A stretch of 64,000 nt of DNA from Clostridia bacterium (GTDB taxonomy: Bacteria; Bacillota; Clostridia; Christensenellales; CAG-138). Location: positions 31,116 to 95,115 of the forward strand of contig JAFWMS010000002.1 in assembly GCA_017545535.1 (NCBI GenBank), in the 5' to 3' direction. The notes under the pieces were generated by a model. It was not told where the DNA came from, did no database searches, and saw nothing but the letters and a program-made list of their open reading frames with translations. A program made the translations under genes and the position numbers. Of this stretch, positions 1 through 64,000 are shown one piece after another. Within the stretch, counting starts at the first letter, position 1. Each line of letters starts with the position of its first letter.

Positions 1-141
1 CTCTGCCCCATCCGCCAGTGCGCTTTACAGCAGGGTGTGGAGACCTGCGGCGGCTGCGGGGAGATGGATAGCTGCCCCAAACTGGCCATGATCGTCGTCA
101 ACAACGCCGACGCCCGCCGCCGGCTGGAACAGGCTCGGTGA
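1..141 (+). CDS. C-terminal fragment of a Cys-rich protein (DUF3795-like) entering from upstream
   Basis: Frame +1 is open from base 1 to TGA at 139-141. Translation is LCPIRQCALQQGVETCGGCGEMDSCPKLAMIVVNNADARRRLEQAR, with a C..C/CxxC pattern. The N-terminus lies outside the window. Confidence 0.35.
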   Translation, partial: LCPIRQCALQQGVETCGGCGEMDSCPKLAMIVVNNADARRRLEQAR

Positions 142-233
142 GCCTTCGACCATGGGCGGACGAAGCGGGAGGCCGAAGCGCAGCGCCGTTTGGAGCTGAA
201 ACGGCAGCAAAAAAGGGGAAAGAGGCGAGGGCA

Positions 234-860
234 TTGACCGCAAAAGAGGTGGATCCCAAACAAACCAGCCGAGGGGCGGCATACGACCTGTGGATGCAGG
301 CCCCCAACCCCATGGTCACGTTCCTGAAGACTCTGGACGTGACGAACCTGGTCAGGGTCGGCCGAAAGCGGGGGCTGAAGTTCAATATGCTGATGGACTG
401 GTGCATCGGCAAGGCCGCCGCGGGGATAGATGAATTCTATCTGCTGCCTGTGGGGCAAAAACTGCTGCGGTACGACAGTCTGGCGGTCAACACCATCGTG
501 AGGAACCGGGCCGGGGGCGTCAGCTCCTGCGATATCCGGTTCAGTGAGGATCTGCGCGCCTTTACCGAAGAATACCTGGCCTGCACCGCCCAGTCGGCGG
601 AAACGGGCCGGGACCGGGACCTGTCGACGGATCACATGGTCATCGGCACCTCCGCCATCACGGAAACGGAGCTGGACGGGGCCGTGGGCATGAACAGCGG
701 CGTCTTCAACAACCCCTTTTTGATCTGGGGCCGTTACCGGAAAAAGCTGTTTCGATACCACTTGCCCCTGTCCTTTCAGTTCCACCACACCCAGATGGAC
801 GGGGCCCAGGCGGGGCTGTTTTTGGAAACGCTGCAGCGGGAGATGGACGCGCTGATATAG
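234..860 (+). CDS. Chloramphenicol-acetyltransferase (CAT)-fold acyltransferase
   Basis: ORF 138..860. The C-terminal LPLSFQFHHTQMDGAQAGLFLETLQREMDAL matches the CAT catalytic HH..DG region. TTG at 234, preceded by aggggaaagagg, gives a CAT-typical ~208 aa; the start is uncertain (138, 234 or 291). Confidence 0.7.
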   Translation: MTAKEVDPKQTSRGAAYDLWMQAPNPMVTFLKTLDVTNLVRVGRKRGLKFNMLMDWCIGKAAAGIDEFYLLPVGQKLLRYDSLAVNTIVRNRAGGVSSCDIRFSEDLRAFTEEYLACTAQSAETGRDRDLSTDHMVIGTSAITETELDGAVGMNSGVFNNPFLIWGRYRKKLFRYHLPLSFQFHHTQMDGAQAGLFLETLQREMDALI

Positions 861-872
861 AGAGGAAACGAC

Positions 873-2021
873 ATGGAATACAAAGAGAGCATCACCTTAA
901 AGGACGGGCGGACCTGCGTCCTGCGAAACGGCACCTTCGCCGACGGCCAGGCCATGCTGGACATCTATCTTCTGACCCACGGGCAGACGGATTTTCTGCT
1001 CTCCTACCCGGACGAGGCCTCCATGACCGCCGAGCAGGAGGCCCTCTTCCTTCGGGAGCGGACGTTGAGCGACAACGGGATCGAGCTGCTGGCGGAGGTG
1101 GAAGGGAGGATCGTGGGGGCGGCGGGCATCGGCCCCGTGGGCAAAAAGGAGAAGGTCCGGCACCGGGCGGACTTCGGCATCAGCGTCGACGAGCGGTACT
1201 GGCATCTGGGCATCGGCCGGGCGTTGACCCGTGCCTGCATCGCCCTGGCCCGGCGGGCGGGATACGCCCAACTGGAGCTGGAGGCCGTGGCGGACAACCA
1301 GGCGGCCCTGGCCCTCTATGAAAGCGTGGGCTTTCGGGAATACGGCCGGAACCCCCGGGGATTCCGCTCCCGGCTGACGGGCTGGCAGGAGCTGGTCTAT
1401 ATGCGGCTGGAGCTGGAAGAACAGGCGGCCGGGGAGCCGGAGGAGGAAGGCAGCGCCCTCATCCAGGCGGCCGTCGCCTATGTGCAGGACCTGTTTCAAA
1501 ACGACTTCGGCGGCCACGACGCGGCCCACACCCTGCGGGTGTATCGAAACGCCATGGACATTGCCGGGAGGGAGCCCCCCTGCGACCGGGAGATCGTGGC
1601 CCTGGGGGCGCTGCTCCACGACGTGGACGATCACAAGCTCTTTGCCACGGAAAACAATGAGAACGCCCGCCGCTTCCTGGCGGCGCAGGGCGTGGATGAG
1701 GCCCGGATCGAGGAGATCTGTCGGGTGATCAACGCCGTCTCCTTCAGCCGGAACCGGGGCCGGCGGCCCGAGACCCCCGAGGGCCGGATCGTCCAGGACG
1801 CGGATCGGCTGGACGCCCTGGGCGCCGTGGGCATCGCCCGGACCTTCGCCTACGGCGGGGCCCACGGCCGATCGCTGGAGGCGTCCATCGACCATTTTCA
1901 TGAGAAGCTGCTGCTCCTCAAGGACGAGCTGAACACGGACGAGGCCCGACGGCTGGCCGAGAAGCGGCACGGGTTCCTGAAAGCGTTTCTGGCGGAATAT
2001 GAAGAGGAGACCCGGGCGTGA
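873..2021 (+). CDS. GNAT N-acetyltransferase fused to an HD-domain phosphohydrolase
   Basis: 382-aa ORF. The N-half has a GNAT core (RHRADFGISVDERYWHLGIGRALTRACIALARRAG). The C-half has HD signatures (HDAAHTLRV, LLHDVDDHK, QDADRLDALGAVG). Confidence 0.75.
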   Translation: MEYKESITLKDGRTCVLRNGTFADGQAMLDIYLLTHGQTDFLLSYPDEASMTAEQEALFLRERTLSDNGIELLAEVEGRIVGAAGIGPVGKKEKVRHRADFGISVDERYWHLGIGRALTRACIALARRAGYAQLELEAVADNQAALALYESVGFREYGRNPRGFRSRLTGWQELVYMRLELEEQAAGEPEEEGSALIQAAVAYVQDLFQNDFGGHDAAHTLRVYRNAMDIAGREPPCDREIVALGALLHDVDDHKLFATENNENARRFLAAQGVDEARIEEICRVINAVSFSRNRGRRPETPEGRIVQDADRLDALGAVGIARTFAYGGAHGRSLEASIDHFHEKLLLLKDELNTDEARRLAEKRHGFLKAFLAEYEEETRA

Positions 2022-2566
2022 AAGGCGGAGATCGGCTGACCGTCGGCGGGGAGACGTATGCCGTCCTCCGGCTCCTGGGCCATGGGAAGGGCGGCTATTC
2101 CTACCTGGCTGAGGCCGGGGACGGGCGGCAGGCGGTGGTGAAGCAGATCCACCACGAGCCCTGCAGCTACTATACCTTCGGGGACAAGATGGCGGCGGAG
2201 CTCCACGACTACGACCGGCTCCGGGCGGCGGGGATCCCCGTGCCAAAGCTGCTTGCCGTGGACCGGGCGGCGGAGCGGCTGGTGAAGGAATACGTCGACG
2301 GCCCTACCGTCTTCGAGCTGGTCCGGGACGGGGCGGCCGTGGAGCCCTATCTGGAGCAGGTGCGCGCTATGGCGGCCCGGGCCCGGGCGGCGGGGCTGAA
2401 CATCGACTACTTCCCCACCAACTTCGTAGCGCAAGACGGCCGGATCTGGTATATCGACTACGAGTGCAACGAATACATGGACCAATGGAACTTTGAGAAC
2501 TGGGGCGTCCGCTACTGGTCCCGGACGCCGGAATTTGAAACGTATCTAAAGGAGAGAGAAACATGA
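2018..2566 (+). CDS. Small protein-kinase-like (RIO/Kdo-type) protein
   Basis: 182 aa with 4-nt overlaps to both neighbouring genes. Kinase-like elements are the Gly-loop LGHGKGGYSY, the Lys in VVKQI, and NIDYFPTNF / YIDYE. Confidence 0.5.
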   Translation: MKGGDRLTVGGETYAVLRLLGHGKGGYSYLAEAGDGRQAVVKQIHHEPCSYYTFGDKMAAELHDYDRLRAAGIPVPKLLAVDRAAERLVKEYVDGPTVFELVRDGAAVEPYLEQVRAMAARARAAGLNIDYFPTNFVAQDGRIWYIDYECNEYMDQWNFENWGVRYWSRTPEFETYLKERET

Positions 2567-3246
2567 AGATATTGGTGTTCAACGGCAGTCCCAAAGGGAA
2601 GAAGAGCGACACCATGCACGTCACCCGGGCCTTTTTGGAGGGGATGGCGGCGGCGGGGGAACAGCAGGTGAAGATCGTCACCGCCGTGGAGCAGCACGTG
2701 GAATACTGCACGGGCTGCTTCAGCTGCATGCACAACGGGGGCACCTGTATCCACGACGACGACATGCGGGGCATTTTGGAGGAGATACTGAAAAGCGACC
2801 TGCTGATCTTCAGCTTCCCCCTCTACTGCTACGGCATGCCCGCGCCCCTGAAGGCCATCATCGACCGCATCCTGCCCCTTTCCAAGATGACCATGGAGAA
2901 GGTGGGCGACCGGTACGAGCACGTGGGCCAGGCGGACTATTCCCACCTCAAATACGTGATGATCTCAGGCTGCGGCTTCCCCAACAGTCGGCAGAACTTC
3001 GAGCCCGCGGTGGCGCAATTTAAGCTCCTCTTCCCCTGCGATCACACCATTATCACCGTGCCCGAGAGCCCCATGTTCAACGCCCCCGAGGCGGCGGTGG
3101 TCACCGTCCCCCGGCTGCAGCAGGTGAAGGAAGCAGGGCGGCAGTACGCAAAGACGGGCAGGATCGACCCCGACCTCCTCTCCGCCATCTGCTCCCCCAT
3201 GATCCCTGAGGCGCAGTACGCGGCCATCGTGAACGGGGAGGCGTGA
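2563..3246 (+). CDS. Flavodoxin-like NAD(P)H-dependent FMN reductase / iron-sulfur flavoprotein family
   Basis: MKILVFNGSPKGKKSDT..CTGCFSC..LLIFSFPLYCYGMPAPLKAIIDR is typical of this family. Confidence 0.7.
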   Translation: MKILVFNGSPKGKKSDTMHVTRAFLEGMAAAGEQQVKIVTAVEQHVEYCTGCFSCMHNGGTCIHDDDMRGILEEILKSDLLIFSFPLYCYGMPAPLKAIIDRILPLSKMTMEKVGDRYEHVGQADYSHLKYVMISGCGFPNSRQNFEPAVAQFKLLFPCDHTIITVPESPMFNAPEAAVVTVPRLQQVKEAGRQYAKTGRIDPDLLSAICSPMIPEAQYAAIVNGEA

Positions 3247-3249
3247 TCC

Positions 3250-4206
3250 ATGACCATACGGACGAAACAGTTTCAGCTCCTGACCGATGCGGAATTGGCC
3301 TGGGAGCTCATGACGGACGTGTTCACTCCCGACGAGTGCAACGGCCCGGCGGCTCCCTTTTTCGAATACGCCCTCACTTCCTCCTGGCAGGACAAGACCT
3401 ACCTGCGCCTCGATCGGTTCTGGCTGGACGGGGACAAGCCCGTGGGGTTCCTGTTCTATGAGGACGATCCCAATCGGCTCCACTTCGTCCTCCGTCCGGG
3501 GTACGAAGCCCTGGCCGGAGAGATGATCGACTATGGTGAGACCGCCTTTCCCGCCTTCGGTGAGCCCCGGGAGCTGATCTTGAACAGCGGTCAACGTTCC
3601 CTTATCCAGGCAGCGGAGGCGCGGGGGTACAGGGCCGTGGATCGGGAGGAATACAAGGTCTTCGATTTTCGGACGGGGAAACTGGATCATCCCCTGCCGA
3701 CAGGCTACCGTTTCGTGGACCCGGGCCGGGTGGACCCCCTCAAAGCCGCTCGGTGCATGTGGGAGGGATTCAACGAAGGCCGGGGTCCTTTCACCGGTTG
3801 GGAGATCCCCGGCACCGGCCCTCACGAGCTATATCAGAGCGTTCTGGGCGCCTCATCGGCCCCCTCCCCCCACGCCACCTACGAGCGCACCGTGGTTATT
3901 GCCGATGAGAATGGAGACTACGTCTGCTTCGCGGGTATGTGGTGGGTGGAAAAGAACAAGCTTGCCTATCTGGAGCCCCTGTGTACCGTCCCCGAGCATC
4001 GGCACAAGGGGTTGGCCGCTGCGGCCCTATCCCAACATGACCGGCTGTTGCGGCCCCTGGGCGCCCGGATCATGACCGGCGGTGTCAGCGACTTCTACCG
4101 CCGAATCGGCTACCGGGACGCCATTATGACCCTGCATTTTGCGAAGGAGCCGGAAAATGCGCTGTGTGACTTCGGCTTCCCCGGGACAGATTTGAGCAGA
4201 GATTGA
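3250..4206 (+). CDS. GNAT family N-acetyltransferase
   Basis: 318 aa with a C-terminal GNAT core (YVCFAGMWWVE..VPEHRHKGLAAAALSQ). Confidence 0.6.
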   Translation: MTIRTKQFQLLTDAELAWELMTDVFTPDECNGPAAPFFEYALTSSWQDKTYLRLDRFWLDGDKPVGFLFYEDDPNRLHFVLRPGYEALAGEMIDYGETAFPAFGEPRELILNSGQRSLIQAAEARGYRAVDREEYKVFDFRTGKLDHPLPTGYRFVDPGRVDPLKAARCMWEGFNEGRGPFTGWEIPGTGPHELYQSVLGASSAPSPHATYERTVVIADENGDYVCFAGMWWVEKNKLAYLEPLCTVPEHRHKGLAAAALSQHDRLLRPLGARIMTGGVSDFYRRIGYRDAIMTLHFAKEPENALCDFGFPGTDLSRD

Positions 4207-4265
4207 CAGGACAGGTATCCCGGGGCCTGGTATACTGAGAACAGTCAAAGGAAAGGAGACGGCCC

Positions 4266-5159
4266 ATGGAATGGCTCACCTCGATCCGCGGGGCGGTGTC
4301 GTATATGGAGGAGCATTTGACGGAGGATGTGAGCCTGGACGACGTGGCGCGCTCGGCGCACCTCTCCCCCTTCTTCCTGCAGCGGGGATTTTCCCTGGTG
4401 ACCGGTGTGGGTGTCGGCGAGTATCTGCGAAACCGGCGCCTCTATCAAGCCGCTCTCGATCTGCAGGGGACGGGGGAAAAGGTCATCGACATAGCCCTCC
4501 GCTACGGCTACGAGACCCCTGAGAGCTTCGCGAAGGCGTTCAGCCGTTTCCACGGCGCCACGCCCACCCAGGTGCGGGAGGGGGCGGCCGTCCGGGCGTT
4601 CCTGCCCTTGACCATCCAAATCTCGATCCAGGGAGGCAGCAAGATGGAACCTAAGATCACCCCCATGTTCCCCTTCAAGCTCATCGGCTTTCAGAGGGAA
4701 TTCACCTATGAGGAAGCCTACGAGCAGATACCCAGGTTTTGGAACGAGACCTGTGAGAAGTACGCCAACAACGTCTACGCCGGGAACCCGCCCGCCAACC
4801 CCTACGAGCAGGCCCTCATGGACAACTGCATCGGCGAGTACGGCGTCTGCATCGACGATCTGAACGGCGGTCGGTTCCGCTACCTGATCGCAGGCAAATA
4901 CACCGGCGGTCCCGTGCCCGAGGGCATGGTGCTCTACGAGTTCCCTCGGCATGAGTGGGCCGTGTTCGACTGCGTGGGGCCCAACCCCCAGACCCTCCAA
5001 AGCGTCAACACCCGCATCTTTCAGGAGTGGCTGCCCGGAAACCCGGACTACGAGCTCTCGGGCAACGCCACGGTGGAATGGTACGACTGTCTGCACGGGG
5101 AAATGACGGACGTCGACTATCACAGCGCCATCTGGGTGCCGGTGAAGCGGAAGGATTAG
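4266..5159 (+). CDS. AraC-family regulator with GyrI-like effector-binding domain
   Basis: N-terminal dual HTH (LDDVARSAHLSPFFLQRGF.., IALRYGYETPESFAKAFSRFHG) and a C-terminal GyrI-like half. SD aaaggaaaggagac lies upstream, with extended -10 tggtatact at 4228-4236. Confidence 0.8.
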   Translation: MEWLTSIRGAVSYMEEHLTEDVSLDDVARSAHLSPFFLQRGFSLVTGVGVGEYLRNRRLYQAALDLQGTGEKVIDIALRYGYETPESFAKAFSRFHGATPTQVREGAAVRAFLPLTIQISIQGGSKMEPKITPMFPFKLIGFQREFTYEEAYEQIPRFWNETCEKYANNVYAGNPPANPYEQALMDNCIGEYGVCIDDLNGGRFRYLIAGKYTGGPVPEGMVLYEFPRHEWAVFDCVGPNPQTLQSVNTRIFQEWLPGNPDYELSGNATVEWYDCLHGEMTDVDYHSAIWVPVKRKD

Positions 5160-5231
5160 CCTCCTGCTTTCCCCCACTCCGTTGGCTGCCATCGTCCCGG
5201 ACCCAGACGGGGACCCTCGGTCGAAAAGCGC

Positions 5232-5279
5232 TTGACAAATAAACGATCGTTTACTATATTATGGGTAAACGATCGTTTA
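5232..5279 (+). promoter_or_regulatory. SigA-type promoter overlapped by two copies of a 14-bp palindromic operator
   Basis: -35 TTGACA at 5232-5237, a 17-nt spacer, then -10 TATATT at 5255-5260. The perfect palindrome TAAACGATCGTTTA occurs at 5240-5253 and again at 5266-5279, directly upstream of the TetR-family gene. Confidence 0.65.
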
Positions 5280-5296
5280 TTTTTTAGGAGACGACC

Positions 5297-5899
5297 ATGG
5301 GAGACACGAAGGAACGGATATTGACCACCGCCCTGGAGCTGTTCGCGCAAAAAGGCTACGAAGCCGTGTCCACCGGCGACATCGCCGAGGCACTGGGGAT
5401 CACCAAGGGAGCCTTGTATCGGCATTACGAGAGCAAGCAGGCCATCTTCGACGCCATCCTCGCCCGCATGGCGCAGCGGGATGGGGAACAGGCCCAGGCC
5501 CACGACCTGCCGGAGGGGACCGCGGAAACCGATAAAGCGGCCTACGAAGCCGCCACCGTGAGCCATATCGTTTCCTTCAGCCGGGACATGTTCCGCTACT
5601 GGACGGAGGACCCCTTCGCCGCCCCCTTTCGCCGGATGCTGACATTGGAGCAGTATGCGACCCCTGAGATGGGTCGGCTCTACCAGCAGTATCTGGCCGC
5701 CGGACCCATGGGCTATGTGGCGGACCTGTTCCGGGGCCTGGGGCTCACCGACCCGGCGCGCCGGGCGGCGGTCTTCTACGGGCCCATGTTCCTCCTCTAC
5801 AGCGTCTACGACGGGGCCGCGGACAAGGAAGCGGTGACCGCCCTGCTGGATGAAACCTTGGAAAACACAGCAAAAAACCTGTTAGGAGAAGAGAAATGA
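5297..5899 (+). CDS. TetR/AcrR family transcriptional regulator
   Basis: N-terminal TetR HTH (KERILTTALELFAQKGYEAVSTGDIAEALGITKGALYRHYESK). SD aggagacg lies upstream. Confidence 0.85.
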   Translation: MGDTKERILTTALELFAQKGYEAVSTGDIAEALGITKGALYRHYESKQAIFDAILARMAQRDGEQAQAHDLPEGTAETDKAAYEAATVSHIVSFSRDMFRYWTEDPFAAPFRRMLTLEQYATPEMGRLYQQYLAAGPMGYVADLFRGLGLTDPARRAAVFYGPMFLLYSVYDGAADKEAVTALLDETLENTAKNLLGEEK

Positions 5900-6528
5900 A
5901 AGAGAACATCATCATTCGCCGGGAGCGTCCGGAAGACCATTTCGCCGTGGAGAACCTGGTGCGGGAGTCCTTTTGGAATGTGTACCGCCCCGGCTGCCAG
6001 GAGCATTTCGTGCTCCATCGGCTGCGGAAGGACCCGGCCTTCGTGCCGGAACTGGACCTGATCATGGAAAGGGACGGCCGGCTCATAGGCCAAAACATGT
6101 TCATGCGCGCCCATATCGAAGCCGACGACGGGCGACGGGTGCCCATCATGACCATGGGGCCCATCTGTATCGCCAACGACCTCAAGCGCCGGGGGTACGG
6201 AAAGCTCCTGCTGGACTATTCCCTGGAGCAGGCGGCCCGGCTGGGCTGCGGCGCTTTGTGCTTCGAGGGGAACATCCTCTTCTACGGCCAGAGCGGCTTC
6301 ACCTACGCCCGAAACTTCGGTCTCCGCTATCACGACCTGCCCGAAGGGGTCGACGACTCCTTCTTCCTCTGCCGCGAGCTGATCCCCGGCTACCTGGCGG
6401 GCGTCACCGGCGTCTACGGGCCGCCGGAGTGCTATTTCGCGGCGGACAAGGACCCCGAGGGCTTCGAAGCCTTCGACGCCCTCTTCCCGCCCAAGGTGAA
6501 GCTGAAGCTCCCCGGCCAGCTGGTTTAA
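5896..6528 (+). CDS. GNAT family N-acetyltransferase (YhbS-like)
   Basis: 210 aa with DLKRRGYGKLLLDYSLEQAARLGCGAL. It overlaps the TetR-family gene by ATGA. Confidence 0.7.
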   Translation: MKENIIIRRERPEDHFAVENLVRESFWNVYRPGCQEHFVLHRLRKDPAFVPELDLIMERDGRLIGQNMFMRAHIEADDGRRVPIMTMGPICIANDLKRRGYGKLLLDYSLEQAARLGCGALCFEGNILFYGQSGFTYARNFGLRYHDLPEGVDDSFFLCRELIPGYLAGVTGVYGPPECYFAADKDPEGFEAFDALFPPKVKLKLPGQLV

Positions 6529-6554
6529 GAAAAGAAGCGGTCCTCCCCTCCATC

Positions 6555-6583
6555 TTGCCACAGCGGCGAAAACCCGGTATACT
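6555..6583 (+). promoter_or_regulatory. Promoter of bcp
   Basis: -35 TTGCCA at 6555-6560, a 17-nt spacer, then -10 TATACT at 6578-6583. Confidence 0.5.
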
Positions 6584-6617
6584 GATATCACTATTGGTAT
6601 ACGAGGAGGAAACAGCC

Positions 6618-7082
6618 ATGTTGACGGCAGGCATGCGGGCCCCGGATTTCGCTTTGACAGACAAGGACGGAAACACGGTCCGCCTTTCGGACTTTTTGGG
6701 CCGGAAGGTGGTTCTTTATTTCTATCCCAAGGACAACACCCCCGGCTGCACCCGGCAGGCCTGCGCTTTCGCCGGCGCCTACGACGCCTTTCGGGCGAAG
6801 GATGTGGCGGTGATCGGCATCAGCCGGGATTCCGTGGCCTCCCACGTGAAGTTCGCGGAAAAATACGCTCTCCCCTTCCTGCTCCTCTCCGACCCGGAGC
6901 GGCAGGCCATCGAAGCCTACGGCGTCTGGCAGGAGAAGAAGAACTACGGCAAGGTGTCCATGGGCGTGGTCCGGTCCACCTTTATCATCGACGAAAAGGG
7001 CGTCATCGAGAAGGTCATGCCCAAGGTGAAGCCGGACACCAACGCCGCCGACATTTTGGCCTATCTGAACGGCGAAAAGTGA
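6618..7082 (+). CDS. bcp: Thioredoxin-dependent thiol peroxidase (Bcp/PrxQ peroxiredoxin)
   Basis: Internal ATG 6618 of ORF 5973..7082, with SD gaggagga upstream. MRAPDFALTDKDGN..VVLYFYPKDNTPGCTRQAC is the Bcp active-site region. Confidence 0.9.
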   Translation: MLTAGMRAPDFALTDKDGNTVRLSDFLGRKVVLYFYPKDNTPGCTRQACAFAGAYDAFRAKDVAVIGISRDSVASHVKFAEKYALPFLLLSDPERQAIEAYGVWQEKKNYGKVSMGVVRSTFIIDEKGVIEKVMPKVKPDTNAADILAYLNGEK

Positions 7083-7083
7083 G

Positions 7084-8856
7084 GTGCCCATGATCGGATT
7101 CGGGATCGTCACGGGGCTGCTGTTTTTGCTGATGGCGGCCGTGCTGGAACTGAACAGGAACACCCTGTTGGGCTTCGGCCTTTTGCTGGCCGCCACGGTG
7201 GGCTTCGTGCTCCTGTTTTGCCGGGTGCTCCAGGGGGCCCGCTGGTACGGGAAGCTCCTGGGGTATCTGGGCTATGTGGCCGTCTTCACCCTGATCCTCT
7301 TTTTGACCTGGCCCCCCATCCGGGCCGTCCCCGCCTACGAGGGGAAGGCGCCGGTGTACACGGAGCCGGTCCGCACCCGGCAGGGAAACGTGCGGGGCGT
7401 GGTCATCGCGGACGGGGCGGTGGAGCTCTACTGCGCCATCCCCTACGCCCAGCCGCCGGTGGGGGAGCTCCGGTGGCGGGAGCCCCAGGACCCCCTGCCC
7501 TGGGAGGGGGTGCGCACCGGGGACCATTTCGCCCCCATGTGCATGCAGCCCACCCATCTGCCCATCTACGACAGCCTGGCCCGGATCATCGGCTATCACG
7601 ACTACAAGATCTCCCTTCATGACAACTATGTGCCCCCCGTCAGCGAGGACGGGCTCTATGTGAACCTGTGGAAGCCCGCCGGGGCGGTGCGGGATCTGCC
7701 GGTGCTGGTGTACATCCACGGAGGCACCCTGCAGACGGGCCAGCCCTGGTACGCGGACTACGCCGGGACGGGCCTGGCCAAAGAGGGGCTGGTGGTGGTG
7801 AACCTGGGCTACCGGCTGGGGGTGTTCGGGTATCTGGCGGACGAGGGCCTGGCCGCGGAATCCCCCCACGGCACCACGGGGAACTACGGGCTGCTGGACC
7901 AGATCAAGGCCCTCCAATGGGTGCAGCGGAACGTGGCCGCCTTCGGGGGGGATCCAAATAACGTGACGTTGGCCGGGGAGAGCGCCGGCGCCGCCAGCGT
8001 CAGCGCCCTGTGCACGTCGCCCCTTGCGAAGGGGCTGTTCCGCCGGGTGATTTTGGAGAGCTCCACGGTGGCCTCCGTGACCCCGCCCCACTCCTTCCGC
8101 GGCTTTGAGGAGGCCATCGCCTCCGGCCGGGAGCTGAAGGCCCGCTACGGCGTCAGCACCCCCCAGGAGCTGCGGGCCCTGCCGGCGGAACGGATCGTGA
8201 ACGAGGCCTACACCCAGCATCACATGACCCTGGACGGCTACGCCCTCACCGAGACCCCCTACGAATCCTATCAAAAGGGTGTCCACAACGAGGAGGCCGT
8301 CCTCCACGGCTACAACGCGGAGGAGAGCGGGCCCTTCATCCTGTTCAGCCACGCGAACATGAAGAATTATGAGGGGAAGGTCCGGGCCTATTTCAAGGAC
8401 TATGCGGATGAGGTCCTCGCCCTCTACGCCCCTAAAACGGACCGGGAGGCGGACAGCTTCTGGGCCCAGATCTACGGGGCGGTGTTCTTCAACTACCCTC
8501 ATTACTGCCTGAACCGGCTGGCGGCCCAAAACGGCATCCCGGCCTGGGAATACTACTTCAGCAAGACCAACGGCCGTCTGAGTTGCTGGCACAGCGGGGA
8601 GCTGCCCTATTTCTACGGGAACATCCCCGCCGACTCCAAGCTCTTCGACGAGAAGGACCGGGCCCTGTCCGAGACCATCCTCGGCTACGTGGCCAACTTC
8701 GCCGCCGCCGGGGACCCCAACGGGCCGGGGCTGCCCCCCTGGGGCGCGGACGACGGCAGCGCCACGATCCTGGAGCTGGGCGATACCGTCTCCACGGTGC
8801 CGGAAAAGTACCTGGCTCTGTACGCCATCATGGATGAGATGAACGGCTGGAAATAG
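7084..8856 (+). CDS. Membrane-anchored type-B carboxylesterase/lipase family protein
   Basis: 590 aa. Two N-terminal hydrophobic helices are followed by VLVYIHGG and the nucleophile elbow LAGESAGAAS. Confidence 0.85.
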   Translation: MPMIGFGIVTGLLFLLMAAVLELNRNTLLGFGLLLAATVGFVLLFCRVLQGARWYGKLLGYLGYVAVFTLILFLTWPPIRAVPAYEGKAPVYTEPVRTRQGNVRGVVIADGAVELYCAIPYAQPPVGELRWREPQDPLPWEGVRTGDHFAPMCMQPTHLPIYDSLARIIGYHDYKISLHDNYVPPVSEDGLYVNLWKPAGAVRDLPVLVYIHGGTLQTGQPWYADYAGTGLAKEGLVVVNLGYRLGVFGYLADEGLAAESPHGTTGNYGLLDQIKALQWVQRNVAAFGGDPNNVTLAGESAGAASVSALCTSPLAKGLFRRVILESSTVASVTPPHSFRGFEEAIASGRELKARYGVSTPQELRALPAERIVNEAYTQHHMTLDGYALTETPYESYQKGVHNEEAVLHGYNAEESGPFILFSHANMKNYEGKVRAYFKDYADEVLALYAPKTDREADSFWAQIYGAVFFNYPHYCLNRLAAQNGIPAWEYYFSKTNGRLSCWHSGELPYFYGNIPADSKLFDEKDRALSETILGYVANFAAAGDPNGPGLPPWGADDGSATILELGDTVSTVPEKYLALYAIMDEMNGWK

Positions 8857-8902
8857 TCCCGGCAAAAGGGGCCGAAACCGGCGAAAAACGAGGCCGGGTC
8901 CG

Positions 8903-8931
8903 TTGAAGTCCTGGCGGAGGGATGGTATACT
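8903..8931 (+). promoter_or_regulatory. Promoter with extended -10, ending 7 nt before the start codon
   Basis: -35 TTGAAG at 8903-8908, a 17-nt spacer, then TGgTATACT at 8923-8931. ATG is at 8938 and no SD lies between. Confidence 0.5.
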
Positions 8932-8937
8932 TTGGAT

Positions 8938-10653
8938 ATGAAAAAGATCATTGCCCTATTTATCTGCATCTTCATGCTGCTGCTCCCCTGCCTGGTCCGG
9001 GCGGAGGAATCGCCCGCCACGCCCATCTCCTCCCTGGGGGATATGCGCAAGATCGCCCAGAACCCCTCAGGCCGGTACGAGCTCACCTGCGATATCGACA
9101 TGTCGGCGACGGAGACGCCCTGGACGCCCATCCCCTTTTCTGGGGAGCTGGACGGGAAAGGGCATGGGCTCTACAACCTGCGGATAAGGACCACGGGCGA
9201 GGACACTGCCGAGACCTATGACGGGAACCGCAAAAGGTACACCTCTGTCTTCGGAGGGCTCTTCTCCATCCTGGACGGGGCGCGGGTATCGAATCTGACC
9301 ATCGTCAACGCCACCGTCTTTGTGGACACGGATCAGCACTGCTTCCTGGGGGCGCTGGCAGGGTACGCCCAAAACGCCGTCATCGAAAACTGCACCGTCC
9401 AGACCCGGAACCGTTTGACCCTCACCTCCATCAACGCGGGCGTGGGGGGACTGGTGGGCTTCTCCTTTATGAGCAAGTTTACCGATTGCGCGGTGGACGC
9501 AGAGCTCGTTTTCACCGACGTCAATCAAGAGGTCCTCTGCGAGGAATTTTTAGGGGGTGTCTACGCCTCCGGCTGCGGAAGTATCGATCGTTGTGACGTT
9601 CGGGTCCGGGGCTTTGCCGAGGTGTACGGGTACGCTCACAGCGGCGGGGTCATCGGTATGCACAAGCTGCAACATGGATCGGATCCTCTTTCCCGCCTCG
9701 CCAATACCACCGTGGATGCCGAGATCACCTTCTTTGAGATCACCCGCTCCCGACGGGCGTACTGCACGCCATATGTCGGCGAGAATCCCGGAAAAGACTG
9801 CCGGGTCGTGGATTGTACTATCAGCAATTTCAAGAAGACCGAGGTAAAAAAAGCCGAGCCTCTGTCGCCGGAGAAATGCGATGCTCCCCGATACACCAGC
9901 GAGATCGTGGAACCCACCTGCACGGAATGGGGGTACACCGTCTATACCTGCACCGGCTGCGGCTATAGCTTTAAGGACGAGTACATCGCCCCTGAACACC
10001 AGTACCAGGTGGTGGAGACCGTGCCGGCCACCTGCACCGAGGAGGGGATGGAGACCCTCCGTTGCGTGGGCTGCGGCGACAGCTTCACCCGATCGCTGCC
10101 TGCCGCCGGGCATCGGTATCAAGAGACCGTTCTGGAGCCCACCTGCACTGAGGCTGGGGCGCGGGTGTTCACCTGCGAGGTCTGCGGCGAAAGCTATTCG
10201 GAGGAGATCCCCGCCAAGGGGCACGTGCCCGGGGAATGGGTCACGAGCCGGGAGCCTGAAATCGACGTAGAGGGCGAAGAGCAGCAGCTGTGCAGCGTCT
10301 GCGGGGCCGTGGTGGAGGCCCGGGCGCTGCCGCCGATCCCCTACACCCATGCGGAGTGGATCCAGCTGGACAGCGAAACCCTGTCTCTGACCAGCGGGAG
10401 CACCGGGCACCTGGCCGTGGAGGTGTTCCCGGAGGACGCCACGGATCGTACCGTCAGCTTCACCAGCTCCGACGAGGCCGTGGCCACGGCCCGCCCCGAC
10501 GGGACGGTCCTGGCCGAGAAGCCGGGCATCGCCACACTCACCTGCCTCAGCGCCGATGGGCGGGCATCCGCCACCTGTCAGGTGACGGTCCGCTACACCA
10601 CGTGGCAGTGGGTGCGGCATTACGTTCTGTTCGGATGGCTTTGGGAAGAATGA
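8938..10653 (+). CDS. Secreted/anchored protein: signal peptide, GLUG-like beta-helix region, CxxxG..CxxCG repeats, Big_2 Ig-like domain, C-terminal hydrophobic tail
   Basis: Signal peptide MKKIIALFICIFMLLLPCLVRAEE and GVGGLVGF-type motifs. Three full PTCTExG..C..CG repeats plus one partial. The Big_2-like segment is LSLTSGSTGHLAVEVFPEDATDRTVSFTSSDEAVA. Confidence 0.6.
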   Translation: MKKIIALFICIFMLLLPCLVRAEESPATPISSLGDMRKIAQNPSGRYELTCDIDMSATETPWTPIPFSGELDGKGHGLYNLRIRTTGEDTAETYDGNRKRYTSVFGGLFSILDGARVSNLTIVNATVFVDTDQHCFLGALAGYAQNAVIENCTVQTRNRLTLTSINAGVGGLVGFSFMSKFTDCAVDAELVFTDVNQEVLCEEFLGGVYASGCGSIDRCDVRVRGFAEVYGYAHSGGVIGMHKLQHGSDPLSRLANTTVDAEITFFEITRSRRAYCTPYVGENPGKDCRVVDCTISNFKKTEVKKAEPLSPEKCDAPRYTSEIVEPTCTEWGYTVYTCTGCGYSFKDEYIAPEHQYQVVETVPATCTEEGMETLRCVGCGDSFTRSLPAAGHRYQETVLEPTCTEAGARVFTCEVCGESYSEEIPAKGHVPGEWVTSREPEIDVEGEEQQLCSVCGAVVEARALPPIPYTHAEWIQLDSETLSLTSGSTGHLAVEVFPEDATDRTVSFTSSDEAVATARPDGTVLAEKPGIATLTCLSADGRASATCQVTVRYTTWQWVRHYVLFGWLWEE

Positions 10654-10723
10654 GGAATTGATTTTTGCCGCCATTTCCCTTCAGACGAAAGAGAAACAGC
10701 GGCAGAAAAAACAAAATGCAAGA

Positions 10724-10761
10724 GGGGCATACCTTTCGCAGGGAAGGATATGCCCCTTTTT
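10724..10761 (+). terminator. Rho-independent terminator
   Basis: GGGGCATACCTT / AAGGaTATGCCCC stem followed by TTTTT. Confidence 0.7.
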
Positions 10762-10913
10762 GGTTTCTCTTTTTGGGCGACTTTTCTTCTTTGCACAAGG
10801 AGAAAAAGCCGCAAAAAACATTAACAATCAGTAAAAAAAGAGGCAAAACCCAGCGAGCCGGGCACAAGGTGTGGTATACTGGCCTGTAAGATTTGGGAGG
10901 AAAGGCACAAGAT

Positions 10914-12878
10914 ATGGAATCCAACTACAGTGTTTCCAATATAACGGTCATGGAGGGCCTGGATGCGGTGCGTATGCGGCCCGGCATGTACATCGGCACC
11001 ACGGGCCCCAAGGGGCTCCACCATCTGCTGTGGGAGATCGTGGACAACGCCATCGACGAGGCGGCCAACGGCTATGCCAACGAGATTAACGTGACCTTGA
11101 ATAAGGACGGTTCCGCCACGGTCTTCGACAACGGCCGGGGCATCCCCGTGGGCATTCACGAGAAGATGGGCGTGTCCGGTGTGGAGGTGGTCTTCACCCA
11201 GCTCCACGCCGGCGGCAAGTTCGGCTACGACTCCTACGGCTACTCCGGCGGCCTCCACGGCGTGGGCGCCTCCGTGGTGAACGCCCTGTCCCGGTGGGTC
11301 ACCGTGGAGGTGTTCACCCAGAACCGGTCCTATAAGCAGGAGTTCGAAAGCGCCGAGGGCCCCGACGGGAAGATCGTCTCCGGCCGGCCCAAGTACCCCC
11401 TCACGGAGACGGGCCGGACCCGGAAGCAGGGCTCTCTCATCACCTTTTTGCCCGATGATCGGGTGTTCGAGACCGTGGAATGGAACTACGACGTGATCAT
11501 GCGTCGGTTGCGGGAGCTGGCGTATTTGAACCGGGGCGTGAAGCTGACGCTGGAGGATCAGCGGCCCGGGAAGAAGGACCGCCGGGACGAGTTCTGCTTC
11601 GAGGGCGGGCTTTCCGATTTCGTCCGGTATCTGAACAGCGAGAGCACGCCCCTCTACGACACGCCCATCCATATCGGCGGCAAGAGCGGCGACATCCTGG
11701 TGGACCTGGCCATCCAGCATAACGACGGCTACACGGAGAACCTGTTCTCCTACGTGAACAACATTCCCACCTCCGAGGGCGGCACCCACGAGACCGGCTT
11801 CAAGGCGGCCTTCACCAAGTGCATGAACGACTACTGCCGTCGGACCGGGCTCATCAAAGACAAGGATCCGTCCCTGGCCGGGGAGGATTTCCGGGAGGGG
11901 CTGACGGTGGTCCTGTCCGTGAAGATGCGGAACATCCAGTTCGAGGGGCAGACCAAGACCAAGCTGGGCAACACCGAGGCCCGGCCCGCCGTGGAGGCGG
12001 TGGTGACCCAGGAGCTCAGCCGATTCCTGGAGGATATCAAGAACGCTTCCACCGGCAACATCATCGCCGACAAGGCCATCAAGGCCAGCAAAGCCCGCCA
12101 GGCCGCCCGGAAGGCCAAAGAGAACGCCCGGGAGAAGAACAAGCTGGAGAACGCGCCCCTGGTGGGCAAGCTCAGCAGCTGCACCGGCCGGAACTACGCC
12201 ATCAACGAGCTGTTCATCGTGGAGGGCGATTCCGCCGGCGGGTCGGCGAAACAGGGCCGGGACCGCCGGTTCCAGGCCATATTGCCCCTCAGGGGCAAGC
12301 CGTTGAACGTGGAGAAGAAGCGCCTCGAACAGGTCCTCCAAAACGAGGAGTTCCGCTCCATCATCACGGCTCTCGGCACGGGCATCGGCGAGGACTTCGA
12401 CATCACCAACCTGAAATACGACAAGGTCATCATCCTGGCGGATGCGGACCAGGACGGCGCCCACATCCGGGCCATCCTCCTCACCTTCTTCTACCGGTAC
12501 ATGCGGGAGCTCATCAACCAGGGCCACGTGTATATCGGCATGGCCCCCCTCTATCGGGTGCAAAAGAAGGACGAGAAGCCCATCTACTGCTACGACGATC
12601 CGGCGCTGAAGCAGGCGCTCAAGTCCGTGGGCAAGAACTACACCCTCCAGCGGTACAAGGGTCTGGGCGAAATGAACCCGGAGCAGCTGTGGGAGACCAC
12701 CATGGACCCGTCGGCTCGTCGGCTCACCCGGGTGCATATCGAGGACGCGGCGGACGTGGAGCATCTGGTGACGGTGCTCATGGGGGACAAGGTCCAGTCC
12801 CGGAAGGAGTACATCTTCTCCTACGCCGATTTCAACAAGGACAAGACCGCTTTTGAGAAGCTGAGAGAACGGCAATGA
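10914..12878 (+). CDS. parE: Type IIA topoisomerase ATPase subunit, ParE-like (topoisomerase IV subunit B; GyrB not excluded)
   Basis: [51 protein letters not shown] and [10 protein letters not shown]. Segments [27 protein letters not shown] and [12 protein letters not shown] resemble Bacillus ParE (from memory) more than GyrB. ATG 10914 follows gggagga. Confidence 0.65.
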
Positions 12879-15295
12879 AAAAGAATCCTGAAGAACCGAA
12901 GAAGGAGGAGATCATCCTCTACCGCAGCATGGACGAGGTCATGCACGACTCCATGATCCCCTACGCGGAGCACGTCATTTTGGAGCGGGCCCTGCCCCGG
13001 GTGGAGGACGGCTTGAAGCCCGTCCAGCGGCGCATCCTCTACACCATGATGGAGCTGGGCCTGTCCCCGGACAAGCCCCACCGAAAGAGCGCCCGCATCG
13101 TGGGCGACTGCTTGGGCAAATACCACCCCCACGGCGACAGCTCCGTCTACGAGGCCATGGTCCACATGGCCCAGCCCTTCGCCATGAGTTTGCCCCTGGT
13201 GGACGGCCACGGCAACTTCGGCTCCATCGACGGGGACTCCGCCGCCGCCATGCGGTACACCGAGGCCAGGATGACCAACGCCGCCATGCAGCTGCTTCGG
13301 GACATCGACCTCGATACGGTGGACTATTCGTTGAACTTCGACGACACCCTGAAGGAGCCGGACCTGCTGCCCGGCCGGTTCCCCAACCTGCTCATCAACG
13401 GGGCCACGGGCATCGCCGTGGGCCTCGCTACCAACATCCCGCCCCACAACCCGGGGGAGGCCATCGACGCGGCGGTGGCCATGATCGACGATCCCCGGGT
13501 GAGCCTCAAAAAGCTTATGGAGATCATGCCCGGGCCGGACTTCCCCACGGGGGGCTACCTCATCGACTCGACGGAGCTGGCCACGGCCTATGAAACGGGC
13601 CGGGGGAAGCTGACCATGCGGGCCAAGACCCACTTCGAACAGCTGAAGAACGGGAAGACCCTCATCGTCATCACCGAGATCCCCTACGGCATCAACAAGG
13701 CGGCGGCCCTGCAAAAGATTTTGGCCGTGACCCAGGAGAAGAAGGCCATGTTCTCCGGTGTCGCCGACATCCGGGACGAATCGGACCGGCAGGGCATGCG
13801 GGCGGTCATCGAGGTGAAGAAGGATGCGGACCCGGAGAAGATCCTCCAGGCCCTGTTCAAGTATTCGGATCTCCAGTGCACCTTCGGCGTGAACATGACC
13901 GCCATCGCCGAGGGCAAGCCCCAGCAGCTGGACCTTAAGAGCATCCTCAAATACTTCATCGGCCATCAGCGGAATGTGATCACCCGGCGTACAAAGTGCG
14001 AGCTGGAGACGGCCCGCCGCCGGGAGCACATCCTGGAGGGCCTCATGGTGGCGGTGGACCACGTGGACGCGGTCATCAAGCTGATCCGGGGCAGCAAGTC
14101 CCCCAAGGAGGCCAAGGAAAAGCTGATGGCGAAATACGGCCTCAGCGAAGTTCAGGCCCAGGCCATCCTGGATCTGCGCCTGCAGCGGCTTACGAATTTG
14201 GAATTGGTGGCCATCGAGAAGGAGTATCATGACGTCCAGCGGCGGATCGCCGAGCTGGAAGGGATACTGGCCTCCGATCGGAAGCTCATGGCCCTCATCA
14301 AGAAGGAGCTTTTGGACATCAAGAAGCTGTTCCCCATCCCCCGCCGGACCCAGATCGTGAAGGGGGACACCCGGATCGAGCTGCCAGACGAGGGAGCCCC
14401 GGCAACGGAGGAGATGGCCGTGGCCTTCTGCGCGGATCTGAAGGTGCGCAAGTGGCCCTCCCGGCTCTTCACCTTGGCCGAGATCAGCGCCGACAAGCCC
14501 TGGCGGGTGGTGAAGATCATGGGCGACGGGAAGCTCCGCCTGTTCACGGACCGGGGGGACATGCTGATCCTGAACGTCAGCGACATCCCCGAGACCCGGC
14601 CCACGGCCCGGGCGGTGAGCCTCACTTCGCTCCTGGCCTTTGAGAAAAACGAGCAGATCGTGGCCGTCTTCGGCGAGGACGGAGAGGGGGACTACCTCTT
14701 CTACACCGCCGGGGGCGCCGTGAAGCGGACCGCCTGCCAGGAGTACGCCGTGCGGGTGAAGCGGACCGCGGCCTTGAATCTGAAGGATAAAGATAAACTG
14801 ATCGGTGTGGAGAAGGCCAACGGCCTGAGCCTGCTGCTGGTGACGGAAAAGGGCATGAGCATCCGCTTCGAGGCTCAGGAGGTACCCTCCATGGGCCGGG
14901 TGTCCTCGGGCGTGCGGGGCATCAAGCTGGACGAGGGGGACAGGGTCCTATACGCCGGGCAAACCGACGACGAAGGGGAGCTGGCCCTGGTCACGGACCG
15001 GGGGTTCTCCAAGCGGTCCTTCCTCTTTGAGTACGAGCCCCAGGGCCGGGGCGGGAAGGGCCTCAAGACCTTCGACTTCAACAAGAAGGGCAGCAACGGC
15101 ACCCGGCTCGTCTGGGCCGCGCCGGTGAAGGAGCCCTATGACATCGTCATCGTCCAGCGGCGGAGCCCGGAGACGAACCTGAACACGGAGCAGCTGCGGC
15201 TGGAGGACCGATTCTCCAAGGGAACCATGGCGGTCCAGGTGCTCCTGGACGACGACGTGGTGGGCGTGCGGCCGGTGCTGGCGGGAAAAATCTGA
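12875..15295 (+). CDS. parC: Type IIA topoisomerase DNA-cleavage subunit, ParC-like (topoisomerase IV subunit A; GyrA not excluded)
   Basis: [27 protein letters not shown] and the catalytic [10 protein letters not shown]. There is no GyrA-box (QxxGGxG) at the first C-terminal blade; the only QGRGGKG lies in a late blade. ATGA overlap with the upstream subunit. Confidence 0.65.
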
Positions 15296-15365
15296 AAGCC
15301 TCTGCAACCTGAGAGGACCGAAGCCGGTGTTACTGGTGAAGACACCACAAGGGAGGAAACAAAAT

Positions 15366-16433
15366 ATGAAGCGCATGAAAGCGTTTGTTGCGATCCTGTT
15401 AGTTTTGAGCATGGCGTTGGTGTTTGCAGGCTGCGGCAGCAGAAAGTCCGCGAGCTACGACAGCGCCCGGGAGTACGGATATTACGCCGAGCCCGAGGCG
15501 GCCTACGACGTGGAGATGCCCATGGAGGCGGCGGTCATGGACGAGGGGTACGCCCTCAGCTCCAACGCCAAGTCGGCCAAGGCCGCCGGCATGGTGTCCA
15601 CCACCAGCGCCCAGGACGATGGAGCGGCGGAGAATTTGACCGGGAACGCCGCGGGCCGGAAGATCATCAAAAACGGGGACCTGTCCATCCAGACCCGGGA
15701 GTTCGACGAGTTTTTGACCAGCCTGAACCGGGCTATCGCCGCCGTGGGCGGGTACGTGGAAGCCTCCAGCGTCAACGGGAACAGCTACAACAGGAACCGG
15801 ATGCGGTCCGCGGAAGTGACCGCCCGTATCCCGGCGGAGAGCCTGGACAGCTTCTGCGACCAGGTGTCCGATCTGGGAAACGTGACCTATAAGAACCTGT
15901 ACACCCGGGACGTGACATTGACCTACGTGGACCTGGAAAGCCACGTGAAGGCCCTTCGGACCGAGCAGCAGACGCTGATGGACCTGCTGGCGCAAGCCAA
16001 GCGGGTGGATGACATCATCACCATCCAGAGCCGGCTCTCCGACGTGCTCTATGAGATCGAGAGCTATGAGTCCACTCTCCGCACCTTCGACGACCAGATC
16101 GCCTACTCCTCCGTGCACCTCAGCATTCAGGAAGTGGCCCGGGAGACCGCTGTGGAGAAGGAGACCGCTTCTCAGGAGATCGCCCGCCGGTTCCGGGAGA
16201 ACTGGGAGGACGTGAAGGAGGGCGCGACCCGGTTCGGCATCAACATCGTGTCCGATTTGCCGGTGATCCTGGTTTGGATCGTGTTCCTGGGCGTCCTCGT
16301 CCTCGTCGTCATGCTGATCGTGAAGGGCGCCCCCAAGCGGAAGGAAAAGCGGGAGCGCCGCCGGGCCCTGAAGCGCCAGAAGGCCTATCAGGAGGCCCAG
16401 GCGAAGGAACAGGCGAAAACGAAGGCGGAATAA
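15366..16433 (+). CDS. DUF4349-type lipoprotein with C-terminal TM helix
   Basis: Lipobox MKRMKAFVAILLVLSMALVFAGC. RKIIKNGDLSIQTREFDEF..ARIPAESLDSF is typical of DUF4349. The tail is TM plus Lys/Glu-rich. SD gggagga precedes ATG 15366. Confidence 0.7.
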   Translation: MKRMKAFVAILLVLSMALVFAGCGSRKSASYDSAREYGYYAEPEAAYDVEMPMEAAVMDEGYALSSNAKSAKAAGMVSTTSAQDDGAAENLTGNAAGRKIIKNGDLSIQTREFDEFLTSLNRAIAAVGGYVEASSVNGNSYNRNRMRSAEVTARIPAESLDSFCDQVSDLGNVTYKNLYTRDVTLTYVDLESHVKALRTEQQTLMDLLAQAKRVDDIITIQSRLSDVLYEIESYESTLRTFDDQIAYSSVHLSIQEVARETAVEKETASQEIARRFRENWEDVKEGATRFGINIVSDLPVILVWIVFLGVLVLVVMLIVKGAPKRKEKRERRRALKRQKAYQEAQAKEQAKTKAE

Positions 16434-16518
16434 GGCAGCGCGCCCCCGCTTCGCTTCGGCAAAGGGAATCCCGCCTTTGCGTTGAAAAACGGAAGCGGAT
16501 GGGCCAAAACAAAAGAAA

Positions 16519-16558
16519 ATAGGGAATGTGGGTTTTCCACAGTCCCTATTTTTTTTTC
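16519..16558. terminator. Bidirectional terminator between convergent genes
   Basis: ATAGGGAATGTGG / CCACAGTCCCTAT stem, flanked by an A-run and a T-run. Confidence 0.6.
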
Positions 16559-16608
16559 TTGCTTCTCTATTTTTAATTCGTCGAAGAGAAGAAGGAACAA
16601 AAGCCCCG

Positions 16609-18303
16609 TCAGTACCTCTCCCGTATCTCCTCGATCACATGCCCCAGGGAGGCGGCCACGGCCCCGTCCCGGAAGGGGTTCATAAGGTTCCCCACCTCCA
16701 ACAGCTCGAAGTACCCCTTGGTGCCGCCGGCCCGGCAGAGCCGCAGATAGTCCGCCCAGGCCGCCGCCCGGTCCATCTTCATGCGGCCGTAGTACTGGAA
16801 GGCGCACATCTGGGCCAGGGCGTAGTCGATGTAATAGAACGGGTAGAGGAAGATGTGCTGCTTCTGCATCCAGAACCCGCCCTCCTCCAGGAAGGGCTCC
16901 CCGTCGTAGTCCCGCCAGGGCATGTACTCCCGTTCGATGGCCCGCCACACCTGCCGCCGCTCCCGGGCGCTCATGTCCGGCTTCTCGTACATCCTATGCT
17001 GGAACTCGTCCACCACGCACATGTAGGGGATCACGCTGAGGGCGCCGATCAGGTGGCCCGTCAGATATTTTTCGCTGTTCTTTCCGAAGAAGCCCTCCAT
17101 CCAGGGGTAGGCGAAGTGCTCCATGGTCATGGAATGGATCTCGTTGATCTCCGAGGTGGAGCCGGAGAGCATGCTCACAGGGATGGACCGCATGGCCAGA
17201 TACCCCTGGAAGGCGTGGCCCGCCTCGTGGGTGAGCACGTCCACGTCCGCGCTGGTGCCGTTGAAGTTGCTGAAGATGAAGGGCGCCTTGTAGCCCGGGA
17301 AGCGGGTCATGTAGCCGCCCATGCGCTTGCCGGGCCGGGTTTCCAGGTCGAACAGGTGATACTTCACCATGAACTCGAAGAACGCCCCGGTCTCGGGGCT
17401 CATCTCCCGGTACATGGCAAGGGCCTTTTCGACCAGCTCCTCCATGGATCCCTCCGGGTCCGCGTTTCCCTCGGGGAAGAGGAGGGCCTCGTCGTAATAG
17501 CAGAGCCTGTCCAGGCCCAGGATCTGCCGCTGCCGCTCCCGGATGGCGGCCACCGCCGGGGTGACGATCTCCTTGATCTGCCGGCGGAAGGCGGCGTCGT
17601 CGTCCTTCGTGTAGTCGAACCGGCGCCGGTCCAGATAGGCCAGGTCCGTGTAGCTCGAAAAGCCCAGGGTGCGGGCCATCTTGTCCCGAAGGTGCACCAG
17701 CTCGTCGTATTCGGCGTCCAGCTGCTGGCTGATCTTCTCATACAGGGCGGCCCAGGCGTGGAAGGCCTCCTTCCGCTCCTGCCGATCCGGGCTCTCCATG
17801 TGCTTGAGGAGGCCGTAGAAGTTGCATTGTTCTCCCCGGAATTCCGTGGCGGCCAGGGCGCTGTCCTTCTGGTACTGCTGGCACAGGTCCCCCTCCCGGA
17901 TCAGGTCCGGGATGATCCGCTCGTCGCTGGTCTTGAGGCCCGCGTCGATGAGCCGGAACATCTGTTTGCCGAACTCCGCCTCGAACTCCGGCCGGAAGGG
18001 GCTCTCCGCCAACGCCTGCCGATAGGCCTTGCCCAGGGGGATCAGGGAGGCGTTCTGGGTGCGAAGCCACTTCATCTCCCCGTCGTAGAAGGGGTCCGTG
18101 GTGTCGATGGTGTTGCGCACGGAGCAGAGCACGGCCATGGTGGCCCGCCGCTCCTCCGCGTCCTGCAGGGCGAAGAAGGCGGAGCGGGCCTCAGCGTAGC
18201 TTTGGGCCTCCTTCAGCTTCTTCGCGGTGTCCCGGTAGGCGGCCCTCAGGGCCTCAAAATCCGGCCGGGCGTAGGGCATGTCCCGAAAATCCACCATTTC
18301 CAT
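16609..18303 (-). CDS. pepF: M3-family oligoendopeptidase (PepF-like)
   Basis: 564 aa with the zinc motif VLTHEAGHAF and M3-type length and layout. Confidence 0.85.
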   Translation of the reverse strand: MEMVDFRDMPYARPDFEALRAAYRDTAKKLKEAQSYAEARSAFFALQDAEERRATMAVLCSVRNTIDTTDPFYDGEMKWLRTQNASLIPLGKAYRQALAESPFRPEFEAEFGKQMFRLIDAGLKTSDERIIPDLIREGDLCQQYQKDSALAATEFRGEQCNFYGLLKHMESPDRQERKEAFHAWAALYEKISQQLDAEYDELVHLRDKMARTLGFSSYTDLAYLDRRRFDYTKDDDAAFRRQIKEIVTPAVAAIRERQRQILGLDRLCYYDEALLFPEGNADPEGSMEELVEKALAMYREMSPETGAFFEFMVKYHLFDLETRPGKRMGGYMTRFPGYKAPFIFSNFNGTSADVDVLTHEAGHAFQGYLAMRSIPVSMLSGSTSEINEIHSMTMEHFAYPWMEGFFGKNSEKYLTGHLIGALSVIPYMCVVDEFQHRMYEKPDMSARERRQVWRAIEREYMPWRDYDGEPFLEEGGFWMQKQHIFLYPFYYIDYALAQMCAFQYYGRMKMDRAAAWADYLRLCRAGGTKGYFELLEVGNLMNPFRDGAVAASLGHVIEEIRERY

Positions 18304-18397
18304 AGCAAATCCTCCCTTTGATCCGTTTGTTTAGATAGTACGGAAAAAACCGCCCCCTGTCAAGGAATCCGGCCCGGCTTTCCCCGAAAAACCGGGC

Positions 18398-19273
18398 TCA
18401 CCGGCCCGGCTTTTTGCGATAGTCCGCCCCGTATTGCAGGGGCTGTCCGCCGCTCTCGATGAGCTCCGTCACGGTGACCAGGTCGAACCCCTGTTCCTTC
18501 AGGTAGGGGATCACGGATCCCAGAGCCGTCACCGTGGTGGGGAGCCGGTCGTGAAAGAGGAGGATGGCCCCGTCCCTGGCTTCCTTTTTCACGATCTTCA
18601 GGATGGTCGCGGGGTTCTTGTTGCTCCAGTCCCGGGTGTCCACGGACCAGCGGACGCAGGCCACCTGCCCCTCCTGGCAGGCCCGGCGCAGGGCCTTATT
18701 CACGTACCCGTAGGGGGGCCGCAGCAGACGGATCTCGTACCCGCCCTCGATCTGGGCGGAGATCCGCGCCCGCATCTTTTCGATCCGCTTCCGGTTGGCG
18801 GCGGCGGAGAACCGGGTCAGATCGGCGTGGGTGAGATCGTGGCTGCCGATGTCGCAGCCCATGTCCGCCATCCGCTGCAGGATGGGCTTCGTCTTTTCGC
18901 TGAGGCTGCTGCCGATGACGAAAAAGGTGCCCCTGGCCCCGTATCGCTCCAAAAGGTCCAGGACCTGGTCGGTGTATTCCGTGGGCCCGTCGTCAAAGGT
19001 CAGGGCCACCATGGGCCGGTTCGGGTCCAAGGTGGGCTCCGGCGTGGGCGTGGGTTCCGGCGTGGGCGTGGGCGATGGCGTCGGCGTAGGGGAAGGCAGC
19101 GGCGTCACAGTGGGTCCCGGCGTCCGGGCGGTCACCGCCAGATTTCGGGTGGGCCCCACCGTGGCGGCAGGGGCCGTGGGGCAAGGCGTGGGCGCCGGCT
19201 CCAAGGCCACGATCTCCCCCCGGCAGCCCAGCAGCAGCCCCAGGGCCAGCAGGATGCAAAAAACTCGTTTCAT
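18398..19273 (-). CDS. Polysaccharide deacetylase (NodB domain) lipoprotein with Pro/Thr linker
   Basis: Lipobox LLLGC, linker PTPTPSPTPTPEPTPTPEPT and NodB motifs VALTFDDGP and HDLTH. Confidence 0.85.
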   Translation of the reverse strand: MKRVFCILLALGLLLGCRGEIVALEPAPTPCPTAPAATVGPTRNLAVTARTPGPTVTPLPSPTPTPSPTPTPEPTPTPEPTLDPNRPMVALTFDDGPTEYTDQVLDLLERYGARGTFFVIGSSLSEKTKPILQRMADMGCDIGSHDLTHADLTRFSAAANRKRIEKMRARISAQIEGGYEIRLLRPPYGYVNKALRRACQEGQVACVRWSVDTRDWSNKNPATILKIVKKEARDGAILLFHDRLPTTVTALGSVIPYLKEQGFDLVTVTELIESGGQPLQYGADYRKKPGR

Positions 19274-19347
19274 GGGGATAGAATACCACGTTTTTCGCCA
19301 AAAAATAACCCCCTCTCCCGCGGGAAGGGGGCGTTTCGGGAAAAAAC

Positions 19348-20061
19348 TTATTGTTCCGTAAACCGTTCCCGGGCGTGAAAGACCTGGCCGATAACGGCGT
19401 AGTTCCCAAAGACGGTGAGCTTGTCCCCCGGCTGAAACACGGTCCGGGCATTGGCGGGCTCCGCCTGGCGGCCCGGGTGCTCCACCAGCATGACCATGAT
19501 GTTGTGCTCCGTTTTCAGCCCCGATTCCGACAGGGGCTTGTTCTGCAGCTCCTCCGGCACCTCATTCAGGGACACCTGGGCGATGGTCTCCTGACCGATG
19601 TAGTCCATGGGCCAAAGGCTGTTGGCCGTGTCCCGGCCGGCGATGCGCCCCGCCAGCTGTTCGATGAGCCGGTCCCCCCAGGCCCGAACCGCGGGCACCC
19701 GCATGAAGGCCAGGATGAACAGGATCACCAGCACGGGGATCAGGCTGCTGATGAGATCCGCCGCCAGCTCCGAGATCTTCAGGGAGAAGAACACGTTGAT
19801 GAACGCGGACACGATGGTGATGTTGAACACGTACCCGAAGAGCATGGTGATCCGGGTCAGCCGCCGCCGGGGCCGGGTGGTCAGCAGCAGCTCGCTTTCG
19901 TGGGTGGTGAAGCCGCAGCCCGTGAGCAGGGAGATCACCTGAAACCGGGCCTTCTCCTCGGGCAGGCCCGTAAAGCGAAAGAGCATGGCGAACAGCTCCG
20001 AAATGATCCAGTAGCCCAATATGATCAGGGCGAACAGCGTAAAGGCAAGATAGATGTTCAT
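19348..20061 (-). CDS. Membrane protein with C-terminal TrkA-C (RCK_C) domain
   Basis: 237 aa with N-terminal TM helices. The C-terminal ...VSLNEVPEELQNKPLSESGL..VMLVEH..VFQPGDKLTVFG is RCK_C-like. Confidence 0.6.
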   Translation of the reverse strand: MNIYLAFTLFALIILGYWIISELFAMLFRFTGLPEEKARFQVISLLTGCGFTTHESELLLTTRPRRRLTRITMLFGYVFNITIVSAFINVFFSLKISELAADLISSLIPVLVILFILAFMRVPAVRAWGDRLIEQLAGRIAGRDTANSLWPMDYIGQETIAQVSLNEVPEELQNKPLSESGLKTEHNIMVMLVEHPGRQAEPANARTVFQPGDKLTVFGNYAVIGQVFHARERFTEQ

Positions 20062-20202
20062 ACCGTCCTCCTCCCGTTGCCTCTATGGTAATATAGATTC
20101 CGCTTTCCTGCAAGAAAAACATGGGGAAAAGCGGCTCAACCGTTGCAAAGGGCGTCCAAGTATGCGACAATACAAGCAGAATATATGAAACCGGGAGGGA
20201 CC

Positions 20203-20874
20203 ATGACGAAAAAATTGTTCGCCCAGGCCATGGGCAAGTTCCTTATGGGCGTGCTGGGGGTGGGGCTGCTGATCTTTCTGCCTGCGGGCACCCTGCGGTT
20301 TTATGAGGGGTGGCTCCTGATGGGGGTCCTGTTCGTGCCCATGTTCCTGGCGGGGCTGCTTTTGATGGCCAAGGACCCGGACCGGCTCCGGCGGCGGCTG
20401 GACGCCCGGGAGCGGGAGATGACCCAAAAGCGGGTGATCCTCCTGTCCGGCCTCATGTTTCTCGCGTCCTTCCTGCTGGCGGGGCTCAGCTTCCGGTTCG
20501 GCTTTCTGCGCTTCCCCCGGTGGGTCAGCGTTCTGGGGGCTGTCCTCTTTCTGCTGGGGTATGGGCTCTACGCCCTGGTGCTGAAGGAGAACGCCTACCT
20601 GGCCCGGACCATACGGGTGGAGCAGGGACAGAAGCTGGTGGACACGGGGCTCTACGGCGTCGTTCGCCACCCCATGTACGCAGCTACGCTCCTCCTGTTT
20701 CTGTCCATGCCGTTGATCCTGGGGTCGATCCTTTCCCTGCTGGTCATGCTGGCCTATCCGATCCTCATCGCCCGCCGGATCGAAAACGAGGAGCAGGTGC
20801 TCCTCCGGGACCTGCCGGGCTACGGGGCCTATCGAAACAAGGTGCGCTGGCGGCTGGTGCCCTTTATCTGGTAG
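20203..20874 (+). CDS. ICMT/PEMT-family membrane methyltransferase
   Basis: Multi-TM protein with the GLYGVVRHPMY motif. ATG 20203 follows gggaggga. Confidence 0.7.
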   Translation: MTKKLFAQAMGKFLMGVLGVGLLIFLPAGTLRFYEGWLLMGVLFVPMFLAGLLLMAKDPDRLRRRLDAREREMTQKRVILLSGLMFLASFLLAGLSFRFGFLRFPRWVSVLGAVLFLLGYGLYALVLKENAYLARTIRVEQGQKLVDTGLYGVVRHPMYAATLLLFLSMPLILGSILSLLVMLAYPILIARRIENEEQVLLRDLPGYGAYRNKVRWRLVPFIW

Positions 20875-20883
20875 GAGGCGTCT

Positions 20884-21291
20884 ATGACCGTACGTGAAAT
20901 CTTTTTGGACGGGAACTACAACTGTGCCGAAGCGGTGCTGCTGTGGGCCGACGGGAAATACGGCCTCCATGTGGCCCCGGAGGACGTGAAGCTGGTCAGC
21001 GGCTTTGGCGGCGGCCTGGGCTGCGGAGAGAACTGCGGCGCCCTGCTGGGGGCCGTGGCCGCCCTGTCGAAGATGCTGGTGCAGGACAGGGCACACGAGA
21101 CGGCCGGCCTGCGGGAGGCCTGCGCCGGGCTCACGGATCGGTTCCGGGAGGATCTGGGCAGCATCGAGTGCGCGGAGCTGAAGAAAAAGTATCGGCGGCC
21201 CGACGTGCGCTGCCTCTTTGTGGTGGAGCGGGCGGCGGCCATTTTGGACGGGTATGTTCGCGAGTTGGAGGAGGCGCCCCATGAAGATTGA
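20884..21291 (+). CDS. C_GCAxxG_C_C family protein
   Basis: NCAEAVLL..GGGLGCGENCGALLGAV..CAELKKKY is the family signature. Confidence 0.8.
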   Translation: MTVREIFLDGNYNCAEAVLLWADGKYGLHVAPEDVKLVSGFGGGLGCGENCGALLGAVAALSKMLVQDRAHETAGLREACAGLTDRFREDLGSIECAELKKKYRRPDVRCLFVVERAAAILDGYVRELEEAPHED

Positions 21292-22918
21292 TCCCTTTCC
21301 CTTCGATCCGCTGCAGCAGCGGTACCCCTCCCAGCGGTTCCCCCTCTATGCCCGGGGCGGCATGGTGAACTGCTCCAGCCCCCAGGCAGCCGCGGCGGGG
21401 CTGGAGGCCCTGCGCCGGGGCGGGAACGCCGTGGACGCGGCGGTGGCGGCAGCGGCGGCCCTGACCGTGGTGGAGCCCACGGCCAACGGCATCGGCTCCG
21501 ACGCCTTCGCTCTCGTTTGGTCCGAGCAGGAGCAAAAGCTTTTCGGCCTCAATGCCAGCGGCCCCGCGCCGCAGATGCTGTCCATCGAGCGGGTCACCGC
21601 CGACGGCCGGGCCGTGAACGGGAGGATGCCCGTCCGGGGCTGGACCCCCGTCACCGTCTCCGGGGCGCCCGCTGCCTGGGCGGCGCTGAACAGCCGGTTC
21701 GGGCGGCTCTCCCTTTTGGAGGATCTGACTCCCGCCATCCGGTATGGAGAAGAGGGGTATCCCTGCTCGCCGAACCTGGCCGCCATGTGGAAGGTCAGCT
21801 ACGATCTGTTCTCCAGGACCCTGACGGACCCGGCCTACAAGCCCTGGTTCGATACCTTCGCGCCCCAGGGCCGGGCGCCGGTGGCGGGGGAGATGATCTA
21901 TCTAAAGGACCACGCCGCCACATTGCGGCGTATCGGGGAGACCGACGCCGAGGCCTTTTACCGGGGGGAGATCGCCCGCCGGATCGACGGGCAGAGCCGC
22001 CGGGACGGGGGGTACGTCCGCTTCGAGGACTACGCCGCCTTCCATCCCCGGTGGGTGGAGCCCATTTCGGTGAACTACCGGGGCTTCGACGTGTGCGAGA
22101 TCCCGCCTAACGGACAGGGGATCGCGGCCCTCATGGCGCTGAATATTCTCAAAGAGTTCCCCATGGGGGACCGGGAGGACGTGGAGACGGTCCACCGGCA
22201 GCTGGAGGCCATGAAGATGGCCTTTGCGGACGCCTTCCGGTACGTGACGGACCCGGACAAAATGGAGATCGACTACCACGACCTCCTTTCTCCCGCCTAC
22301 GGGGCCATGCGGGCCCGGGAGATGGAGGATCGGGCCCGGGTCTGGACCCACCGGCTGCCGCCCAAGAGCGGGACGGTGTACCTCTGCTGCGCCGACGGGG
22401 AGGGGAACATGGTCTCCTACATCCAGTCCAACTACAACGGCTTCGGCTCCGGGATCGTGGTGGAGGGCACCGGCGTGTCGCTGCAGAACCGGGGCGCGGA
22501 CTTTTCCCTGGACCCGGCGGCGGCGAACCGGCTGGAGCCGGGGAAGCGGACCTATCACACCATCATCCCCGGGTTCCTCATGAAGGACGGGCGGCCTGTG
22601 GGGCCCTTCGGGGTCATGGGGGGCTATATGCAGCCCCAGGGGCACGTGCAGGTGATGATGAACTATATCGACTTCCATCTGGATCCCCAGCAGGCGTTGG
22701 ACGCGCCTCGGTGGCAGTGGCTCCGGGACGGGACCGTCAGCGTGGAGAGTCGGTTCTCGCCGGATCTGGCCCGTGCGCTCCGGCGCCTCGGTCACGACGT
22801 GCGGCTGGACCTGAACACCCCCAGCTTCGGCCGGGGACAGATGATCGTCCGCCTCCCAAACGGGGTCCTGGTGGGCGGCACAGAGTCCCGGACGGACAGC
22901 AACATCGCCTGCTTTTAA
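21281..22918 (+). CDS. ggt: Gamma-glutamyltransferase family protein
   Basis: ATG 21281 lies inside ORF 21218..22918. GGT signatures are GGNAVDAAVAAAAALTVVEP, the Thr nucleophile region SGTVYLC, and GVMGGYMQPQGH. Confidence 0.85.
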   Translation: MKIDPFPFDPLQQRYPSQRFPLYARGGMVNCSSPQAAAAGLEALRRGGNAVDAAVAAAAALTVVEPTANGIGSDAFALVWSEQEQKLFGLNASGPAPQMLSIERVTADGRAVNGRMPVRGWTPVTVSGAPAAWAALNSRFGRLSLLEDLTPAIRYGEEGYPCSPNLAAMWKVSYDLFSRTLTDPAYKPWFDTFAPQGRAPVAGEMIYLKDHAATLRRIGETDAEAFYRGEIARRIDGQSRRDGGYVRFEDYAAFHPRWVEPISVNYRGFDVCEIPPNGQGIAALMALNILKEFPMGDREDVETVHRQLEAMKMAFADAFRYVTDPDKMEIDYHDLLSPAYGAMRAREMEDRARVWTHRLPPKSGTVYLCCADGEGNMVSYIQSNYNGFGSGIVVEGTGVSLQNRGADFSLDPAAANRLEPGKRTYHTIIPGFLMKDGRPVGPFGVMGGYMQPQGHVQVMMNYIDFHLDPQQALDAPRWQWLRDGTVSVESRFSPDLARALRRLGHDVRLDLNTPSFGRGQMIVRLPNGVLVGGTESRTDSNIACF

Positions 22919-22938
22919 GAGGAAGGAAGGAAAGCCTC

Positions 22939-22967
22939 TGCCCTTTTTCTTGGTAAGAAAAAGGGCA
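22939..22967 (+). terminator. Hairpin after ggt
   Basis: TGCCCTTTTTCT / AGAAAAAGGGCA perfect 12-bp stem with a 5-nt loop. Confidence 0.5.
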
Positions 22968-22983
22968 CTAAAAAGAACACAGA

Positions 22984-23015
22984 AAAGGGGAAATGCTTTT
23001 GTGGCATCTCCCCTT
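22984..23015 (-). terminator. Terminator after ypeB
   Basis: AAAGGGGAAATGC / GCATCTCCCCTTT stem, followed by a T-rich run on the minus strand. Confidence 0.5.
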
Positions 23016-23068
23016 TATGTTCTTTGTGCTTTTCTTCTTCACGAAGAGAAAAAGCGGCAAAAGCAGAA

Positions 23069-24394
23069 TTAAACCACCAGATCCCCTTCCTCGGAGTTGA
23101 TCACCTCAAAGATCTGCTCCTCCTCGCCGGTGAGGGCGTTGATGTAGACGATGTAGAAGGTGCCGTCCTTCGTGGCCTTGAACTCGTAGCAGAGGACCTC
23201 CGTCTGCTGGGTCAGAGGGATGAGGGCAAGATCCGTGTGCTCTACCTTCAGCTCCCCGGACACATACGCCCCGGCCTGCTCCTCGGTGAGCTTCGGCCGC
23301 GGCAGCGCCCGCTGCCGGTGGTTCAGCCGGTAGTTCCTGGCGTCCAGGCCCATGACCTCCCCGGTCTCCCGGTCCATATACACCTTCACGAGGTCGCTGT
23401 ACAGGATCACTCCCGCCTGCCGGGGCGCGAAGTTCAGCACCGCCGCCCCCTGGTAGTACTGGGCGTAGGCCGCCGCCGGGTCCTCGATGCCCAGCTCCTG
23501 CAAAAAGGACAGGGCGGTTTCCTTCAGCTGCAGGCTCTCTTGGTCGCTGGGCGGATCGTTTTTGTCCCCCGTGGGCGCGCCCATAAAGGAGAGCAGCTCC
23601 CCGCCCTGCTCTGTCAGCGACAGGGACACCTGCCCCCGGCTGGGGCTCTGCACGCTCAGTTCGTAGACCGGCAGCGCCCCGGGCACGTAGACCGTGTCCG
23701 CCACGGTCCCGTCGGAGAACAGCCGCCTGGCCCGTTCCGCCGCCTGCTGGGCCGTGATCCGTTCCCCGATCTCCCCCTGGGGCGGCCGGTTCTCCGCGCT
23801 CTCGGAGAAGGGCCCGTCGTAGATCAGCGTGGGGTACTCGCTGATGGCCGCCTCGCTTTGGCTCTGCTCATAGCAGCCGGCGTCCACGTTGTCCGCCGCC
23901 ACGTAGTCCCCGCTTTGGATGGCCTCGCCGGCCACCTGCCGGATCTGGGCGCAGGCGGCCCGCATGTCGCCGAGCTGCTTTCTATCCTCCTCCGTCAGCG
24001 TCCGGCCCTGGAGTACTCGACCCATGAGGGCGTGGGCGTAATCCCCACAGCGGGTGACGAACTGGCTCATGTCGCAGCTGTCCGCGTGGGAGAGGGGCAA
24101 AAGCCCCATGGCCGCCCCCGCGCTGCCCGTAGCCCGCCACACGTCGCCCAGCAGCAGCACGCTTTGTCGCGGCGAGGACGCCGCCGAAAGCTTCGACAGC
24201 GACACGTCCACGTCGTTCAAATCGTCGTCGATCCGGCGGTACAGATTCTCGATCCGGGTCCGCTCCGCCGCCTGCCGGGCCGCCAGGGCCTCCCGGTTCT
24301 CGCCCAGCTTCACCAAAGCTGCAACAAGCCCCACCGCCAGGGCCGCCCAAATTAGTCTTCTCAATCCTTTTCTCATATCATTTACCTTTTTCAA
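23069..24394 (-). CDS. ypeB: Germination protein YpeB
   Basis: 441 aa with an N-terminal TM helix. LLLGDVWRATGSAGAAMGLLPLSH and the C-terminal EVLCYEFKATKDGTFYIVYINALTGEEEQI parallel B. subtilis YpeB (PepSY repeats). Confidence 0.85.
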   Translation of the reverse strand: MKKVNDMRKGLRRLIWAALAVGLVAALVKLGENREALAARQAAERTRIENLYRRIDDDLNDVDVSLSKLSAASSPRQSVLLLGDVWRATGSAGAAMGLLPLSHADSCDMSQFVTRCGDYAHALMGRVLQGRTLTEEDRKQLGDMRAACAQIRQVAGEAIQSGDYVAADNVDAGCYEQSQSEAAISEYPTLIYDGPFSESAENRPPQGEIGERITAQQAAERARRLFSDGTVADTVYVPGALPVYELSVQSPSRGQVSLSLTEQGGELLSFMGAPTGDKNDPPSDQESLQLKETALSFLQELGIEDPAAAYAQYYQGAAVLNFAPRQAGVILYSDLVKVYMDRETGEVMGLDARNYRLNHRQRALPRPKLTEEQAGAYVSGELKVEHTDLALIPLTQQTEVLCYEFKATKDGTFYIVYINALTGEEEQIFEVINSEEGDLVV

Positions 24395-24609
24395 TAGCAG
24401 AACACGTGGTTGCCGATCCTAAGCGCCACGGGCTTGGAGAGCATCCACTTGTTGGTGGTGTTCGCCGGGTTGTAGTAGTACAGGCACCCGTAGGTGGGGT
24501 CGTACCCGTTCATGGCGTCCCGGGCCGCCCTAAGCGCCGTTTCGTTGGGCCCCAAGTCGATCTGCCCGTCGCTCACCGCGTCGAACGCCCCGGGCTGAGA
24601 GAAGGTTTG
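24391..24609 (-). pseudogene. sleB: 5'-truncated sleB (spore cortex-lytic enzyme); only the C-terminal ~70 codons remain
   Basis: The minus-strand frame reads TGA(24610-24612)-QTFSQPGAFDAVSDGQIDLGPNETALRAARDAMNGYDPTYGCLYYYNP..IGNHVFCY. This is the C-terminal half of the SleB/CwlJ Hydrolase_2 domain. It overlaps the ypeB start by 4 nt. There is no N-terminal half, signal peptide or promoter. Confidence 0.8.
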
Positions 24610-24708
24610 TCAAGTATAGTTTTACAAAAAATCATCCTCGCTTTGGCTGAATTTCGACATAAGTGGCAATAGAAAAGACTAAGTACTTACCAATGAAAGT
24701 AAAGCAAA

Positions 24709-24948
24709 GCGCCACCCGATGGGTGGCGCTTTCCTTTGGTCTCCCCGGCGGGATCCGAGCCAACGGCCTTCCGCTTAGGAGAACTGCGACTACGCATGGC
24801 TGATAAAGTTAGACGGCATATGGAAAAACCTGAAAAACCCAGTAATTTAGGGCAAAATCGACATTGTATACTATGCTCATTCAAATCACTCTATGATAGC
24901 ATGCTCATGCAAAGTACAGTCAAAATGCAGTCAAAAGTGCAGTCATTT
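24709..24948 (-). repeat. Module copy 1: GC-rich hairpin, tRNA 3'-half relic, conserved spacer, 3 direct repeats T(G/A)CAGTCA
   Basis: Hairpin GCGCCACCC-gat-GGGTGGCGC at 24709-24729. tRNA half at 24737-24781. Shared blocks GCTGATAAAG and AATTTAGGG. Repeats at 24915-24948 with an 11-12-bp period. The module is homologous by eye to 48770-49020. Confidence 0.7.
24737..24781 (-). other. Decayed 3' half of a tRNA-Arg(CCU)-like gene (anticodon loop to CCA), no 5' half
   Basis: The minus strand reads CTCCTAA GCGGA AGGCC GTTGG CTCGGAT CCCGC CGGGGAG A CCA. The layout is canonical but the T-arm is mutated relative to copy 2. Confidence 0.6.
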
Positions 24949-24949
24949 A

Positions 24950-25294
24950 ATGGAGACGGTTGTCAGCCTTTCCAAGGGTGAGATATCGAGCAAACCCGTC
25001 CGTGTCGAGTTCTCTCTGGAAGGCCTGGACACCTCCTGTCTGCTGAACGACGCCACCTATCAGCAGATCAAGGATTACGTCCTTGAGCACATAGGACTGC
25101 ATGTCTCAACTCTGTACATCGCCCAGGTGAAGGCGAAGCATGGGATCATCGAGCGGGAGTGCTATAACAAGGCGAAGACGGAGGGAAACCGTGTGCCGAA
25201 ATGTCCGCCGGAGAAGGAGAAGGCCATTGAGGAGGCGCTGAGACATTTTCAGATGATTCCGGAAGATCAAGGTTCTTCCATTCCTGCTCAGTAA
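24950..25294 (+). CDS. Small conserved protein of a type I recall from Firmicutes mobile elements (function unknown)
   Basis: ORF 24893..25294. The conserved-looking core is STLYIAQVKAKHGIIERECYNKAKTEGNRVPKCPPEKEKAIEEALRHFQMI. The start is uncertain because no clear SD precedes ATG 24950. Confidence 0.45.
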   Translation: METVVSLSKGEISSKPVRVEFSLEGLDTSCLLNDATYQQIKDYVLEHIGLHVSTLYIAQVKAKHGIIERECYNKAKTEGNRVPKCPPEKEKAIEEALRHFQMIPEDQGSSIPAQ

Positions 25295-25363
25295 CGGTCA
25301 TCAGCCTTCGTAGACTGTGCTGTCTTATGCGCATATGAAAGAGGGCTGTTAGGAGAACTCAAG

Positions 25364-25600
25364 ATGTACAACTCATTTAACAACATGTGGAATTGGGACT
25401 ATATCCAACAGCAGCAAGCACTTCAGCATCATCAGAATCAGGTTTATCAGATAGCTGATTGCGCCAAGAAACTGAAAGACTTTCTTGAAAGCGCAGAGAA
25501 AATCGATCCTTCTTATGAAAAAGCCGCTTTTGAGGCATGTTGTGCCGTATTGCTTGACCACGCAAACAAGCAACGCAAAGCCAATAACATGTGGCATTGA
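25364..25600 (+). CDS. Hypothetical 78-aa protein
   Basis: A good SD (taggagaactcaag) precedes the ATG and composition is AT-rich. I recognised no motif. Confidence 0.45.
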   Translation: MYNSFNNMWNWDYIQQQQALQHHQNQVYQIADCAKKLKDFLESAEKIDPSYEKAAFEACCAVLLDHANKQRKANNMWH

Positions 25601-25819
25601 GAGCAAGAAAAAAGGGCCTGCTTCTCCACTCACGGAGTAGCAGGCTCTGTGCTTTATGCGCCTGGCTCGTCACAAACAACAATCTCGATTTCAATCACTT
25701 CGTGTTTGCTTTCTTTTTGCGCTTTGCGCTTTAGCTAGGCCGATCTTTTACTTGCGTTCGGATGGCTTTTCGTGCTATACTTTATTGAATACTTACAGGC
25801 GGAAAGAGGGTGTGCAGCG

Positions 25820-26548
25820 TTGCAAGAGTATGTTGTCCGACCGCGTGAGGCCGCTCTGGAAGCACTTCGTGCCTATCTGAGACAAAACAGATTGAAGGCG
25901 GGCGATCGCTTGCCCGCAGAGCGGGAAACGTGCGAGATGTGGTCGTGCAACCGCAGTACGCTGCGCTCGGCGATCAACCGGCTGGTCAAGAGCGGCGAGT
26001 TGGAGGTACGTCCCGGGTCCGGGATCTACTATTCCGGGGACAAATACCGCCGCAAACTGCAGGGTCTGAAATCCTTCGAAGAGGAGACCACACTGCAGGG
26101 ACGGCCCCATGAGAGCCGTCTGCTGGCCTTTGAAAAGATCGAGAGCGACAAGCGTCTTTCCCGCCTTTTCCGGGTCACGCTGGGCACGCAGTTGTGGCAT
26201 TTGTCGCGCCTCCGTTTTGCAGACGGCAGGGTCCTGCAGATCGAGAGCTCATATTTCCTGGTCGAGCGCTTTCCGGACATCGACCGCTTCGATTTTGCAC
26301 GAGACTCGCTCTATCGCGTTTTTGAGCAGGAATACGGCGTGGTTCCCACGCAGGGCGAGGAGCGGATCTCCACCACGCGCGTGGGAGAAGAAGCCGAATT
26401 GCTTGAGCTTCCCAATGAGACGCCCATCTTTCGAATCGAGAGCCGGACCTATGATCAGGACGGAGCAATGCTGGAATACTGCCGGGTCATGATCCGACCG
26501 GACCGGGTCATGCTAATCAGCCGGATGGAAACCCGACTTGCCGAGTGA
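25820..26548 (+). CDS. GntR/HutC-family regulator (HTH + UTRA)
   Basis: ORF 25772..26548. The likely start is TTG 25820 after ggaaagaggg. HTH is LPAERETCEMWSCNRSTLRSAINRLVKSGELEVRPGSGIYY, with a UTRA-like C-half. The promoter tgctatact lies inside the longer ORF. Confidence 0.75.
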   Translation: MQEYVVRPREAALEALRAYLRQNRLKAGDRLPAERETCEMWSCNRSTLRSAINRLVKSGELEVRPGSGIYYSGDKYRRKLQGLKSFEEETTLQGRPHESRLLAFEKIESDKRLSRLFRVTLGTQLWHLSRLRFADGRVLQIESSYFLVERFPDIDRFDFARDSLYRVFEQEYGVVPTQGEERISTTRVGEEAELLELPNETPIFRIESRTYDQDGAMLEYCRVMIRPDRVMLISRMETRLAE

Positions 26549-26591
26549 CGCGCATGCCGCGGCGGCGAATGGAAAGGCGGTGTAAAGTGCT

Positions 26592-27326
26592 TTGAACGAG
26601 AAAAAAGTGAATTATCACTCCCCGCTCTATCTTCAACTGCGGGAAGTTATCCGCAGCAAAATCGAGAGCGGCGAGTATCCGCCCGGCACACCGATTCCCT
26701 CCGAGAACGCTCTGGCGGAGACCTACGGGATTCACCGCCTCTCCGTACGCTCCGCGATCTCCGCGCTGATCTACGAGGGTTTGCTGAAAAGTGTGCAGGG
26801 AAAGGGCGTGTACGTCACGAGCAGGAAGGACGAGCGCGATTTGGAGACCATCGGCGGCTTCAAGCAGACGATGGAGCAGCTCGGCCACAAGAGCTCGGCC
26901 AAGATACTCATCAAGGCAACGCGAGAAGCCGGCCCCTATTATGCAAGTCTGCTGAAAATCGATCCCCACGACAGCGTGTACTATATCAAGCGCGTTCTCT
27001 GCAGCGACGGCGAACCCTACTCGCTCGAAGAGCTGTATATCCCAACGACCGTACTGGAAAACCTTCCGCAGGTGGATCTCAATGTTTTTTCCATGTATCA
27101 GATCTATGAATTCTACGGCATCCGCATCTCCCGCGTGTGGGAGCGGCTGGAACTGGAGGAGCTTGACCCCATGGAGGCGCGTCTGCTGGACATCGACAGT
27201 TCCTTTGCCGTGATGAAGTTCCAGGGTCTGAGCTATGATCAGCACGGCCGGATCGTGGAATACGCCCGCACTTATACCAGAGGCGATAAGTGCAACTTCA
27301 GCGTCCATTACCAAAGAGAAGGATAA
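26592..27326 (+). CDS. GntR/HutC-family regulator (HTH + UTRA)
   Basis: IPSENALAETYGIHRLSVRSAISALIYEGLLKSVQGKGVYV plus a UTRA-like C-half. Confidence 0.8.
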   Translation: MNEKKVNYHSPLYLQLREVIRSKIESGEYPPGTPIPSENALAETYGIHRLSVRSAISALIYEGLLKSVQGKGVYVTSRKDERDLETIGGFKQTMEQLGHKSSAKILIKATREAGPYYASLLKIDPHDSVYYIKRVLCSDGEPYSLEELYIPTTVLENLPQVDLNVFSMYQIYEFYGIRISRVWERLELEELDPMEARLLDIDSSFAVMKFQGLSYDQHGRIVEYARTYTRGDKCNFSVHYQREG

Positions 27327-27349
27327 TTGAATCACGATCGCAGGATCAT

Positions 27350-27390
27350 AACGCCGCACGGCGGGCTTCGGCTCGCCGTGCGGCGTTTTA
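27350..27390 (+). terminator. Rho-independent terminator
   Basis: AACGCCGCACGGCG / CGCCGTGCGGCGTT 14-bp stem followed by TTTTA. Confidence 0.75.
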
Positions 27391-27558
27391 TATAATTGTT
27401 GTTATTTTTTGTACCAATTTAACAATTCGTGTCCGACCGGGCTTTTCGAAGGCGAATGCTCTGCCTCGGGCGAGCCAAACGAAGTGCTCGGAAAGAGCGA
27501 AAATATGCCATATTTTGCTGCTTCACAGGCCTTGCAATTGCCGCGCCTGTATTCCGCC

Positions 27559-27604
27559 AAAGTGGTACAAAGTTATTGACAAGTTATATGTAAGATGCTA
27601 TAGT
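27559..27604 (+). promoter_or_regulatory. Promoter of the ABC-transporter operon with an abutting AAAGTGGTACAA operator-like site
   Basis: AAAGTGGTACAA at 27559-27570. -35 TTGACA at 27576-27581, a 17-nt spacer, then -10 TATAGT at 27599-27604. Confidence 0.65.
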
Positions 27605-27676
27605 CAATTTAGCGTGAGAAACCGCTGAATACTATGGTTCTGCTTTGACGGAGCCGTGAAAAAAGGAGAGAACGCC

Positions 27677-29371
27677 ATGAAAACCTGGAAGAAGATCCTG
27701 CCGCTTTTGCTGGCTTTGCTGATGCTGGCGGGCTGCGGCGCTCCTGCCGCGCAGGAAACGGTTCCTGTTCCCGCGGCCCCTGCAGACGTCGCGTCTGCCG
27801 ATACCGCAGAGGACGGCGACTACAAGGTGTTGAATGTCGGCCGTATGGCTGAGCTGTTCGACATGGATTCCACGATCGCCACGGAAGCCGACTGCTTGGA
27901 GGTTATCTCCGCGATCATCGAACCGCTCTTCGTCACTGCTGCGGACGGCACGCCGGTCAACGCGCTGTGCGCATCCTATGAGACGAACGAGGAATCTACT
28001 GAGTATGTGTTCCACATTCGTGAGGACGCCAACTGGATGAACGGCGTACCCGTCACGGCGGACGACTTTGTTTTCGCATGGCGCCGTCTGGTCGATCCCG
28101 TGACTGCCTCCGAATACAGCTTCATGATGGAAGTGGCGGCCGTGAAGAACGCAACGCCCATTATCAGCGGCGAGCTGCCCATCGAGGAACTCGGCGTCAG
28201 CGCTGTGGACAGCAAGACCCTGAAGGTCGAGCTGGATCATCCTGTTTCCTATTTCCTGAACCTGATGACCTTCCCCAGCTTCTGTCCGATCAACGAGGCC
28301 TTTGCCACGGAGCTCGGCAGCGAGTATGCGCTGGGTGCCGACAAGCTGCTCTGCTGCGGCCCCTTCTACATGTCTGCCTGGGACGTGGGCGGCAACACCT
28401 ATCAGCTCAAGAAAAACCCCAGCTACTATGACGCGGACAAGGTCAATCTGGACGAAATCAATTTCCAGATCATCAAGGATCCGCAGCAGACGATGCTTGC
28501 CTATGAAAACGGCACGCTGGACTATGTCCGCCTCTCCGGCGACCAGATCGTGAAGTACCAGACCATGGACGGCTTTACCCGCATCGAAGAGGGCTATCTG
28601 TGGTATCTCTCCCCCAACCTCAATCCGAAGAGCGAGAAGTATTCCTGCGGCCTTGAGAACGAAAACCTGCGCATGGCCATCGCACTGAGCTATGACAAGG
28701 ACGTGATCTGCTATGAGATCCTGCAGGACGGCTCCACGCCCGCCGACTTCGCGATCCCGAACCGGCTGGCCATCGGCCCGGACGGCAAGGACTTCCGTGA
28801 GACCTCACCGCTCTACCTGCAGACCGACAAGGCCAAGGCCCAGGAGTACTGGGAGGCAGCCAAGAAAGAGCTCGGTGTGGACGAAGTCACGATCGAGCTT
28901 CTCTATGACGACTCCGACTCCACGCCGCTAATTGCCCAGTTCCTGCAGAGCGAGATCGAGAACAATCTGCCCGGCGTACACATCAACCTCAAATCTCAGC
29001 CGAAGAAGAGCCGTACCGAACTGATGCAGAACCGTGAGTATCAGCTCGGCCTGACCCGTTGGGGCCCGGACTACGCCGACCCGATGACCTATCTGGACAT
29101 GTGGACGACCGGCTCGACCTACAATTACGGCGAGTGGAGCAATGAGGAATATGACAAGCTGATCGCGGACGCCAACGGCGATCTTGCCAACCGGTACGAG
29201 GAGCGCTGGGAGGCGCTCAAGCAGGCCGAGGCACTCGTGATGGAGCACGCTGTGATCCTTCCGGTCTACCAGAAGGGTACTGCCGCCATGGTGCGGCCCG
29301 GCATCACCGGTCTGGCCTTCTTCCCCGTCGGTGTGGGCACGATCTACAAAGACGTGGATGTGAACTTCTGA
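27677..29371 (+). CDS. ABC transporter substrate-binding lipoprotein, family 5 (peptide/opine type)
   Basis: Lipobox MKTWKKILPLLLALLMLAGC. Length and motifs fit the Opp/Dpp-type SBP family. ATG 27677 follows aaaggagag. Confidence 0.85.
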   Translation: MKTWKKILPLLLALLMLAGCGAPAAQETVPVPAAPADVASADTAEDGDYKVLNVGRMAELFDMDSTIATEADCLEVISAIIEPLFVTAADGTPVNALCASYETNEESTEYVFHIREDANWMNGVPVTADDFVFAWRRLVDPVTASEYSFMMEVAAVKNATPIISGELPIEELGVSAVDSKTLKVELDHPVSYFLNLMTFPSFCPINEAFATELGSEYALGADKLLCCGPFYMSAWDVGGNTYQLKKNPSYYDADKVNLDEINFQIIKDPQQTMLAYENGTLDYVRLSGDQIVKYQTMDGFTRIEEGYLWYLSPNLNPKSEKYSCGLENENLRMAIALSYDKDVICYEILQDGSTPADFAIPNRLAIGPDGKDFRETSPLYLQTDKAKAQEYWEAAKKELGVDEVTIELLYDDSDSTPLIAQFLQSEIENNLPGVHINLKSQPKKSRTELMQNREYQLGLTRWGPDYADPMTYLDMWTTGSTYNYGEWSNEEYDKLIADANGDLANRYEERWEALKQAEALVMEHAVILPVYQKGTAAMVRPGITGLAFFPVGVGTIYKDVDVNF

Positions 29372-29398
29372 TACAGCATTCGTACAGCAAATCCGTTA

Positions 29399-29436
29399 AA
29401 GGGCGGCCGCGCTTCATCGGTTGCGCGGCCGCCCTT
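29399..29436 (+). terminator. Intra-operon hairpin after the SBP gene
   Basis: AAGGGCGGCCGCGC / GCGCGGCCGCCCTT 14-bp stem. It probably acts as a partial terminator or stabiliser. Confidence 0.5.
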
Positions 29437-29453
29437 CGTAAAGGGGAAAAAGT

Positions 29454-30395
29454 ATGTTTAAGTACGTCCTCAAACGGGTGCTGATCTCGGTGGTCACTGT
29501 CCTCATTATTCTCGCCGTTCTCTTTACCATGCTTCACAGCATGCCGGGCAGCCCCTTCAACGACGAGAAGATCACCGCGGTGCAGCGGGCAAATCTCGAG
29601 GCCAAATACGGCCTGGACAAGCCCCTTCCCGTTCAGTTTGTCAATTATCTCAAGGCCATGCTCTCCGGGGATTTCGGCGTTTCCTATGTCATCCAGAAAA
29701 ATATGCCCATCGCCTCGCTGCTGCGCGCACGCATTATGGTTTCAATCCGCATCGGGGTGCAGGCGGTGGCGCTCGGCACACTCATCGGGCTGCTGATGGG
29801 GATTGTGGCTGCGATGAAGCGCAACTCCTTCCTGGATACTTTCGCCACGGTGGTCTCCGTTATCGGCGTTGCCTTTCCCTCCTATGTGTTTGCCATGGCC
29901 ATGAGTTATTTTATCGGCTTCCGCCTCGGCTGGCTGCCGCTGCTGTACAGCACGGCGGACGCCGCGCGCTCGACCGTGATGCCCACGATCTCGCTAAGCA
30001 TGTTTTCCATGGCTACCGTCGCGCGCTTTGCCCGGACCGAAATGGTGGAGGTCATGGGCTCGGACTACATGCTGCTGGCCGACTCGAAGGGCATATCGTC
30101 GTTTCGGCTGCTCGGCGTACATGGTCTTCGCAATGCGCTGATCCCGATCGTCACGGTGCTCGCGCCCCTGACGGTCGAGCTGATGACGGGAAGCCTGGTG
30201 GTGGAGCAGATTTTTGCGATCCCCGGTATCGGCAGCCTGCTGGTGTCGGCGATCCAGTTCAACGACTATAACGTCGTGCTGGCGGTGGTGTTCGTTTACA
30301 GCATCATGTTCATCTCTGTGATGCTGATTGTGGACATCCTTTACGGTGTGATCGACCCGCGCATCCGTCTGGCAAAGGAGGATGCTTCAACATGA
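29454..30395 (+). CDS. ABC transporter permease (OppB/DppB-like)
   Basis: 313-aa multi-TM protein with MFKYVLKRVL.. and the SVMPTISLSMFSMATVARFARTEMVEV EAA-loop region. Confidence 0.85.
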   Translation: MFKYVLKRVLISVVTVLIILAVLFTMLHSMPGSPFNDEKITAVQRANLEAKYGLDKPLPVQFVNYLKAMLSGDFGVSYVIQKNMPIASLLRARIMVSIRIGVQAVALGTLIGLLMGIVAAMKRNSFLDTFATVVSVIGVAFPSYVFAMAMSYFIGFRLGWLPLLYSTADAARSTVMPTISLSMFSMATVARFARTEMVEVMGSDYMLLADSKGISSFRLLGVHGLRNALIPIVTVLAPLTVELMTGSLVVEQIFAIPGIGSLLVSAIQFNDYNVVLAVVFVYSIMFISVMLIVDILYGVIDPRIRLAKEDAST

Positions 30396-31435
30396 TGACG
30401 GCAAAGGAGTATGCCTCTCTCGTAGAGAAAGAGGATTTCGTACCGGCACAGAACCGGGATCTCGGCATCGATAAGGTTTACAGTGCACAGAGCTTCTGGA
30501 AAGACGCGCTGGGCCGCTTCGTCAAGAACCGCGGCGCGGTGTTCGGGCTTGTAATGATCGTGCTCATCGTATTCATGGCCTTTGCCGGTCCCGCGCTGAG
30601 CGGCTATAATTACCGCACGCAGGACATGTCCCAGCGCAACCTGCCGCCGCACATCGCGGGCTGGGAATCCGCTCCGGTTTTTTCCGGCGTCTATACCCAG
30701 TATGTCAACGGCGAGCCGATCCGCAGCAACGTCTATACCCAGAAGGGAATCGAGGATGTGACGCACATCTTCGGGACCGACGCCCTTGGCCGCGATCAGT
30801 TTGCGCGGACGTGGACCGGTACGCGCGTTTCGCTGTATGTGGCGCTGGTGGCCATCCTTATCGACACCTTTGTCGGTATGAGCTTCGGGCTGGTCTCCGG
30901 CTATTATGGCGGAAAGCTTGACTTCTTCCTCCAGCGAATCGTTGAGATCCTCTCCACGATCCCCACGACAGTGATCGTGACGCTTCTGATCGTGGTGATG
31001 AAGCCGGGCCTGACCAGCATCACCGTGGCTCTGATGATCACTGAGTGGATCGGCATGAGCCGCGTGACTCGTGCCCAGACCCTGCGGCTGAAGGAACGGG
31101 AATTCGTCCTCGCTTCCCGCACCCTGGGTGAAAGCACCTTTTCGATCATTTTCCGGGAAATCCTGCCGAACATCTTCGGCCAGATTATCGTCATGTGCAT
31201 GATGACGATCCCGAACGCCATCTTCACCGAGGCCTTTCTGGCATTCATCGGCCTGGGCATCCCCGCTCCTCTGGCAAGCCTCGGCTCGCTGATCAGCGAC
31301 GGCTTCAAGTCCATGACCATGTATCCCTTCCTGGTGCTCTTCCCGGTCACGGTGCTGGCACTGCTGATGCTGAGCTTCAACCTGATGGCCGACGGCCTGC
31401 GCGACGCCTTTGACCCCAAGATGAAGGAGATGTGA
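30392..31435 (+). CDS. ABC transporter permease (OppC/DppC-like)
   Basis: 347-aa multi-TM protein with ATGA overlap. The EAA-loop is EWIGMSRVTRAQTLRLKEREFVLASRTLG. Confidence 0.85.
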   Translation: MMTAKEYASLVEKEDFVPAQNRDLGIDKVYSAQSFWKDALGRFVKNRGAVFGLVMIVLIVFMAFAGPALSGYNYRTQDMSQRNLPPHIAGWESAPVFSGVYTQYVNGEPIRSNVYTQKGIEDVTHIFGTDALGRDQFARTWTGTRVSLYVALVAILIDTFVGMSFGLVSGYYGGKLDFFLQRIVEILSTIPTTVIVTLLIVVMKPGLTSITVALMITEWIGMSRVTRAQTLRLKEREFVLASRTLGESTFSIIFREILPNIFGQIIVMCMMTIPNAIFTEAFLAFIGLGIPAPLASLGSLISDGFKSMTMYPFLVLFPVTVLALLMLSFNLMADGLRDAFDPKMKEM

Positions 31436-31437
31436 GC

Positions 31438-32511
31438 ATGGAAAAGACATTGACGATCCGGGATCTCCGTATCTCCTTCCAGGCAAGCGGCGGTACGGTG
31501 CGCGCCGTGCGCGGTGTGGATCTGGACCTTTATCAGGGGGAAACGCTCGCCATCGTGGGCGAGTCCGGCTCCGGCAAAAGCGTGACCGTCAAGGCGATCA
31601 TGGGAATTGTCAGTTCCAACCAGATTGTTGAAGGCGGGACAATCCTTTATCGTTGCCGGGAGAAGGATGAATGGACGGAGCGGGATCTTCTGCGTCTGTC
31701 CCGCCGCGAGATGCGCCGGCATATCAACGGCACGCATATTGCCATGGTCTTTCAGGACCCGATGACCTCGCTCGATCCTACGATGACGATCGGCATGCAG
31801 CTGATGGAGGGGATGATCCAGCATCTGCACCTGTCCAGAGCGCTGGCCCGCCGCCGGGCGATCGAGCTGCTGGAGCTCGTCGGCATCCCGGAGGCAGAAA
31901 AGCGGATGCGGAACTATCCCCACCAGCTCTCCGGAGGCATGCGTCAGCGCGTGGTCATCGCCATTGCCCTCTCCTGCAGCCCGGACATTCTGATATGCGA
32001 CGAGCCGACGACGGCACTGGACGTTACGATCCAGGCCAAGATCCTGGAACTGATCCAGGAGATCCAGCGGAAAACCGGCATTTCGGTAATCTATATCACA
32101 CATGATCTCGGCGTCGTGGCGAAGGTGGCGGACTATGTGGCCGTCATGTATGCCGGGCGCATTGCGGAAAAAGGCACGGTGGAGGACATCTTCTACGACC
32201 CGCGCCATCCCTATACCTGGGGGCTGCTCAGCAGCATGCCGGACATCTCCGATGAAAGCAGCGAGAGGCTTTACACGATCCCCGGCTCGCCGCCGAGCAT
32301 GGTAGACCTGCCGGCGGGCGATCCGTTCGCCCCACGCAACGCCTATGCGCTGGAAGCGGATTATAAGGCGGAGCCGCCAATGTTTCAAATCAGCCAGACA
32401 CATTATGCGGCAAGCTGGCTGCTGGACGAGCGCGCGCCCAAGGTGGCGATGCCCGACTCGCTGCGCCGTCGCATCGAAAGCATGAGGGGAGGGGAAAGAA
32501 CAGATGGCTGA
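31438..32511 (+). CDS. ABC transporter ATP-binding protein (OppD-like)
   Basis: Walker A GESGSGKS, signature LSGGMRQR and Walker [13 protein letters not shown]. Confidence 0.85.
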
Positions 32512-33427
32512 ACACCTTCTGGAAGTGGAGGGCCTGAAGCAGTACTTCCGCGTCAGCAAAAAATTCACGGTCAAGGCGGTGGACGGCGTCTCGTTCTATA
32601 TTGACGAGGGAGAGACCTACGGCCTCGTCGGCGAATCCGGCTCTGGCAAATCCACGATCGGCCGCTCAATCATTCGTCTCTACACGCCGACCGCGGGCCG
32701 CGTTCTCTTCGAGGGCGTGGAAATCTCCGGCCATCTTGGCGCGGCGGAGACGCGGCACCTGCGCACCCGCATGCAGATGATCTTTCAGGACCCCATGGCC
32801 TGTCTCAATCCGCGCAAAAAGGTGGGAGATATTATCGCTCAAGGCCTTGATGTGCATCACCTCTATGTCAATGCTGACGAGCGGCAGGAAAAAGTCTACC
32901 GCATTATGGAGCGCATTGGACTGGACCGGGAGCACGCCAATCGCTATCCCCACCAGTTCTCCGGCGGCCAGCGCCAACGCATCGGCATCGCCCGCGCGCT
33001 GATCATGGAGCCCAAGCTCGTCATCGCAGATGAGCCGATCTCCGCACTGGACGTCTCGATCCAGGCGCAGGTGGTCAACCTGATGAAGGACCTGCAAAAG
33101 GAGCTCGGCGCGGCCTATCTGTTCATTGCGCACGATCTGTCCATGGTCAAGTACATCTCTGACCGCATCGGCGTGCTGCATCTGGGGCATCTGGTGGAGA
33201 CCGGGACGACGAAGGACATCTTCGATCGTCCGCTGCATCCCTATACGCAGAGCTTGCTCTCTGCTGTTCCGCACCCGGACCCGCGGGTGGAGAAGCAGCG
33301 TACAGCGATCGCCTACGATTACAAAAGCTCCGGCATCGACTACACCAAGGGCAGCTATCACGCCGTCAGCGAGACACACAGCGTCCTCGCAACGGACGCG
33401 GAATTTGCCCGCTGGTCGGCACGCTGA
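32504..33427 (+). CDS. ABC transporter ATP-binding protein (OppF-like)
   Basis: Walker [10 protein letters not shown], signature FSGGQRQR and Walker B LVIADEPISALD. Confidence 0.85.
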   Translation: MAEHLLEVEGLKQYFRVSKKFTVKAVDGVSFYIDEGETYGLVGESGSGKSTIGRSIIRLYTPTAGRVLFEGVEISGHLGAAETRHLRTRMQMIFQDPMACLNPRKKVGDIIAQGLDVHHLYVNADERQEKVYRIMERIGLDREHANRYPHQFSGGQRQRIGIARALIMEPKLVIADEPISALDVSIQAQVVNLMKDLQKELGAAYLFIAHDLSMVKYISDRIGVLHLGHLVETGTTKDIFDRPLHPYTQSLLSAVPHPDPRVEKQRTAIAYDYKSSGIDYTKGSYHAVSETHSVLATDAEFARWSAR

Positions 33428-33444
33428 GGGCAAAACTGGATAGA

Positions 33445-33479
33445 AAAGAAGGCTGACGGTGCTCCGTCAGCCTTCTTTT
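33445..33479. terminator. Bidirectional terminator between convergent operons
   Basis: AGAAGGCTGACGG / CCGTCAGCCTTCT stem with flanking A- and T-runs. Confidence 0.65.
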
Positions 33480-33490
33480 GATTGTGAGGC

Positions 33491-34555
33491 TCAATAATCG
33501 AACTGCCTGTAGTAACGTCGGATCGAGAGCGGGTGACGCAGGAACAGCTCCATATAGGCGTCCACGCGATTGTTGACCGCGTGCATCACGAGATGCGAGA
33601 TGCTGCCGCGGAACTCCTTTCGAATTCCCTCCAGCTCCAGCTCGGCCGTGTCGATGATTGTGTAGTTGGCGCAGACACGAGGCAGAAAGCGCGCGACGCG
33701 TTCTGCAAGCGGGCGCTGTTCGTCCTCGCCGATGAAGAGCGTGACGGGTGTGTCGGCGACGATGATCTCCTGCATGCCGTGGAAGAACTCCTGACAGCTG
33801 ATAGACTTGGTGCGGATCCACATCTGCTCTTCCCAGTAGCACATGGCGTAGGAGTAGGTGGCTCCGTACTGGTTGCCCGAGCCGATGAAGTAGTGCGGCA
33901 GATCGGGCCGCTCGCGGTGGAAAGCGACTGTCTTTTTCGCGTACTCATATGCCCAGGCGTCCGCAGCCTTTTCTACCTCTGCCAGCGCGAGGGCGAGATG
34001 GGCCTCGATCTCGCAGTTGTACTCCTCATAGGCGGCGAACTCGCCGTTTTTGTACATGAGATAGTTTGCGACCATATAGAACTTCAGCTGCTCGTTCTTA
34101 GGATAGAGGATCAAATAATCCTGCTTGTCCGGCGCAGTTAGTGTCGAACCCGGCGTGTCGATAAAGGCGAAGATCTTGCCTCCGATTTCCCGGACGCGCT
34201 CGACGAGCCGCACCATCTCCTTGGTGTCGCCGGAAACCGAGGAATAAATGACCACGGACCGTTCGGTAAAGCGGCGGTTGCCGGTGGTGAGAAACTCCGC
34301 GGCGTTTTCAACATAGATGGGCAGAGAAGAGCGGCCGCGCATATAGACCTCCACCTGCATGGCGGAAGCATAGGTGCCGCCGATGCCGATAAAATAGATC
34401 CCGTCAAAGCCTTCCTCCCAGATTCGGTCGATGACCGCCTCAATCTGGGGACGGAGCGCCAGAGCGCCCTGCACGCTTTCAATCGCTTCTTTTTCATCAA
34501 AATTGCGAAGGCAAGGACCCTCTGTCTCCTGCCATTTTTTCGCTTCAAAACTCAT
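33491..34555 (-). CDS. frlB: SIS-domain protein, fructoselysine-6-phosphate deglycase (FrlB)-like
   Basis: 354 aa with tandem SIS layout (IYFIGIGGTYASA.., VIYSSVSGDTKE). The C-terminal RRYYRQFDY parallels the E. coli FrlB end RRYYGGLVEY (recalled). Confidence 0.6.
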   Translation of the reverse strand: MSFEAKKWQETEGPCLRNFDEKEAIESVQGALALRPQIEAVIDRIWEEGFDGIYFIGIGGTYASAMQVEVYMRGRSSLPIYVENAAEFLTTGNRRFTERSVVIYSSVSGDTKEMVRLVERVREIGGKIFAFIDTPGSTLTAPDKQDYLILYPKNEQLKFYMVANYLMYKNGEFAAYEEYNCEIEAHLALALAEVEKAADAWAYEYAKKTVAFHRERPDLPHYFIGSGNQYGATYSYAMCYWEEQMWIRTKSISCQEFFHGMQEIIVADTPVTLFIGEDEQRPLAERVARFLPRVCANYTIIDTAELELEGIRKEFRGSISHLVMHAVNNRVDAYMELFLRHPLSIRRYYRQFDY

Positions 34556-34566
34556 AGTACGACTCC

Positions 34567-35361
34567 TTAATAGAATTCTCCGTCCGTCTCCAGTCCGAGG
34601 AAGAAACGGAGTGTGGTCTGAATAGCCCGGTCCCAGTATGGCCAGGCATGCTCGCCGGGTCCCTCGCTATAGAAGTGTCCGTATCCGGCCTCCTCCGCCG
34701 CGAGACGGAAGCGCCGGTTATGCTCGTAAAGGAAGTCCTCCGTGCCGCAGAGCTGAATCAACCGCGGCCGGTCAGCCTGTGCGGCGGCGCGCCGCACCAG
34801 CGCGATCGGATCGTCCTCCTCGGGCAGCTCGCCCGTCGGGTAGAGCGCGTCAAACTCGCCCGGCTCGATCTCCGGCAGCATCCCTGCGCGAGCCTCGTCG
34901 ACAAAACGGCGGAAGTCCAGCACGCCCGAAAGAGCGGCGATCGTGCCGAAGCGCTCCGGTCTGCGCAGACCGATCTTGAGCGCACCGTAACCGCCCATGC
35001 TCTCGCCCGCGATCATGCAGTCCTCGCGCGGCCGCCTGAGCGCGAACCATTGCTCGCACAGCTGCGGCAGCTCGTCGGCAACATAGTGGAAATAACGCGG
35101 AGCGGCAGGATAGTCGCAGTAAAAGCTGCGCTGTGCCTCGGGCATGACGACAATCAGATTGAATTTTTTCGCGTAGTATTCGATTTTTGAAAAGCGCAGC
35201 CACTCGTCGCAGTTGCCTCCGAGGCCGTGCAGCAGAAAGAGCAGCTTCGGCGTCCCGCCGAGCAGCGGCGTGACGTCGTTGGACGCATCCGGCAGGATCA
35301 GATTGATCCGCGTGGTGGTTTTCAGCTCTTCTGAATAAAAGATGCCGCTAAAGCTTCCCAT
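34567..35361 (-). CDS. Alpha/beta esterase (putative-esterase / S-formylglutathione-hydrolase-like family)
   Basis: LLFLLHGLGGNCDEW and the nucleophile elbow IAGESMGGYGAL. Confidence 0.7.
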   Translation of the reverse strand: MGSFSGIFYSEELKTTTRINLILPDASNDVTPLLGGTPKLLFLLHGLGGNCDEWLRFSKIEYYAKKFNLIVVMPEAQRSFYCDYPAAPRYFHYVADELPQLCEQWFALRRPREDCMIAGESMGGYGALKIGLRRPERFGTIAALSGVLDFRRFVDEARAGMLPEIEPGEFDALYPTGELPEEDDPIALVRRAAAQADRPRLIQLCGTEDFLYEHNRRFRLAAEEAGYGHFYSEGPGEHAWPYWDRAIQTTLRFFLGLETDGEFY

Positions 35362-35372
35362 GTTTGCTCCTT

Positions 35373-35828
35373 TCAGCGCTCGACGATCAGCTCTTCTTCA
35401 CCGCCCTCGGGAATCAGAACGCGCTGCAGCGCGATCACACGTCCCTCGCTATCAAGATACTCCCGCTCGAGACACAGGGCGGCGCGCTCCTCCCTGAGCC
35501 GCAGGATGCGCAGATCGCGCCGCTCAAGCTCGACAAGCTCAAGACTCTGGCGTGCTGTATGAACGCCCGGGAGGGGCAGCTTCCACAGCGAGCCGCGTTC
35601 GGGCAGCGGCACCCGCTTCCGTTCGGTGCCGTGTCCGGGCAGCACCAGTTCCTCAAGGAACAGCGGATCCCCACCTCGGCTGTAAAGACGGCGCAAGCAC
35701 AAAAGCTCCTCCTCCTCGCTGACGGAAAAGCGAGCGGCGTAATACGTGCCCGCCGGGCGAAGCTGCCGGCTGCAGGTCCTCATGCGCAGACGCTCGGCGT
35801 CAACGGAGGGACTGGAATAAGCGTTCAT
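35373..35828 (-). CDS. Stand-alone UTRA-like (GntR/HutC effector) domain protein without HTH
   Basis: 151 aa. The pattern ...LLCLRRLYSRGGDPLFLEELVLP...ALCLEREYLDSEGRVIALQRVLIP resembles UTRA beta-strands. No room or frame exists for an HTH. Confidence 0.45.
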   Translation of the reverse strand: MNAYSSPSVDAERLRMRTCSRQLRPAGTYYAARFSVSEEEELLCLRRLYSRGGDPLFLEELVLPGHGTERKRVPLPERGSLWKLPLPGVHTARQSLELVELERRDLRILRLREERAALCLEREYLDSEGRVIALQRVLIPEGGEEELIVER

Positions 35829-35843
35829 CTCTGTGCGGCGGCT

Positions 35844-36638
35844 TTACCATCCGCCGAAATAGCCCAGCGTCACGGTAGCGTTTGCCGCGCCCTTTGCCAT
35901 ACAATCCTCCAGCGGCAGTCCTTCAACAAGGCCGAAAAGGAACCCGGCGATATAGCTGTCGCCCGCGCCCATCGTGTCGACGAGCTTTTCACAGGGGACG
36001 ATGCCGAAGCTGTGGAAGCGCTCACCGTCAAAGCAGAGGCTGCCCTTCTCGCCCAGCATCGCGACGACCAGCCGCGGTCCTCGCGCATGGTAGTCTCTCA
36101 TTTGCTCGCGCAGCGCACCGGTATCCCCTCCGTCGCTGGAGAAAAACAGTACGTCCGTAAAAGGCATGGCCGTCTGCGCTGCCTCATCCTCGGGGCGCGT
36201 GGCGCAGTCGAAGGCTGTCTGCATCCCGCGGCGCTTGAGCTTGCAAAACTGACCCTCCACCTTGCCCCAAAGATCGCAGATCACCATATCGTGCGTGCAG
36301 ATGAAGGAAAGATCGTCCTCCGAGAGCACGTAATCGGAAAGCACGCCCTCGTCGTAATCGCCGAAAACGCGCTCTCCGTCAATCAGACTGACCTGCGTGA
36401 CGGCAGTCTTTCCCTCGCGAACGGACAGGTGCGAAACGTCCACACCCTTCTCGGCAACGGCGCGGCGCATCAGCGCGCCAAATTCATCATTCCCGACCGG
36501 GCCGATATAGGAGGCCTCGCCGCCCAGACGCACGGTGTAGACGGCCATATTGACCGGACCGCCGCCCGGATAGGCTTTTCCGCCCTCCACATTTTGATAA
36601 AAATCCACGCAGTTGCTTCCAACCGCAGCAAGTTTCAT
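35844..36638 (-). CDS. frlD: PfkB-family kinase, fructoselysine 6-kinase (FrlD)-like, copy 1
   Basis: MKLAAVGSNCVDFY..GGGPVNMAVY..DTMGAGDSYIAGFL parallels E. coli FrlD MKTLATIGDNCVDIY..GGNAVNVAVY..DTMGAGDSFIAGFL (recalled). SD gaggtgag. Confidence 0.65.
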   Translation of the reverse strand: MKLAAVGSNCVDFYQNVEGGKAYPGGGPVNMAVYTVRLGGEASYIGPVGNDEFGALMRRAVAEKGVDVSHLSVREGKTAVTQVSLIDGERVFGDYDEGVLSDYVLSEDDLSFICTHDMVICDLWGKVEGQFCKLKRRGMQTAFDCATRPEDEAAQTAMPFTDVLFFSSDGGDTGALREQMRDYHARGPRLVVAMLGEKGSLCFDGERFHSFGIVPCEKLVDTMGAGDSYIAGFLFGLVEGLPLEDCMAKGAANATVTLGYFGGW

Positions 36639-36649
36639 GTTCTCACCTC

Positions 36650-37324
36650 TCAAAGCAGCAGACGTATCCTGTCTGGCCGCAGGATCACGCGGTGGTTTTC
36701 CCTCAGAGATCCATCGTCCTCATACCCGAAGCCGCAGACCTGGATCAGCGCTTTCCCCTCCGGAACAGAGAGCAGCGCAGCCTCTTCCTTCCGTGCACGC
36801 AGGATGCCGATACGAAGCGGCCCCGCTTCGCTGTGGGGAGCGGCCATTGCGGAGAGCAGCGCGGCGCCGCGTCCATCGCATTCTTCGCCTGGCGCGTACC
36901 GCAGGACGCGGCTCTCCAGTGCGATCGGCGTCCGTTCCGAGCACCACAACGCCCGAACGTCAAGCCACTCGCCGCCCTCCTTTTCCGGAAGGGGGAGCTT
37001 CGGCGAATGCTCCCAGACGTCCAGCAGCTCACCGTGCGGGCGCAGCGCTTTTCGGCGCAGCGTTTCATACAGACTCTCTTTGCCCGCCGCGTTCCATTCC
37101 GGACGAGGCGGCGCCACCGTATAGCCCGAGCCGCCCAAAGCGACGAGCCGTCCCGCAGCGGTAAGACGCTGCAGCGCTGTGCGCAGCGTGCCGCGGCTGA
37201 CTCCCCATTTTTCGCACAGAAGGCGCTCGCTTGGCAGCCTCCTGCGCGGGGGAAGGGAAAGGAGAAGGACTTCCAGTGACTCCGCGGCGAACTCGCCCGG
37301 AGTGGGCACACGCGACATTTTCAT
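36650..37324 (-). CDS. GntR/HutC-family regulator
   Basis: HTH is LPSERLLCEKWGVSRGTLRTALQRLTAAGRLVALGGSGYTV, with a UTRA-like C-half. The likely start is ATG 37324 after ggagggagaagg (the ORF extends to 37357). Confidence 0.75.
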   Translation of the reverse strand: MKMSRVPTPGEFAAESLEVLLLSLPPRRRLPSERLLCEKWGVSRGTLRTALQRLTAAGRLVALGGSGYTVAPPRPEWNAAGKESLYETLRRKALRPHGELLDVWEHSPKLPLPEKEGGEWLDVRALWCSERTPIALESRVLRYAPGEECDGRGAALLSAMAAPHSEAGPLRIGILRARKEEAALLSVPEGKALIQVCGFGYEDDGSLRENHRVILRPDRIRLLL

Positions 37325-37416
37325 CCTTCTCCCTCCTTCTGCCCCCCACCGCGGCAAAAGGCTTGCCGCGGCGGGGCGTATTGCTTGTTGCTTGATTTGC
37401 TTCTGATCTTCTCAGA

Positions 37417-39025
<1,609 letters not shown>

Positions 39026-39040
<15 letters not shown>

Positions 39041-39454
39041 TATGACCAGAATCTCCCGCCGTGCGGGGCCGTCGAATTCGCAAAAATATACGTCCTGCGC
39101 GCCGCCTCTTTCCAGCACGCCGCCGCGGATCAGGAAATGGCAGTGATTGCCGGTCAGCATGGCTTTGAGATGCCCGGTGGGGTTGCCTGCCGTCGAGCCG
39201 TAGTCGCGCAGCATGCGTGCGTGACAGTAGGGCCGCTCCTCCGGCGCGAAGAGCGCCAGCGCGGTCTGGATGTCGCTCTCAAGGCATTCCAACGCTTCGT
39301 TGACGGTCACGCCGGTCGTCGTGTGGCGCGTGAGAACCGTCACCATGCCCTCCTGCACTCCGCTCTCGAGGACGATCTCCTCCACGCGCGGCGTGAGCAC
39401 AGTCATTTCGTTATAGCTTTTGGTGCAGAGCACCAGCGTCCTGACAAACATCAT
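39026..39454 (-). CDS. YjbQ/UPF0047 family protein
   Basis: 142 aa. VTVLTRHTTTGVTVNE..DYGSTAGNPTGHLKAMLTGNH is typical of the YjbQ family. Confidence 0.75.
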
Positions 39455-40308
39455 GCACCGTCTCCTTCACCGAGAAAAACAAGGGCGTTCTCCCCGCGGA
39501 TCAGTTCCAGCGTACTATCGCGCAACCCCAGCGTGCCCAGCGCTTCAGCCATGCGGATCTGCTCAAAGCGCGGATTGTCCGAGCCGAACATCACCTGATG
39601 GCGAAGCGACCGGTCGATCCATGTGAGCGGGATATCGCGGGTGAAGCACTGCGTATAGAACTCCCGCGCGTTGTCGAAGTAGAGCGCGGCGGTGTCCGCG
39701 TAAACATTGGGATATTTCAGCAGCAGCATCGCCGTCTCCCGAATCCAGGGCCAGCCGAAGTGCCCCAGGCAGATCCTCAGACGGGGATGCTTTTGCACCA
39801 GAGCCTCGAAGCGGAGGGGATGACCGTATTCCGCAAGCGTATCTTTTTCCCAGGACAGTCCCGCATGGAACAGCACGGGACGGTCATGCCGCTCACACAC
39901 AGCCCAGAGCGGCTCGAGCGCAGGATCGGCCGGGTCGAAGCGGGAACGCCCGGGATGGAGATTCAAGCCCTTGAGCCCCAGACGCGTAAAAGCGTCTTCC
40001 AGCCTGCCCGGAGCATCGCCGTCGTGCGGGTCGACCGAGGCCAGGCCCCAGAAGCGCTCCGGCGCGAAGGAGACGAGCTGCGCAACTTCCTCGTTGCTCA
40101 CCAGAGTCTCGCCCATCTGAGTTGAATAGTCCTGAGCCAGCAGACAGAGACGGTCGAGAGAGGCGCAGCGCATCTGGTTGAACACATGTTCCAGCGGCGC
40201 AAGACCGTTGCGGTGGATGTCCAGCTCGCAGTGGCGCAGCTCCTCGCGCGCGGCGTCAGCATTGATCGGCTCATAAAAAGCCGGGTGAACGTGGATATCG
40301 ATCGTCAT
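39451..40308 (-). CDS. Amidohydrolase-2 family metal-dependent hydrolase/decarboxylase
   Basis: MTIDIHVHP.. (HxH) and a TIM-barrel hydrolase layout of 285 aa. Confidence 0.7.
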   Translation of the reverse strand: MTIDIHVHPAFYEPINADAAREELRHCELDIHRNGLAPLEHVFNQMRCASLDRLCLLAQDYSTQMGETLVSNEEVAQLVSFAPERFWGLASVDPHDGDAPGRLEDAFTRLGLKGLNLHPGRSRFDPADPALEPLWAVCERHDRPVLFHAGLSWEKDTLAEYGHPLRFEALVQKHPRLRICLGHFGWPWIRETAMLLLKYPNVYADTAALYFDNAREFYTQCFTRDIPLTWIDRSLRHQVMFGSDNPRFEQIRMAEALGTLGLRDSTLELIRGENALVFLGEGDGA

Positions 40309-40316
40309 ACCTTGCC

Positions 40317-41147
40317 TCAGATCCCCGCGGCAGCCATCATGGCGCGGACATTGTTCACGGCGCGGCGCGCATAAAAGCGCGGCTCGTTGATGTAACCGGT
40401 GACCAGCTCCAGCGTGGCAGTGCCCTCGTAGCCGATCCGCTTCAGTTCACAGAAGAGTTCGCCCAGCGGCATGCTCCCCTCGCCGGGAAGAATGTGGCTG
40501 TCGGTGCCCTGCTCGCCGTCGATGATGTGCAGATGATCCATCTTCGCACCCAGCTTGTCGAAATAGGCCATGATACTCTCGTGCTGCACAAAGGGGGGGA
40601 CAACGTCGCACATGCCTACGATCCAGGGATTATCGACACGGCGAAACAGCTCGACTAAATCGTTGGCGCGGGTGAAGAAATTGGACTCATAGGGAGTCAG
40701 CGCCTCGACCGTGAGCTTGACCTCGCACTTTGCGGCGTAGTCGCCCAGCTCACGGATGGTTTTCTCCAGGCGCGGCCACAGCTCGTCATAGGTGGCAAGA
40801 TAGCCGCCATTGGCGGGGCTTGTCAGCATAAAGGAGGCGCCCATTTCTTTGGCCATGTCAAGACACAGCTTGAGATAGGCCACGGCGTCCTCGCGCTGTG
40901 CTTCCGAGCCGATCATGTAGTTGTACGGATAAGCGTTGTGCTCGGGCGTATACCCCACGATGGGCATTTCATAGCAGTCGATCAGGCGCCGCAGCTGCGT
41001 GATCTCGCCTGCCTTAAGGTCATGGGCATAGGCATGGGGCCGTCCACCCCAGAGTTCGATATAATCGTAGCCGTATTCCTTCGCATCCTGAAAGCAGTGC
41101 TCCAGCGGATTGCGCTGGTAGCCGGAGGTGAACATTCCGATCTTCAT
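40317..41147 (-). CDS. frlC: Xylose-isomerase-like TIM-barrel epimerase, fructoselysine 3-epimerase (FrlC)-like
   Basis: 276 aa. MKIGMFTSGYQRNPLEHCFQDAKEYGYDYIELWGGRPHAYAHDL..YPYNYM..EALTPYESN..LHIIDG..PGEG aligns along its length with recalled E. coli FrlC, which is also 276 aa. Confidence 0.7.
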   Translation of the reverse strand: MKIGMFTSGYQRNPLEHCFQDAKEYGYDYIELWGGRPHAYAHDLKAGEITQLRRLIDCYEMPIVGYTPEHNAYPYNYMIGSEAQREDAVAYLKLCLDMAKEMGASFMLTSPANGGYLATYDELWPRLEKTIRELGDYAAKCEVKLTVEALTPYESNFFTRANDLVELFRRVDNPWIVGMCDVVPPFVQHESIMAYFDKLGAKMDHLHIIDGEQGTDSHILPGEGSMPLGELFCELKRIGYEGTATLELVTGYINEPRFYARRAVNNVRAMMAAAGI

Positions 41148-41167
41148 GGCCTTACTCCTTTTATATG

Positions 41168-41992
41168 TTAAGATTCTTCCGTGACCCAGGGTTCAAATAC
41201 GGATACGACCTGCGCCGCCACACGCGAGCCGATGCGCATGCATTCGTCGATCGGCTCGTTCCTGAGCAGACCGGAGAGGAAGCCAGCGATATAGCTGTCT
41301 CCCGCGCCGACGGTGTTCACGACTTTGCCCGCAGGATAGATCCCGCAAGCGGTCCAGACCTTTCCGTCCCAGGCGAGACTGCCCTTTTCACCGAAGGTGG
41401 CCACGGCGAGCTTCATGCCGCGCTGCACCTTGTCCTGCAGAAACTGCTTCACAAAGGCGTCGGACTCGTCATGACAGGAGAAGAAACCAACGTCAACCCA
41501 GGGCAGCGTCTTCTCGATGATGGGATCACTCAGGCGGTCGCAGTAATCAAAGCTGATGAGAACCGCCGGATTGTGCGTCTTAATCGCGCCGAGCACACCG
41601 TCGGCCTTGCCCCAGAGCGCCGTGTGCACAAGATCGTGCGCCGCGGCAAAGGCGACGTCCTCCTCATCGAATACGATGTGCTCGAGTACGCCCTCCACAT
41701 ATTCGCCGTGTACACGGTCGGTGCCGTTCATATCCATATAGGTGATGGCTGTCGCCCCGTCGCCTATCTTAAGGTGAGACAGATCAAGGCCTTCCTTTTC
41801 CAGGGTCTCGACCATCCAGCGGCCATTGTCGTCGCTGCCAGTGGTGCTGATGATCGCGGTTGGTACGCCGAGCTTGCGCAGATTGACGCCGGTGTCCACC
41901 ACATTGCCGGTCGGGTAGCGCCGATTGAGCGCCTTTCCGTCGATGAAACGATAGACGTCGATGCAGTTGTCTCCGATCATGGCAGCCTTCAT
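41168..41992 (-). CDS. frlD: PfkB-family kinase, FrlD-like, copy 2
   Basis: MKAAMIGDNCIDVY..NTVGAGDSYIAGFLSG. ATG 41992 follows aaggaggc (the ORF extends to 42076). Confidence 0.65.
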   Translation of the reverse strand: MKAAMIGDNCIDVYRFIDGKALNRRYPTGNVVDTGVNLRKLGVPTAIISTTGSDDNGRWMVETLEKEGLDLSHLKIGDGATAITYMDMNGTDRVHGEYVEGVLEHIVFDEEDVAFAAAHDLVHTALWGKADGVLGAIKTHNPAVLISFDYCDRLSDPIIEKTLPWVDVGFFSCHDESDAFVKQFLQDKVQRGMKLAVATFGEKGSLAWDGKVWTACGIYPAGKVVNTVGAGDSYIAGFLSGLLRNEPIDECMRIGSRVAAQVVSVFEPWVTEES

Positions 41993-42231
41993 TGCAACCG
42001 CCTCCTTGACAGATGAGTCACTGTGTTTATTGTACCACTTTCGTCCTATTATAAAAAGGATCGGGCTGTTCGTCAAGAGGAAAAACCGAGTTCGGGGAAC
42101 AATTTTTCGTTCTGTTTGATTGTTTTATCCCGATCCGAAGGGAGAAAATGCCTGAATCTTATACCACTTTCAGCAGGAACGACAGTTTTGATGGTGCAAT
42201 TCCGAGCAAGTAGACGAAAAATATTCAAGCT

Positions 42232-42252
42232 ATTGACAATTTTGGACCAAAA
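42232..42252 (+). promoter_or_regulatory. -35-like TTGACA followed by a 15-bp perfect palindrome ATTTTGGACCAAAAT
   Basis: TTGACA at 42232-42237 and the palindrome at 42238-42252. It lies in the divergent intergenic region between the frlD-like operon (-) and the amidohydrolase operon (+). Confidence 0.45.
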
Positions 42253-42414
42253 TGATAGGCTTAACACAGATATCCGGAAACGCTGTGCGCAGGCGCTCCG
42301 GAAGCTCATTTTCTATTCTCTCTTCTTGTGATGCAAAGCCGGAAGCCGCGCTGCTTATTTAGAAAACGGTGCGGCTTTTGCACTTTTTCACGACAAACAT
42401 CAAAGGAGGACGTC

Positions 42415-43716
42415 ATGAAAGCGGAATTGATTTTGAAATCATCCTGTGTTTTTACCGCAGCCGGTGAGCCGCCCTTTGCCGGCTACGTTGCGCTGGGCGG
42501 CGGTCATATCCTCGCCGTCGGGCACGGGGAACCGGAGAGCGCGCTGATTGGGGACAACTGCCGCATTCTCGACTGCGGCGACGGCACGATCTGTCCCGGC
42601 TTTTTCGACGTGCATTGTTTTTTTACCGGCTATGCTGCGCAGAAGCTCGGTTTGGATGCCGAAAACAGCGCGCAGCAGGACGCCATGCTGCGCGACCGCG
42701 AGCGGATCCTGCCGCTGTTTCGCGACTACATGCGCCTGCTCAACAGCCGCGGTGTCACCTCCGTCAAGGAAATGGGCTTTGACGACTTCCACGGCTTTCC
42801 CGCGCTGCTGGAAGAGCTGGAGAAAAAGGGCGAGCTGACGCTGCGAGTCAGCTTTATGAGCCAGCCTTTCGACAGGCCGCTCGACCTCGCTTTCGGCAAA
42901 GAGATGAGCGCTCGCTTTCACAGCGACTATCTGCGTTTTTCAGGCTATAACCGCATGACCGACGGTTCGATCAGCCAGATGGAGGGCGCTCTCAAACAAG
43001 CATACTGCGGTACGGACTGCCTCTGCGCGATCTCCATCGACTGGGACGCTATCGCCGGGGAACTGCGTACGGCGGACGAGAACGGCTTCCGTTTTTCCCT
43101 CCACGCGCAGGGAGACGCGGCGATCGCAAAGGTACTGGATCTCTATGAGTGCTGCCGCCGCGACGAAAATGGGCGGCTGATCAACCGTCACAGCATCACG
43201 GATCTCGAGTTCAGCGACCCGGAGGATCTTGAGCGCATGGGAGCGCTCGGCGCGATTGCGGAGATCTATCCGCAGATCCAGTCCATCGCTGAGCGGGAGA
43301 GCAAGCTGGCCATGATCCGCGAAAAGATCGGCGAAGAGCGCGGCCGCTTTTACTGGAACCGGCGCAAGATGGCCGACAGCGGCGTTCTCCTGAGCTGCGG
43401 CACCGATCTCCCGCTGCTGATCGATGACATCCCGGAATCCGTCTATCACGCCGTGGGCGGCTTCTTCCCGGAGGGCGGCGAGCCCTTCAACGGACAGAAC
43501 ACGCTTACCGCCGCCGAACTCCTGACGGCATGGACGCGCGGCGGGGCCTACAACCTTTTTTGTGAAGACAAACTCGGTACGCTTGAGGCGGGAAAAAAAG
43601 CGGATATAACGGTCCTCTCGGGTGATCTTTTCGCAGTGCCGCCGTCCGCGGCGCGCACGTTGCGCGTTGTGCTGACACTGCTTGACGGAGAAGAAGTATA
43701 CAATGCGATGAGCTGA
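42415..43716 (+). CDS. Amidohydrolase-3 family protein
   Basis: ATG 42415 follows aaaggagga. An N-terminal beta-sandwich start (MKAELILKSSCVFTA..) is followed by metal-dependent hydrolase layout and the C-terminal GTLEAGKKADITVL. Confidence 0.65.
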   Translation: MKAELILKSSCVFTAAGEPPFAGYVALGGGHILAVGHGEPESALIGDNCRILDCGDGTICPGFFDVHCFFTGYAAQKLGLDAENSAQQDAMLRDRERILPLFRDYMRLLNSRGVTSVKEMGFDDFHGFPALLEELEKKGELTLRVSFMSQPFDRPLDLAFGKEMSARFHSDYLRFSGYNRMTDGSISQMEGALKQAYCGTDCLCAISIDWDAIAGELRTADENGFRFSLHAQGDAAIAKVLDLYECCRRDENGRLINRHSITDLEFSDPEDLERMGALGAIAEIYPQIQSIAERESKLAMIREKIGEERGRFYWNRRKMADSGVLLSCGTDLPLLIDDIPESVYHAVGGFFPEGGEPFNGQNTLTAAELLTAWTRGGAYNLFCEDKLGTLEAGKKADITVLSGDLFAVPPSAARTLRVVLTLLDGEEVYNAMS

Positions 43717-43728
43717 AGGAGAGGTTTT

Positions 43729-44583
43729 ATGAGCCGTATTACCATGCAGGACGTGGCCGTAATGAGTGTGCAGTATGTTCAGCACAGCTTTGACTACTAT
43801 CTGGATTCCATGGAGCGCTGCGGTCTTCGCCGGGTCGATCTCTGGGGCGGAGCGCCGCACTACTGCCGACTCGACTGCTCCTCCGCGGCCGAGGCCGGCA
43901 GCCGCGTTAAAGAGCTGCGGCATCAGATCGAGGATCGGGGGATGCGGGTCGTCATTTACACGCCGGAAACGCTTGGCTATCCCTTCAGCTATTCTGCGCC
44001 GGACACGCGGCTGCGAGGGCGCACGGTCGACTTTATGAAGGCCGCCATGGACGACGCGCTTGGCTTCGGCACAAACCGCGTCTTCCTGAACACAGGCTGC
44101 CACCTGCGCGATCTGCCGCGCGAAGAGGGCTGGAAACGCACGGTCGAGAGCTTCCGCGCACTTGCTGACGAGGCTGAGGCGCGCGGCGTGCTGCTCGTGC
44201 TCGAACAGCTCCAGCCCTATGAGAGCAATCTCGTCATCACGCTCGAGGACATGTCGCGGATGCTGCGGGATGTGGATTCGCCTGCGCTTCGCGTCTGCGT
44301 CGATCTTGTCGCGATGGAGGTGGCCGGGGAGCGGCTGGAGGACTATTGCCAGCGTTTTGGAGAGAAGCTGGAATGGGTGCACTATTCCGACAGCCATCAC
44401 CTGATCCTCGGCGACGGGGATTTCGGCCGTGAGAAGCTGGAGGAGTACGTGCGGATCCTGGAGAAGCACGACTTTGCCAACGGTCTCGATCTCGAGATCA
44501 ACGACTCGATCTACTGGGAGGATCCGCACGAGTCGATCCGCCGCAGCTGCGAGGTGCTTCGCGACTTCCTGCCGGAAGAGTAG
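43729..44583 (+). CDS. Sugar-phosphate isomerase/epimerase (xylose-isomerase-like TIM barrel)
   Basis: 284 aa with LVLEQLQPYESN and HYSDSHH motifs typical of the AP_endonuc_2 fold. Confidence 0.65.
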   Translation: MSRITMQDVAVMSVQYVQHSFDYYLDSMERCGLRRVDLWGGAPHYCRLDCSSAAEAGSRVKELRHQIEDRGMRVVIYTPETLGYPFSYSAPDTRLRGRTVDFMKAAMDDALGFGTNRVFLNTGCHLRDLPREEGWKRTVESFRALADEAEARGVLLVLEQLQPYESNLVITLEDMSRMLRDVDSPALRVCVDLVAMEVAGERLEDYCQRFGEKLEWVHYSDSHHLILGDGDFGREKLEEYVRILEKHDFANGLDLEINDSIYWEDPHESIRRSCEVLRDFLPEE

Positions 44584-44604
44584 AAAAACGCTTTAGGAGG
44601 ATGC

Positions 44605-46002
44605 ATGGCACGTTCCCCCTTTTTTTTGCTGCGCGACCGGGGGATGCAGAGACACATTCTGCGTCTGGCCTGGCCCACCATAACAGAGACCGCGCTGCAG
44701 ACGGTCGTTCAGTATGTGGATACCGCGCAGGTCGGCCAGCTGGGAGCAGCCGCCTCTGCAGCCGTGGGACTGAGCGCCACGACCACCTGGCTTGTTAACG
44801 CGCCGCTCTGGGCGGTTTCGACCGGCATTCTGGCCTGTATCTCTCAGGCCAGAGGCGCAGGAGACCGGGAGAGGATGATAAAAGCCGCAGGGCAGGCCAA
44901 GCTGCTCGTGTGGATACTCGGCGTCGTGATGACGGTGCTGACGCTGTCGATCAGTCCCCATCTCCCGGACTGGCTCGGGGCGGAGACGGCGATCCGGCGG
45001 GACGCGGCGCTGTATTTCGGTATCATCTGCGCGCCCATGCTCTTCCGCGTTTCCGGGATCATCTTTTCCGCTGTCCTGCGTGCCGCGGGAGATACCAAAA
45101 CGCCGATGTGGATTCATCTGGGGATGAACCTGATGAACATCGTGCTCAATACGCTTCTGATCATGCCGACAAGAGAGATTTCCTTTTTCGGCATAGGGCT
45201 GAGGCTTTGGGGCGCGGGCCTCGGCGTTCCCGGCGCGGCGATCGCCACCGCCTCTTCCTTCGTCTTCGGCGGTATCGGAATGTTTCTTGTCGCTTGGCGT
45301 GTTGAGGAATGCCGAAGCGCGCGGGCCGTCTATGACCGTGCGGCCATGCGCGCCTGCCTTTCTATCGGCATGCCGCTGGCGGCCGAGCGTATGATCTCCA
45401 TGTTCGGACAGGTGGTTTTTACGGCGCTGATCGCCCGGCTTGGCATGGTGGCTGTGGCTGCGCATTCGATTGCGATTACCGCCGAGCAGGCATTTTATGT
45501 GCCGGGCTACGGCATGCAGACGGCTGCCTCCACGCTGGCGGGCTTTCATTACGGCGCGGGAGATGAAAAGAGGCTGACGGACTATTCCGCCTCGCTTCTT
45601 CTGCTGGCGGTTATTCTGATGAGCGCGCTGAGCCTTTTCCTGTTTTTGTTTCCCGCGTTTTTCATGCGCATCTTCACGCCGGATGAGGACGTGATCGCGC
45701 TTGGCGCGAGGGTGCTTCGCATTGTCTCGGTGTCCGAACCGTTTTTTGCCGTGGTCATTATTCTCGAGGGTGTCTTCAGTGGGGTGGGTGACGCGCGTGC
45801 GCCGCTGCTGTTCTCGCTCTTTTCCATGTGGGGTGTGAGGCTGTGTCTGACAGCGCTGTGCGTGTTCCGACTCGGTCTCGGCCTGGAGGCCGTCTGGTGC
45901 TGCATGGTCGCGGACAACCTGACGCGGTTTTTCCTGCTGTTCAGCCGCTTTTGCGGCAGACGCTGGAAACGCGGGCTTCCCATTGCCTCCAACAATCTGT
46001 AG
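44605..46002 (+). CDS. MATE-family transporter
   Basis: 465 aa with 12 TM helices. LRLAWPTITETALQTVVQYVDTAQVGQLG is a MATE N-terminal signature. SD taggagga. Confidence 0.8.
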   Translation: MARSPFFLLRDRGMQRHILRLAWPTITETALQTVVQYVDTAQVGQLGAAASAAVGLSATTTWLVNAPLWAVSTGILACISQARGAGDRERMIKAAGQAKLLVWILGVVMTVLTLSISPHLPDWLGAETAIRRDAALYFGIICAPMLFRVSGIIFSAVLRAAGDTKTPMWIHLGMNLMNIVLNTLLIMPTREISFFGIGLRLWGAGLGVPGAAIATASSFVFGGIGMFLVAWRVEECRSARAVYDRAAMRACLSIGMPLAAERMISMFGQVVFTALIARLGMVAVAAHSIAITAEQAFYVPGYGMQTAASTLAGFHYGAGDEKRLTDYSASLLLLAVILMSALSLFLFLFPAFFMRIFTPDEDVIALGARVLRIVSVSEPFFAVVIILEGVFSGVGDARAPLLFSLFSMWGVRLCLTALCVFRLGLGLEAVWCCMVADNLTRFFLLFSRFCGRRWKRGLPIASNNL

Positions 46003-46029
46003 TACAACATAGAAAGGAAGATTATCATC

Positions 46030-46860
46030 ATGCTCTGGACTGAAGAACTCTTCGGCGTCAAAAAACCCATCCTTGCAATGCTGCATCTCGACGCGCTCCC
46101 GGGAGATCCGCGTTTTCGCAGGGGCACTCCGCTCGGCGAGATCGTGGAGCACGCCCGCGCGGATCTGCACGCCCTGCAGGACGGGGGCGTGGACGGGATC
46201 ATCTTCTCTAACGAGTTCAGCTTTCCCTATCAGCGCAAAATGGACATGGTCACGCCCGCCGCGATGGCCTATATCATCGGTGCGCTGCGCAGTGAGATCC
46301 GCGTCCCCTTCGGCGTGGACGCCATCTCCGACGGCGCAGCCTGTCTCGAGCTTGCCGCTGCGGTGGGAGCGAGCTATGTGCGGGGAACCTTCTCCGGCGT
46401 CTATGTAGGAGACGGAGGTCTGTACAACAATGACTTCTCCGCCCTGCTGCGCCGCAAGGCCGCCCTGCCGCTCGACGATCTGAAAATGCTGTACTTCATC
46501 AATCCCGAATCCGATCGCAATCTGGATACGCGGCCGCTGGCGGATATCGCGGCGTCTACGATGTCCAAGGCCGCCCCGGACGGGCTGTGTATCTCGGCCA
46601 ACGCGGCGGGCATGGATGTGGACGAGGAGCTGATCGCGTCGGTCAAGGCCGCAAATCCCGGGGTCGTTGTCCTGTGCAACACCGGCTGCCAGCCGGACAC
46701 CATCGTCCGTAAGCTGCAGGCAGGGGACGCGGCCGTCGTGGGGACCTACTTCAAGGAAAACGGTAAGCTGGAAAACAGCCGCCATGAAAATGTCCGTGTC
46801 GATCTTGAGCGCGTGCGGGAGTTCATGGCAGTGGTTTATCGTTTCCGTGAGACGCTGTGA
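46030..46860 (+). CDS. BtpA/SgcQ-family TIM-barrel protein
   Basis: ELFGVKKPILAMLHLDALPGDPRF..GVDGIIFSNEF is characteristic of BtpA/SgcQ. Confidence 0.7.
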   Translation: MLWTEELFGVKKPILAMLHLDALPGDPRFRRGTPLGEIVEHARADLHALQDGGVDGIIFSNEFSFPYQRKMDMVTPAAMAYIIGALRSEIRVPFGVDAISDGAACLELAAAVGASYVRGTFSGVYVGDGGLYNNDFSALLRRKAALPLDDLKMLYFINPESDRNLDTRPLADIAASTMSKAAPDGLCISANAAGMDVDEELIASVKAANPGVVVLCNTGCQPDTIVRKLQAGDAAVVGTYFKENGKLENSRHENVRVDLERVREFMAVVYRFRETL

Positions 46861-46870
46861 GGTCGGCGCG

Positions 46871-48418
46871 ATGGGAAAAGCTTATTTTGTCGGCATCGAT
46901 ACCGGCACCAATTCCAGCAAGGGCGCTCTCATCGGCGAGCAGGGCGAGATTCTCGCCCTGCACAGCACGGAGCACAGCATGGAAAATCCCCAGCCCGGTT
47001 ACTACGAGCATGACGCCGAGCGCGACTGGTGGGGTGATTTCTGTACGATCAGTCGGGAACTGCTGCGCAAGAGCGGCGTGGACGCGAAGGACGTCAAGGC
47101 TGTCGGGATCAGCGCGCTCGGCGCAGATTGCGTTCCGGTGGACGAACATTGCCGCCCGCTTCGCAAAGCAATCCTCTACGGCATCGACGCGCGGGCCACG
47201 GATGAGATGGCTGAACTGACCGCGCTCTACGGGGAGGAGCAGATCCTGAAATGGTACGGCCGTCCGCTCTGCTCCAGCGACGTGATGCCGAAGATCCTGT
47301 GGATCAAGCGCAGGGAGCCGGAGGTCTACGCCAGGACGCACAAGTTTCTCACGGGATCGAGCTACATTACCGCCAAGCTGACAGGCCGCTATGTCGTGGA
47401 CCGTTTTCTCGGCCTGGCCAGCTTCAATCCGCTGTATGATCCGCAGACACGCAAGCCGGTTCCGGAGTACTGCGCGCCGATCTGCCGACCGGACCAGCTT
47501 GCCGAAATCCTCGAGGCGGCGGAGGTCGCAGGCACCGTGACGGCCGAGGCCGCCGCCGAGACGGGGCTTGCCGAGGGGACGCCGGTCATCACCGGAACGG
47601 ACGATTCGGGCGCCGAGGCGATCAGCTGCGGCGTCGTGGAGAGCGGGAAAATGATGCTGCAGCTGGGCTCGTCAGTCTACATGATCCTCGGCACAGACAG
47701 CCTGATCGACGACGAGCGGCTCTGGCGCGAGGAGTTCATCGTCCCCGGCTTATGCGATATCTCGGCCGGAACCAACACGGCGGGCAGCCTGACCAAATGG
47801 TTCCGCGACGAGCTGTTTCCGGACGCCCTTGCCGCCGAGCGCTCGGGCGGAGAAAACGCCTATCAGCGCATGTTGGAGGGCGTTGCGGAGATCCCGCCCG
47901 GCAGCGAGGGGCTGATCACGCTGCCCTACTTTGCCGGGGAGCGGACGCCGATCAACGACCCCGACGCCCGCGGCGTGCTCTTCGGGCTGACGCTGCAGCA
48001 TACGCGCGCGCATCTCTACCGCAGCGCACTGGAGGCGGTCGGCTTTTCCGTCAATCAGCAGATTCGAATCATGGAATCCCATCCCGAGGCGCGCATCGAC
48101 CGGATCATCGCCGTTGGCGGCGGCGCGCAGAATCCGATTTGGATGCAGATTATCGCCGACATTCTCGGCAAGGAGATCTCAACGCCGCAGGTGACGGTCG
48201 GCGCCTGCTACGGCGATGCGCTGATGGCGGCGCTGGGCGTCTCTTTTCCGGGCTTTGAGAACTATGCCGCGCTGACGCGCTATGTCCGCGCCGGCAGAAC
48301 TTACGCGCCCGATCCGAAAGCGCACGCGGCGTATGAGCAATATCAGGCAGTCTACGACGCGCTGTACGATTCTACAAAGGAACTGGCGCACAAGCTCAGT
48401 TCTTTTGTAAGAGGATAG
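46871..48418 (+). CDS. FGGY-family carbohydrate kinase
   Basis: ATG 46871 lies inside ORF 46667..48418. YFVGIDTGTNSSKGALI.. and ..VGGGAQNPIWMQIIADILG are FGGY signatures. Confidence 0.85.
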   Translation: MGKAYFVGIDTGTNSSKGALIGEQGEILALHSTEHSMENPQPGYYEHDAERDWWGDFCTISRELLRKSGVDAKDVKAVGISALGADCVPVDEHCRPLRKAILYGIDARATDEMAELTALYGEEQILKWYGRPLCSSDVMPKILWIKRREPEVYARTHKFLTGSSYITAKLTGRYVVDRFLGLASFNPLYDPQTRKPVPEYCAPICRPDQLAEILEAAEVAGTVTAEAAAETGLAEGTPVITGTDDSGAEAISCGVVESGKMMLQLGSSVYMILGTDSLIDDERLWREEFIVPGLCDISAGTNTAGSLTKWFRDELFPDALAAERSGGENAYQRMLEGVAEIPPGSEGLITLPYFAGERTPINDPDARGVLFGLTLQHTRAHLYRSALEAVGFSVNQQIRIMESHPEARIDRIIAVGGGAQNPIWMQIIADILGKEISTPQVTVGACYGDALMAALGVSFPGFENYAALTRYVRAGRTYAPDPKAHAAYEQYQAVYDALYDSTKELAHKLSSFVRG

Positions 48419-48711
48419 CATGGAAGAAACAGCACCTTCGTTTTGGAGGACAACCACTGGCTATGCCATTGGGAAAAAGTGCTTTAGCAATGGACAAAAA
48501 GAAAGCTCCCCATTTGAGTAGTTGAATAGTATGCACTCCTGTCGAACCATACATTACATTCTTAGGAGCACATGAAGCATGCGTTAAAAAAGTCAGATAT
48601 TTAGGGACAAATGTTTATTATGAAAAATGAGTGTGTGCCTTTGATGCCGTATAATCATTGCCTCAAAAATACAATCGTTACAGCTGAAATAATGGGTACT
48701 CTTTCAAAAAA

Positions 48712-49020
48712 TGCAGTCAAAAGTGCAGTCAAAACTCTTTGTAGCCCTGTTTTTGTGAAACAGGAAACAGAAAAAAGTCCCTAATTTAGGGACTTTTTTG
48801 GCCTCCCCGGCGGGATTCGAACCCACGGCCTTCCGCTTAGGAGTACTGTATTCGAAGGTAGCTGATAAAGCCAGACAGCGTCTAGGTTTTTTCAAAAAAA
48901 CCACTGAATTAGGTAAAAATAACGTTTGTTCACCATGAGAATTCTGCGAACTCTGCATCAGTTTGCTCACGCATTGTGCAGTCAAAATGCAGTCAAGTGC
49001 AGTCAAAAGTGCAGTCAAAT
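48712..49020 (-). repeat. Module copy 2 (attP-like): 2 direct repeats, AT-rich hairpin, intact-looking tRNA-Arg(CCU) 3' half, conserved spacer, 4 direct repeats
   Basis: TGCAGTCAAAAG/TGCAGTCAAAAC at 48712-48735. Hairpin AAAAAGTCCCTA/TAGGGACTTTTT at ~48770-48798. tRNA half at 48798-48842. TGCAGTCAA(A)n x4 at 48977-49020, all in the same orientation. Confidence 0.7.
48798..48842 (-). other. 3' half of a tRNA-Arg(CCU)-like gene (anticodon loop to CCA), no 5' half
   Basis: The minus strand reads CTCCTAA GCGGA AGGCC GTGGG TTCGAAT CCCGC CGGGGAG G CCA. This gives loop, anticodon-stem 3' strand, variable loop, T-arm, acceptor 3' strand, discriminator and CCA. The upstream sequence cannot form the acceptor, D or anticodon 5' strands. 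Confidence 0.65.
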
Positions 49021-49101
49021 TCAAACCCTCACATATCCTTTCACAGAGCGACTTCCAAGTATGTTTTACTGTTTGTTTTTTCTTCTAGAAGATTAACTGT
49101 A

Positions 49102-49130
49102 TGGACTGTTGCGCCTGTTCCTGATATACT
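49102..49130 (+). promoter_or_regulatory. Promoter of the 1235-aa gene
   Basis: TGGACT at 49102-49107, a 17-nt spacer, then extended -10 TGaTATACT at 49122-49130. SD aaaggagaa precedes ATG 49180. Confidence 0.5.
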
Positions 49131-49179
49131 ATGTTCATCATCCTTCATCTTTGACTATTAGACTGACAAAGGAGAAACT

Positions 49180-52100
49180 ATGTCAAAACCATTCCCCGAT
49201 ATAACATGGCCAGTCTTTGAAGTATGCAATGCGAATAAGACAAAAGCCTTTGAAGATATGACACGAAAGCTTTTTAATTCTTATTTGGCGGGAAATCAAA
49301 CGTTAGTTTCAGATGGGATTAATCCGGGAATTGAGGTATTGCCGGTTTTGGAACCTGAAGCAAAAGATGATGCGCAAAGAAGATGGATTAGTTTTCAATC
49401 TAAGTACTTTGAAAAAAACACGAATTATAAGGACATTCTGGATTCTGCAAAACAGATAGTTAAGCATTATAAAGGTAAACTTGATTTAGTGTATTTGTTT
49501 TGTAATAATTCCCTTAAGATCTCATGTGATGGATACAAATCAGTTAAAAATCTGCTTGCAGAGGCGGGAATAGAACTACACCCAATAACCAACGAAATGA
49601 TTCTTGATCTTGTTTCCAAGTATCCTGAAATATATAATTATTATTTTCGGCCAAGAGATATCCCCGATTGTTCTCATGATAATCAATCTAGTTTCACGAT
49701 TGATCAAATAGTGTATTCGCTGAAAAACAGCCTAGATGCTGGGAAAATGCCTCCGCAAGATCCTGCTCTTTTAGTTGGTCTTATTCAAGAGAAGCTTGAT
49801 GTTTGCCGAGGTTTTGTTCTTAATATGGAACTGGATCAATTAAAACAGGAATTAGAAAAACTATTTTCTCATGATTTATGCGGAGTTGAGGGAAGTGACA
49901 CCTTACTGTTTTATCAGAACATTCTGAATATACATGAAAGAAAACCCATTCAAAATACGAACACTGATTTGATGCATAATGCAGAAATTGAATGGTTGAA
50001 AGCATTTTATGAAAATACATATGCTATTTCATTTGAGGAGTTCAATAAATACTCGGATGAAATTAGAATTCTCGTAATAGACCAATTGTTTGTCACAAAG
50101 CATTGGAACACGATAATATCTCTTCATGATCAATCGCTTACTCTGGGGAGTGCATGGGAACAGATGGAGCTTTACTATGGCCTCTCACTCTTCAATCTGC
50201 AGCGTTATGAAGAAGCAAGTGCCGTATTACATGGTTTGTTTGAAAAAACTAAGTGTCCAGCGCATGAAATGTATTCTAAGTTTGCGGATATTCAAGTTAT
50301 AAACAGTTTGTTCAGAACAGGAATGAATGCAAATGCCGATATGCTTGCCGAACTGGTCTCTTCTTTAGATGCCTATAAATGCATTAAGCAATATCAAGCA
50401 TCTGATCTTTTGATAGCCTTGCTGACCTTGGAGTCGTATTGTTATCTTGGGTTATCAAAAAAAGAGTATTTGGAAAAGGCCATTTCAACATATGACTCTT
50501 TTTCTGAGAGTGTACGCCTTAATGATATCGTTCGATTCTACTATGCATTATCCGTTGAACTTAATGGGAACATAGATAAAGCGCTAGAACTATATGAAAC
50601 GATGGAATGGAAAGATGACGAAACCATTGCGTATAGATACCTGTTCTGCCTAATCATGATCGGGCAAACCGAAACAGCCTATCAGAAATTCTATCTATTA
50701 CATGATGTTGCAAAAACAGAAAGGATATATGCACTTTCTTTGCTTGCTCTTCATAAAACAGACGTACAGATGGCTCGAAGTCTAGCAAAGAAGTGGCTTG
50801 AAGGGCATTCCAGCGATTTTTTGAGTATTGTTTCATTCATCGTGTATGTGGAAGATCGCGAGATTATTTCTTCGTTGATAATGCCACAATTACATGAGCT
50901 TATGACAACAGAAAGAATATCTTGTTTACCTTTTCGTCAACGTATTGAACTGATTATTTGGTTAGCTCAAAACATTGAAATTGAATTGATGGAACAAGTA
51001 CTTAAAACGATTGATGATGTTAATAACCTGAATGAATCGACAATAGTAGGAATATACCGGTCTTTAGCAGCAGCATGTGAAAAACCGAATGTTTTTATCA
51101 ACCCGATTCTTGAACCAACTACTATAGCCAAGTCAATTGAAACAATTACTGACAGATTCCTTAATGCAGGGATAAACAGAGAATTGTTTTTGCGAATCAA
51201 AATAGCGTGTGTCAATGCCAGACAAAGTTATATTAGCGCATTACAGTATTCAAAAGAATTGTTTGAACTTACTCAAGACGAAACAACCGCTAAAAACATA
51301 ATTAGTATTCTGGTATTACGTAAAGATAGTAATGAAACTGATTATCACCCATATATTGACATTTTGAAGGATTCTGAAGAACCTGACCAATGCATTACTG
51401 TTGCAGCAGGTTTATTGATGATAGGAAAGGAACAAGAAGCTGATTTATACGCATATAAAGCTATTTACTATTTAAACGGAAAAGATGACTTCAGTATCTA
51501 CAATAGTTTCTTTCAACTTGATAGTTTCAAAATGAGGTGGTTACAGGAGGATGAAGTCGTGCCCATTCGTTCTTCAAAGGGAAATGTGATTGTTACCCTC
51601 GAAGCATCTTCTTCAACTACCCAAGAAGCAAAAATGGACGTATGCCTGGATTCAGAAAAAGAATTCTCGCAAGACGGAAATAGAAGCATGGGTGTCTGCC
51701 ATATAAACTCAACAGATACAGATTATCTCAAAATCAAAAGTGCTGGACTGAATCAAGTTATAAAGCTAAAAAACGGAACATTTCAAGTAAAAAGAATCAT
51801 CCCCAGGAAAAAATTCTGCAGGGCTTTTGTGTTTAGCAAATTGCAGGCAAACCAAGAGTATTTTTCTGGGGTGATTATTTCCACGTTGCCTGAAAACCCA
51901 AAGGAAGCAATAGAACAGCTCCGAAAGCTTAGCGACAGGTCTGAACAAGCAAATACGAACCTGAAGATGTATCATTTTGAAGATAGTACCAATCTTGGCC
52001 TGCCAATTGAAGTTGTTGGATTTATGGATTATGATCGCTATCTTGGTACATCAAAGTATTTATTATTTCAACCTGATGAAGCTTTTTATTCTGGTGAAGT

Positions 52101-52887
52101 TGTTTACAGGTTTGATAGTGGAGAAGGTTTGAAGTATGTCATTACACTTTCAACTCTTGTGCTACTTAGCATATTAAATAGACTTGATGTTCTGGATGTA
52201 ATTAAGCAGAACATTATTATTCCAAAGAGTTATCTTCCTTTTTTTCATGATTTATTTGAAAAGGCACTTAATGATCAAGCAATGGACGCCAAAACGCTCT
52301 ATTTCGATGGAGATAAAACCATATTGTCTGACCAAGACCCCACTATCCCCGAAATATGGGAACGGATAGTACGTTTCTGCGACGATTGCGAAACTTATGA
52401 AATAATAGATCAAGAACGAATAGATTATTACATTCAAGAGTCATTAAGAGGTGAAGACTTATTATCAGCATTCAAATTGAACGTTATTCAATTAGATGCT
52501 TTGATACTATCAAGCAGAGAGTCTGCGATGTATCTATGTGATGATCTCTTTTTTCGTAAATTAGCCAACTGGGCTGGCATCAAACACTGTAATACAGCTT
52601 CGCTCCTATTGCTACATGACGATCAAGAATATATCGATTCATTTGTGAAGGAACTATCAAAAACGAACTATATATATGTACCTTTGGCAGGGGTTTCATT
52701 CAGCACAATCCAAGCGATGCAGGATGATATGTTAACTGGTAAAAGAAAAAAAGAACTGAACGCAGGGTGGATCCATCAATACTATGCTGCAAGAGAAGCT
52801 GTTCTAAACGAATTAATTAAGGATGAATTGTTCCATATGCAAATAGTGGATAATACCGATGAGTCAGTGACGGATGATAATAGTTAA
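49180..52887 (+). CDS. Orphan 1235-aa protein: Mrr-like PD-(D/E)xK nuclease head, long TPR-like helical region, GreA/B-C-like beta domain, PIN-like C-terminal domain (candidate defence/conflict effector)
   Basis: aa 23-145: FEDMTRKLF..SDGINPGIEV..WISFQSKYF..LVYLFCNN..IELHPITNEMILDLV follows the Mrr_cat pattern. aa ~300-780 are helix-repeat rich. aa 791-875 have GreA C-terminal-like spacing. aa 985-1130 (KYVITLSTLVLL .. QLDALILSSRESAMYLCDDLFFRKLA) are PIN-like. No GxxxxGK[ST] is present. Confidence 0.55.
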   Translation: MSKPFPDITWPVFEVCNANKTKAFEDMTRKLFNSYLAGNQTLVSDGINPGIEVLPVLEPEAKDDAQRRWISFQSKYFEKNTNYKDILDSAKQIVKHYKGKLDLVYLFCNNSLKISCDGYKSVKNLLAEAGIELHPITNEMILDLVSKYPEIYNYYFRPRDIPDCSHDNQSSFTIDQIVYSLKNSLDAGKMPPQDPALLVGLIQEKLDVCRGFVLNMELDQLKQELEKLFSHDLCGVEGSDTLLFYQNILNIHERKPIQNTNTDLMHNAEIEWLKAFYENTYAISFEEFNKYSDEIRILVIDQLFVTKHWNTIISLHDQSLTLGSAWEQMELYYGLSLFNLQRYEEASAVLHGLFEKTKCPAHEMYSKFADIQVINSLFRTGMNANADMLAELVSSLDAYKCIKQYQASDLLIALLTLESYCYLGLSKKEYLEKAISTYDSFSESVRLNDIVRFYYALSVELNGNIDKALELYETMEWKDDETIAYRYLFCLIMIGQTETAYQKFYLLHDVAKTERIYALSLLALHKTDVQMARSLAKKWLEGHSSDFLSIVSFIVYVEDREIISSLIMPQLHELMTTERISCLPFRQRIELIIWLAQNIEIELMEQVLKTIDDVNNLNESTIVGIYRSLAAACEKPNVFINPILEPTTIAKSIETITDRFLNAGINRELFLRIKIACVNARQSYISALQYSKELFELTQDETTAKNIISILVLRKDSNETDYHPYIDILKDSEEPDQCITVAAGLLMIGKEQEADLYAYKAIYYLNGKDDFSIYNSFFQLDSFKMRWLQEDEVVPIRSSKGNVIVTLEASSSTTQEAKMDVCLDSEKEFSQDGNRSMGVCHINSTDTDYLKIKSAGLNQVIKLKNGTFQVKRIIPRKKFCRAFVFSKLQANQEYFSGVIISTLPENPKEAIEQLRKLSDRSEQANTNLKMYHFEDSTNLGLPIEVVGFMDYDRYLGTSKYLLFQPDEAFYSGEVVYRFDSGEGLKYVITLSTLVLLSILNRLDVLDVIKQNIIIPKSYLPFFHDLFEKALNDQAMDAKTLYFDGDKTILSDQDPTIPEIWERIVRFCDDCETYEIIDQERIDYYIQESLRGEDLLSAFKLNVIQLDALILSSRESAMYLCDDLFFRKLANWAGIKHCNTASLLLLHDDQEYIDSFVKELSKTNYIYVPLAGVSFSTIQAMQDDMLTGKRKKELNAGWIHQYYAAREAVLNELIKDELFHMQIVDNTDESVTDDNS

Positions 52888-52927
52888 AATATCACTCTAT
52901 CATTTACATATCGATCTTTAGACAATA

Positions 52928-53573
52928 CTATGCAAGTATTGGCACAACGCTCGTCTGTAAATCCGGTATTATACTAGAGATATCCGTATCTGGAGATAGC
53001 CATTCCTCTGCCCTACTGTAAGGCACAATAACCGGCATGCGCGGATGAATCTCCCGGATGTTGGATGCAGCATCCTGTGACAGTATAGAGAAGCAGGGCA
53101 GTCGCTGCTGATCGGATGTCTTAATGTACAGACCTGCCAAGTACAAAGGTTCTCGATTCTCAGCATAGAAAGCGTATTTATCTTTTTTGTTCTTGTCTGT
53201 CTTATGCCACTCAAAGTAGCAGGAGGCCGGAATCAGGCAGCGCCGGTCGTTGATGCTGGTGCAGAATAGCGCCTTTTGCGGTTTCGTTTTTCAGCTCCAG
53301 AGTTGCGGTTTCACTGCGGGTGTTAAATACCAGCATGCCTTTGGTTGGATGATTGAAACCCCATTGCATGGGGAACGCTCCAATCTTCCGATGAGCCGCG
53401 GATGGGGCAATGACCGGGGCTATACAGATTCCTTGATCCAAGAACGCGATGTTCATGAAGAGAAATTCCGCAAACCAAGCAGGAAATTCCACTCTGATTG
53501 GGAGCTTGCCAATTTCTGCCATGGTGGCGATTTGGACGAAGATTGATGACTTAATAATTGTATTTATTTCCAC
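52928..53573 (-). pseudogene. Decayed SOS-response-associated peptidase (SRAP/YedK-like) gene
   Basis: The upstream frame gives APVIAP..FPMQWGFN..VFNTRSETA. The downstream frame gives RRCLIPASCYFEW..LYLAGLY..FSILSQDAASNIREIHPRMPVIV. The frameshift is near the A5 run at ~53,290. The N-terminus reads KSSIF where the catalytic MCGRF is expected, and there is no Met start. Confidence 0.7.
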
Positions 53574-53602
53574 CGCCCCGCAGGGGATGACTGCGGGGCG
53601 GT
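53572..53602. other. Boundary hairpin H1
   Basis: ACCGCCCCGCAG-gggatga-CTGCGGGGCGGT, a perfect 12-bp stem, lies exactly at the AT-rich to GC-rich transition. Confidence 0.8.
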
Positions 53603-53653
53603 GCTATGTCAGCCGGAATATAGCCGCCGCGCCATTGATTTTTCCCGGGGAGG

Positions 53654-53662
53654 TGATATACT
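53654..53662 (+). promoter_or_regulatory. Extended -10 (TGaTATACT) upstream of the MATE gene
   Basis: Sequence match only. Confidence 0.4.
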
Positions 53663-53696
53663 TTTGTCAGCAAATCCATCCCGAGAGAGCGGCGAC

Positions 53697-55052
53697 ATGC
53701 AGAGTACCGACCACAAAACCAAACAGTATCTGATGACGGAGGGGCCCATCCACCAACGGGTCCTGCGCTACGCGATCCCGGTGTTCATCGGGTATCTGTT
53801 CCAGCAGCTGTACAACACCGCCGACGCGCTGATCGTGGGGAACCTGGTGGGGCGCAACGCCCTGGCCGCCGTGACCAGCACGGGCTCCATCGTCTATTTG
53901 GCCGTGGGCACCTTCACCGGGTTCTCCATGGGCGCGGGCATCGTGATCGCCCGGTATATCGGCGCGGAGGATTCGGAGAAGACCTCCCAGACCGTCCACA
54001 CGGCCGTGGCCATGGGGCTGTTCTTCAGCGTGCTCTTCACGGCGCTGGGGGTCCTGTTCTCGCCGGTGATCCTGCGTGCCATGGGTACGCCGGAGGACGT
54101 GTTCGCCGACGCGGCCCTGTATCTGAAGATCTATTTCGCAGGCTGCACAGGCCTGGTCATGTACAACATCTTCGTGGGCATCCTGCAGGCCAGCGGCGAC
54201 TCCACCCATCCCCTCTATTACCTCATCACCAGCTCCGCCATCAACGTGGTCCTGGACATCACCCTGATCGGCGTCTTTCACATGGGCGTGGACGGGGCGG
54301 CTCTCGCCACCATCGTGTCCCAGGGGATCGCCGCGCTGCTGGTCATGATCCGCCTGCTGCGCCAGTCCGGGGACATCCGCATCTCGTTCCGCAAGATCGG
54401 GTTCCACTGGCGGCGGCTCCGGGAGATCGTGCTGTTCGGCCTGCCCACAGCGGTGCAGAACACGGTGATCGACTTTTCCAACGTGCTCATTCAGTCCTAT
54501 ATCAACTCCTTCTCCGCCGCTGCCATGGCGGGCATCGGCGCCTATGCTAAGGTGGAGGGCTTCGCCTTCTTGCCGGTCACGGCTTTCTCCATGGCCATGG
54601 CCACCTTCATCTCCCAGAACATCGGCGCCCAGAAGCTGGACAGGGTGAAGGAGGGCATCCGCTTCGGCCTGCTCTGCTCCGTGGCGGCTGTGGAGGTCGT
54701 GGGGATCATCATGTTCCTCTTCGCGCCCCAGCTGGTGGCCGCCTTCAACCAGGACCCCAACGTCATCGCCTACGGGGTGCTCCGGGGCCGGGTCTGCTCC
54801 TTGTTCTTCTGCCTGCTGGGCTTTTCCCACGTGTCCGCCGCCGTGTTCCGGGGCCTGGGCAAGCCCATGGTGCCCATGCTGGTCATGCTGATCTGCTGGT
54901 GCGCCGTCCGGGTGCTGGTGCTGATGACCATCGGGCAGATCTACCACAACATCCTGCTGGCCTGCTGGATCTACCCTATCACCTGGGGCATGAGCACCGT
55001 CGTGGACCTTGTCTATCTCGGCCACGTGCGCAAGAAAGGGTACGCCCTGTAG
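53697..55052 (+). CDS. MATE-family transporter
   Basis: The likely start is ATG 53697 (ORF from 53601). RVLRYAIPVFIGYLFQQLYNTADALIVGNLVG is a MATE signature, with 12 TM helices. Confidence 0.8.
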   Translation: MQSTDHKTKQYLMTEGPIHQRVLRYAIPVFIGYLFQQLYNTADALIVGNLVGRNALAAVTSTGSIVYLAVGTFTGFSMGAGIVIARYIGAEDSEKTSQTVHTAVAMGLFFSVLFTALGVLFSPVILRAMGTPEDVFADAALYLKIYFAGCTGLVMYNIFVGILQASGDSTHPLYYLITSSAINVVLDITLIGVFHMGVDGAALATIVSQGIAALLVMIRLLRQSGDIRISFRKIGFHWRRLREIVLFGLPTAVQNTVIDFSNVLIQSYINSFSAAAMAGIGAYAKVEGFAFLPVTAFSMAMATFISQNIGAQKLDRVKEGIRFGLLCSVAAVEVVGIIMFLFAPQLVAAFNQDPNVIAYGVLRGRVCSLFFCLLGFSHVSAAVFRGLGKPMVPMLVMLICWCAVRVLVLMTIGQIYHNILLACWIYPITWGMSTVVDLVYLGHVRKKGYAL

Positions 55053-55145
55053 CGGGCAAAGCCCTTCAGTCTGGTAAAAAACTAAAGCAAAAAGGATACG
55101 CCCTGTGAGCGGCGTATCCTTTTCTGCAATCGTATTTGCGCTGCT

Positions 55146-55787
55146 TTAGTCCAGCAATCCCTTGTCGATGATCTGGAAGTTGGCCCGGTGGATATAGAGG
55201 GCCTTGCCGTCGATCATGAGCTTGGTGAACTTGGGCAGATCCTCCTGGACCTCCCAATAGACCTTGTTCCCGGAGAAAGCGTAGATGGGCGCGCCCATCT
55301 GGGACTTGATGACCACCACCATGGGCTTGCCGAAGGCGTTTTTGATGCTGTTCACCTTGCCGGCGATCAGCACCGAATCCATGATCCCCGACGAGGAGCT
55401 GTCGATGTCGTCCAGATAGAATTCATACTCCGGGGAAAGCCGCGTGTCGTAGAAGATGCAGGTGTCGCCGCAGGAAATGAGCTGCTTCCCGTCGATAGTT
55501 ATGGTGATGACGGAGCTCAGCGTCTTGGTGGTGAGCCAGCCGTTGGAATCCGAGGAATAGGACGTCTCCTCCACCACGTTGTTGTCGATGTCGATCTTCT
55601 CCCCGTGGGTCCTGAGAGTGCGGATGCCCATGTTGTCGAAGATGTCAATGTTGTATTCGTTTCCGAAGATGCTGCCGTGCAGGTCGTGGATGCCGCTTTT
55701 GAGCATGGAGCAGCCGGCTTGTCCCACCGCCAGCAGCAGAATCAGGACCAGTGTCGCGATCCTCCGTTTCATCTTTCCGCTTTTCAT
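55146..55787 (-). CDS. Lipoprotein of unknown function
   Basis: Lipobox LLLAVGQAGC. The 213-aa protein is beta-rich. Confidence 0.6.
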   Translation of the reverse strand: MKSGKMKRRIATLVLILLLAVGQAGCSMLKSGIHDLHGSIFGNEYNIDIFDNMGIRTLRTHGEKIDIDNNVVEETSYSSDSNGWLTTKTLSSVITITIDGKQLISCGDTCIFYDTRLSPEYEFYLDDIDSSSSGIMDSVLIAGKVNSIKNAFGKPMVVVIKSQMGAPIYAFSGNKVYWEVQEDLPKFTKLMIDGKALYIHRANFQIIDKGLLD

Positions 55788-55895
55788 ATCGTTTTCTCCC
55801 TTGATTCGTCGTTATCCATGAGGATACCCCCTGTTTCGACCCTTGTCAATGGGGAGCAAGAGCGATTCTTTTGACCTCTACACTCAAAAAAACAA

Positions 55896-55934
55896 AAATT
55901 ATAGGTTGATTTTATCCTATAATTTGCGTATACT
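55896..55934 (+). promoter_or_regulatory. phd-doc promoter with a 10-bp inverted-repeat operator
   Basis: AAATTATAGG at 55896-55905 and CCTATAATTT at 55916-55925 bracket -35 TTGATT (55906-55911). A 17-nt spacer leads to -10 TATACT at 55929-55934. Confidence 0.6.
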
Positions 55935-55951
55935 GTTTTCGGAGGTACGAT

Positions 55952-56203
55952 ATGAACATAGATACCAACACCATTGCCACCATGACGGAGGCGAATCAAA
56001 ACTTTTCCCGCGTGGCGAAGAAGGCGGATCAGTATGGGGAGGCCATCATATTCAAGAACAACCGGCCCAAGTATCGGCTGATCGATCTGGAACAGGCGGG
56101 ATCGTCCCCGGATCGGGAGCTTACAGACGATGAAAAGATCGACATCGTGGCCCGGCAGATCCTGAAGGAATACAAACCGGCCTTTTTGGAGCTTGCCAAA
56201 TGA
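55952..56203 (+). CDS. phd: Phd/YefM-type antitoxin
   Basis: 83 aa. TMTEANQNFSRVAKKADQYGEAIIFKNNRPKYRLIDLE matches the Phd/YefM N-domain. It overlaps doc by 4 nt. Confidence 0.8.
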   Translation: MNIDTNTIATMTEANQNFSRVAKKADQYGEAIIFKNNRPKYRLIDLEQAGSSPDRELTDDEKIDIVARQILKEYKPAFLELAK

Positions 56204-56580
56204 TTAAGTTTTCCAGAGAAAAGGTGCTGTTGCTGCACCAGCTGATCACGGAGGAAACGGGCGGCGACGCCGGAGTGCGGGATTTCGGCCTGCTGGATTC
56301 CGCCCTGGAGAATATTTACCAGACCTTTGATGGGCAGGAGCTCTATCCCACCAAGCAGGAGAAGGGGGCGCGCCTGGGGTACACCCTGATCTCCAACCAT
56401 GCCTTTGTGGACGGGAACAAGCGCATCGGCATGTATGTGATGCTGAGCTTTCTTCAGGTCAACGGCATCCATATCCACCCCTCCAACGAGGAAGTGGCCC
56501 GGGTGGGCCTCGCCGTGGCGTCCGGAACCATGAGCTGCGAGGAGCTCCTCGCCTGGATCGTGGAGAATTCGGCGGAGTAG
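56200..56580 (+). CDS. doc: Doc (death-on-curing) Fic-fold toxin
   Basis: 126 aa with the Fic/Doc motif HAFVDGNKRIG. Confidence 0.85.
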   Translation: MIKFSREKVLLLHQLITEETGGDAGVRDFGLLDSALENIYQTFDGQELYPTKQEKGARLGYTLISNHAFVDGNKRIGMYVMLSFLQVNGIHIHPSNEEVARVGLAVASGTMSCEELLAWIVENSAE

Positions 56581-56608
56581 AGAGTAAGCATCGAAGGCCT
56601 GATTTGCC

Positions 56609-56683
56609 ATCTTTACTTTCTGGGTGCTTATCTCCGAGAAAAGTAAAGATTTTTCATCAGTTTTTGCCAAAAAAGTAAAGATT
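56609..56683. repeat. AAGTAAAGAT inverted plus direct repeat cluster
   Basis: ATCTTTACTTTC at 56609-56620 is inverted relative to GAAAAGTAAAGAT at 56638-56650. A third, direct copy AAAAAAGTAAAGATT lies at 56669-56683. Confidence 0.7.
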
Positions 56684-56702
56684 CCACCCAAAACCATGAT
56701 AA

Positions 56703-56729
56703 GCCCCGCAGGGAAATCCCCTGCGGGGC
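56703..56729. other. Boundary hairpin H2
   Basis: GCCCCGCAGGG-aaatc-CCCTGCGGGGC lies directly downstream (minus sense) of the recombinase remnant. Confidence 0.8.
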
Positions 56730-56737
56730 GTTAGCGT

Positions 56738-56820
56738 TTAGGGTTCCGTATCGGGCGGGTTGTCGTCCGCCTCGGCGGGTTGGGCAGTCTTTGGGGCGGG
56801 CATTTTAGGCTTGTGTTCTT
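56738..56820 (-). pseudogene. 3'-terminal remnant (~26 codons plus stop) of a second serine-recombinase gene
   Basis: The minus frame reads EHKPKMPAPKTAQPAEADDNPPDTEP*. The intact recombinase ends EKRKPKMAAAKAAQPPEPNDDPPAPEL*. The DNA is alignable to 59710-59795, and homology is lost at ~56,822. Confidence 0.75.
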
Positions 56821-56907
56821 ACCAACAGGCGATATATCAAGGTTTCCCCATATTCTTTTCCCTGAAATAGAAAATTACCAATTATCCTATACATAACGCT
56901 TTTAAAC

Positions 56908-56916
56908 TGCTATAAT
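56908..56916 (+). promoter_or_regulatory. Extended -10 (TGcTATAAT) upstream of the DUF262 gene
   Basis: Sequence match. SD taggagaag precedes ATG 56962. Confidence 0.45.
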
Positions 56917-56961
56917 TTAGCAAAGAGAGACATGTAGTTTTTCAGAATATAGGAGAAGAAA

Positions 56962-59655
56962 ATGAACGCACAAAAAGCACTTATCACGAACATTTTTAAT
57001 GGTGCAACATTGATCGAAGTTCCATTTTTTCAAAGGCCTTACGTTTGGAATGATGAACTGTGGGCAAAGTTTATTGAAGATATGGAGTTTATCGTCTTAA
57101 CCCATAAAACTCATTTCCTGGGAGCTATTATTCTTAAGGACGCTGGTCAACCAAAACCCGGAGACAAAGTTGCACAGCACCACACTATTGTTGATGGACA
57201 ACAACGGCTTACTACTTTTCTCCTCTTTCTGAAAGCGCTATGCCTTAAGCAGAATCAGATGACCTTTTTTGATTTTCAGTTTAGGATTATGGGGCAAGAG
57301 ATTGCATTGCGTCATGGGAAGAACGATAGGGATGCGTTTGAAAAGGCTATTTCTACGACAACAACTGCAAAAATCGAGAATCCAGAGCCTGGGTCAAGAA
57401 TAATTGAAGCTTTCAACTACTTTTTAGATCATGTGGATGCTTCGAAGTTGAACATTATGGAAATCATTATGAATGCACAGTTCGTCAGGATCGACTTGGA
57501 TATAAATGAAGACGAACAGCAGATTTTTGATACGATAAACTCCTTAGGGGTTAGGCTCACTACCGCCGAGCTGTTGAAGAATTACTTCTATTCTTGGCAG
57601 GATGTGGCGCTGTATGAAAAGTCTTGGGTGGAAGTGTTCGAAAAGGACAACGATACGCGCGCTTATTGGAACCAAGAATTTGAAATGGGCCGCATGACAA
57701 GAACACTGATCGATGTGTTCTTTGATTCTTATTTTCAGTTGTTTGTACAAGATTCCAAGTACAAAGTGTCCACCGAGGACAAGATAGCATACTCCCGGTT
57801 GGAGCATCTGGCTAAGTCCTACCAAGACTTTATCAAGGTTTACTGCAACGGTGACAAGCAGGTAATGCTCGGACCGATGCAACAATACGCGAACAAATTC
57901 CGGGAGATATTCGATCCTGCTTGTGTCGATCGTCAGATGCCTAAGCATCCCGGCATTGAGCGAATCAATGTCATCATTTTCGGGTTGAAGAACGCCACGC
58001 TGATTCCGTACATCCTCTATCTGGCCTGTAACGTGGAAGATTCGGCAGAACACAACAAGATGCTGGAAATCCTCGAAGCTTACATCATGCGGCGGATGGT
58101 CATACGGGCAACGACTAAAAACTACAACAATCTGTTCGTTTCGCTGATACTTAACAAGATAAACACGTCGGAAGCTCTGCTTTCAGCGTTAAAGAAGATG
58201 GGCGATGGGACCACCTATGTGCCGTCCGATGAAGAGCTGTTGGATGGGTTCAGGACGAGTAAGCTGAGCAACCTTCAGGCAAAGGGTGTTATCTACTATA
58301 TCGAATCCGGCATACGGTCTCCCAAGAGCGCCGTCGCCCTTTTAGGCTTTAGGCAATACAGTTTGGAGCACCTTATGCCAAGAAAATGGAGGAATCATTG
58401 GGCGCCCTGCGCCTCTGAGGATTTGGCTCGAGTCAGAGATCAAAAGCTTCAAACGCTCGGCAATTTCGCCATCATTACGCAGTCATTGAACACGTCAATC
58501 AGCGATGCAGATTGGCAGACAAAGAAGGCCGGAAAGAAAGACAATCCGGGTTTGGATCAATGTGCCGCTGGATTGATAACTATGGAAAATGTACTCTCTG
58601 AAAACACTTGGAGTGAGAGCAACATCAGTTCCAGAGCAGACTGGTTATGGGAAAACGCAAAACAGCTTTGGAAAAGTATCATGCCGGCAATTCATGATGG
58701 AACTATTTCTTCCGGGAGTTTGTTTCAATCTACTAACACTATAGAATTGCGAAAACGTTATTGGGCCTACGCACTGCCAGTTATAAAGAAGGAAAACTAT
58801 TATAGGGGAACTTTTTCAAACTGCAATCCACGAGGAACAGGATATATTAGTGGATACTTTGGACTAAGTGGTTTTAGGGTTGATTGCGTAGCGAATTATG
58901 ATGTAGCACGAATAGATTTTTATCTTGGGAATAGTGATGTTAAAAAGAATAAAGCTGCTTTCGATACTTTATTCTCTCATAAGGACGATATCGAAAAAGC
59001 ACTTGGTGTACAATTATCCTGGGATCGTGCTAATGGGAATGTTGCATCTTGGATGATCCACCACCTATATGGTGTGAGCATAGGAAACGAGCAGGATTGG
59101 CCGAAGATAGCTGAATTCCACGCTAAATGGAGCCGGAAGATTTGTGACGTGATGTTGCCTTATCTTCTTTCTCCAGAAATGAAAAAGCCTTTGGAAATCG
59201 GAGCATGGACCAGAGAATGGGCTAATCAGAAAGAAGGCATAGCGTTTGACGTTGGAAATTGCAGTCTCCATTATACTCGTTTTACCACTGCTGCTATGAC
59301 TGAGATTTTGCCTAATCTAAAGGATGTTCCGAGCGCTTGGAACACGGATTCGCATTATTTCTATGAAATAAACACTATGTCTTCCGGAAAAATACTGATG
59401 CAGATGGCGATAAATTCTAAGAATATTACAAGCGACTATCGTGCCATCTGTGATGCGATCCAGAAGGTCTATCCATCAAAGCATAATCCCTCCAAAGCTA
59501 ATACGGATGAATGGGAGTATCGCGTACCTTTCATGACAAAACCGCTTAATGCTACGAAAATGGAGAAAGAAGATGTATTCAAGCAACTTGACCAATGGCT
59601 AAATGAAGTGAAATCCTTTGAAAAAGACTTAAAGCAAAAACTTGAAAATCAATAA
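56962..59655 (+). CDS. GmrSD-like DUF262 + DUF1524 (His-Me finger) protein with C-terminal DUF4268-like extension (type IV restriction-like)
   Basis: DUF262: EVPFFQRPYVWNDELW..FLGAIIL..VDGQQRLTTF. DUF1524: SLEHLMPRKW..LGNFAIITQSLNTSISDADWQTKK. The tail RKRYWAYALPVIK..FDTLFSHKDDIEKALGVQLSWDR is DUF4268-like, followed by ~170 aa I could not assign. Confidence 0.75.
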   Translation: MNAQKALITNIFNGATLIEVPFFQRPYVWNDELWAKFIEDMEFIVLTHKTHFLGAIILKDAGQPKPGDKVAQHHTIVDGQQRLTTFLLFLKALCLKQNQMTFFDFQFRIMGQEIALRHGKNDRDAFEKAISTTTTAKIENPEPGSRIIEAFNYFLDHVDASKLNIMEIIMNAQFVRIDLDINEDEQQIFDTINSLGVRLTTAELLKNYFYSWQDVALYEKSWVEVFEKDNDTRAYWNQEFEMGRMTRTLIDVFFDSYFQLFVQDSKYKVSTEDKIAYSRLEHLAKSYQDFIKVYCNGDKQVMLGPMQQYANKFREIFDPACVDRQMPKHPGIERINVIIFGLKNATLIPYILYLACNVEDSAEHNKMLEILEAYIMRRMVIRATTKNYNNLFVSLILNKINTSEALLSALKKMGDGTTYVPSDEELLDGFRTSKLSNLQAKGVIYYIESGIRSPKSAVALLGFRQYSLEHLMPRKWRNHWAPCASEDLARVRDQKLQTLGNFAIITQSLNTSISDADWQTKKAGKKDNPGLDQCAAGLITMENVLSENTWSESNISSRADWLWENAKQLWKSIMPAIHDGTISSGSLFQSTNTIELRKRYWAYALPVIKKENYYRGTFSNCNPRGTGYISGYFGLSGFRVDCVANYDVARIDFYLGNSDVKKNKAAFDTLFSHKDDIEKALGVQLSWDRANGNVASWMIHHLYGVSIGNEQDWPKIAEFHAKWSRKICDVMLPYLLSPEMKKPLEIGAWTREWANQKEGIAFDVGNCSLHYTRFTTAAMTEILPNLKDVPSAWNTDSHYFYEINTMSSGKILMQMAINSKNITSDYRAICDAIQKVYPSKHNPSKANTDEWEYRVPFMTKPLNATKMEKEDVFKQLDQWLNEVKSFEKDLKQKLENQ

Positions 59656-59677
59656 ATGATATTGAAATAGAAAACAC

Positions 59678-59701
59678 GCCCCGCAGGTCTCCCTGCGGGG
59701 C
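59678..59701. other. Boundary hairpin H3 (also the likely terminator of the recombinase gene)
   Basis: GCCCCGCAGG-tctc-CCTGCGGGGC lies 9 nt beyond the recombinase stop. Confidence 0.8.
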
Positions 59702-59709
59702 GCTTGTGT

Positions 59710-61545
59710 TTATAGCTCCGGGGCGGGCGGGTCGTCGTTCGGCTCGGGGGGTTGGGCGGCCTTGGCGGCGGCCATTTTGGGCTTGCGCTTCTCGTAGTAA
59801 TAGCGGCGGTCGTACTCCTGCCGGCGGCGGCGCTTCTCGGCGGCCAGCTCCTCCTCGGTGAGGGGGACGGGCGGCTCCTCCTCGGGCAGATCCACCTTGC
59901 CGATGTGCTTGAGCATGATCTCCACGGGCTGGATCTTCATGCCGCCCACCCGCCGGGGGCCGTGGACCAGGATCCTGTCCACGAATTCCAGGATCATTTC
60001 GTTGGTCAGCACCGAGAAATCCGTGTACCTTTTGGCCAGGAACAGGAACTGCTCCGCCCGGTCCGTGTCCTTGTCGAAGGCGGCGAGCTGCCCTTGGTCG
60101 TCCGCCAGGGCCTTCTGTAGGTCCGCCTGCTCCGCTTCGTACCGGGCGGCGATCTGCTCATAACGGGCGAGGGGCAGGCGGTTCAGGGCGTAGTCCTCGT
60201 AGAGCTTCACGGAAAGCCGGTCCAGCTCGTCGATCCGCTTCTGGGCCTTGCGGATGCGCTGGCGGACGGCCTTGGCGTCGGCGGTCTGGCGCAGGGCGGA
60301 GGCCTCCCGGACCCGGTGCAAAAACTCCGTCCGGTTCCGGATGGCGAAGGTGGCGGCGGTGCGAATAGCGTCCAACGTCAGGGAGCGAAGGGCCTGGGTG
60401 GTGATGTAGTGGGAGAAGCAGGTCTTGGTTTCCCGCCGGGAGGACATGGTGTAGGTCCTGCACTGGTAGGAGTCCGCGGGCAGCAGCCCTGTCACGGGGT
60501 CGGGGGTGAAGGTGTGCCATTGGTTCTTGGCCATGCCCCGGTGGTTGTACATTTTGCTGCCGCAGTCCGCGCAGAACACCAGCCCCGTGAACACGTTGGG
60601 CTCGCCGGTGGTGTCCGTGCGGCGGACGGTCTTGCGGATCTGCTGCACGGCGTCGAAGGTGCTTTGATCTATGATGGGCTCGTGAGTATTCTCGATGATC
60701 TGCCACTGGCTGGGGTCGCAGTAGACCTTGGGGCTCTTATAGGTCTCCTTGTCGGTCCGATGGTTCACGGTGTGGCCCAGGTACTCCGGCCGGGAGAGCA
60801 TCTTCGCCACCGTCCGGGGGGCCCAGTCGTAGGGGCGATCCAGGTCCGTGGCGTAGAGTTCCAGGCCGTGGGTGTGCATATAGTAGGAGGGGCGCTCTAT
60901 CTTCCGCTCCCTAAGCTTGTTAGCGATGACGGCGGGGCCGTAGCCCTTCAGGGCAAGGGCGAAGACCTCCCGCACCACGGCGGCGGATTCCTCGTCGATC
61001 AGCAGGTGGTGCTTCTGCTCCGAGTCCTTTTTGTACCCGTAGAGCACCTTGTTGGAAAAGGGGATGTTCGCCCGGCTCCGGGCCAGGTAGGACTGCTTCT
61101 GCTTGCGGCTGGCGTCCCTCAAATACCACTCGTTCATGATGTTGAGGAAGGGGGCGAACTCGCCGCTCTGCCGATCCGCGCTGTCCACGCCGTTGGTGAT
61201 GGCGATGAACCGGACCCCGTGCTGGGGAAAGAACACCTCCGTGTAGAAGCCGGTCTGCAGATAGTCCCGGCCCACCCGGCTCATGTCCTTCACCAGCACC
61301 GCCGCCACCTTCCCACTTTCGATGTCCGCCACCAGCCGCTTCCAATCCGGGCGCTCAAAGTTGCCGCCGGTGTAGCCGTCGTCGGTGTAGTGGGCGCAGT
61401 TCGAGAAACCATGCTGCGCGGCATAGTCCTCCAACATGCGCTTTTGCATCACGATGGAATTGCTGTCCCCCAGCTGCTCGTCGTCCCGGGACAGGCGCTC
61501 GTATAGGGCTGTAATCTGTTCTTGTTCTGTCTGCCTGACGCTCAT
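59710..61545 (-). CDS. Large serine recombinase (resolvase catalytic domain + recombinase/zinc-ribbon + coiled-coil tail)
   Basis: 611 aa with the catalytic region ALYERLSRDDEQLGDSNSI..VLVKDMSRVGRDYLQ. Cys pairs CADCGSKM..CRTY lie in the zinc-ribbon region. Confidence 0.9.
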   Translation of the reverse strand: MSVRQTEQEQITALYERLSRDDEQLGDSNSIVMQKRMLEDYAAQHGFSNCAHYTDDGYTGGNFERPDWKRLVADIESGKVAAVLVKDMSRVGRDYLQTGFYTEVFFPQHGVRFIAITNGVDSADRQSGEFAPFLNIMNEWYLRDASRKQKQSYLARSRANIPFSNKVLYGYKKDSEQKHHLLIDEESAAVVREVFALALKGYGPAVIANKLRERKIERPSYYMHTHGLELYATDLDRPYDWAPRTVAKMLSRPEYLGHTVNHRTDKETYKSPKVYCDPSQWQIIENTHEPIIDQSTFDAVQQIRKTVRRTDTTGEPNVFTGLVFCADCGSKMYNHRGMAKNQWHTFTPDPVTGLLPADSYQCRTYTMSSRRETKTCFSHYITTQALRSLTLDAIRTAATFAIRNRTEFLHRVREASALRQTADAKAVRQRIRKAQKRIDELDRLSVKLYEDYALNRLPLARYEQIAARYEAEQADLQKALADDQGQLAAFDKDTDRAEQFLFLAKRYTDFSVLTNEMILEFVDRILVHGPRRVGGMKIQPVEIMLKHIGKVDLPEEEPPVPLTEEELAAEKRRRRQEYDRRYYYEKRKPKMAAAKAAQPPEPNDDPPAPEL

Positions 61546-61796
61546 GTGTTCATCCTTTCAGGCTGCCGACAGGACGGTTGCGGTACGTCCAGTATACCAC
61601 CTTCCCCGGCCAATGCAACTGGTTGATTTTGGATCATGTGGATGATCCGATCCTCCATATTCGATCCGTCGCTGTCCACGACGGTAACTTTAACTTGATA
61701 GATGGTGTTTTTGATCCTTCGGGTCATGTTCATGCGGGCTGGGCGGTCCTCCTTCCTCAAGGCCGTGATGGGTGCAATCGTGTCGGTTGATCTCAA
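61542..61796 (-). CDS. TnpW-like small transposon protein
   Basis: 84 aa with 4-nt overlap to the recombinase start. TRRIKNTIYQVKVTVVDSDGSNMEDRIIHMI resembles the recalled TnpW-family core (..IGNTTY.V.VHFS..S.ETxxDKI). Confidence 0.5.
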   Translation of the reverse strand: MRSTDTIAPITALRKEDRPARMNMTRRIKNTIYQVKVTVVDSDGSNMEDRIIHMIQNQPVALAGEGGILDVPQPSCRQPERMNT

Positions 61797-61887
61797 TGAT
61801 GCAGATCATTTGGGTGTCTCCTTTGATTACTATTTTGTCCAAATTGGTCCCCTTCCCACGCATGTGGTGCGATGCAAGTTTTGTCGT

Positions 61888-63270
61888 TTACCGTTCCCGG
61901 TCATAATGCGAGAACTCTTCGATGAGCTCCCTATCCTCGGTCAGGAAGGGGCGGAGGTTCGATTGGATGCGAGTGCTGTCCGCCTTGATCTGCTCACATA
62001 GACGCACTTCGGTTTTCAGACTGCGGAGCGCCCGATTTACCTCCACGAGATCAGCATACAGCCTTTCCCGCTCAAGTTTGAGGATGTCGATGGGGGTTTT
62101 TGAAAGAATCTGCTGTGCTTTTTGTAATTTGTCCTGCTCCTCCGGGGAGAGAGGACAGCCGGCTTCGTCCCGGCCCTCGAACATGGCCACGGTCTGCAGG
62201 GCGTCGTAGAGGGGCCGCTGCCGCTTCTTTTGCCCGTTCAGGATGATCCGGTGCTTGGTCTGCCAGTCGATCTGTCGGGTGAGATCGGCCATGCGGGCCT
62301 CCAGCTGCTCCAGGGTGTCGATCTTGTTATTGGTCAGGTAGGCCGCCGCCTTCTTCAGCTGCTCGAATCGCTTCAGCTCCTTGGGCGGCACCACATGCTG
62401 CATCTGCACCCCGTCGTTCACCAACCCCAATATGTATGTCCAGGCCAGGACACAGGCCCGGAAACCCGTGACCTTTCCACGGGGAAAGCGGACCCGCTGC
62501 TGCCGGGGCATGATCACCTCGAAGGTGGGGTCCGTCATGGCCTTGTCGATGTAGGCGATGAGGTCGTCCTCCGTCATGGCTTTGCCCTTCACCCGGGCCC
62601 GATGGCCATGCTCGTCTCCATAGGGGACGAAGGTAGGGTAGCGGCTCCGGTGCTGGATGGTGTAGCCCCGATCCTCCATGAGAGCGTAGAACTGCCCCAC
62701 GTCCATGGCCAGGGACAGGCATTCCGCCACGTCCCGGTCCACCAGCTGCCGCTGGGTCCGGATGCCCAGCTTCTGCATCCGCCATTCCACATAGGTCAGA
62801 GCGCGTTTGTTTGGCTCGTCGATAACCGACAGGCCGTACTCCCGGCAGAGCCTGTCCGACAGGCCCCGGATTTCCTTGAAGTAGGAATTGGGTGAGGAGT
62901 GGTACTTGTGCCCGTCCCGGTCCGAGACGGAATTGAAAATGATGTGGTTGTGGACATGAGCTTTGTCCACATGGGTGCCCACGATCACCTCGAACCCGTC
63001 CAGATACCGTTCCGCGAACCGGTTCCCGATCTCATGAGCCAGCTCCGGGGTGATCTCCCCGGGCCGAAAGCTCTGGATCAGGTGATAGGCCTGGACGCCC
63101 TCCGTCCGCCCGAACCGACGCTTGGTGTCCATCCAGGTCCGGGCCGCCGTTTCCGGCTGGCAGCCAATGGATGAAACGAACACCTGTTCACCCGTCTTCT
63201 TGGGGTTCACCACATACCGAATCAGCTTGTCGAGGCGGGCATCCTTGGCCAGTATCTTCGTCACCGCCAT
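61888..63270 (-). CDS. Relaxase/mobilisation nuclease (MobA/VirD2 family)
   Basis: ATG 63270 (MAVTKILAK..) lies inside ORF 61888..63501. AYHLIQSF and the His triad HVDKAHVHNHIIFNSVS are present. Confidence 0.85.
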   Translation of the reverse strand: MAVTKILAKDARLDKLIRYVVNPKKTGEQVFVSSIGCQPETAARTWMDTKRRFGRTEGVQAYHLIQSFRPGEITPELAHEIGNRFAERYLDGFEVIVGTHVDKAHVHNHIIFNSVSDRDGHKYHSSPNSYFKEIRGLSDRLCREYGLSVIDEPNKRALTYVEWRMQKLGIRTQRQLVDRDVAECLSLAMDVGQFYALMEDRGYTIQHRSRYPTFVPYGDEHGHRARVKGKAMTEDDLIAYIDKAMTDPTFEVIMPRQQRVRFPRGKVTGFRACVLAWTYILGLVNDGVQMQHVVPPKELKRFEQLKKAAAYLTNNKIDTLEQLEARMADLTRQIDWQTKHRIILNGQKKRQRPLYDALQTVAMFEGRDEAGCPLSPEEQDKLQKAQQILSKTPIDILKLERERLYADLVEVNRALRSLKTEVRLCEQIKADSTRIQSNLRPFLTEDRELIEEFSHYDRER

Positions 63271-63575
63271 CGTTCCACCTCCTCCCGCAGCTCCCGGTGG
63301 AGGGCTTTCACCCGGTCCCACTCGGCCCGGTCGATGAGGCCGATGGCGTTGGCCCGGTGGGCCAGCTGGTTCAGATTGTTGCCGATCCGGTCCACGGCCC
63401 GCAGCACCTCCCGGAGCTCCGGGGTGGGCTTGGCTTTCAGCTCCGTGTCCGTGATCAGCTTTCGCAGCAGCCGGGTTGAGCCCAGGCCTGTGCGGCGGCA
63501 CAGCTCCATCAATTTCTTATGCTCGGCTTCATTGAGCCGGGTCCCAACGTGAATGTTCCTTGTTCTAAATTCCAT
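63261..63575 (-). CDS. mobC: MobC-type relaxosome accessory protein
   Basis: ATG 63575 (MEFRTRNIHV..) lies inside ORF 63261..63743. The motif is RIGNNLNQLAHRAN. It overlaps the relaxase start by 10 nt. Confidence 0.8.
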   Translation of the reverse strand: MEFRTRNIHVGTRLNEAEHKKLMELCRRTGLGSTRLLRKLITDTELKAKPTPELREVLRAVDRIGNNLNQLAHRANAIGLIDRAEWDRVKALHRELREEVERWR

Positions 63576-63660
63576 GATCCCTTTCCCCGCGCCTCGGCGC
63601 GGCATATGGGTCCGGGTGCCCCGGCAAGCGCATTTGGAACGCCAAATGCTATGCTTGCAA

Positions 63661-63697
63661 GGACATCCCAGGATACTGCGTATCCCTCGGGATGTCC
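63661..63697. promoter_or_regulatory. Candidate oriT inverted repeat
   Basis: GGACATCCC..GGGATGTCC outer arms enclose AGGATAC-tgc-GTATCCc, upstream of mobC. A second hairpin GCATTTGG-aacg-CCAAATGC lies at ~63630-63651. Confidence 0.35.
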
Positions 63698-64000
63698 GTC
63701 TCCTGTTAGGCGCAGCCCCTCCGGAAACCAACTTTGCGGCCATAGCCGCTGTACGATACCCGCGGGCTACAGCCCTGCGCCCGTCCCCACTCGGTCCCTA
63801 CGGACTTACTCTCAACTTTTGTGTCCAGCCAACGTGTGTACTGGAAGAATGACGAATCCTCATCTTCTGAACCTCCTTTCCTTCCTTTTTGTCCCTTTCC
63901 CGCCGCAGCGGTGCGATACGATCAGCCCTTGGCCTCACCTCCTTTCCGTAACTTCGCGCCAAGTTGGCACGAAGTTAGCTCACGGCTACTGATTTGAACT

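Follow-up and report, generated by a model that had tools for sequence, protein, structure and literature searches.

The window, by which the whole analysed stretch of 64,000 nucleotides is meant, is a segment of chromosome with about 60% G+C that carries housekeeping genes such as those for gyrase/topoisomerase, ypeB and peptidases. Its minus strand reads, from 48843 to 48799, CTCCTAAGCGGAAGGCCGTGGGTTCGAATCCCGCCGGGGAGGCCA. This is the 3' half of a tRNA-Arg(CCU), from the anticodon loop to CCA, referred to here as fragment B and regarded as the core of a recombination site. Fragment B is identical (45/45) to positions 32-76 of the tRNA-Arg(CCT) genes called by ARAGORN in L069, L074 and L064, and intact tRNA-Arg(CCT) genes occupy the equivalent position in L064, L069, L074 and L077. 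The TACAGTA found 5' of the fragment is no continuation of the tRNA, the sequence 5' of C32 being unrelated, and neither a 5' acceptor strand, nor a D-arm, nor the 5' strand of an anticodon stem is present in the window. ARAGORN called no tRNA gene in the whole window; Rfam gave no match in it at gathering score and, in E-value mode over 48400-49100, no match to the tRNA family (RF00005). The first-pass annotation, which had described a minus-strand tRNA-Arg(CCU) part that starts in the anticodon loop and has no 5' half, was right on both points, its coordinates (48842-48798) being displaced by a single base. The best scores of the same E-value search, Thr_leader (28 bits vs a threshold of 55) and the SpF41 sRNA (26.6 bits vs 52), were set aside as weak chance matches driven by the terminator. 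This terminator, already noticed in the first-pass annotation as a hairpin after the tRNA part, lies at 48771-48799 on the minus strand and comprises 13 pairs followed by a T run. It is borne by the element and would serve the tRNA rebuilt upon integration. At other loci its stem shows compensatory changes (GTCCC/GGGAC vs GCCCC/GGGGC).

Fragment B is flanked on both sides by short repeats, all in the same orientation on the plus strand. The left arm (arm X, 48712-48733) holds two TGCAGTCAAA units with a 12-bp period, the TGCAGTCAA copies starting at 48712 and 48724. The right arm (arm Y, 48977-49019) holds four units, TGCAGTCAAA, TGCAGTCAAG, TGCAGTCAAA and TGCAGTCAAA, which start at 48977, 48988, 48998 and 49010, with spacings of 11, 10 and 12 bp. 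The TGCAGTCAA(A) repeat occurs in 7 exact copies in the window vs 0.43 expected, a number reached in 0 of 100 shuffles. The arrangement of two plus four repeats that had been proposed is therefore real, with small corrections: the left pair lies 65 bp from the tRNA 3' end and the first right-hand repeat 133 bp from the core (about 63 and 135 bp in the first-pass annotation), and the spacings range from 10 to 12 bp instead of 11 to 12. Between the left arm and the terminator there is a 36-bp box (48734-48770, plus strand) with a small inverted repeat, CCTGTTT..AAACAGG. Across 8 distinct contexts this box is conserved, and homology starts about 10 nt before the left pair and continues through the tRNA fragment. 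On the other side, the spacer of the right arm (48844-48976, plus strand), which belongs to the cassette designated E_B, keeps several blocks conserved among 9 distinct cassettes (AAAGCCAGAC, AATTAGG(G), TTGT.(T/C)AC.ATG, ACTCT and GCTCA.GCA). Over 9 modules, the majority-base fraction is 0.94 in the repeats, 0.78 in the spacer and 0.54 beyond the last repeat.

A second module (24706-24946), composed of a terminator, a tRNA-Arg fragment and 3 repeats, had escaped the first-pass annotation. Its terminator hairpin (24706-24735, minus strand, AAAGCGCCACCCGATGGGTGGCGCTTT) lies on the ypeB-side flank and belongs to the original chromosomal tRNA-Arg(CCU) locus. The same terminator layout downstream of ypeB is repeated in L047 and in the rumen MAG locus L055, and the full order of ypeB, terminator, fragment and arm is also found in rumen MAGs. 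The leftmost core, fragment A (24737-24781, minus strand), is an older and decaying tRNA-Arg(CCU) 3' half that matches the 3' part of the intact tRNA at 41/45 positions. Its mutated T-loop, GATCCGAGCCAAC, is common to L047, L053 and L056, in which the ypeB flank has only 83% identity with that of the window, so this junction must be old. The right-hand arm (arm Y) of the next cassette, E_A, follows at 24782-24946 on the plus strand, with a conserved spacer and the repeats TACAGTCAAA at 24915, TGCAGTCAAA at 24926 and TGCAGTCAT at 24938; homology to other modules ends right after the last repeat. A 114-aa ORF adjoining this arm has an unannotated PHROG match.

The cargo of E_A (about 23.5 kb, 24950-48418), as delimited by Pfam and gene calls, encodes GntR/UTRA regulators, an SBP_bac_5 protein with an Opp-type ABC transporter, SIS, an esterase, PfkB, an amino-acid permease, amidohydrolases, MatE, BtpA and an FGGY kinase. 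Neither recombinase nor transfer genes occur in this cargo, and the integrase HMM was negative on it. From the FGGY stop codon, an AT-rich stretch (48421-48560) extends to a CTTAGGAG junction. This stretch may be a decayed arm, terminator and tRNA fragment; its local alignment with the fragment B junction scored 30, which is not significant against 21 +/- 4 in shuffles, and the same-species contigs L074 and L096 differ there in sequence, with repeats of the GTTAGCA type among others. In the array model described below, E_A is expected to have its own arm and tRNA fragment in this stretch, and the weak resemblance counts against that model. In a test for a third, decayed tRNA fragment at about 48524-48568, only CTTAGGAG and the homology downstream of it proved solid, the upstream similarity being not significant. 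The CTTAGGAG anticodon-loop remnant (48561-48568, minus strand), also absent from the first-pass annotation, is the left boundary of a remnant cassette, E_C (48569-48711, plus strand), which was recognised by comparison with L074 and L073 and from which all cargo is missing. Window positions 48561-48651 are 87% identical to 577-667 of L074, where the counterpart comes after an intact tRNA fragment and forms the start of a 10-kb cassette. In E_C, a spacer from the left end of a hydrogenase-type cassette, as in L074, is fused to sequence that normally precedes the left repeat pair; L073 has this remnant too, with 99.4% identity. The cargo-less remnant (48569-48798 when the arm is included) supplies the left arm of the fragment B junction. 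Fragment A, fragment B and the CTTAGGAG junction at 48561 are all in one orientation, and the arrays of L068, L062 and L074 have this arrangement too.

To the right of fragment B, the cargo of E_B comprises a gene (49180-52887, plus strand) for a 1235-aa protein, set in a block of 35% G+C and probably a defence gene. Its matches to TPR and PIN (PIN-TPR-GreABC) are weak and below the Pfam threshold, and no family was assigned to it in PADLOC, NCBIfam or PHROGs. The identical protein is encoded in a second chromosomal context (L047, L051 and L052). A SRAP (YedK-like) pseudogene (52928-53523, minus strand), detected by Pfam SRAP on a 72-aa piece, forms the end of an exchangeable segment that runs from 48844 to about 53628. 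Further to the right, an independent serine-recombinase/relaxase element starts near 59670; the window contains its relaxase and a large serine recombinase at 59710-61545, both missed in the first-pass annotation.

In metagenomes, the CTTAGGAG of the anticodon loop is followed at once by the start of at least 9 unrelated right-hand neighbours, and likewise by the 5' halves of intact tRNAs; all breakpoints lie immediately to the right of 48843. The earlier proposal that the tRNA 3' half is an integration core is supported by these junctions. The E_B of L047, L051 and L052 is 98.7-99.7% identical to that of the window, with no left pair and with a ypeB flank that is only 83% identical; in these loci, the tRNA fragment to the left of the identical right side has a different T-stem, with compensatory changes. 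The sequence shared by L047 and the window covers at least 48794-55532, at 98.7% identity. The left arm occurs elsewhere (L073, L074 and L069) next to other right neighbours or to an intact tRNA. On its left side L073 is 99.4% identical to the window, and 48844-53628 is replaced by an unrelated 2 kb. No attachment site was found at the right boundary of this alternative segment, so some of the turnover is not site-specific. The fragment B junction is found in the same chromosomal context in several independent assemblies. A whole cassette of about 10 kb stands between two modules in each of L068, L062 and L074, with cargo that is metabolic only; in L074 and L068 only 5-25 bp separate the cargo genes from the left pair, and the array of L074 ends in an intact tRNA, beyond which comes a Mur ligase gene. 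The cargo of complete cassettes is confined to metabolism or defence, and no integrase or conjugation pseudogenes were found in the five that are complete or nearly complete.

The repeat motif is also found at integrase genes. In 18 viral contigs, and in metagenome contigs such as L060 and L076, the final ~35 nt of a tyrosine-integrase ORF contain a TGCAGTCAA pair. Such tandem pairs at integrase 3' ends thus occur in about 20 unrelated contigs and at least four distantly related integrase lineages (Pfam Phage_integrase and Phage_int_SAM_3, with identity as low as 24-40%). In these contigs, 2-3 further copies follow about 175 bp downstream. The motif-adjacent integrases have an N-terminal extension in addition to SAM-like and catalytic domains, a composition typical of integrases that read arm-type sites, and no Pfam arm-binding domain reached threshold in those tested. 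In the Faecalibacterium phage Roos the order is int, a GTAGTCAA pair at the int 3' end, a terminator, an antisense tRNA-like core and a second GTAGTCA pair. At the level of sequence, these findings support the view that the TGCAGTCAAA repeats behave as arm-type sites of tyrosine integrases, and we infer that they bind the integrase N-terminal domain. A literature search with the TGCAGTCAAA motif returned only unrelated primer and eukaryotic sequences and no relevant paper.

No tyrosine integrase was detected in the window, in agreement with the first-pass annotation: tblastn with a related integrase gave a best E-value of 1.6, and an HMM built from 9 diverse integrases had no match at E<=10 among six-frame ORFs. 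Applied to 17 array loci, the same HMM found nothing except one unrelated element in L062, an integrase-bearing neighbour whose arms are TGTAGTAAA, unlike the TGCAGTCAAA of the window. Of the array ends that could be inspected, neither the one next to ypeB nor, in L074, the one next to the tRNA and the Mur ligase gene has a tyrosine recombinase. Scans of viral contigs for the pair plus tRNA, for core plus arm and for the exact core gave no matches, and when the 580-bp module was compared with phages and plasmids by BLAST, nothing but its 45-nt tRNA part was matched, in two records, one being another fragment without these repeats (L085) and the other an intact tRNA-Arg adjoining GTTAGCAAA repeats (L086). 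Since no integrase with both TGCAGTCAAA arms and a tRNA-Arg(CCU) core was found in any collection searched, a trans-acting integrase partner is hypothetical. The position held by the integrase in phage relatives is taken in the window by the FGGY kinase gene. Upstream of the left pair, a 57-aa frame ends in ..YNHCLKNTIVTAEIMGTLSKNAVKSAVKTL.. (translation), and a short open frame ending ..NAVKSAVKTL overlaps the pair; the region of the 57-aa frame showed no similarity to integrases by tblastn or HMM, and to see in it the last ~30 codons of an integrase is speculative.

The anatomy of the modules, the link between their motif and integrases, the breakpoints in the core and the lack of integrases in the cassettes examined were all directly observed, and the module is probably an internal attachment site within a tandem genomic-island array at the chromosomal tRNA-Arg(CCU) of a Clostridia bacterium from gut or rumen (Oscillospiraceae-like). 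An island seam at tRNA-Arg is a known kind of structure, seen here in an unusually clean form. According to this mechanism, a family of tyrosine integrases would recombine in the anticodon loop of tRNA-Arg(CCU), and the elements of the family would carry a split attP: to one side of the core, a ~190-bp arm that terminates in 2-4 TGCAGTCAAA arm-type sites; to the other, two TGCAGTCAAA, the 36-bp box, the terminator and the tRNA 3' half. Each integration would rebuild the tRNA with the 3' half of the element and push the previous 3' half inwards, so that repeated integrations would produce a row of cassettes separated by tRNA fragments. An internal junction would then consist of the P' arm of one cassette and the P arm of the next, and would resemble an attP only because each neighbour contributes one P-type arm. 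The window would accordingly be ordered as ypeB, terminator, fragment A, E_A (23.5 kb, metabolic), E_C, fragment B and E_B, continuing to the right. As its two arms come from two different neighbours, the fragment B locus is best seen as an internal site of the array and not as a stand-alone attP; the attP-type architecture of the first-pass annotation survives in its core, arms, integrase-linked motif and Roos-like layout, and has to be given up as a self-contained site. Present-day excision or integration would have to use an integrase in trans, whether from a phage, from an ICE or encoded outside the window.

The same loci could also be read as fossil scars, in which the modules are dead and strain differences arise from homologous recombination between ~350-bp modules and from deletions, with no integrase acting. 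We consider this unlikely, though it deserves to be taken seriously. Homologous exchange is expected to scatter junctions, and for this reason the single-nucleotide junctions count against it: all of them, at least nine, lie at the same nucleotide after CTTAGGAG, even with a different T-stem to the left. Fragment B is pristine, as are the two arms; in 8-9 independent contexts conservation is higher in the repeats than in the spacer, and the terminator pairing has been kept by compensatory changes. However, fragment A is decaying (41/45), E_C resembles an internal deletion that is not site-specific, the replacement in L073 lacks an attachment site on the right, the arms, being direct repeats, are of sufficient length for homologous exchange, and the cognate integrase was not found in the window, the array loci or the collections searched.

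It is rather doubtful that E_B is the left end of an ordinary large element that extends from 48844 to beyond 67 kb, with its own integrase and an intact tRNA at an unseen right end, the left pair being the tail of an older neighbour. In phage relatives the integrase adjoins the rebuilt tRNA, which for E_B would be to the right of the window. Between 49020 and 64000, and in the next 3 kb, there is neither a left-arm pair nor tRNA sequence, and the 98.7% identity between L047 and the window extends over 48794-55532 at least, both of which suit such an element. The contigs that carry the relaxase all end about 3.8 kb past it, near 67 kb, short of the right end of E_B and of this genome's intact tRNA, so the integrase of the right-hand element may lie outside the window. 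Nevertheless, this account leaves the left arm unexplained and an FGGY kinase gene where the integrase is expected, and the complete cassettes of L068, L062 and L074 have both ends and no integrase. In addition, the segment 48844-53628 is exchangeable alone, as in L073, and the serine-recombinase/relaxase element that begins near 59670 is independent.

A role of the TGCAGTCAAA repeats as transcription-factor sites that regulate the 1235-aa gene, with no part in recombination, is very improbable: the four repeats are indeed followed, after ~85 bp, by a promoter-like site (49102-49130) and, after ~160 bp, by the ATG at 49180, yet promoter-like sites are no more numerous than in shuffled sequence, in at least 9 cassettes the genes behind these repeats are unrelated, the repeats always stand at a fixed distance from a tRNA-Arg fragment with homology ending right after them, and the motif lies inside the integrase 3' ends of unrelated phages. 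Hardly credible is the idea that the window derives from an episome, phage or plasmid and that the module is its functional attachment site, since a core with arm sites on both sides does have attP architecture but the two arms have separate histories and the module sits in a ~60% G+C chromosome segment with housekeeping genes, in the same context in several independent assemblies.

For the tandem array at tRNA-Arg(CCU), the closest known concept is the tandem accretion of ICEs or IMEs with cis-mobilizable elements (CIMEs), of which ICESt1/ICESt3-CIME in Streptococcus thermophilus is an example. In such accretion, elements stack at the 3' end of one target gene by way of an attachment site next to a resident element (PMC5704250). 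CIMEs are described as decayed ICEs or IMEs. Tandems and remnants are also known in Faecalibacterium/Oscillospiraceae genomes (PMC12084326). As with CIMEs, the stacked elements of the array keep attachment sites, lack integrase and transfer genes, and form hybrid sites at their internal junctions. Unlike CIMEs, they have compact conserved ends (~190 bp and ~125 bp), a cargo of plain metabolism or defence and no visible decay pseudogenes, the only hints of descent from an ICE or IME being the 114-aa ORF next to the right arm of the second module and the short frame ending ..NAVKSAVKTL, and a partner ICE or IME with matching arms was not found in the collections searched. The tycheposons of Prochlorococcus are tRNA-adjacent islands built by successive integrations in which older elements are pushed inwards, with partial tRNAs and degenerate elements left behind and with adaptive and defence cargo (bioRxiv 10.1101/2020.12.28.424599). 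However, tycheposons are defined by their own integrase and often by replication genes, neither of which is carried by the cassettes of the window, and their host phylum and integrase lineage are different.

Compared with integron arrays, the likeness lies in ordered, promoter-poor cargo units that lack a recombinase and have their own sites, the newest presumably at one end. This likeness is functional only, as intI, attI and Pc are all missing beside the array, the sites are of lambda type, with a double-stranded core and arms, and not attC hairpins folded from single strands, and the cassettes of the window type are multi-gene units of 3-24 kb. A closer match in architecture is provided by the attP of phage Roos (PP479939.1) and by the IMG/VR prophage family of L006, which have the same order and spacing as the window module: a GTAGTCAA or GCAGTCAA pair with an 11-12-bp period, a terminator, an antisense tRNA(-like) core, a spacer of 70-135 bp and 2-4 repeats in the same orientation. 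In Roos and the L006 family the first pair is inside the integrase 3' end, whereas the window has the FGGY kinase gene and a 290-bp non-coding stretch instead; the arm motif of Roos has a single base changed, and another tRNA (Lys-CTT by ARAGORN) forms its core. No experimental study of the attP sites of Roos or of the L006 family was found in the literature. The integrases of lambda, Tn916 and mycobacteriophage L5 use a distinct N-terminal domain to read short, repeated arm-type sites (9-11 bp), which flank the core at a distance from the crossover. Like these attP sites, the module of the window has a core that is a segment of the target, repeats that flank the core and recombinants that break within it; unlike them, it has no adjacent integrase gene.

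The cassettes might, as a tentative extension of the array model, be dedicated integrase-free cargo units and not decayed elements, which an integrase of a phage or ICE acting in trans would capture, stack and exchange at tRNA-Arg(CCU). Such units could be delimited by a compact split attP, one end having ~190 bp with TGCAGTCAAA sites and the opposite end ~125 bp together with the tRNA 3' half. If this proved true, it would amount functionally to an integron-like system that runs on a lambda-type, tRNA-targeting recombinase and distributes metabolic and defence modules of 3-24 kb among Oscillospiraceae of gut and rumen. Should an integrase in trans still move the cassettes, they would offer a route for the spread of multi-gene metabolic and anti-phage modules, and standard mobile-element detectors would miss them, because these look for integrase or conjugation genes. 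The TGCAGTCAA(A) motif, together with the variants GTAGTCAA, TGTAGTAAA and GTTAGCAA at the same tRNA, provides a handle for finding further junctions and for pairing integrases with their sites. The module is the mark of a recombination hotspot, through which strains of abundant Clostridia of gut and rumen come to differ in gene content. Contigs with the same FGGY kinase protein, 100% identical in the DNA of its 3' part, continue into at least four structures (the window type, L073, L074 and L096), and the 1235-aa TPR/PIN gene is near-identical between genomes whose flanking core gene is only 83% identical.

The locus at 48712-49020 is probably an attachment junction inside a tandem array of islands that lack integrases and are stacked at tRNA-Arg(CCU). 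The first-pass annotation had described it as an attP-like locus without an integrase; the architecture of a core with arm-type sites was borne out, and its status is here revised from a free attP to a junction within the array. The core is the tRNA-Arg(CCU) 3' half at 48843-48799 on the minus strand (fragment B, CTCCTAAGCGGAAGGCCGTGGGTTCGAATCCCGCCGGGGAGGCCA), which opens on the first anticodon-loop base (anticodon CCU), ends in the encoded CCA and is identical at 45 of 45 positions to the 3' part of the tRNA-Arg(CCT) called by ARAGORN in the comparison loci L064, L069, L074 and L077. The bases 5' of the fragment do not continue a tRNA, ARAGORN called no tRNA in the whole window, and Rfam gave no match to the window at gathering score. 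A terminator-type hairpin of 13 pairs and a T run follows directly (48771-48799). The repeat TGCAGTCAA occurs on the plus strand at 48712 and 48724 (the left pair) and at 48977, 48988, 48998 and 49010 (the right arm), with a seventh copy at 24926, against a mean of 0.43 copies per window in shuffled sequence; the annotated layout of tRNA half and repeats was right to within one base. Separately, the minus strand of 48767-48865 shows a sub-threshold Rfam match to the Streptococcus sRNA SpF41 (26.6 bits vs a gathering score of 52), whose consensus holds a tRNA T-arm and then a terminator; that family may itself be a tRNA-fragment attachment-site remnant.

Comparison gives good support to the reading of a core with arm-type sites on both flanks, since the same repeats are found at the ends of integrase genes in viral contigs and in one complete phage. 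Viral contigs, when scanned for two TGCAGTCAA copies 1-4 nt apart, gave 42 loci, and in 18 of them the pair lies inside the last ~35 nt of a tyrosine-integrase ORF of ~300-440 aa, with the C-terminus ..YTHFG..DKLEDYYNAVKMQSN.. and the Pfam domains Phage_integrase, Phage_int_SAM_3 and Phage_int_M. Two to three extra copies are located ~175 bp downstream of the integrase-end pair, and several of these loci carry an antisense tRNA or tRNA fragment 60-90 bp past it. The same arrangement is present in distant integrases, namely L009 and L039 (26% identity) and, from other environments, L060 and L076. The complete genome of Faecalibacterium phage Roos has the whole layout, integrase included: its integrase CDS ends in GTAGTCAAAAGGTAGTCAAG and is followed by a terminator, an antisense tRNA-like sequence and GTAGTCAATCGGTAGTCAC, 226 bp past the first pair. 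No relevant paper with the arm motif was found in the literature searched. In marine metagenomes (L058, L059, L063, L067, L070 and L075), a conserved ...AACGCCTAATTATGAGGTGCGGT-TGCAGTCAAATTGCAGTCAA... stretch was noted ~80 bp away from intact antisense tRNAs with other identities, with no long ORF through the pair; in these unrelated bacteria, too, the same arm motif may be used without an integrase.

The two sides of the junction have separate partners. The surroundings of a 1235-aa gene that begins just past the right arm are as in the window in L043-L046 and L049, whereas L047, L051 and L052 have another left side, with a MarR regulator, a flavin reductase and a radical-SAM gene. The identity of these three contigs to the window (98.7-99.7%) begins within the tRNA fragment, and they share the anticodon-loop segment TTCCGCTTAGGAG and all sequence to its right. 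To its left, the T-stem is another, compensatory allele (GCGCG/CGCGC vs GTGGG/CCCGC in the window), the terminator is different and no left repeat pair is present; between L047 and the window, identity in the ypeB flank is only 83%. Because the right side is shared and the left sides differ, the four-repeat arm and the 1235-aa gene must move as one, having joined different resident sequences through a crossover within the anticodon loop. L073 is 99.4% identical to window 48191-48844, continues with an unrelated 2 kb in which another gene replaces the 1235-aa gene, and rejoins the window at 53629; thus, the left side of the window is also found with other right partners.

The array extends well beyond this junction. 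A second module (24706-24946), located just downstream of ypeB, has a terminator and a tRNA-Arg fragment that matches at 41/45 positions (four substitutions), together with a homologous spacer and three repeats. Its arrangement recurs in L047 and, by genome scan, in four rumen MAGs; since these diverged genomes share the mutated T-loop of the leftmost fragment, that junction must be old. A metagenome scan for the pair and the tRNA yielded 23 loci, of which 13 belong to this Clostridia family. In a first group (L064, L077, L069 and the second site of L074), the pair, a 36-bp box (48734-48770 in the window) and the terminator precede a complete tRNA-Arg(CCU); in a second, the same left side precedes a tRNA fragment and a new right neighbour. 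Over all loci, at least nine unrelated right neighbours start exactly after CTTAGGAG. Each of L068, L062 and L074 has a whole ~10-kb cassette between two modules, and the L074 array terminates in an intact tRNA adjoining a Mur ligase gene. The chromosome carries a row of cassettes running from ypeB to the tRNA, with tRNA fragments between them. Each internal junction has the P'-type arm of the left cassette and the P-type arm of the right one, and it resembles attP because its two arms come from neighbouring cassettes. The rebuilt tRNA-Arg(CCU) of L064 (3593-3669) and of L077 (277-353) is hybrid and has a G1-G72 mismatch, a 5' half beginning GTCCCCG being set against an element-derived 3' acceptor strand CGGGGAG, which suggests a donor element from a host with a different tRNA allele.

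The cassette ends were compared by alignment of nine distinct right-hand and eight distinct left-hand ends. Homology of the right ends runs from the core via the blocks AAAGCCAGAC, AGTAATTTAGGGAAAAAT, TTGT.TACTATGC, CACTCT and CTCA.GCA to the repeats, and ceases within a few bases of the last one. The left ends become homologous ~10 nt ahead of the pair (TTTCAAAAAG) and continue with the 36-bp box, which holds a small inverted repeat, the terminator, with compensatory changes (GTCCC/GGGAC vs GCCCC/GGGGC), and the tRNA fragment. The majority-base fraction is highest in the repeats (0.94), falling to 0.78 in the spacer and 0.54 past the last repeat. The left arm of the junction belongs to a cargo-less remnant cassette, E_C (48569-48798), because a cassette left end joins there directly to the sequence that normally precedes the pair. 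Window 48561-48651, made up of CTTAGGAG and a further 83 bp, shares 87% identity with the left end of the hydrogenase cassette in L074, where it comes after an intact fragment; in the window this left end runs for ~85 bp before the join. Most simply, E_C arose by internal deletion. The FGGY 3' end is 100% identical in L074 and the window, with divergence right after the stop codon, and 48421-48560 bears only a weak resemblance to an arm, terminator and fragment.

The claimed absence of a tyrosine integrase from the window was confirmed both by tblastn with a related integrase and by an HMM of nine diverse integrases against all six-frame ORFs. Within the window, the cargo of cassette E_A (24950-48418) comprises GntR/UTRA regulators, an Opp-type ABC transporter, SIS, esterase, PfkB, an amino-acid permease, amidohydrolases, MatE, BtpA and an FGGY kinase. 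It opens with a 114-aa ORF (24950-25294) that starts 4 nt past the last repeat of the second module, matches only the unannotated phrog_27283 (E = 4e-6), and is present in every same-species contig and in no other array locus. The L074 cassette carries an amidohydrolase, two Fe-hydrogenase-like proteins, a SpoIIE phosphatase, an Fe-alcohol dehydrogenase and a flavodoxin, and that of L068 a lactonase, a TRAP transporter, a carboxylase subunit, LysR, PrpF and aconitase; in both, a cargo gene stops 5-25 bp from the left pair, so there is no space for an integrase. Across 17 array loci, the integrase HMM found nothing except one element in L062 (2800-4100; also in L065 and L079), which uses the same core as integration site, at the anticodon-loop position of tRNA-Arg(CCU), but has two TGTAGTAAA arm repeats and a tyrosine integrase of 382 aa that shares 30% identity with the L006 type. 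These repeats are similar to the arm motif of the Tn916 type. A third arm motif, GTTAGCA(A), lies beside tRNA-Arg in Subdoligranulum variabile (L086) and the same-species contig L096. Evidently, several integrase families target this anticodon loop. Repeats of the (T)GTTAGCA(A) family, at L086 5700-6000 (OY725843.1), the L096 tail and L074 306-345, are partly inverted (TTGCTAACATTTGTTAGCAA) and are found next to tRNA-Arg(CCU) or downstream of the FGGY gene; beside its intact tRNA-Arg gene, L086 contains a stray 5' half of that tRNA.

The core is a tRNA-Arg 3' half at which the junctions of many variants fall at one position, and the arms, conserved in cassettes without recombinases, contain a motif that overlaps integrase genes in other loci. 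The proposed enzyme is a tyrosine integrase whose N-terminal domain would bind the arm sites; it would assemble on the two arms and the anticodon stem-loop, with strand exchange inside the anticodon loop. Integration into the intact tRNA would add new cassettes at the tRNA-proximal end, and recombination of one core with another would release one or more cassettes in a circle bearing a complete attP. The integrase would have to come from elsewhere, supplied by a phage or ICE with matching arm specificity or by a gene past 67 kb; no such phage or ICE integrase was found in the collections scanned, and the right end of cassette E_B (from 48844 rightwards) is beyond reach of the contigs, which all stop near 67 kb. 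The array fits the published picture of tandem accretion, in which an incoming element integrates at an attachment site flanking a resident one, including CIMEs, residents whose attachment sites are retained after the loss of integration and transfer genes (PMC5704250). Tandems and remnants are reported to be common in the related Faecalibacterium (PMC12084326), and Prochlorococcus tycheposons form islands by successive tRNA-targeted integrations that leave partial tRNAs (bioRxiv 10.1101/2020.12.28.424599). The array is set apart from known systems by its uniformly integrase-free state, cassettes with compact, well-kept ends being found for at least nine cargo types; a trans-mobilized, functionally integron-like cassette system is a more novel but less likely reading.

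The chromosome has ~60% G+C, with a block of 35-37% at about 49-53 kb whose single gene is the 1235-aa one (49180-52887). The protein has sub-threshold Pfam matches only (a PIN-TPR-GreABC PIN domain at residues 990-1130, and TPR) and no family in PADLOC, NCBIfam or, informatively, PHROGs; it is likely an uncharacterised anti-phage defence protein. With every residue the same, it is encoded on 21 metagenomic contigs, in two chromosomal contexts. The right edge of the low-G+C segment holds a frameshifted remnant (52928-53523) of an SRAP (YedK-like) gene, a type often found on mobile elements. The window further encodes a GmrSD-type restriction enzyme, a Phd/Fic pair and a mobilizable element that covers 59670-64000 and extends in L080 to about 67 kb; this element has a large serine recombinase (59710-61545; Resolvase, Recombinase, Zn ribbon and DUF4368), a 63-aa ORF, a MobA/VirD2-type relaxase, MobC/NikA, Fic and a sigma-70 region-4-like HTH protein. 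All metagenomic contigs break at one point ~3.8 kb past the relaxase, suggestive of a repeat or of variation between strains at that site. Finally, the slot between the Phd/Fic pair and the serine recombinase (56730-59670) differs from its counterpart in L048 (7777-10910), holding a GmrSD/DUF4268 restriction gene in the window vs a McrBC-like pair (AAA_5/McrB_lid and McrBC) between flanks 94-98% identical; this looks like defence-gene exchange at a fixed slot.

Follow-up and report, generated by a model that had tools for sequence, protein, structure and literature searches.

The right-hand part of a genomic island in a Clostridia bacterium (assembly GCA_017545535.1, contig JAFWMS010000002.1, positions 31,116 to 95,115; this stretch of 64,000 nucleotides is referred to as the window) carries three GC-rich hairpins, H1, H2 and H3, in the neighbourhood of a serine recombinase gene. 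The sequence-only reading had proposed that they mark every module boundary in this part of the island and are a conserved terminus or terminator of related serine-recombinase elements that accreted in tandem or decayed. This raises the question of whether the hairpins are recombination sites, ordinary transcription terminators, or both.

Three GC-rich hairpins with a common core

All three hairpins were found where they had been described, with perfect stems: H1 at 53571..53603 (13-bp stem, 7-nt loop; CACCGCCCCGCAG-gggatga-CTGCGGGGCGGTG), H2 at 56703..56729 (11-bp stem, 5-nt loop; GCCCCGCAGGG-aaatc-CCCTGCGGGGC) and H3 at 59677..59702 (11-bp stem, 4-nt loop; CGCCCCGCAGG-tctc-CCTGCGGGGCG). They have the core GCCCCGCAG/CTGCGGGGC in common. 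The 9-mer GCCCCGCAG has seven matches in the 64-kb window, compared with 1.69 expected and a maximum of four in 100 shuffles; six of these are the arms of H1–H3, and the seventh, at 10299, is a single half-site within a coding region. A search for perfect hairpins with stems of 8 bp or longer and loops of 3–9 nt gives 17 in the window. H1–H3, which all lie inside 6.1 kb, are the only very GC-rich (85–91% GC) long-stem hairpins without flanking A/T tracts among them, and no other pair of the 17 has a common core. As RNA, H1–H3 fold with −27 to −30 kcal/mol (z −4.4 to −6.6), and 0 of 200 shuffles folded equally well. The compositional borders described at the hairpins proved to be real GC steps.

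The U-tract was assessed by counting T in the 8 nt following the stem, with five of eight as the rule. H3 has 5 and 6 T on its two strands, and H2 has 4 (minus strand) and 3, which is a weak U-tract. H1, with 3 and 1, has no U-tract on either strand.

H3 lies between the recombinase gene and a restriction-like gene

H3 sits between two convergent genes. The first is a low-GC cargo gene (56962..59655, plus strand) for a GmrSD-type (DUF262 + DUF1524 + DUF4268) type IV restriction-like protein, here called the DUF262 gene, with a promoter-like site of its own at 56888-56916. The second is the intact large serine recombinase gene rec (59710..61545, minus strand; Resolvase + Recombinase + Zn ribbon + DUF4368), whose stop codon is 8 nt away from H3. 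The hairpin has U-rich tails and a terminator call on both strands, and its sequence and placement suggest that it is most likely a bidirectional intrinsic terminator between the DUF262 gene and rec.

A 63-aa ORF (61542..61733, minus strand) overlaps the start of rec and is kept upstream of it in relatives. It is followed by the mobilisation module of an integrative mobilizable element (IME), consisting of genes for a MobA/VirD2-type relaxase (61888-63270, minus strand) and MobC (63261-63605, minus strand). The element gene set is thus serine recombinase, relaxase and MobC (Pfam: Resolvase, Recombinase, Zn_ribbon_recom, DUF4368, Relaxase, MobC), and no conjugation-pore genes or type IV secretion system were seen in the DNA examined. 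The IME is present at one and the same locus in five lineages. Comparison with relatives suggests that the element runs in the order 11-mer repeats (described below), hairpin, rec, 63-aa ORF, relaxase, mobC and palindrome array. This dense palindrome array, which adjoins mobC, is more unusual than the hairpins.

The combination of a large serine recombinase, a MobA/VirD2-type relaxase and MobC is that of Tn4451/Tn4453 (TnpX) and IME_Rho_tet (PMC5704250, PMC12904643), and relatives have TnpV and TnpW domains. Unlike those elements, the element studied here carries a GmrSD-type restriction gene as cargo and not a resistance gene. The likeness is one of gene content and boundary distance.

H2 and the remnant of a second recombinase gene

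The sequence-only reading had placed the 3' end of a recombinase gene within about 10 nt of both H2 and H3. This holds for H3 with its intact rec, whereas at H2 only a stop codon and the final 24 codons of a diverged rec allele are left (56738..56817, minus strand; KPKMPAPKTAQPAEADDNPPDTEP followed by the stop). The distance from the stop codon of the remnant to H2 is again 8 nt. The right flank of H2 translates to a recognisable rec C-terminus, and the 95 nt from 56719 to 56813 (H2 right arm, spacer and remnant) are 80% identical to 59691-59785, i.e. H3 and the rec 3' end. H2 is placed both after this remnant and after doc (56200-56580, plus strand), which forms a toxin-antitoxin pair with phd (55952-56203, plus strand); in L262/L263 an HTH-Fic gene is in place of doc. 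From the shared flank and spacing, H2 is most likely an older, displaced copy of the rec terminator hairpin.

Beyond H2, 56–129 nt past the remnant stop, the 11-mer AAAGTAAAGAT occurs three times within 56609..56682 (56609-56619, minus; 56640-56650, plus; 56672-56682, plus), compared with 0.35 copies expected. The AAAGTAAAGAT repeats also adjoin the hairpin in L148, L153, L259, L260 and L262, and L260 and L262 display a single-hairpin state with intact rec, in the order rec stop, hairpin, 11-mers. We regard this region as a candidate for the rec-side end or att region of the IME. In the IME_Rho_tet family, the recombinase-side (3') boundary lies 81–90 bp past the recombinase stop codon (PMC12904643), which agrees with the position of the 11-mer region here. 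The left end of the IME would be at the 11-mers, where the flank differs in L259. Further copies of AAAGTAAAGAT were not found in the window at up to two mismatches, nor was there a good-quality copy in the adjoining 7.5 kb on its right side; no inverted copy was found in these 7.5 kb either, and a search for the right end of the IME did not find it.

Conserved element sequence runs about 95–120 nt past the hairpin in the window, L148, L153, L260 and L262. Since this sequence and the AAAGTAAAGAT repeats lie beyond the hairpin, the hairpin is internal to the element and not its terminus. L259, which keeps hairpin and rec without the DUF262 gene, first departs from the window precisely where the hairpin ends distally, with a 160-nt insert at this place, and a second time only beyond the 11-mers. 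Of the two roles that had been offered for the hairpin, element terminus or terminator, the evidence favours the terminator; among related elements, homology runs through the hairpin, which does not mark a border between element and flank.

Hairpins in relatives of rec and in unrelated genomes

Among relatives of rec (72–98% protein identity), the stop codon is followed by a hairpin in every lineage except L131. Ten rec-linked hairpins from six lineages can be aligned, and most of them are followed by a T-tract. Two of the ten stem pairs are changed on both sides in the 72–77% relatives (GCCCCGCAAG, CCCCGTAAGG), and the loops of orthologous hairpins vary in length and sequence. The stem therefore drifts with compensatory changes, indicating that the structure is conserved and not a site. 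In the fetched contigs of relatives there were no copies elsewhere: every match was at one of the three positions homologous to H1–H3.

The 12-bp stem of H1 was found at at least 120 genome loci and 103 metagenome loci in public data, and bacteria of many unrelated phyla have identical stems as A-tract/hairpin/T-tract terminators. Two of the loci listed are relatives of this window; of the other 221, which are unrelated to it, none encodes a homologue of rec or of the relaxase. Among the matches listed, the rule of five T in eight was passed by 41 of 119 genome loci and 23 of 102 metagenome loci with the same stem. We conclude that the stem of H1–H3 is a generic terminator stem, common in public genomes and, among the loci listed, without a link to recombinases. 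A common terminator without such a link was the very observation that had been named as speaking against the sequence-only reading; in the window itself, by contrast, two of the three hairpins are associated with a rec 3' end.

H1 at the right end of a variable region

Between ypeB (24632) and the MATE efflux gene lies a hypervariable cargo region, VR1 (window 24632-53630), which has five different contents in five lineages, including an AbiL-like ATPase, an AAA_15/AAA_23-type ATPase and the islet found in the window. Variable cargo between fixed conserved borders is also characteristic of defence-gene hotspots; unlike the usual hotspots, VR1 of the window also has some 24 kb taken up by ordinary metabolic genes. 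The islet is a low-GC stretch at the right end of VR1 (49180..53573) with a gene for a 1235-aa protein (49180-52887, plus strand) and a frameshifted SRAP pseudogene (52928-53573, minus strand).

H1 is placed at this right end, with the 5' end of the SRAP pseudogene on one side and that of the MATE gene (53697..55052, plus strand) on the other. Located between two gene starts, it terminates nothing obvious in the window. A promoter-like site (53635-53662) lies just downstream of H1 and before the MATE gene, so that H1 is about 30 nt upstream of the MATE promoter. No rec remnant is present at H1: the 26-nt spacer that follows it (53604..53629) was unmatched by any C-terminus among the rec homologues retrieved, and H1 shares no flanking homology with H2 and H3. 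The spacer ends at a recurrent breakpoint, 53630, right of which the sequence is common to the window and five related lineages, and four different left flanks meet at this one point, CGCCATTGATTTTTCCCGGGG. H1 is missing from L148, L153 and L262. In L206, the immediate left flank of the breakpoint is the H1 and spacer of the window, with the H1 loop inverted and the orientation of the right flank unchanged; here, H1 is 24 nt after a plus-strand gene, i.e. in the position of a terminator.

The hairpins had also been assigned to the edges of cargo blocks and to every module boundary. Indeed, they are at or near real breakpoints (see below), but the block from MATE through the DUF5052 lipoprotein gene (55146..55787, minus strand) to Phd is conserved scaffold in five lineages and not cargo, and other boundaries have different hairpins (55090-55123, 48771-48799) or none. 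The one at 55090..55123, between the convergent MATE and DUF5052 genes, is an A/T-flanked terminator hairpin unrelated to H1–H3.

Taken together, H1 looks like an orphan relic hairpin. Its sequence suggests that it is probably of the same type as H2 and H3, to which it is linked by the common 9–10-nt core and by a spacer identical in six of nine bases to the stop-to-hairpin spacer of L260. The main alternative is that H1 resembles the others only by convergence on a GC-rich core of 9–10 nt, so that only two of the three hairpins would be related. The non-homologous flanks and the missing rec remnant are in line with this, as are 101 unrelated metagenome contigs in which the 12-bp stem of H1 recurs exactly, a number that by a rough estimate is about what random sampling of GC-rich terminator stems would yield. 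However, three of only 17 hairpins in the window have this core, and a chance 9-mer match at this composition is roughly estimated at 1e-5 to 1e-4 per hairpin. Considering also the partial match of the spacer, we regard convergence as possible but rather unlikely.

Breakpoints and decay in related contigs

When related contigs were compared, each hairpin was within about 100 nt of a breakpoint. Near H1, breaks are at its left edge (L206) and 28 nt to its right (L148, L153, L262); around H2, they are 85–120 nt away on either side; and at H3, the break is at the distal edge (L259). In L136, a Fic gene is at the distal edge of the rec hairpin. The breaks at 53630, 56817-56850, 59552 and 61356 are not at hairpins.

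A second, diverged rec 3' end survives at H2, and the proposed decay of related recombinase elements was borne out by losses in sister contigs: rec is truncated and relaxase and mobC are lost in L153/L155, the DUF262 gene is deleted in L153 (it is also absent from L259 and L262), and the gene for the 1235-aa protein is deleted in L228, which lacks 49623-53013. None of the deletions seen in relatives has its end points at a hairpin. All contigs read with an identical rec or DUF262 protein shared one layout and gave no indication that modules had been excised. The presence of an intact recombination module next to the remnant of a second, related one, together with stepwise decay in sisters, resembles the CIME/ICE composites of ICESt1/ICESt3 (PMC5704250). 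Accretion by site-specific integration, however, leaves three att sites, whereas only one set of candidate end repeats, with no internal copy, is found here, so a simple att-mediated tandem accretion is not supported. The 24-codon stub is joined to the promoter region of the cargo gene, which argues for replacement by recombination and not for integration into an att site.

Discussion

We consider it likely that H1–H3 are stem-loops of the intrinsic-terminator type that insulate transcription units, and that their common sequence reflects descent from the rec terminator. Like intrinsic terminators between convergent genes, they are GC-rich perfect stem-loops of 11–13 bp directly after stop codons; unlike typical ones, H1 has no U-tract and, in the window, no gene to end, and the U-tract of H2 is weak. 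The structures, the homology between H2 and H3 together with the rec remnant, the covariation of the post-rec hairpin, the breakpoint positions and the generic stem are observations; that the hairpins end transcription, in what order the events took place and where H1 came from are inferences.

H3 would be a working terminator in both directions, separating the DUF262 gene from rec, and H2 would have been the terminator of an earlier rec allele. The DUF262 cassette would have come with the present rec 3' end and H3, cutting the old allele to its last 24 codons. It was probably brought in when a related element recombined with the resident one, by homologous exchange inside rec or to its right and by an illegitimate event on the left, and the old hairpin H2 and the 11-mer-bearing element end may have stayed in place. 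H2 would now end doc transcription and shield the DUF262 promoter; on the plus strand, H1 is upstream of the promoter-like site 53635-53662 and H2 upstream of 56888-56916. H1 may have persisted at the right border of VR1 through exchanges of the cargo on its left side.

Breakpoints coincide exactly with a hairpin edge at least twice (H1 versus L206, H3 versus L259), and L206 has the loop of H1 in inverted orientation; both are hints that recombination might involve the palindromes as well. They could be terminators and recombinogenic palindromes at the same time, with hairpins or cruciforms that stall replication or attract a nuclease, so that cargo turnover clusters at their edges and helps to create the module borders. 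The break at the left edge of H1 (L206) agrees with this, as do the breaks where the rec hairpin is followed distally by the DUF262 gene (window), a 160-nt insert (L259) or a Fic gene (L136), and a flipped loop is what a template switch across 13-bp arms is expected to produce. Nevertheless, selection alone suffices as an explanation, with insertions surviving only outside a needed terminator; the four breaks listed above are off the hairpins, and the sample is small, with about six lineages. We therefore regard this dual role as unlikely.

Still less probable, in our view, is that the palindromes are, besides terminators, cis-acting sites of cargo capture or exchange, with the hairpin or cruciform processed in replication or in conjugative single-strand transfer. 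If this were true, the element family would carry a docking point for defence-gene cassettes with it, in the form of its own terminator hairpin, and this would account for the edge breakpoints, for H2 being left behind, for the orphan H1 and for its flipped loop.

That the hairpins are att or attC-like sites or termini of the serine recombinase, and the blocks between them independently mobile modules accreted in tandem, is hardly credible. It would fit the 8-nt distance of H2 and H3 from a rec stop codon, the breakpoints at hairpin edges in two comparisons, and the rec remnant, according to which more than one related element has been at the locus. Att sites of large serine recombinases, however, are imperfect, about 40–50 bp long and have a fixed 2-bp crossover, unlike perfect GC stems with loops of 4, 5 and 7 nt. 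Furthermore, element sequence is conserved in five lineages for 95–120 nt past the hairpin and L259 departs only after the 11-mers; the stem is altered with compensation in distant relatives; no deletion in L153 or L228 has a hairpin at its end; the contigs with identical rec or DUF262 protein, all of one layout, give no sign of excision; and no recombinase is beside H1. Integron attC arrays, like REP/BIME, have short palindromes at the ends of gene units, but here there is no IntI/tyrosine integrase and no attC architecture, and the genes between the hairpins are on both strands. A genome-wide REP-like palindrome family with an incidental presence in the island is just as improbable, since, although the short GC-rich stem recurs widely in public data, the window has three copies, all within 6.1 kb, the fetched DNA of relatives has none at other positions, the copy number in the DNA available is not high, no RAYT-type transposase gene was seen, and the homology flanking H2 and H3 would not be explained.

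To summarize, descent from the rec terminator, with a role in insulating transcription units, is the reading we favour for H1–H3. On this reading, hairpins and module borders fall together because each module is a transcription unit and because an insertion can be tolerated only if it leaves a needed terminator in place. For this island and its element family, the hairpins are thus most likely routine genome-island architecture and not a new recombination signal.

Three GC-rich hairpins with one stem core

All three hairpins that the sequence-only reading had reported were confirmed in place, and they are more than chance would give: H1 (53571-53603, CACCGCCCCGCAG-gggatga-CTGCGGGGCGGTG), H2 (56703-56729, GCCCCGCAGGG-aaatc-CCCTGCGGGGC) and H3 (59677-59702, CGCCCCGCAGG-tctc-CCTGCGGGGCG) are each perfect. 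Their common 9-mer GCCCCGCAG occurs seven times in the window (1.69 expected); six of these occurrences are hairpin arms, and the seventh is a lone half-site within a gene. With a minimum stem of 8 bp and loops of 3-9 nt, the whole window has only 17 perfect hairpins, among which only H1-H3 are very GC-rich long stems without A/T flanks; the remaining long-stem hairpins are A/T-flanked terminators of the form AAAAG...CTTTT. The RNA folding energies of H1-H3 (-27 to -30 kcal/mol) lie far below those of shuffled controls. An Rfam search of the window and of contig L001 gave no family match.

To the left of H1 lie sugar-metabolism genes up to an FGGY kinase (end 48418), a low-GC gene for a 1235-aa protein (49180-52887) and a frameshifted pseudogene with a Pfam SRAP match (52928-53573, minus strand). 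The only Pfam match of the 1235-aa protein, at residues 990-1130, is to the PIN domain of the TPR-GreAB-C-PIN system and is sub-threshold (E 1.9e-4); the protein has no match in PADLOC and a 90% cluster of just 7 members. To the right of H1 follow a plus-strand MATE gene, a terminator unrelated to H1-H3 (55090-55123), a minus-strand DUF5052 lipoprotein gene and plus-strand phd-doc, which stands ahead of H2 and of the 11-mer repeats beside it. Between H2 and H3 is a low-GC, plus-strand GmrSD-type gene with DUF262, DUF1524 and DUF4268 domains (the DUF262 gene). Right of H3 are rec, the large serine recombinase gene of a small integrative mobilizable element (IME), a 63-aa ORF, a relaxase gene and mobC, all on the minus strand. 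No tRNA gene that could serve as an integration target was found within the window. Exact-match proteins of the window genes are named only as 'Clostridia bacterium' MAG proteins, and exact-protein look-ups with rec, DUF262 and Doc led mostly to the same layout; contigs L148, L153 and L155 were the informative variants.

H2 and H3 accompany two alleles of the recombinase 3' end

From its right arm onward, H2 with its flank (56719-56813, 95 nt) is 80% identical to 59691-59785, which comprises the right arm of H3 and the rec 3' end. On the minus strand the H2 flank translates to KPKMPAPKTAQPAEADDNPPDTEP-stop and the resident rec C-terminus to KPKMAAAKAAQPPEPNDDPPAPEL-stop, and the distance from stop codon to hairpin is 8 nt in both cases. 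Both hairpins had been described as followed by a serine-recombinase gene. This is correct for H3, where rec is intact; since the H2 flank has a rec-like C-terminus and stop at 80% DNA identity, the 'gene' at H2 is a 24-codon stub of a diverged allele. On each strand H3 has a U-rich tail and is called a terminator. Judged from sequence, H3 appears to be the terminator common to the convergent DUF262 and rec genes, and H2 the terminator of a former rec allele.

We located rec homologues by search, fetched their contigs and compared them. L259 (94% DNA identity) has an H3-type hairpin with the loop unchanged, L260 (84%) and L262 (92%) have an H2-type hairpin adjoining an intact rec, and L261 and L135 (72-77% protein identity) have the stems GCCCCGCAAGAA...TTCTTGCGGGGC and CCCCGTAAGGA...TCCTTACGGGG, and a clear T-tract follows either one. 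The hairpin of L136 is different and T-tailed; in L131 no hairpin was found after rec. When ten rec-linked hairpins were aligned, all stem pairs (10/10) were kept, two of them altered on both sides. Kept pairing with two-sided changes is how a terminator behaves; the hairpin goes with rec as a structure and not as a sequence. A plasmid collection contained only distant rec homologues (<47% identity). The L135 and L136 elements (rec 72-77% identical) adjoin spoIIR and a cell-wall hydrolase gene, and carry TnpV/TnpW-like genes, a HEPN/MNT pair or Fic-MarR gene, and a 953-997-aa protein that matches RdRP (PF05183) in Pfam (L135 6200-9193 and L136 6229-9090, both minus strand); in L135 and the related L261 a ParM-like gene follows rec.

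The ancestral layout was likely the single-hairpin state seen in L260 and L262. The old rec allele would then have been displaced, from 24 codons ahead of its stop rightwards, by DNA that brought the DUF262 gene with its promoter, H3 and the 3' end of today's rec; this gave the layout of the window, which is also present in L148 and L153. Because the copies differ by 20% and the 11-mers form a single set, we argue for recombination between related elements and not for integration into an att site. L136 offers a parallel case: its rec stop is separated by a convergent Fic gene from what is left, in degenerate form, of the older hairpin.

H1 is best seen as an orphan

No DNA similarity to a rec remnant was found beside H1, and its 26-nt spacer matched, in either reading frame, no C-terminus among the rec homologues retrieved. 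H1 is without U-tract and remnant and has no gene to terminate in the window; in L206 it stands after a plus-strand gene. H1 and H3 have a core of 10 nt in common, and 6 of 9 bases are the same in the H1 spacer and the stop-to-hairpin spacer of L260. The likeness of H1 to the other two may have arisen by convergence, against which stands the fact that 3 of the 17 perfect hairpins have one core. H1 is best seen as an orphan whose descent from a rec terminator is a possibility. Since H1 and H2 each lie, on the plus strand, upstream of the promoter-like site of the next module, a role as insulators would fit.

Breakpoints in related lineages

Comparison with relatives defined a hypervariable region with fixed borders, from 24632 to 53630, between ypeB and the MATE gene. 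L148, L206 and L262 have the same chromosomal ypeB flank as the window up to 24632-24637, then 3.3-4.8 kb of different cargo in place of the 29 kb of the window, and meet the window again at or beside 53630. The region contains metabolic genes and the 1235-aa/SRAP islet in the window, HTH, M78 peptidase and DUF4417 genes in L148 (3.4 kb), an AbiL-like ATPase and two small genes in L206 (3.3 kb), and an AAA_15/AAA_23-type ATPase and an Ltp-like lipoprotein in L262 (4.8 kb). Four different left flanks meet exactly at the junction CGCCATTGATTTTTCCCGGGG (53630). We had considered that the MATE-to-mobC block moves as one unit, an idea suggested by L148 and dropped because L148, L206 and L262 have the same ypeB flank. 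An A/T-flanked terminator hairpin (AAAGCGCCACCC-gat-GGGTGGCGCTTT, 24706-24732) lies 74 nt inside the left border, so a position near a border is not peculiar to the H1-H3 family.

The MATE-lipoprotein-Phd/Doc block had been taken for cargo; MATE-DUF5052-Phd is common to all five lineages, and it is scaffold instead. Within this scaffold, the doc site is a second small variable spot: L262, with a single hairpin and without DUF262, has an HTH-Fic gene where doc stood. This 304-aa gene (L262 11994-12908 and L263 4210-5124, corresponding to 56201-56639 of the window) lies on the opposite strand and replaces doc beside phd.

In L153 and L155, H2 and H3 both remain but are separated by only 270 bp, as 56850-59552 is deleted and the DUF262 gene with it; their rec is cut at 61356 (5' end truncated), and relaxase and mobC are lost. 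L228 is without 49623-53013, most of the 1235-aa gene. These three contigs are decay variants in sister lineages. Of the proposed tandem accretion or decay of related recombinase elements, decay is borne out in part; accretion of modules is not supported. In L153, fragments of a DUF5052 gene lie left of the 53630 junction.

Each of H1-H3 lies 0-120 nt from a real breakpoint, and some breaks fall exactly at hairpin edges. The homology between L259 and the window ends at 59678, the distal base of H3. L148, L153 and L262 rejoin exactly at 53630, without H1; in L206 homology resumes at the left edge of H1, and both H1 and the 26-nt spacer are present, but the 7-nt loop is inverted. In L206 (3609-3639) the loop reads TCATCCC, versus GGGATGA at 53572-53602, while the orientation of stem and right flank is unchanged. 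Such an inversion would be expected from a template switch or from recombination across the 13-bp arms. Breaks at hairpin edges and the flipped loop hint that the hairpins are recombinogenic palindromes, although selection to keep a terminator accounts for the same pattern.

The likely element end lies beyond the hairpin

The 11-mer AAAGTAAAGAT occurs three times (0.35 expected) between doc and H2, beyond H2 on the side away from rec: at 56609-56619 (-), 56640-56650 (+) and 56672-56682 (+). In L148, L153, L259, L260 and L262 the 11-mers lie beside the hairpin and nowhere else in those contigs. In L259, rec and hairpin as in the window are followed by about 160 nt of its own sequence, an inverted 11-mer pair as in the window, and then different genes. 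As L259 diverges into other genes only beyond the 11-mers, the conserved unit continues for some 95-120 nt on the far side of the hairpin. Elements of a described Bacillota family, IME_Rho_tet, have their boundary on the recombinase side, which bears terminal inverted repeats, 81-90 bp downstream of the stop codon (PMC12904643). For the mobilizable element here, the 11-mers are likely to be its end next to rec or its att region, or else an operator. A second, inverted 11-mer marking the other end was sought in the window and 7.5-10 kb to its right, with no convincing copy.

The hairpin had been proposed as a conserved element terminus or terminator, and it is the second role that the evidence favours. 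The evidence argues against an att site or terminus: the rec-linked stem is conserved as structure, not sequence; element sequence continues past it to the 11-mers, which are the better candidate for the end; and deletions in relatives do not use the hairpins, several breaks (53630, 56817-56850) being away from any hairpin.

The stem is generic

A motif search across genomes and relatives, with attention to flanks, had been suggested. Our scan for GCCCCGCAG-N3-9-CTGCGGGGC, with one genome per species, gave at least 120 loci; among the matches listed are loci of Pseudomonas, Streptomyces, Akkermansia, Saccharibacteria and Clostridia as well as others, and many of them have the classic A-tract/hairpin/T-tract form. 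The 12-bp H1 stem was found at 103 metagenome loci from soil to gut, of which 101 are unrelated terminators; L206 and L228 are the only relatives. By rough estimate, drawing GC-rich stems at random from the whole set of terminators would yield a number near 103. Searched by tblastn against 223 scan loci, the rec, relaxase, DUF262, MATE, Doc, DUF5052 and 1235-aa proteins matched only L206 and L228, and neither rec nor relaxase had a homologue in the genome- or metagenome-scan loci listed. A literature search for CCAACTTGG returned primer sequences only. The stem is generic. In the related contigs the hairpin was met at the three homologous positions and at no others, and a REP-like family finds no support there.

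A palindrome array beside mobC

Perfect palindromes are densely arrayed just upstream of mobC, from the right edge of the window outwards (63950-64000 and beyond). In reverse-complemented L001 (14288-15567, equal to window 63997-65276), 19 units are packed into 1.3 kb, their stems 8-17 bp long around a 1-nt centre. This is a density of about 15 per kb; elsewhere in the window it is 0.31 per kb. CCAA(C/G)TTGG forms the centre of nearly all units; two have CCATCATGG and one has TCAAATTGA. Arm sequence varies from unit to unit, but pairing is perfect, and AACTT/AAGTT recur with a spacing of 11 bp. L148 and L262 retain the array (27 units in L262), and L143 is without 1173 bp of it. Compared with L148, 7 arm pairs are changed on both sides and still pair, and 10 are broken. 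It had no match in Rfam or in the plasmid collection. Candidate roles are a centromere- or iteron-like protein-binding array, or single-strand hairpins of the leading region next to oriT. The array is more unusual than H1-H3.

Meaning

The architecture is ordinary for a mobile element, the element here belongs to a known kind of which it is an undescribed member, and current understanding is unchanged by the findings. The small chance that the palindromes act in cargo exchange, and the array beside mobC, are worth a further look. Hairpins that share a stem and lie at compositional borders should not be taken as recombination sites. If H2 and H3 are indeed terminators of successive rec alleles, the region would be a worked example of a genome island recording its history, in which a terminator and the last recombinase codons mark where a restriction-gene cassette displaced an older allele. 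The comparison also defines a cargo hotspot with fixed borders, and it shows where a small mobilizable element, so far undescribed and from an uncultured Clostridia lineage of gut or rumen, is likely to have its true end.

Follow-up and report, generated by a model that had tools for sequence, protein, structure and literature searches.

Results

Organization of the locus and its conserved left flank

The window (the whole 64-kb stretch of DNA that was analyzed) carries an intact GmrSD-family type IV restriction gene located between two copies of a hairpin joined to the 3' end of a large serine recombinase gene, one of which is a truncated remnant and the other part of an intact gene. To the left lies a phd-doc toxin-antitoxin pair on the plus strand (phd at 55952-56203 and doc at 56200-56580; Pfam PhdYeFM_antitox and Fic/DOC), which forms a conserved left flank (93-100%) in the related loci L022, L026, L029, L030, L032, and L117, and which is absent in L119. 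Divergence of all variants starts immediately after the doc stop codon, and it is here that we placed the left boundary of the element, which has a candidate motif. The segment that follows (56581..56702) consists of a spacer and three copies of the 11-nt motif AAAGTAAAGAT (56609-56619 on the minus strand, 56640-56650 and 56672-56682 on the plus strand), as compared with 0.35 matches expected, and the first two copies form a 42-bp palindrome. The motif accompanies the recombinase 3' end beside three different outer flanks (L030, L031/L116, and L032/L115), and in L032 it is found directly upstream of an HTH-Fic gene. This region is a candidate for either an element end/recombination site or a remnant of an operator or promoter. 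When an inverted repeat of the motif was sought at the right end, only chance-level matches with 2 mismatches were found within 10 kb.

An intact serine recombinase and a mobilization module

The intact recombinase gene (59710..61545, minus strand) encodes a protein of 611 aa with Pfam matches to Resolvase, Recombinase, Zn-ribbon, and DUF4368. Its N-terminal domain resembles the TnpX catalytic domain (PDB 2mhc, E 1e-43) and the nucleophilic-serine motif is found in the translation as YERLSRDDEQ; a Resolvase catalytic domain with its serine, followed by this series of domains, corresponds to the TnpX/TndX type. Compared with the recombinase of L029, the protein is 98.5% identical and the DNA about 97%. 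The adjoining mobilization module (61542..63605), also on the minus strand, includes an ORF of 63 aa (61542-61733), a MobA/VirD2-type relaxase of 460 aa (61888-63270; assigned by Pfam, the NCBIfam relaxase matches being weak), and a MobC/NikA-like protein (63261-63605; assigned by Pfam and by gene calls on related contigs). The recombinase, relaxase, and MobC/NikA genes are thus adjacent and in one orientation, which is the gene content of an integrative mobilizable element (IME), and together they probably constitute such an element. The analysis recovered neither its right end nor an empty target site in relatives. In L011 and L029, no type IV secretion genes are seen in the 10 kb beyond mobC, a stretch that did not reach the right end. 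An integron-type cassette was also considered and rejected, as there is no IntI tyrosine integrase nearby and there are no attC features; furthermore, each hairpin is a perfect GC-rich terminator, and the recombinase remnant extends past its own.

An AT-rich insert encodes a GmrSD-type restriction enzyme

The DNA between the two repeat copies is an AT-rich insert of 2.85 kb, with a GC content of 0.43-0.44 in 57001-59000 versus about 0.61 in the remaining window. It contains the intact GmrSD-type (DUF262/DUF1524/DUF4268) gene, which was identified by Pfam on the plus strand at 56962..59655 and encodes 897 aa. GmrSD_N (DUF262; PF03235, E 1e-33) spans residues 8-209 and includes the DGQQR motif within IVDGQQRLTT, whereas GmrSD_C (DUF1524; PF07510, E 4e-14), a His-Me finger, spans residues 421-563 and includes the motif EHLMP...GN...N, seen in the translation as LEHLMPRKW ... 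LGNFAIITQSLNTSISD. These features, as well as the single-gene organization, are shared with the GmrSD/BrxU/SspE family; unlike members of that family, the protein has DUF4268 and a further C-terminal domain after DUF1524. PADLOC matched the protein to Orf5/HEC-06/mREase_IV and its C-terminal part to PDC-S11 and PDC-S26. The protein has little identity to solved DUF262 proteins. On the basis of the PADLOC models, it is a putative defense enzyme that would cleave DNA with modified bases and protect against phage.

Upstream of the gene (56821..56961) is junction DNA, followed by a promoter region and a ribosome-binding site. The predicted promoter (TATACA-17-TG-TATAAT at 56888-56916) has 10/12 matches and a TG extension. 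Homology to GmrSD genes of unrelated contexts begins at 56881 (L109), and the 60 bp of junction DNA preceding this position (56821-56880) have no match outside of the stub-GmrSD layout. The homologues in unrelated contexts are 70-83% identical and adjoin YpeB, WYL, or a DNA methylase/AIPR island, which argues against GmrSD always travelling with a recombinase. The exact protein was found on 22 contigs. Alleles of the gene are mosaic: in the comparison of the window with L029, the blocks 56993-57592 and 58393-59092 are only 63-82% identical, whereas the remainder is 99-100% identical, and the GmrSD gene of L022 is a recombinant. Recombination at this locus is therefore frequent.

The insert is bracketed by diverged direct repeats

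A direct repeat of 118 bp (56703-56820 versus 59678-59795, spacing 2972 bp) was recovered alike by MAFFT, a repeat finder, BLAST, and global alignment. Each copy combines a GC-rich hairpin with the terminal ~26 codons of a gene for a TnpX-like large serine recombinase. The two are 77% identical when aligned globally, with gaps counted, and 79-80% identical in local alignments; the repeat finder reported a gapless stretch of 95 nt at 80% (family D1), and BLAST of one copy against the whole 64-kb window yielded an E value of 3e-15 for the other. The similarity is not confined to the hairpin, since the left segment without it (56734-56825) is 82.6% identical to 59724-59792 (E 3.7e-12), its only match in the window. 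When translated, the two copies match weakly (65% over 20 aa, E 0.5); it is the DNA match that carries the claim of homology. The repeat homology fades at about 56813-56820, where the AT-rich DNA begins. The original prediction is therefore borne out with respect to ~110-bp direct repeats bracketing the DUF262 gene, their homology beyond the hairpin up to the AT-rich DNA, and the same type of hairpin adjoining both recombinase tails.

The longest identical run between the two copies is 12 nt. Efficient RecA-dependent exchange usually requires roughly 20-30 nt of identity; consequently, these repeats are poorly suited to homologous recombination. Among alleles that are otherwise 94-97% identical, the recombinase tails stand out as hypervariable patches, and the right tail of L022 is only 75-81% identical to that of the window. 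Therefore, the 80% identity between left and right copies lies within the range of allelic variation.

The left copy is a dead recombinase 3' end with its former terminator

The left hairpin (56703..56733; stem GCCCCGCAGGG/CCCTGCGGGGC) and the right hairpin (59676..59703) have the stem GCCCCGCAGG/CCTGCGGGGC in common and differ in their loops, which are AAATC and TCTC, respectively. Their predicted folding energies are -28 to -30 kcal/mol with z scores of -3.9 to -6.4 (left, -28 to -30 kcal/mol, z about -4; right, -27.6 and -28.4 kcal/mol, z about -6). The right hairpin was matched by the terminator scan on both strands and is, by this prediction, a bidirectional intrinsic terminator common to the convergent GmrSD and recombinase genes. 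The left hairpin, which has a weak T-run and was not flagged by the scan, once served as the terminator of the recombinase copy that was lost; it is now downstream of the convergent doc gene. In the right copy, the repeat comprises the hairpin and the last ~26 codons of the intact recombinase (59713-59795; translation ..YYYEKRKPKMAAAKAAQPPEPNDDPPAPEL*). On the left, there are 26 codons and a stop codon on the minus strand (56738..56820; translation ..*EHKPKMPAPKTAQPAEADDNPPDTEP*) with an in-frame stop at 56819-56821 directly upstream, and this copy is, as judged by its reading frame, a truncated and dead 3' end of a serine recombinase gene. The corresponding stub in L117 is shorter (about 15 nt) and that of L119 has internal deletions, which indicates pseudogene-like decay. 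No intact recombinase with a left-type tail (ending ..KPKMPAPKTAQPAEADDNPPDTEP) was found, and it is from allelic divergence that we infer a separate donor or resident element. Since tails swap between alleles, the present divergence neither dates the duplication nor reveals its source.

A third hairpin with the same stem (53573-53601) was evaluated as another potential stub, but it has no recombinase-like sequence beside it and is absent in L022 and L026; it is probably an unrelated terminator. No Rfam families were detected in 52500-64000. The hairpin loop was likewise rejected as a crossover site, because in every variant the recombinase side retains the entire hairpin, loop included.

The site is a cargo hotspot among relatives

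Variants of the locus were sought among 80 genome loci, 4 metagenome loci, and about 30 contigs encoding the exact protein. Two intact recombinases, one of the variants anticipated by the original prediction, were not found at the site in any of these. Among the 80 recombinase loci, the duplicated-tail layout occurs only in L029, which belongs to the lineage of the window, and it is thus not a general feature of the recombinase family; it was found at one chromosomal site only, and a scan of viral contigs with the recombinase-tail pattern yielded no match. The other anticipated variant, a single repeat without the DUF262 gene, does exist in L030, where doc, spacer, triple motif, a right-type hairpin, and an intact recombinase follow one another. 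However, L030 is not a recombinant of the two repeats: its single copy is right-type through the whole hairpin (98% to the right copy and 79% to the left) and its spacer/motif region beside doc is a different, diverged allele. The sole loss of GmrSD observed is in L026/L027, two independent assemblies in which 56850-59552 is deleted. Both repeats were kept, and this deletion was not mediated by them.

Other relatives have different genes at the same position. L117 has doc, the motif, the left hairpin, the short stub, McrB (851 aa), and McrC, followed by the same right hairpin and recombinase; in this version, the repeat is only about 45-50 bp. In L114, Sel1, TIR-LRR, TIR, and McrBC genes are found beside the same hairpin, and L032/L115 carry HTH-Fic and GIY-YIG genes. 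For all of these cargos, the junction on the recombinase side lies within about 10 nt of the hairpin. GmrSD and McrB genes have also been swapped in blocks among relatives. The spot beside the recombinase is a cargo hotspot occupied by GmrSD, McrBC, HTH-Fic plus GIY-YIG, or nothing. Hence, the view that the defense gene has taken the place of a recombinase is accurate insofar as GmrSD lies between the stub and the intact gene, but it is too narrow in light of the alternative occupants.

Discussion

Origin of the repeat pair

In our view, the repeat pair is probably a recombination scar of cargo acquisition at the cargo end of the IME, resulting from an exchange between related elements. In the plain form of the locus, exemplified by L030, doc is followed by the spacer, the triple motif, the terminator hairpin, and the recombinase. 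In the lineage of the window, a foreign AT-rich GmrSD segment, joined to a second, allelic copy of the hairpin and recombinase, would have replaced the resident copy. On the right side, the exchange presumably occurred through homologous recombinase sequence, while the join on the left side would have been illegitimate and located 87 nt inside the resident recombinase tail. Because the left join would have fallen within this tail, the resident hairpin and last 26 codons would have been left behind as a dead stub. Such a history would account for the present arrangement, in which the recombinase is intact, GmrSD has a promoter of its own and uses the bidirectional terminator of the recombinase, and an inert stub remains with its hairpin behind doc. 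There is precedent for recombination with one homologous and one illegitimate end (PMC3240628). Random illegitimate joining leaves unexplained the recurrent right junction beside the hairpin, which is seen with both the GmrSD and McrC cargos; this recurrence may reflect either common descent or a hairpin-associated hotspot. On this reading, the structure is an ordinary recombination scar and does not reveal a new mechanism or system.

Several of these observations can also be accommodated by tandem accretion and subsequent decay, in which two related elements came to lie side by side next to doc. The doc-proximal element would have carried GmrSD at its far end before losing its mob genes and the greater part of its recombinase to an internal deletion, so that the remnant (an end, the stub, and GmrSD) now abuts an intact second element, the end of which is located a few nt past the right hairpin. 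The ICEs/IMEs of related Firmicutes do commonly include tandems, nested elements, and remnants (PMC12084326), the region to the right of mobC is itself rich in defense genes (Fic, HsdR, and TIR in the intact element of L011), and the right junction recurs within about 10 nt of the hairpin with GmrSD, McrC, and motif-type neighbors alike. In addition, the stub of the GmrSD version is not of the same length as that of the McrBC version, a difference that independent internal deletions would produce. We nevertheless consider such a history unlikely, as it predicts a conserved half-site to the left of ~59670, whereas the GmrSD and McrC 3' ends have no similarity there and their stop codons are only about 20 nt from the hairpin. 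Likewise, neither the remaining 5' part of a second recombinase nor any further recombinase fragment is present within 10 kb. The motif region follows on from the same recombinase and hairpin in L030 but is absent from the intact copy of the window, and tandem accretion would therefore need a second deletion as well. It is less probable still that the 3' end of the recombinase was partially duplicated in situ by replication slippage or template switching at the GC-rich hairpin, with GmrSD captured at the break and the copies later diverging or the right tail being replaced by another allele. Illegitimate events are known to be concentrated at perfect GC-rich hairpins, and all junctions cluster at the hairpin base; moreover, right tails have demonstrably been swapped between alleles (L022), which renders the divergence compatible with an in situ origin. 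The hairpin loops and flanking bases differ between the two copies, however, and no intermediate was seen, although the present data do not separate this origin from the recombination scar that we favor.

A functional role for the repeats, as proposed in the original prediction, would entail a circle carrying the hairpin, tail, and GmrSD that integrates or loops out by single-crossover homologous recombination. Such a crossover of a repeat-unit circle would explain both repeat boundaries at once, a single-copy state without GmrSD is found in L030, and the left-copy allele of L026/L117 resembles right-type tails in its hairpin-proximal 50 nt, which suggests patchy gene conversion. Gain or loss through the repeats appears very unlikely all the same, given the 12-nt maximal run at 77-80% identity, the even shorter repeat of the McrBC version, and the restriction of the layout to one chromosomal site. 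Nor do the natural variants have the single chimeric repeat between the same flanks that would be expected, since L030 is right-type throughout with a diverged motif allele and the deletion in L026/L027 had other endpoints. A broader proposal is that the terminator hairpin and tail of the recombinase are a dedicated exchange point for defense modules such as GmrSD, McrBC, and others. If true, related IMEs would have a portable homology arm by which to exchange their type IV restriction cassettes. We regard this as quite doubtful, whether the modules were inserted or swapped by breakage and joining directed by the hairpin or by small circles that carry the hairpin and tail and integrate through a single crossover.

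Relation to known elements and defense hotspots

The order of mobC, relaxase, and serine recombinase is the same as that of IME_Rho_tet, the boundary of which lies 81-90 bp after the recombinase stop codon (PMC12904643). As in this and similar IMEs of gut Firmicutes (PMC12904643; reviewed in PMC5704250), the genes share one orientation, the recombinase is last, and the cargo is variable. Compared by gene order, the window element differs in that its cargo consists of defense genes rather than tet(W) and is partly located at the recombinase end; furthermore, neither its terminal inverted repeats nor its right end were located. The recombinase also resembles TnpX of the Clostridium mobilizable transposons Tn4451/Tn4453, both in its catalytic domain and in its Recombinase, Zn-ribbon, and DUF4368 architecture, and mobilization functions adjoin the recombinase in both cases. 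In Tn4451, tnpX is located at the left end and reads inward, and the relaxase TnpZ is of the Mob/Pre type, whereas the window recombinase reads outward and its relaxase is of the MobA/VirD2 type with MobC.

Remnants and composite elements are common in the mobilomes of Oscillospiraceae, in which defense genes are frequent cargo (PMC12084326). Analogous to the defense hotspots of P2/P4, the SXT ICE, pipolins (PMC11551731), and Faecalibacterium ICE/IME (PMC12084326), the window and related strains have alternative systems at one fixed position, with GmrSD, McrBC, TIR proteins, or nothing between conserved element genes. Unlike these hotspots, that of the window lies right against the recombinase terminator and bears the visible trace of one exchange in the form of a recombinase stub. 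The locus is a clean natural example of defense gene turnover inside small mobilizable elements of uncultured rumen Clostridia, in which a single position, defined at the nucleotide level beside the recombinase terminator, accommodates GmrSD, McrBC, other genes, or none. Its value is that of a well-documented cargo hotspot, and the stub, as a dated-looking scar, could help to trace such exchanges. It is also a warning against concluding that a gene is mobilized by repeats solely because short, diverged direct repeats flank it.

A further parallel is provided by the orphan 3' ends of polymorphic toxin/T6SS loci (PMC5361080), where a module that enters by way of a homologous anchor takes the place of the resident 3' end, and the displaced end persists downstream, non-functional but still resembling the live gene. 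Whereas the tip left behind in the window is an unstructured recombinase tail of no evident use, the displaced tips of those arrays encode reusable toxins along with immunity genes.

Results

The original prediction held that a hairpin plus the 3' end of a recombinase gene is present on each side of a DUF262 defence gene. This duplication was borne out by MAFFT, a repeat finder, BLAST, and global alignment, all of which recovered a direct repeat of 56703-56820 and 59678-59795 with a spacing of 2972 bp. The repeat finder reported a 95 nt gapless match of 80% identity between the two copies, BLAST against the whole window matched them with an E-value of 3e-15, and global alignment yielded 77% identity with gaps and no run of identical bases longer than 12 nt. 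Each copy consists of a GC-rich hairpin, with a common stem and unlike loops, followed by the terminal part of a minus-strand recombinase reading frame. The right copy is the genuine terminus of a 611-aa ORF, while the left copy comprises 26 codons plus a stop codon, and another in-frame stop lies directly upstream of these. Similarity extends past the hairpin, as the left stub without its hairpin still matches the right copy with 82.6% identity (E 3.7e-12), and no second match to it was found by BLAST in the whole window. GC content between the copies is 0.43-0.44, as against about 0.61.

The intervening gene, GmrSD (56962-59655, plus strand), encodes 897 aa with GmrSD_N (DUF262), GmrSD_C (DUF1524), and DUF4268 domains, and its translation shows DGQQR and EHxxP...GN...N motifs. 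The PADLOC models Orf5, HEC-06, and mREase_IV match it as well, with PDC-S11 and PDC-S26 matches in its C-terminal third. Its domains point to a probable function in type IV restriction. A good extended -10 promoter is predicted for GmrSD at 56888-56916, and the right hairpin, which is common to GmrSD and the convergent recombinase gene, is a predicted terminator on either strand. The 611-aa recombinase contains Resolvase, Recombinase, Zn-ribbon, and DUF4368 domains, and TnpX of Tn4451 (PDB 2mhc) was matched by the catalytic domain with an E-value of 1e-43. The same strand carries, upstream of the recombinase gene, a 63-aa ORF and genes for a MobA/VirD2-type relaxase and a MobC/NikA protein, whereas phd-doc, a DUF5052 lipoprotein gene, and a MATE transporter gene lie left of the repeat region. 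The mobC-relaxase-recombinase module order is that of serine-recombinase integrative mobilizable elements (IMEs) such as IME_Rho_tet (PMC12904643), the boundary of which lies 81-90 bp beyond the recombinase stop (PMC12904643). Here, the designation IME rests on gene content and a sharp left boundary, because neither the right end nor an empty site was recovered.

Related loci were gathered by looking up exact proteins, by scanning genomes with the recombinase, and by scanning metagenomes with a recombinase-tail pattern. They exhibit seven arrangements (S1-S7) in the interval from the doc stop to the recombinase hairpin. The window layout, S1, occurs in >20 metagenome contigs, in L022 and L118, and in the rumen MAG RUG14713 (L029). 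S2, from two assemblies (L026/L027), is S1 minus 56850-59552, such that most of GmrSD is deleted and both repeats are retained; the recombinase 5' end is missing. S3, from a rumen Christensenellales MAG (L030), comprises doc, a spacer, the motif AAAGTAAAGAT, a single hairpin, and an intact recombinase, without GmrSD. GIY-YIG and HTH-Fic genes separate doc from the motif in S4 (L032/L115), and S5 (L031/L116) has an outer flank of another kind. S6 (L117) encodes McrB and McrC, preceded by doc, the left motif, the left hairpin, and a ~15-nt stub, and followed by the right hairpin and recombinase. S7 (L119) is without phd-doc and carries a stub with internal deletions and then a 94% identical GmrSD; at its positions 1131-1147 (window 55855-56608), the whole phd-doc pair is absent and the DUF5052 gene joins the motif region almost directly. 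A further contig, L114, places Sel1, TIR-LRR, TIR, and McrBC genes beside the same right hairpin. Every cargo adjoins the recombinase side at a point no more than about 10 nt from the hairpin, and all arrangements keeping doc diverge directly 3' of its stop.

Discussion

Although the duplication itself is confirmed, its original interpretation, in which the repeats could mediate the loss or gain of GmrSD by homologous recombination, is supported only in part. The anticipated variant having a single repeat and no GmrSD does exist (L030), but not as a recombinant of the two repeats. Its copy shares 98% identity with the right copy and 79% with the left, and its spacer and motif region are a diverged allele, alignable over only 57 nt at 88%; its doc and recombinase genes match those of the window at 94-97% identity. 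The only GmrSD loss encountered (L026/L027) had endpoints other than the repeats. No locus with two intact recombinases was found among the relatives, nor was a second recombinase fragment found within 10 kb. Given the minimal homology lengths for RecA-type exchange, the repeats are poor substrates because their longest identical run is so short. A single hint that they have interacted is given by the L026/L117 allele of the left copy, which has a right-type-like tail over the hairpin-proximal 50 nt, as would be expected from patchy conversion.

The last 90 nt of the recombinase differ by 20-25% between alleles with 94-97% identity in the gene body. Therefore, the 80% identity between the left and right copies is an ordinary allelic distance and gives no date for the event. 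The corresponding region (59702-59795 and its equivalents in L022, L026, and L032) spans the last ~27 codons, a Pro/Ala/Asp/Glu-rich hypervariable patch that is 75-83% identical between such alleles.

The simplest and most likely history of the stub and GmrSD layout is one of two joins. A resident element would have undergone homologous exchange within the recombinase body with an incoming relative, which would have carried GmrSD beyond its hairpin, and an illegitimate join would have occurred 87 nt into the resident recombinase tail. Several bacteria provide precedents for recombination with one homologous and one illegitimate end (PMC3240628), and in other systems such events leave displaced 3' ends behind (PMC5361080). 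A tandem insertion followed by deletion would fit the literature on composite elements (PMC12084326), yet we consider it unlikely, as a conserved half-site would have to lie to the left of the right hairpin, where none is seen, and the motif region would have to be lost in an additional deletion. In-situ hairpin-associated duplication is not distinguishable from the two-join route on present data, and we regard it as very improbable. The feature is probably a scar of recombination, situated in a hotspot for defence cargo within a TnpX-like mobilizable element.

Recombination at this locus is intense. The window and L029 are 96-100% identical in flanks, stub, and junction, whereas two GmrSD blocks (56993-57592 and 58393-59092) are 63-82% identical and the remainder of the gene 99-100%; the GmrSD of L022 combines the first block of the window with the second of L029. 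Similarly, McrB of L114 (5708-7789) and of L117 (1262-3817) have only the C-terminal half in common. This AAA+ half is 98% identical, the N-terminal halves are unrelated, and the proteins measure 693 and 851 aa, respectively. The N-terminal difference is likely a swap of the DNA-recognition domain. Such block-swapping is the pattern expected for defence genes under diversifying pressure and suggests that GmrSD is in use.

The triple AAAGTAAAGAT motif accompanies the recombinase end in three flank contexts and lies 50-125 bp beyond the recombinase stop codon in S3. It may be a recombination/att site; alternatively, its location directly upstream of HTH-Fic in L032 would fit a promoter/operator remnant. 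A search for a matching right-end copy within 10 kb found none. Within 56609-56682, the three copies lie beside the recombinase terminator, are conserved across four flank contexts, and include one inverted copy that creates a 42-bp palindrome with an 18-20-nt centre.

A 35% GC island (49180-52887) encodes a 1235-aa ORF with weak PIN-TPR-GreABC and TPR matches and no PADLOC match. It is found in some relatives (L021, L023) and is replaced by HTH, M78 peptidase, and DUF4417 genes in L022 and by a thioredoxin gene in L026; all three left contexts meet shared sequence at about 53630. Broken minus-strand ORFs at 52928-53573 resemble an SOS-response-associated peptidase pseudogene, as judged by eye from the translation. 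Adjoining these ORFs, a third hairpin (53573-53601) has the GCCCCGCAGG stem of both recombinase hairpins, with no recombinase-like sequence beside it. Right of the window, beyond mobC, L011 (1-6102) encodes a 347-aa Fic protein, a 282-aa ORF, a type I restriction HsdR, and a TIR-domain protein, so that defence-type genes lie to either side of the recombinase module. Upstream of mobC, a 1.3-kb non-coding stretch (63942-64000 and beyond; L001 15550-16900) contains at least 25 palindromic 26-28-nt hairpin units of the form AACTTCnnnCCAACTTGGnnnGAAGTT, the stems of which are variable yet complementary. This array could be an oriT, a single-strand-origin array, or a new repeat class. In L008, 1173 bp of the stretch are missing, and single hairpins resembling the array units lie after the recombinase genes in more distant relatives (L033-L038, L044).
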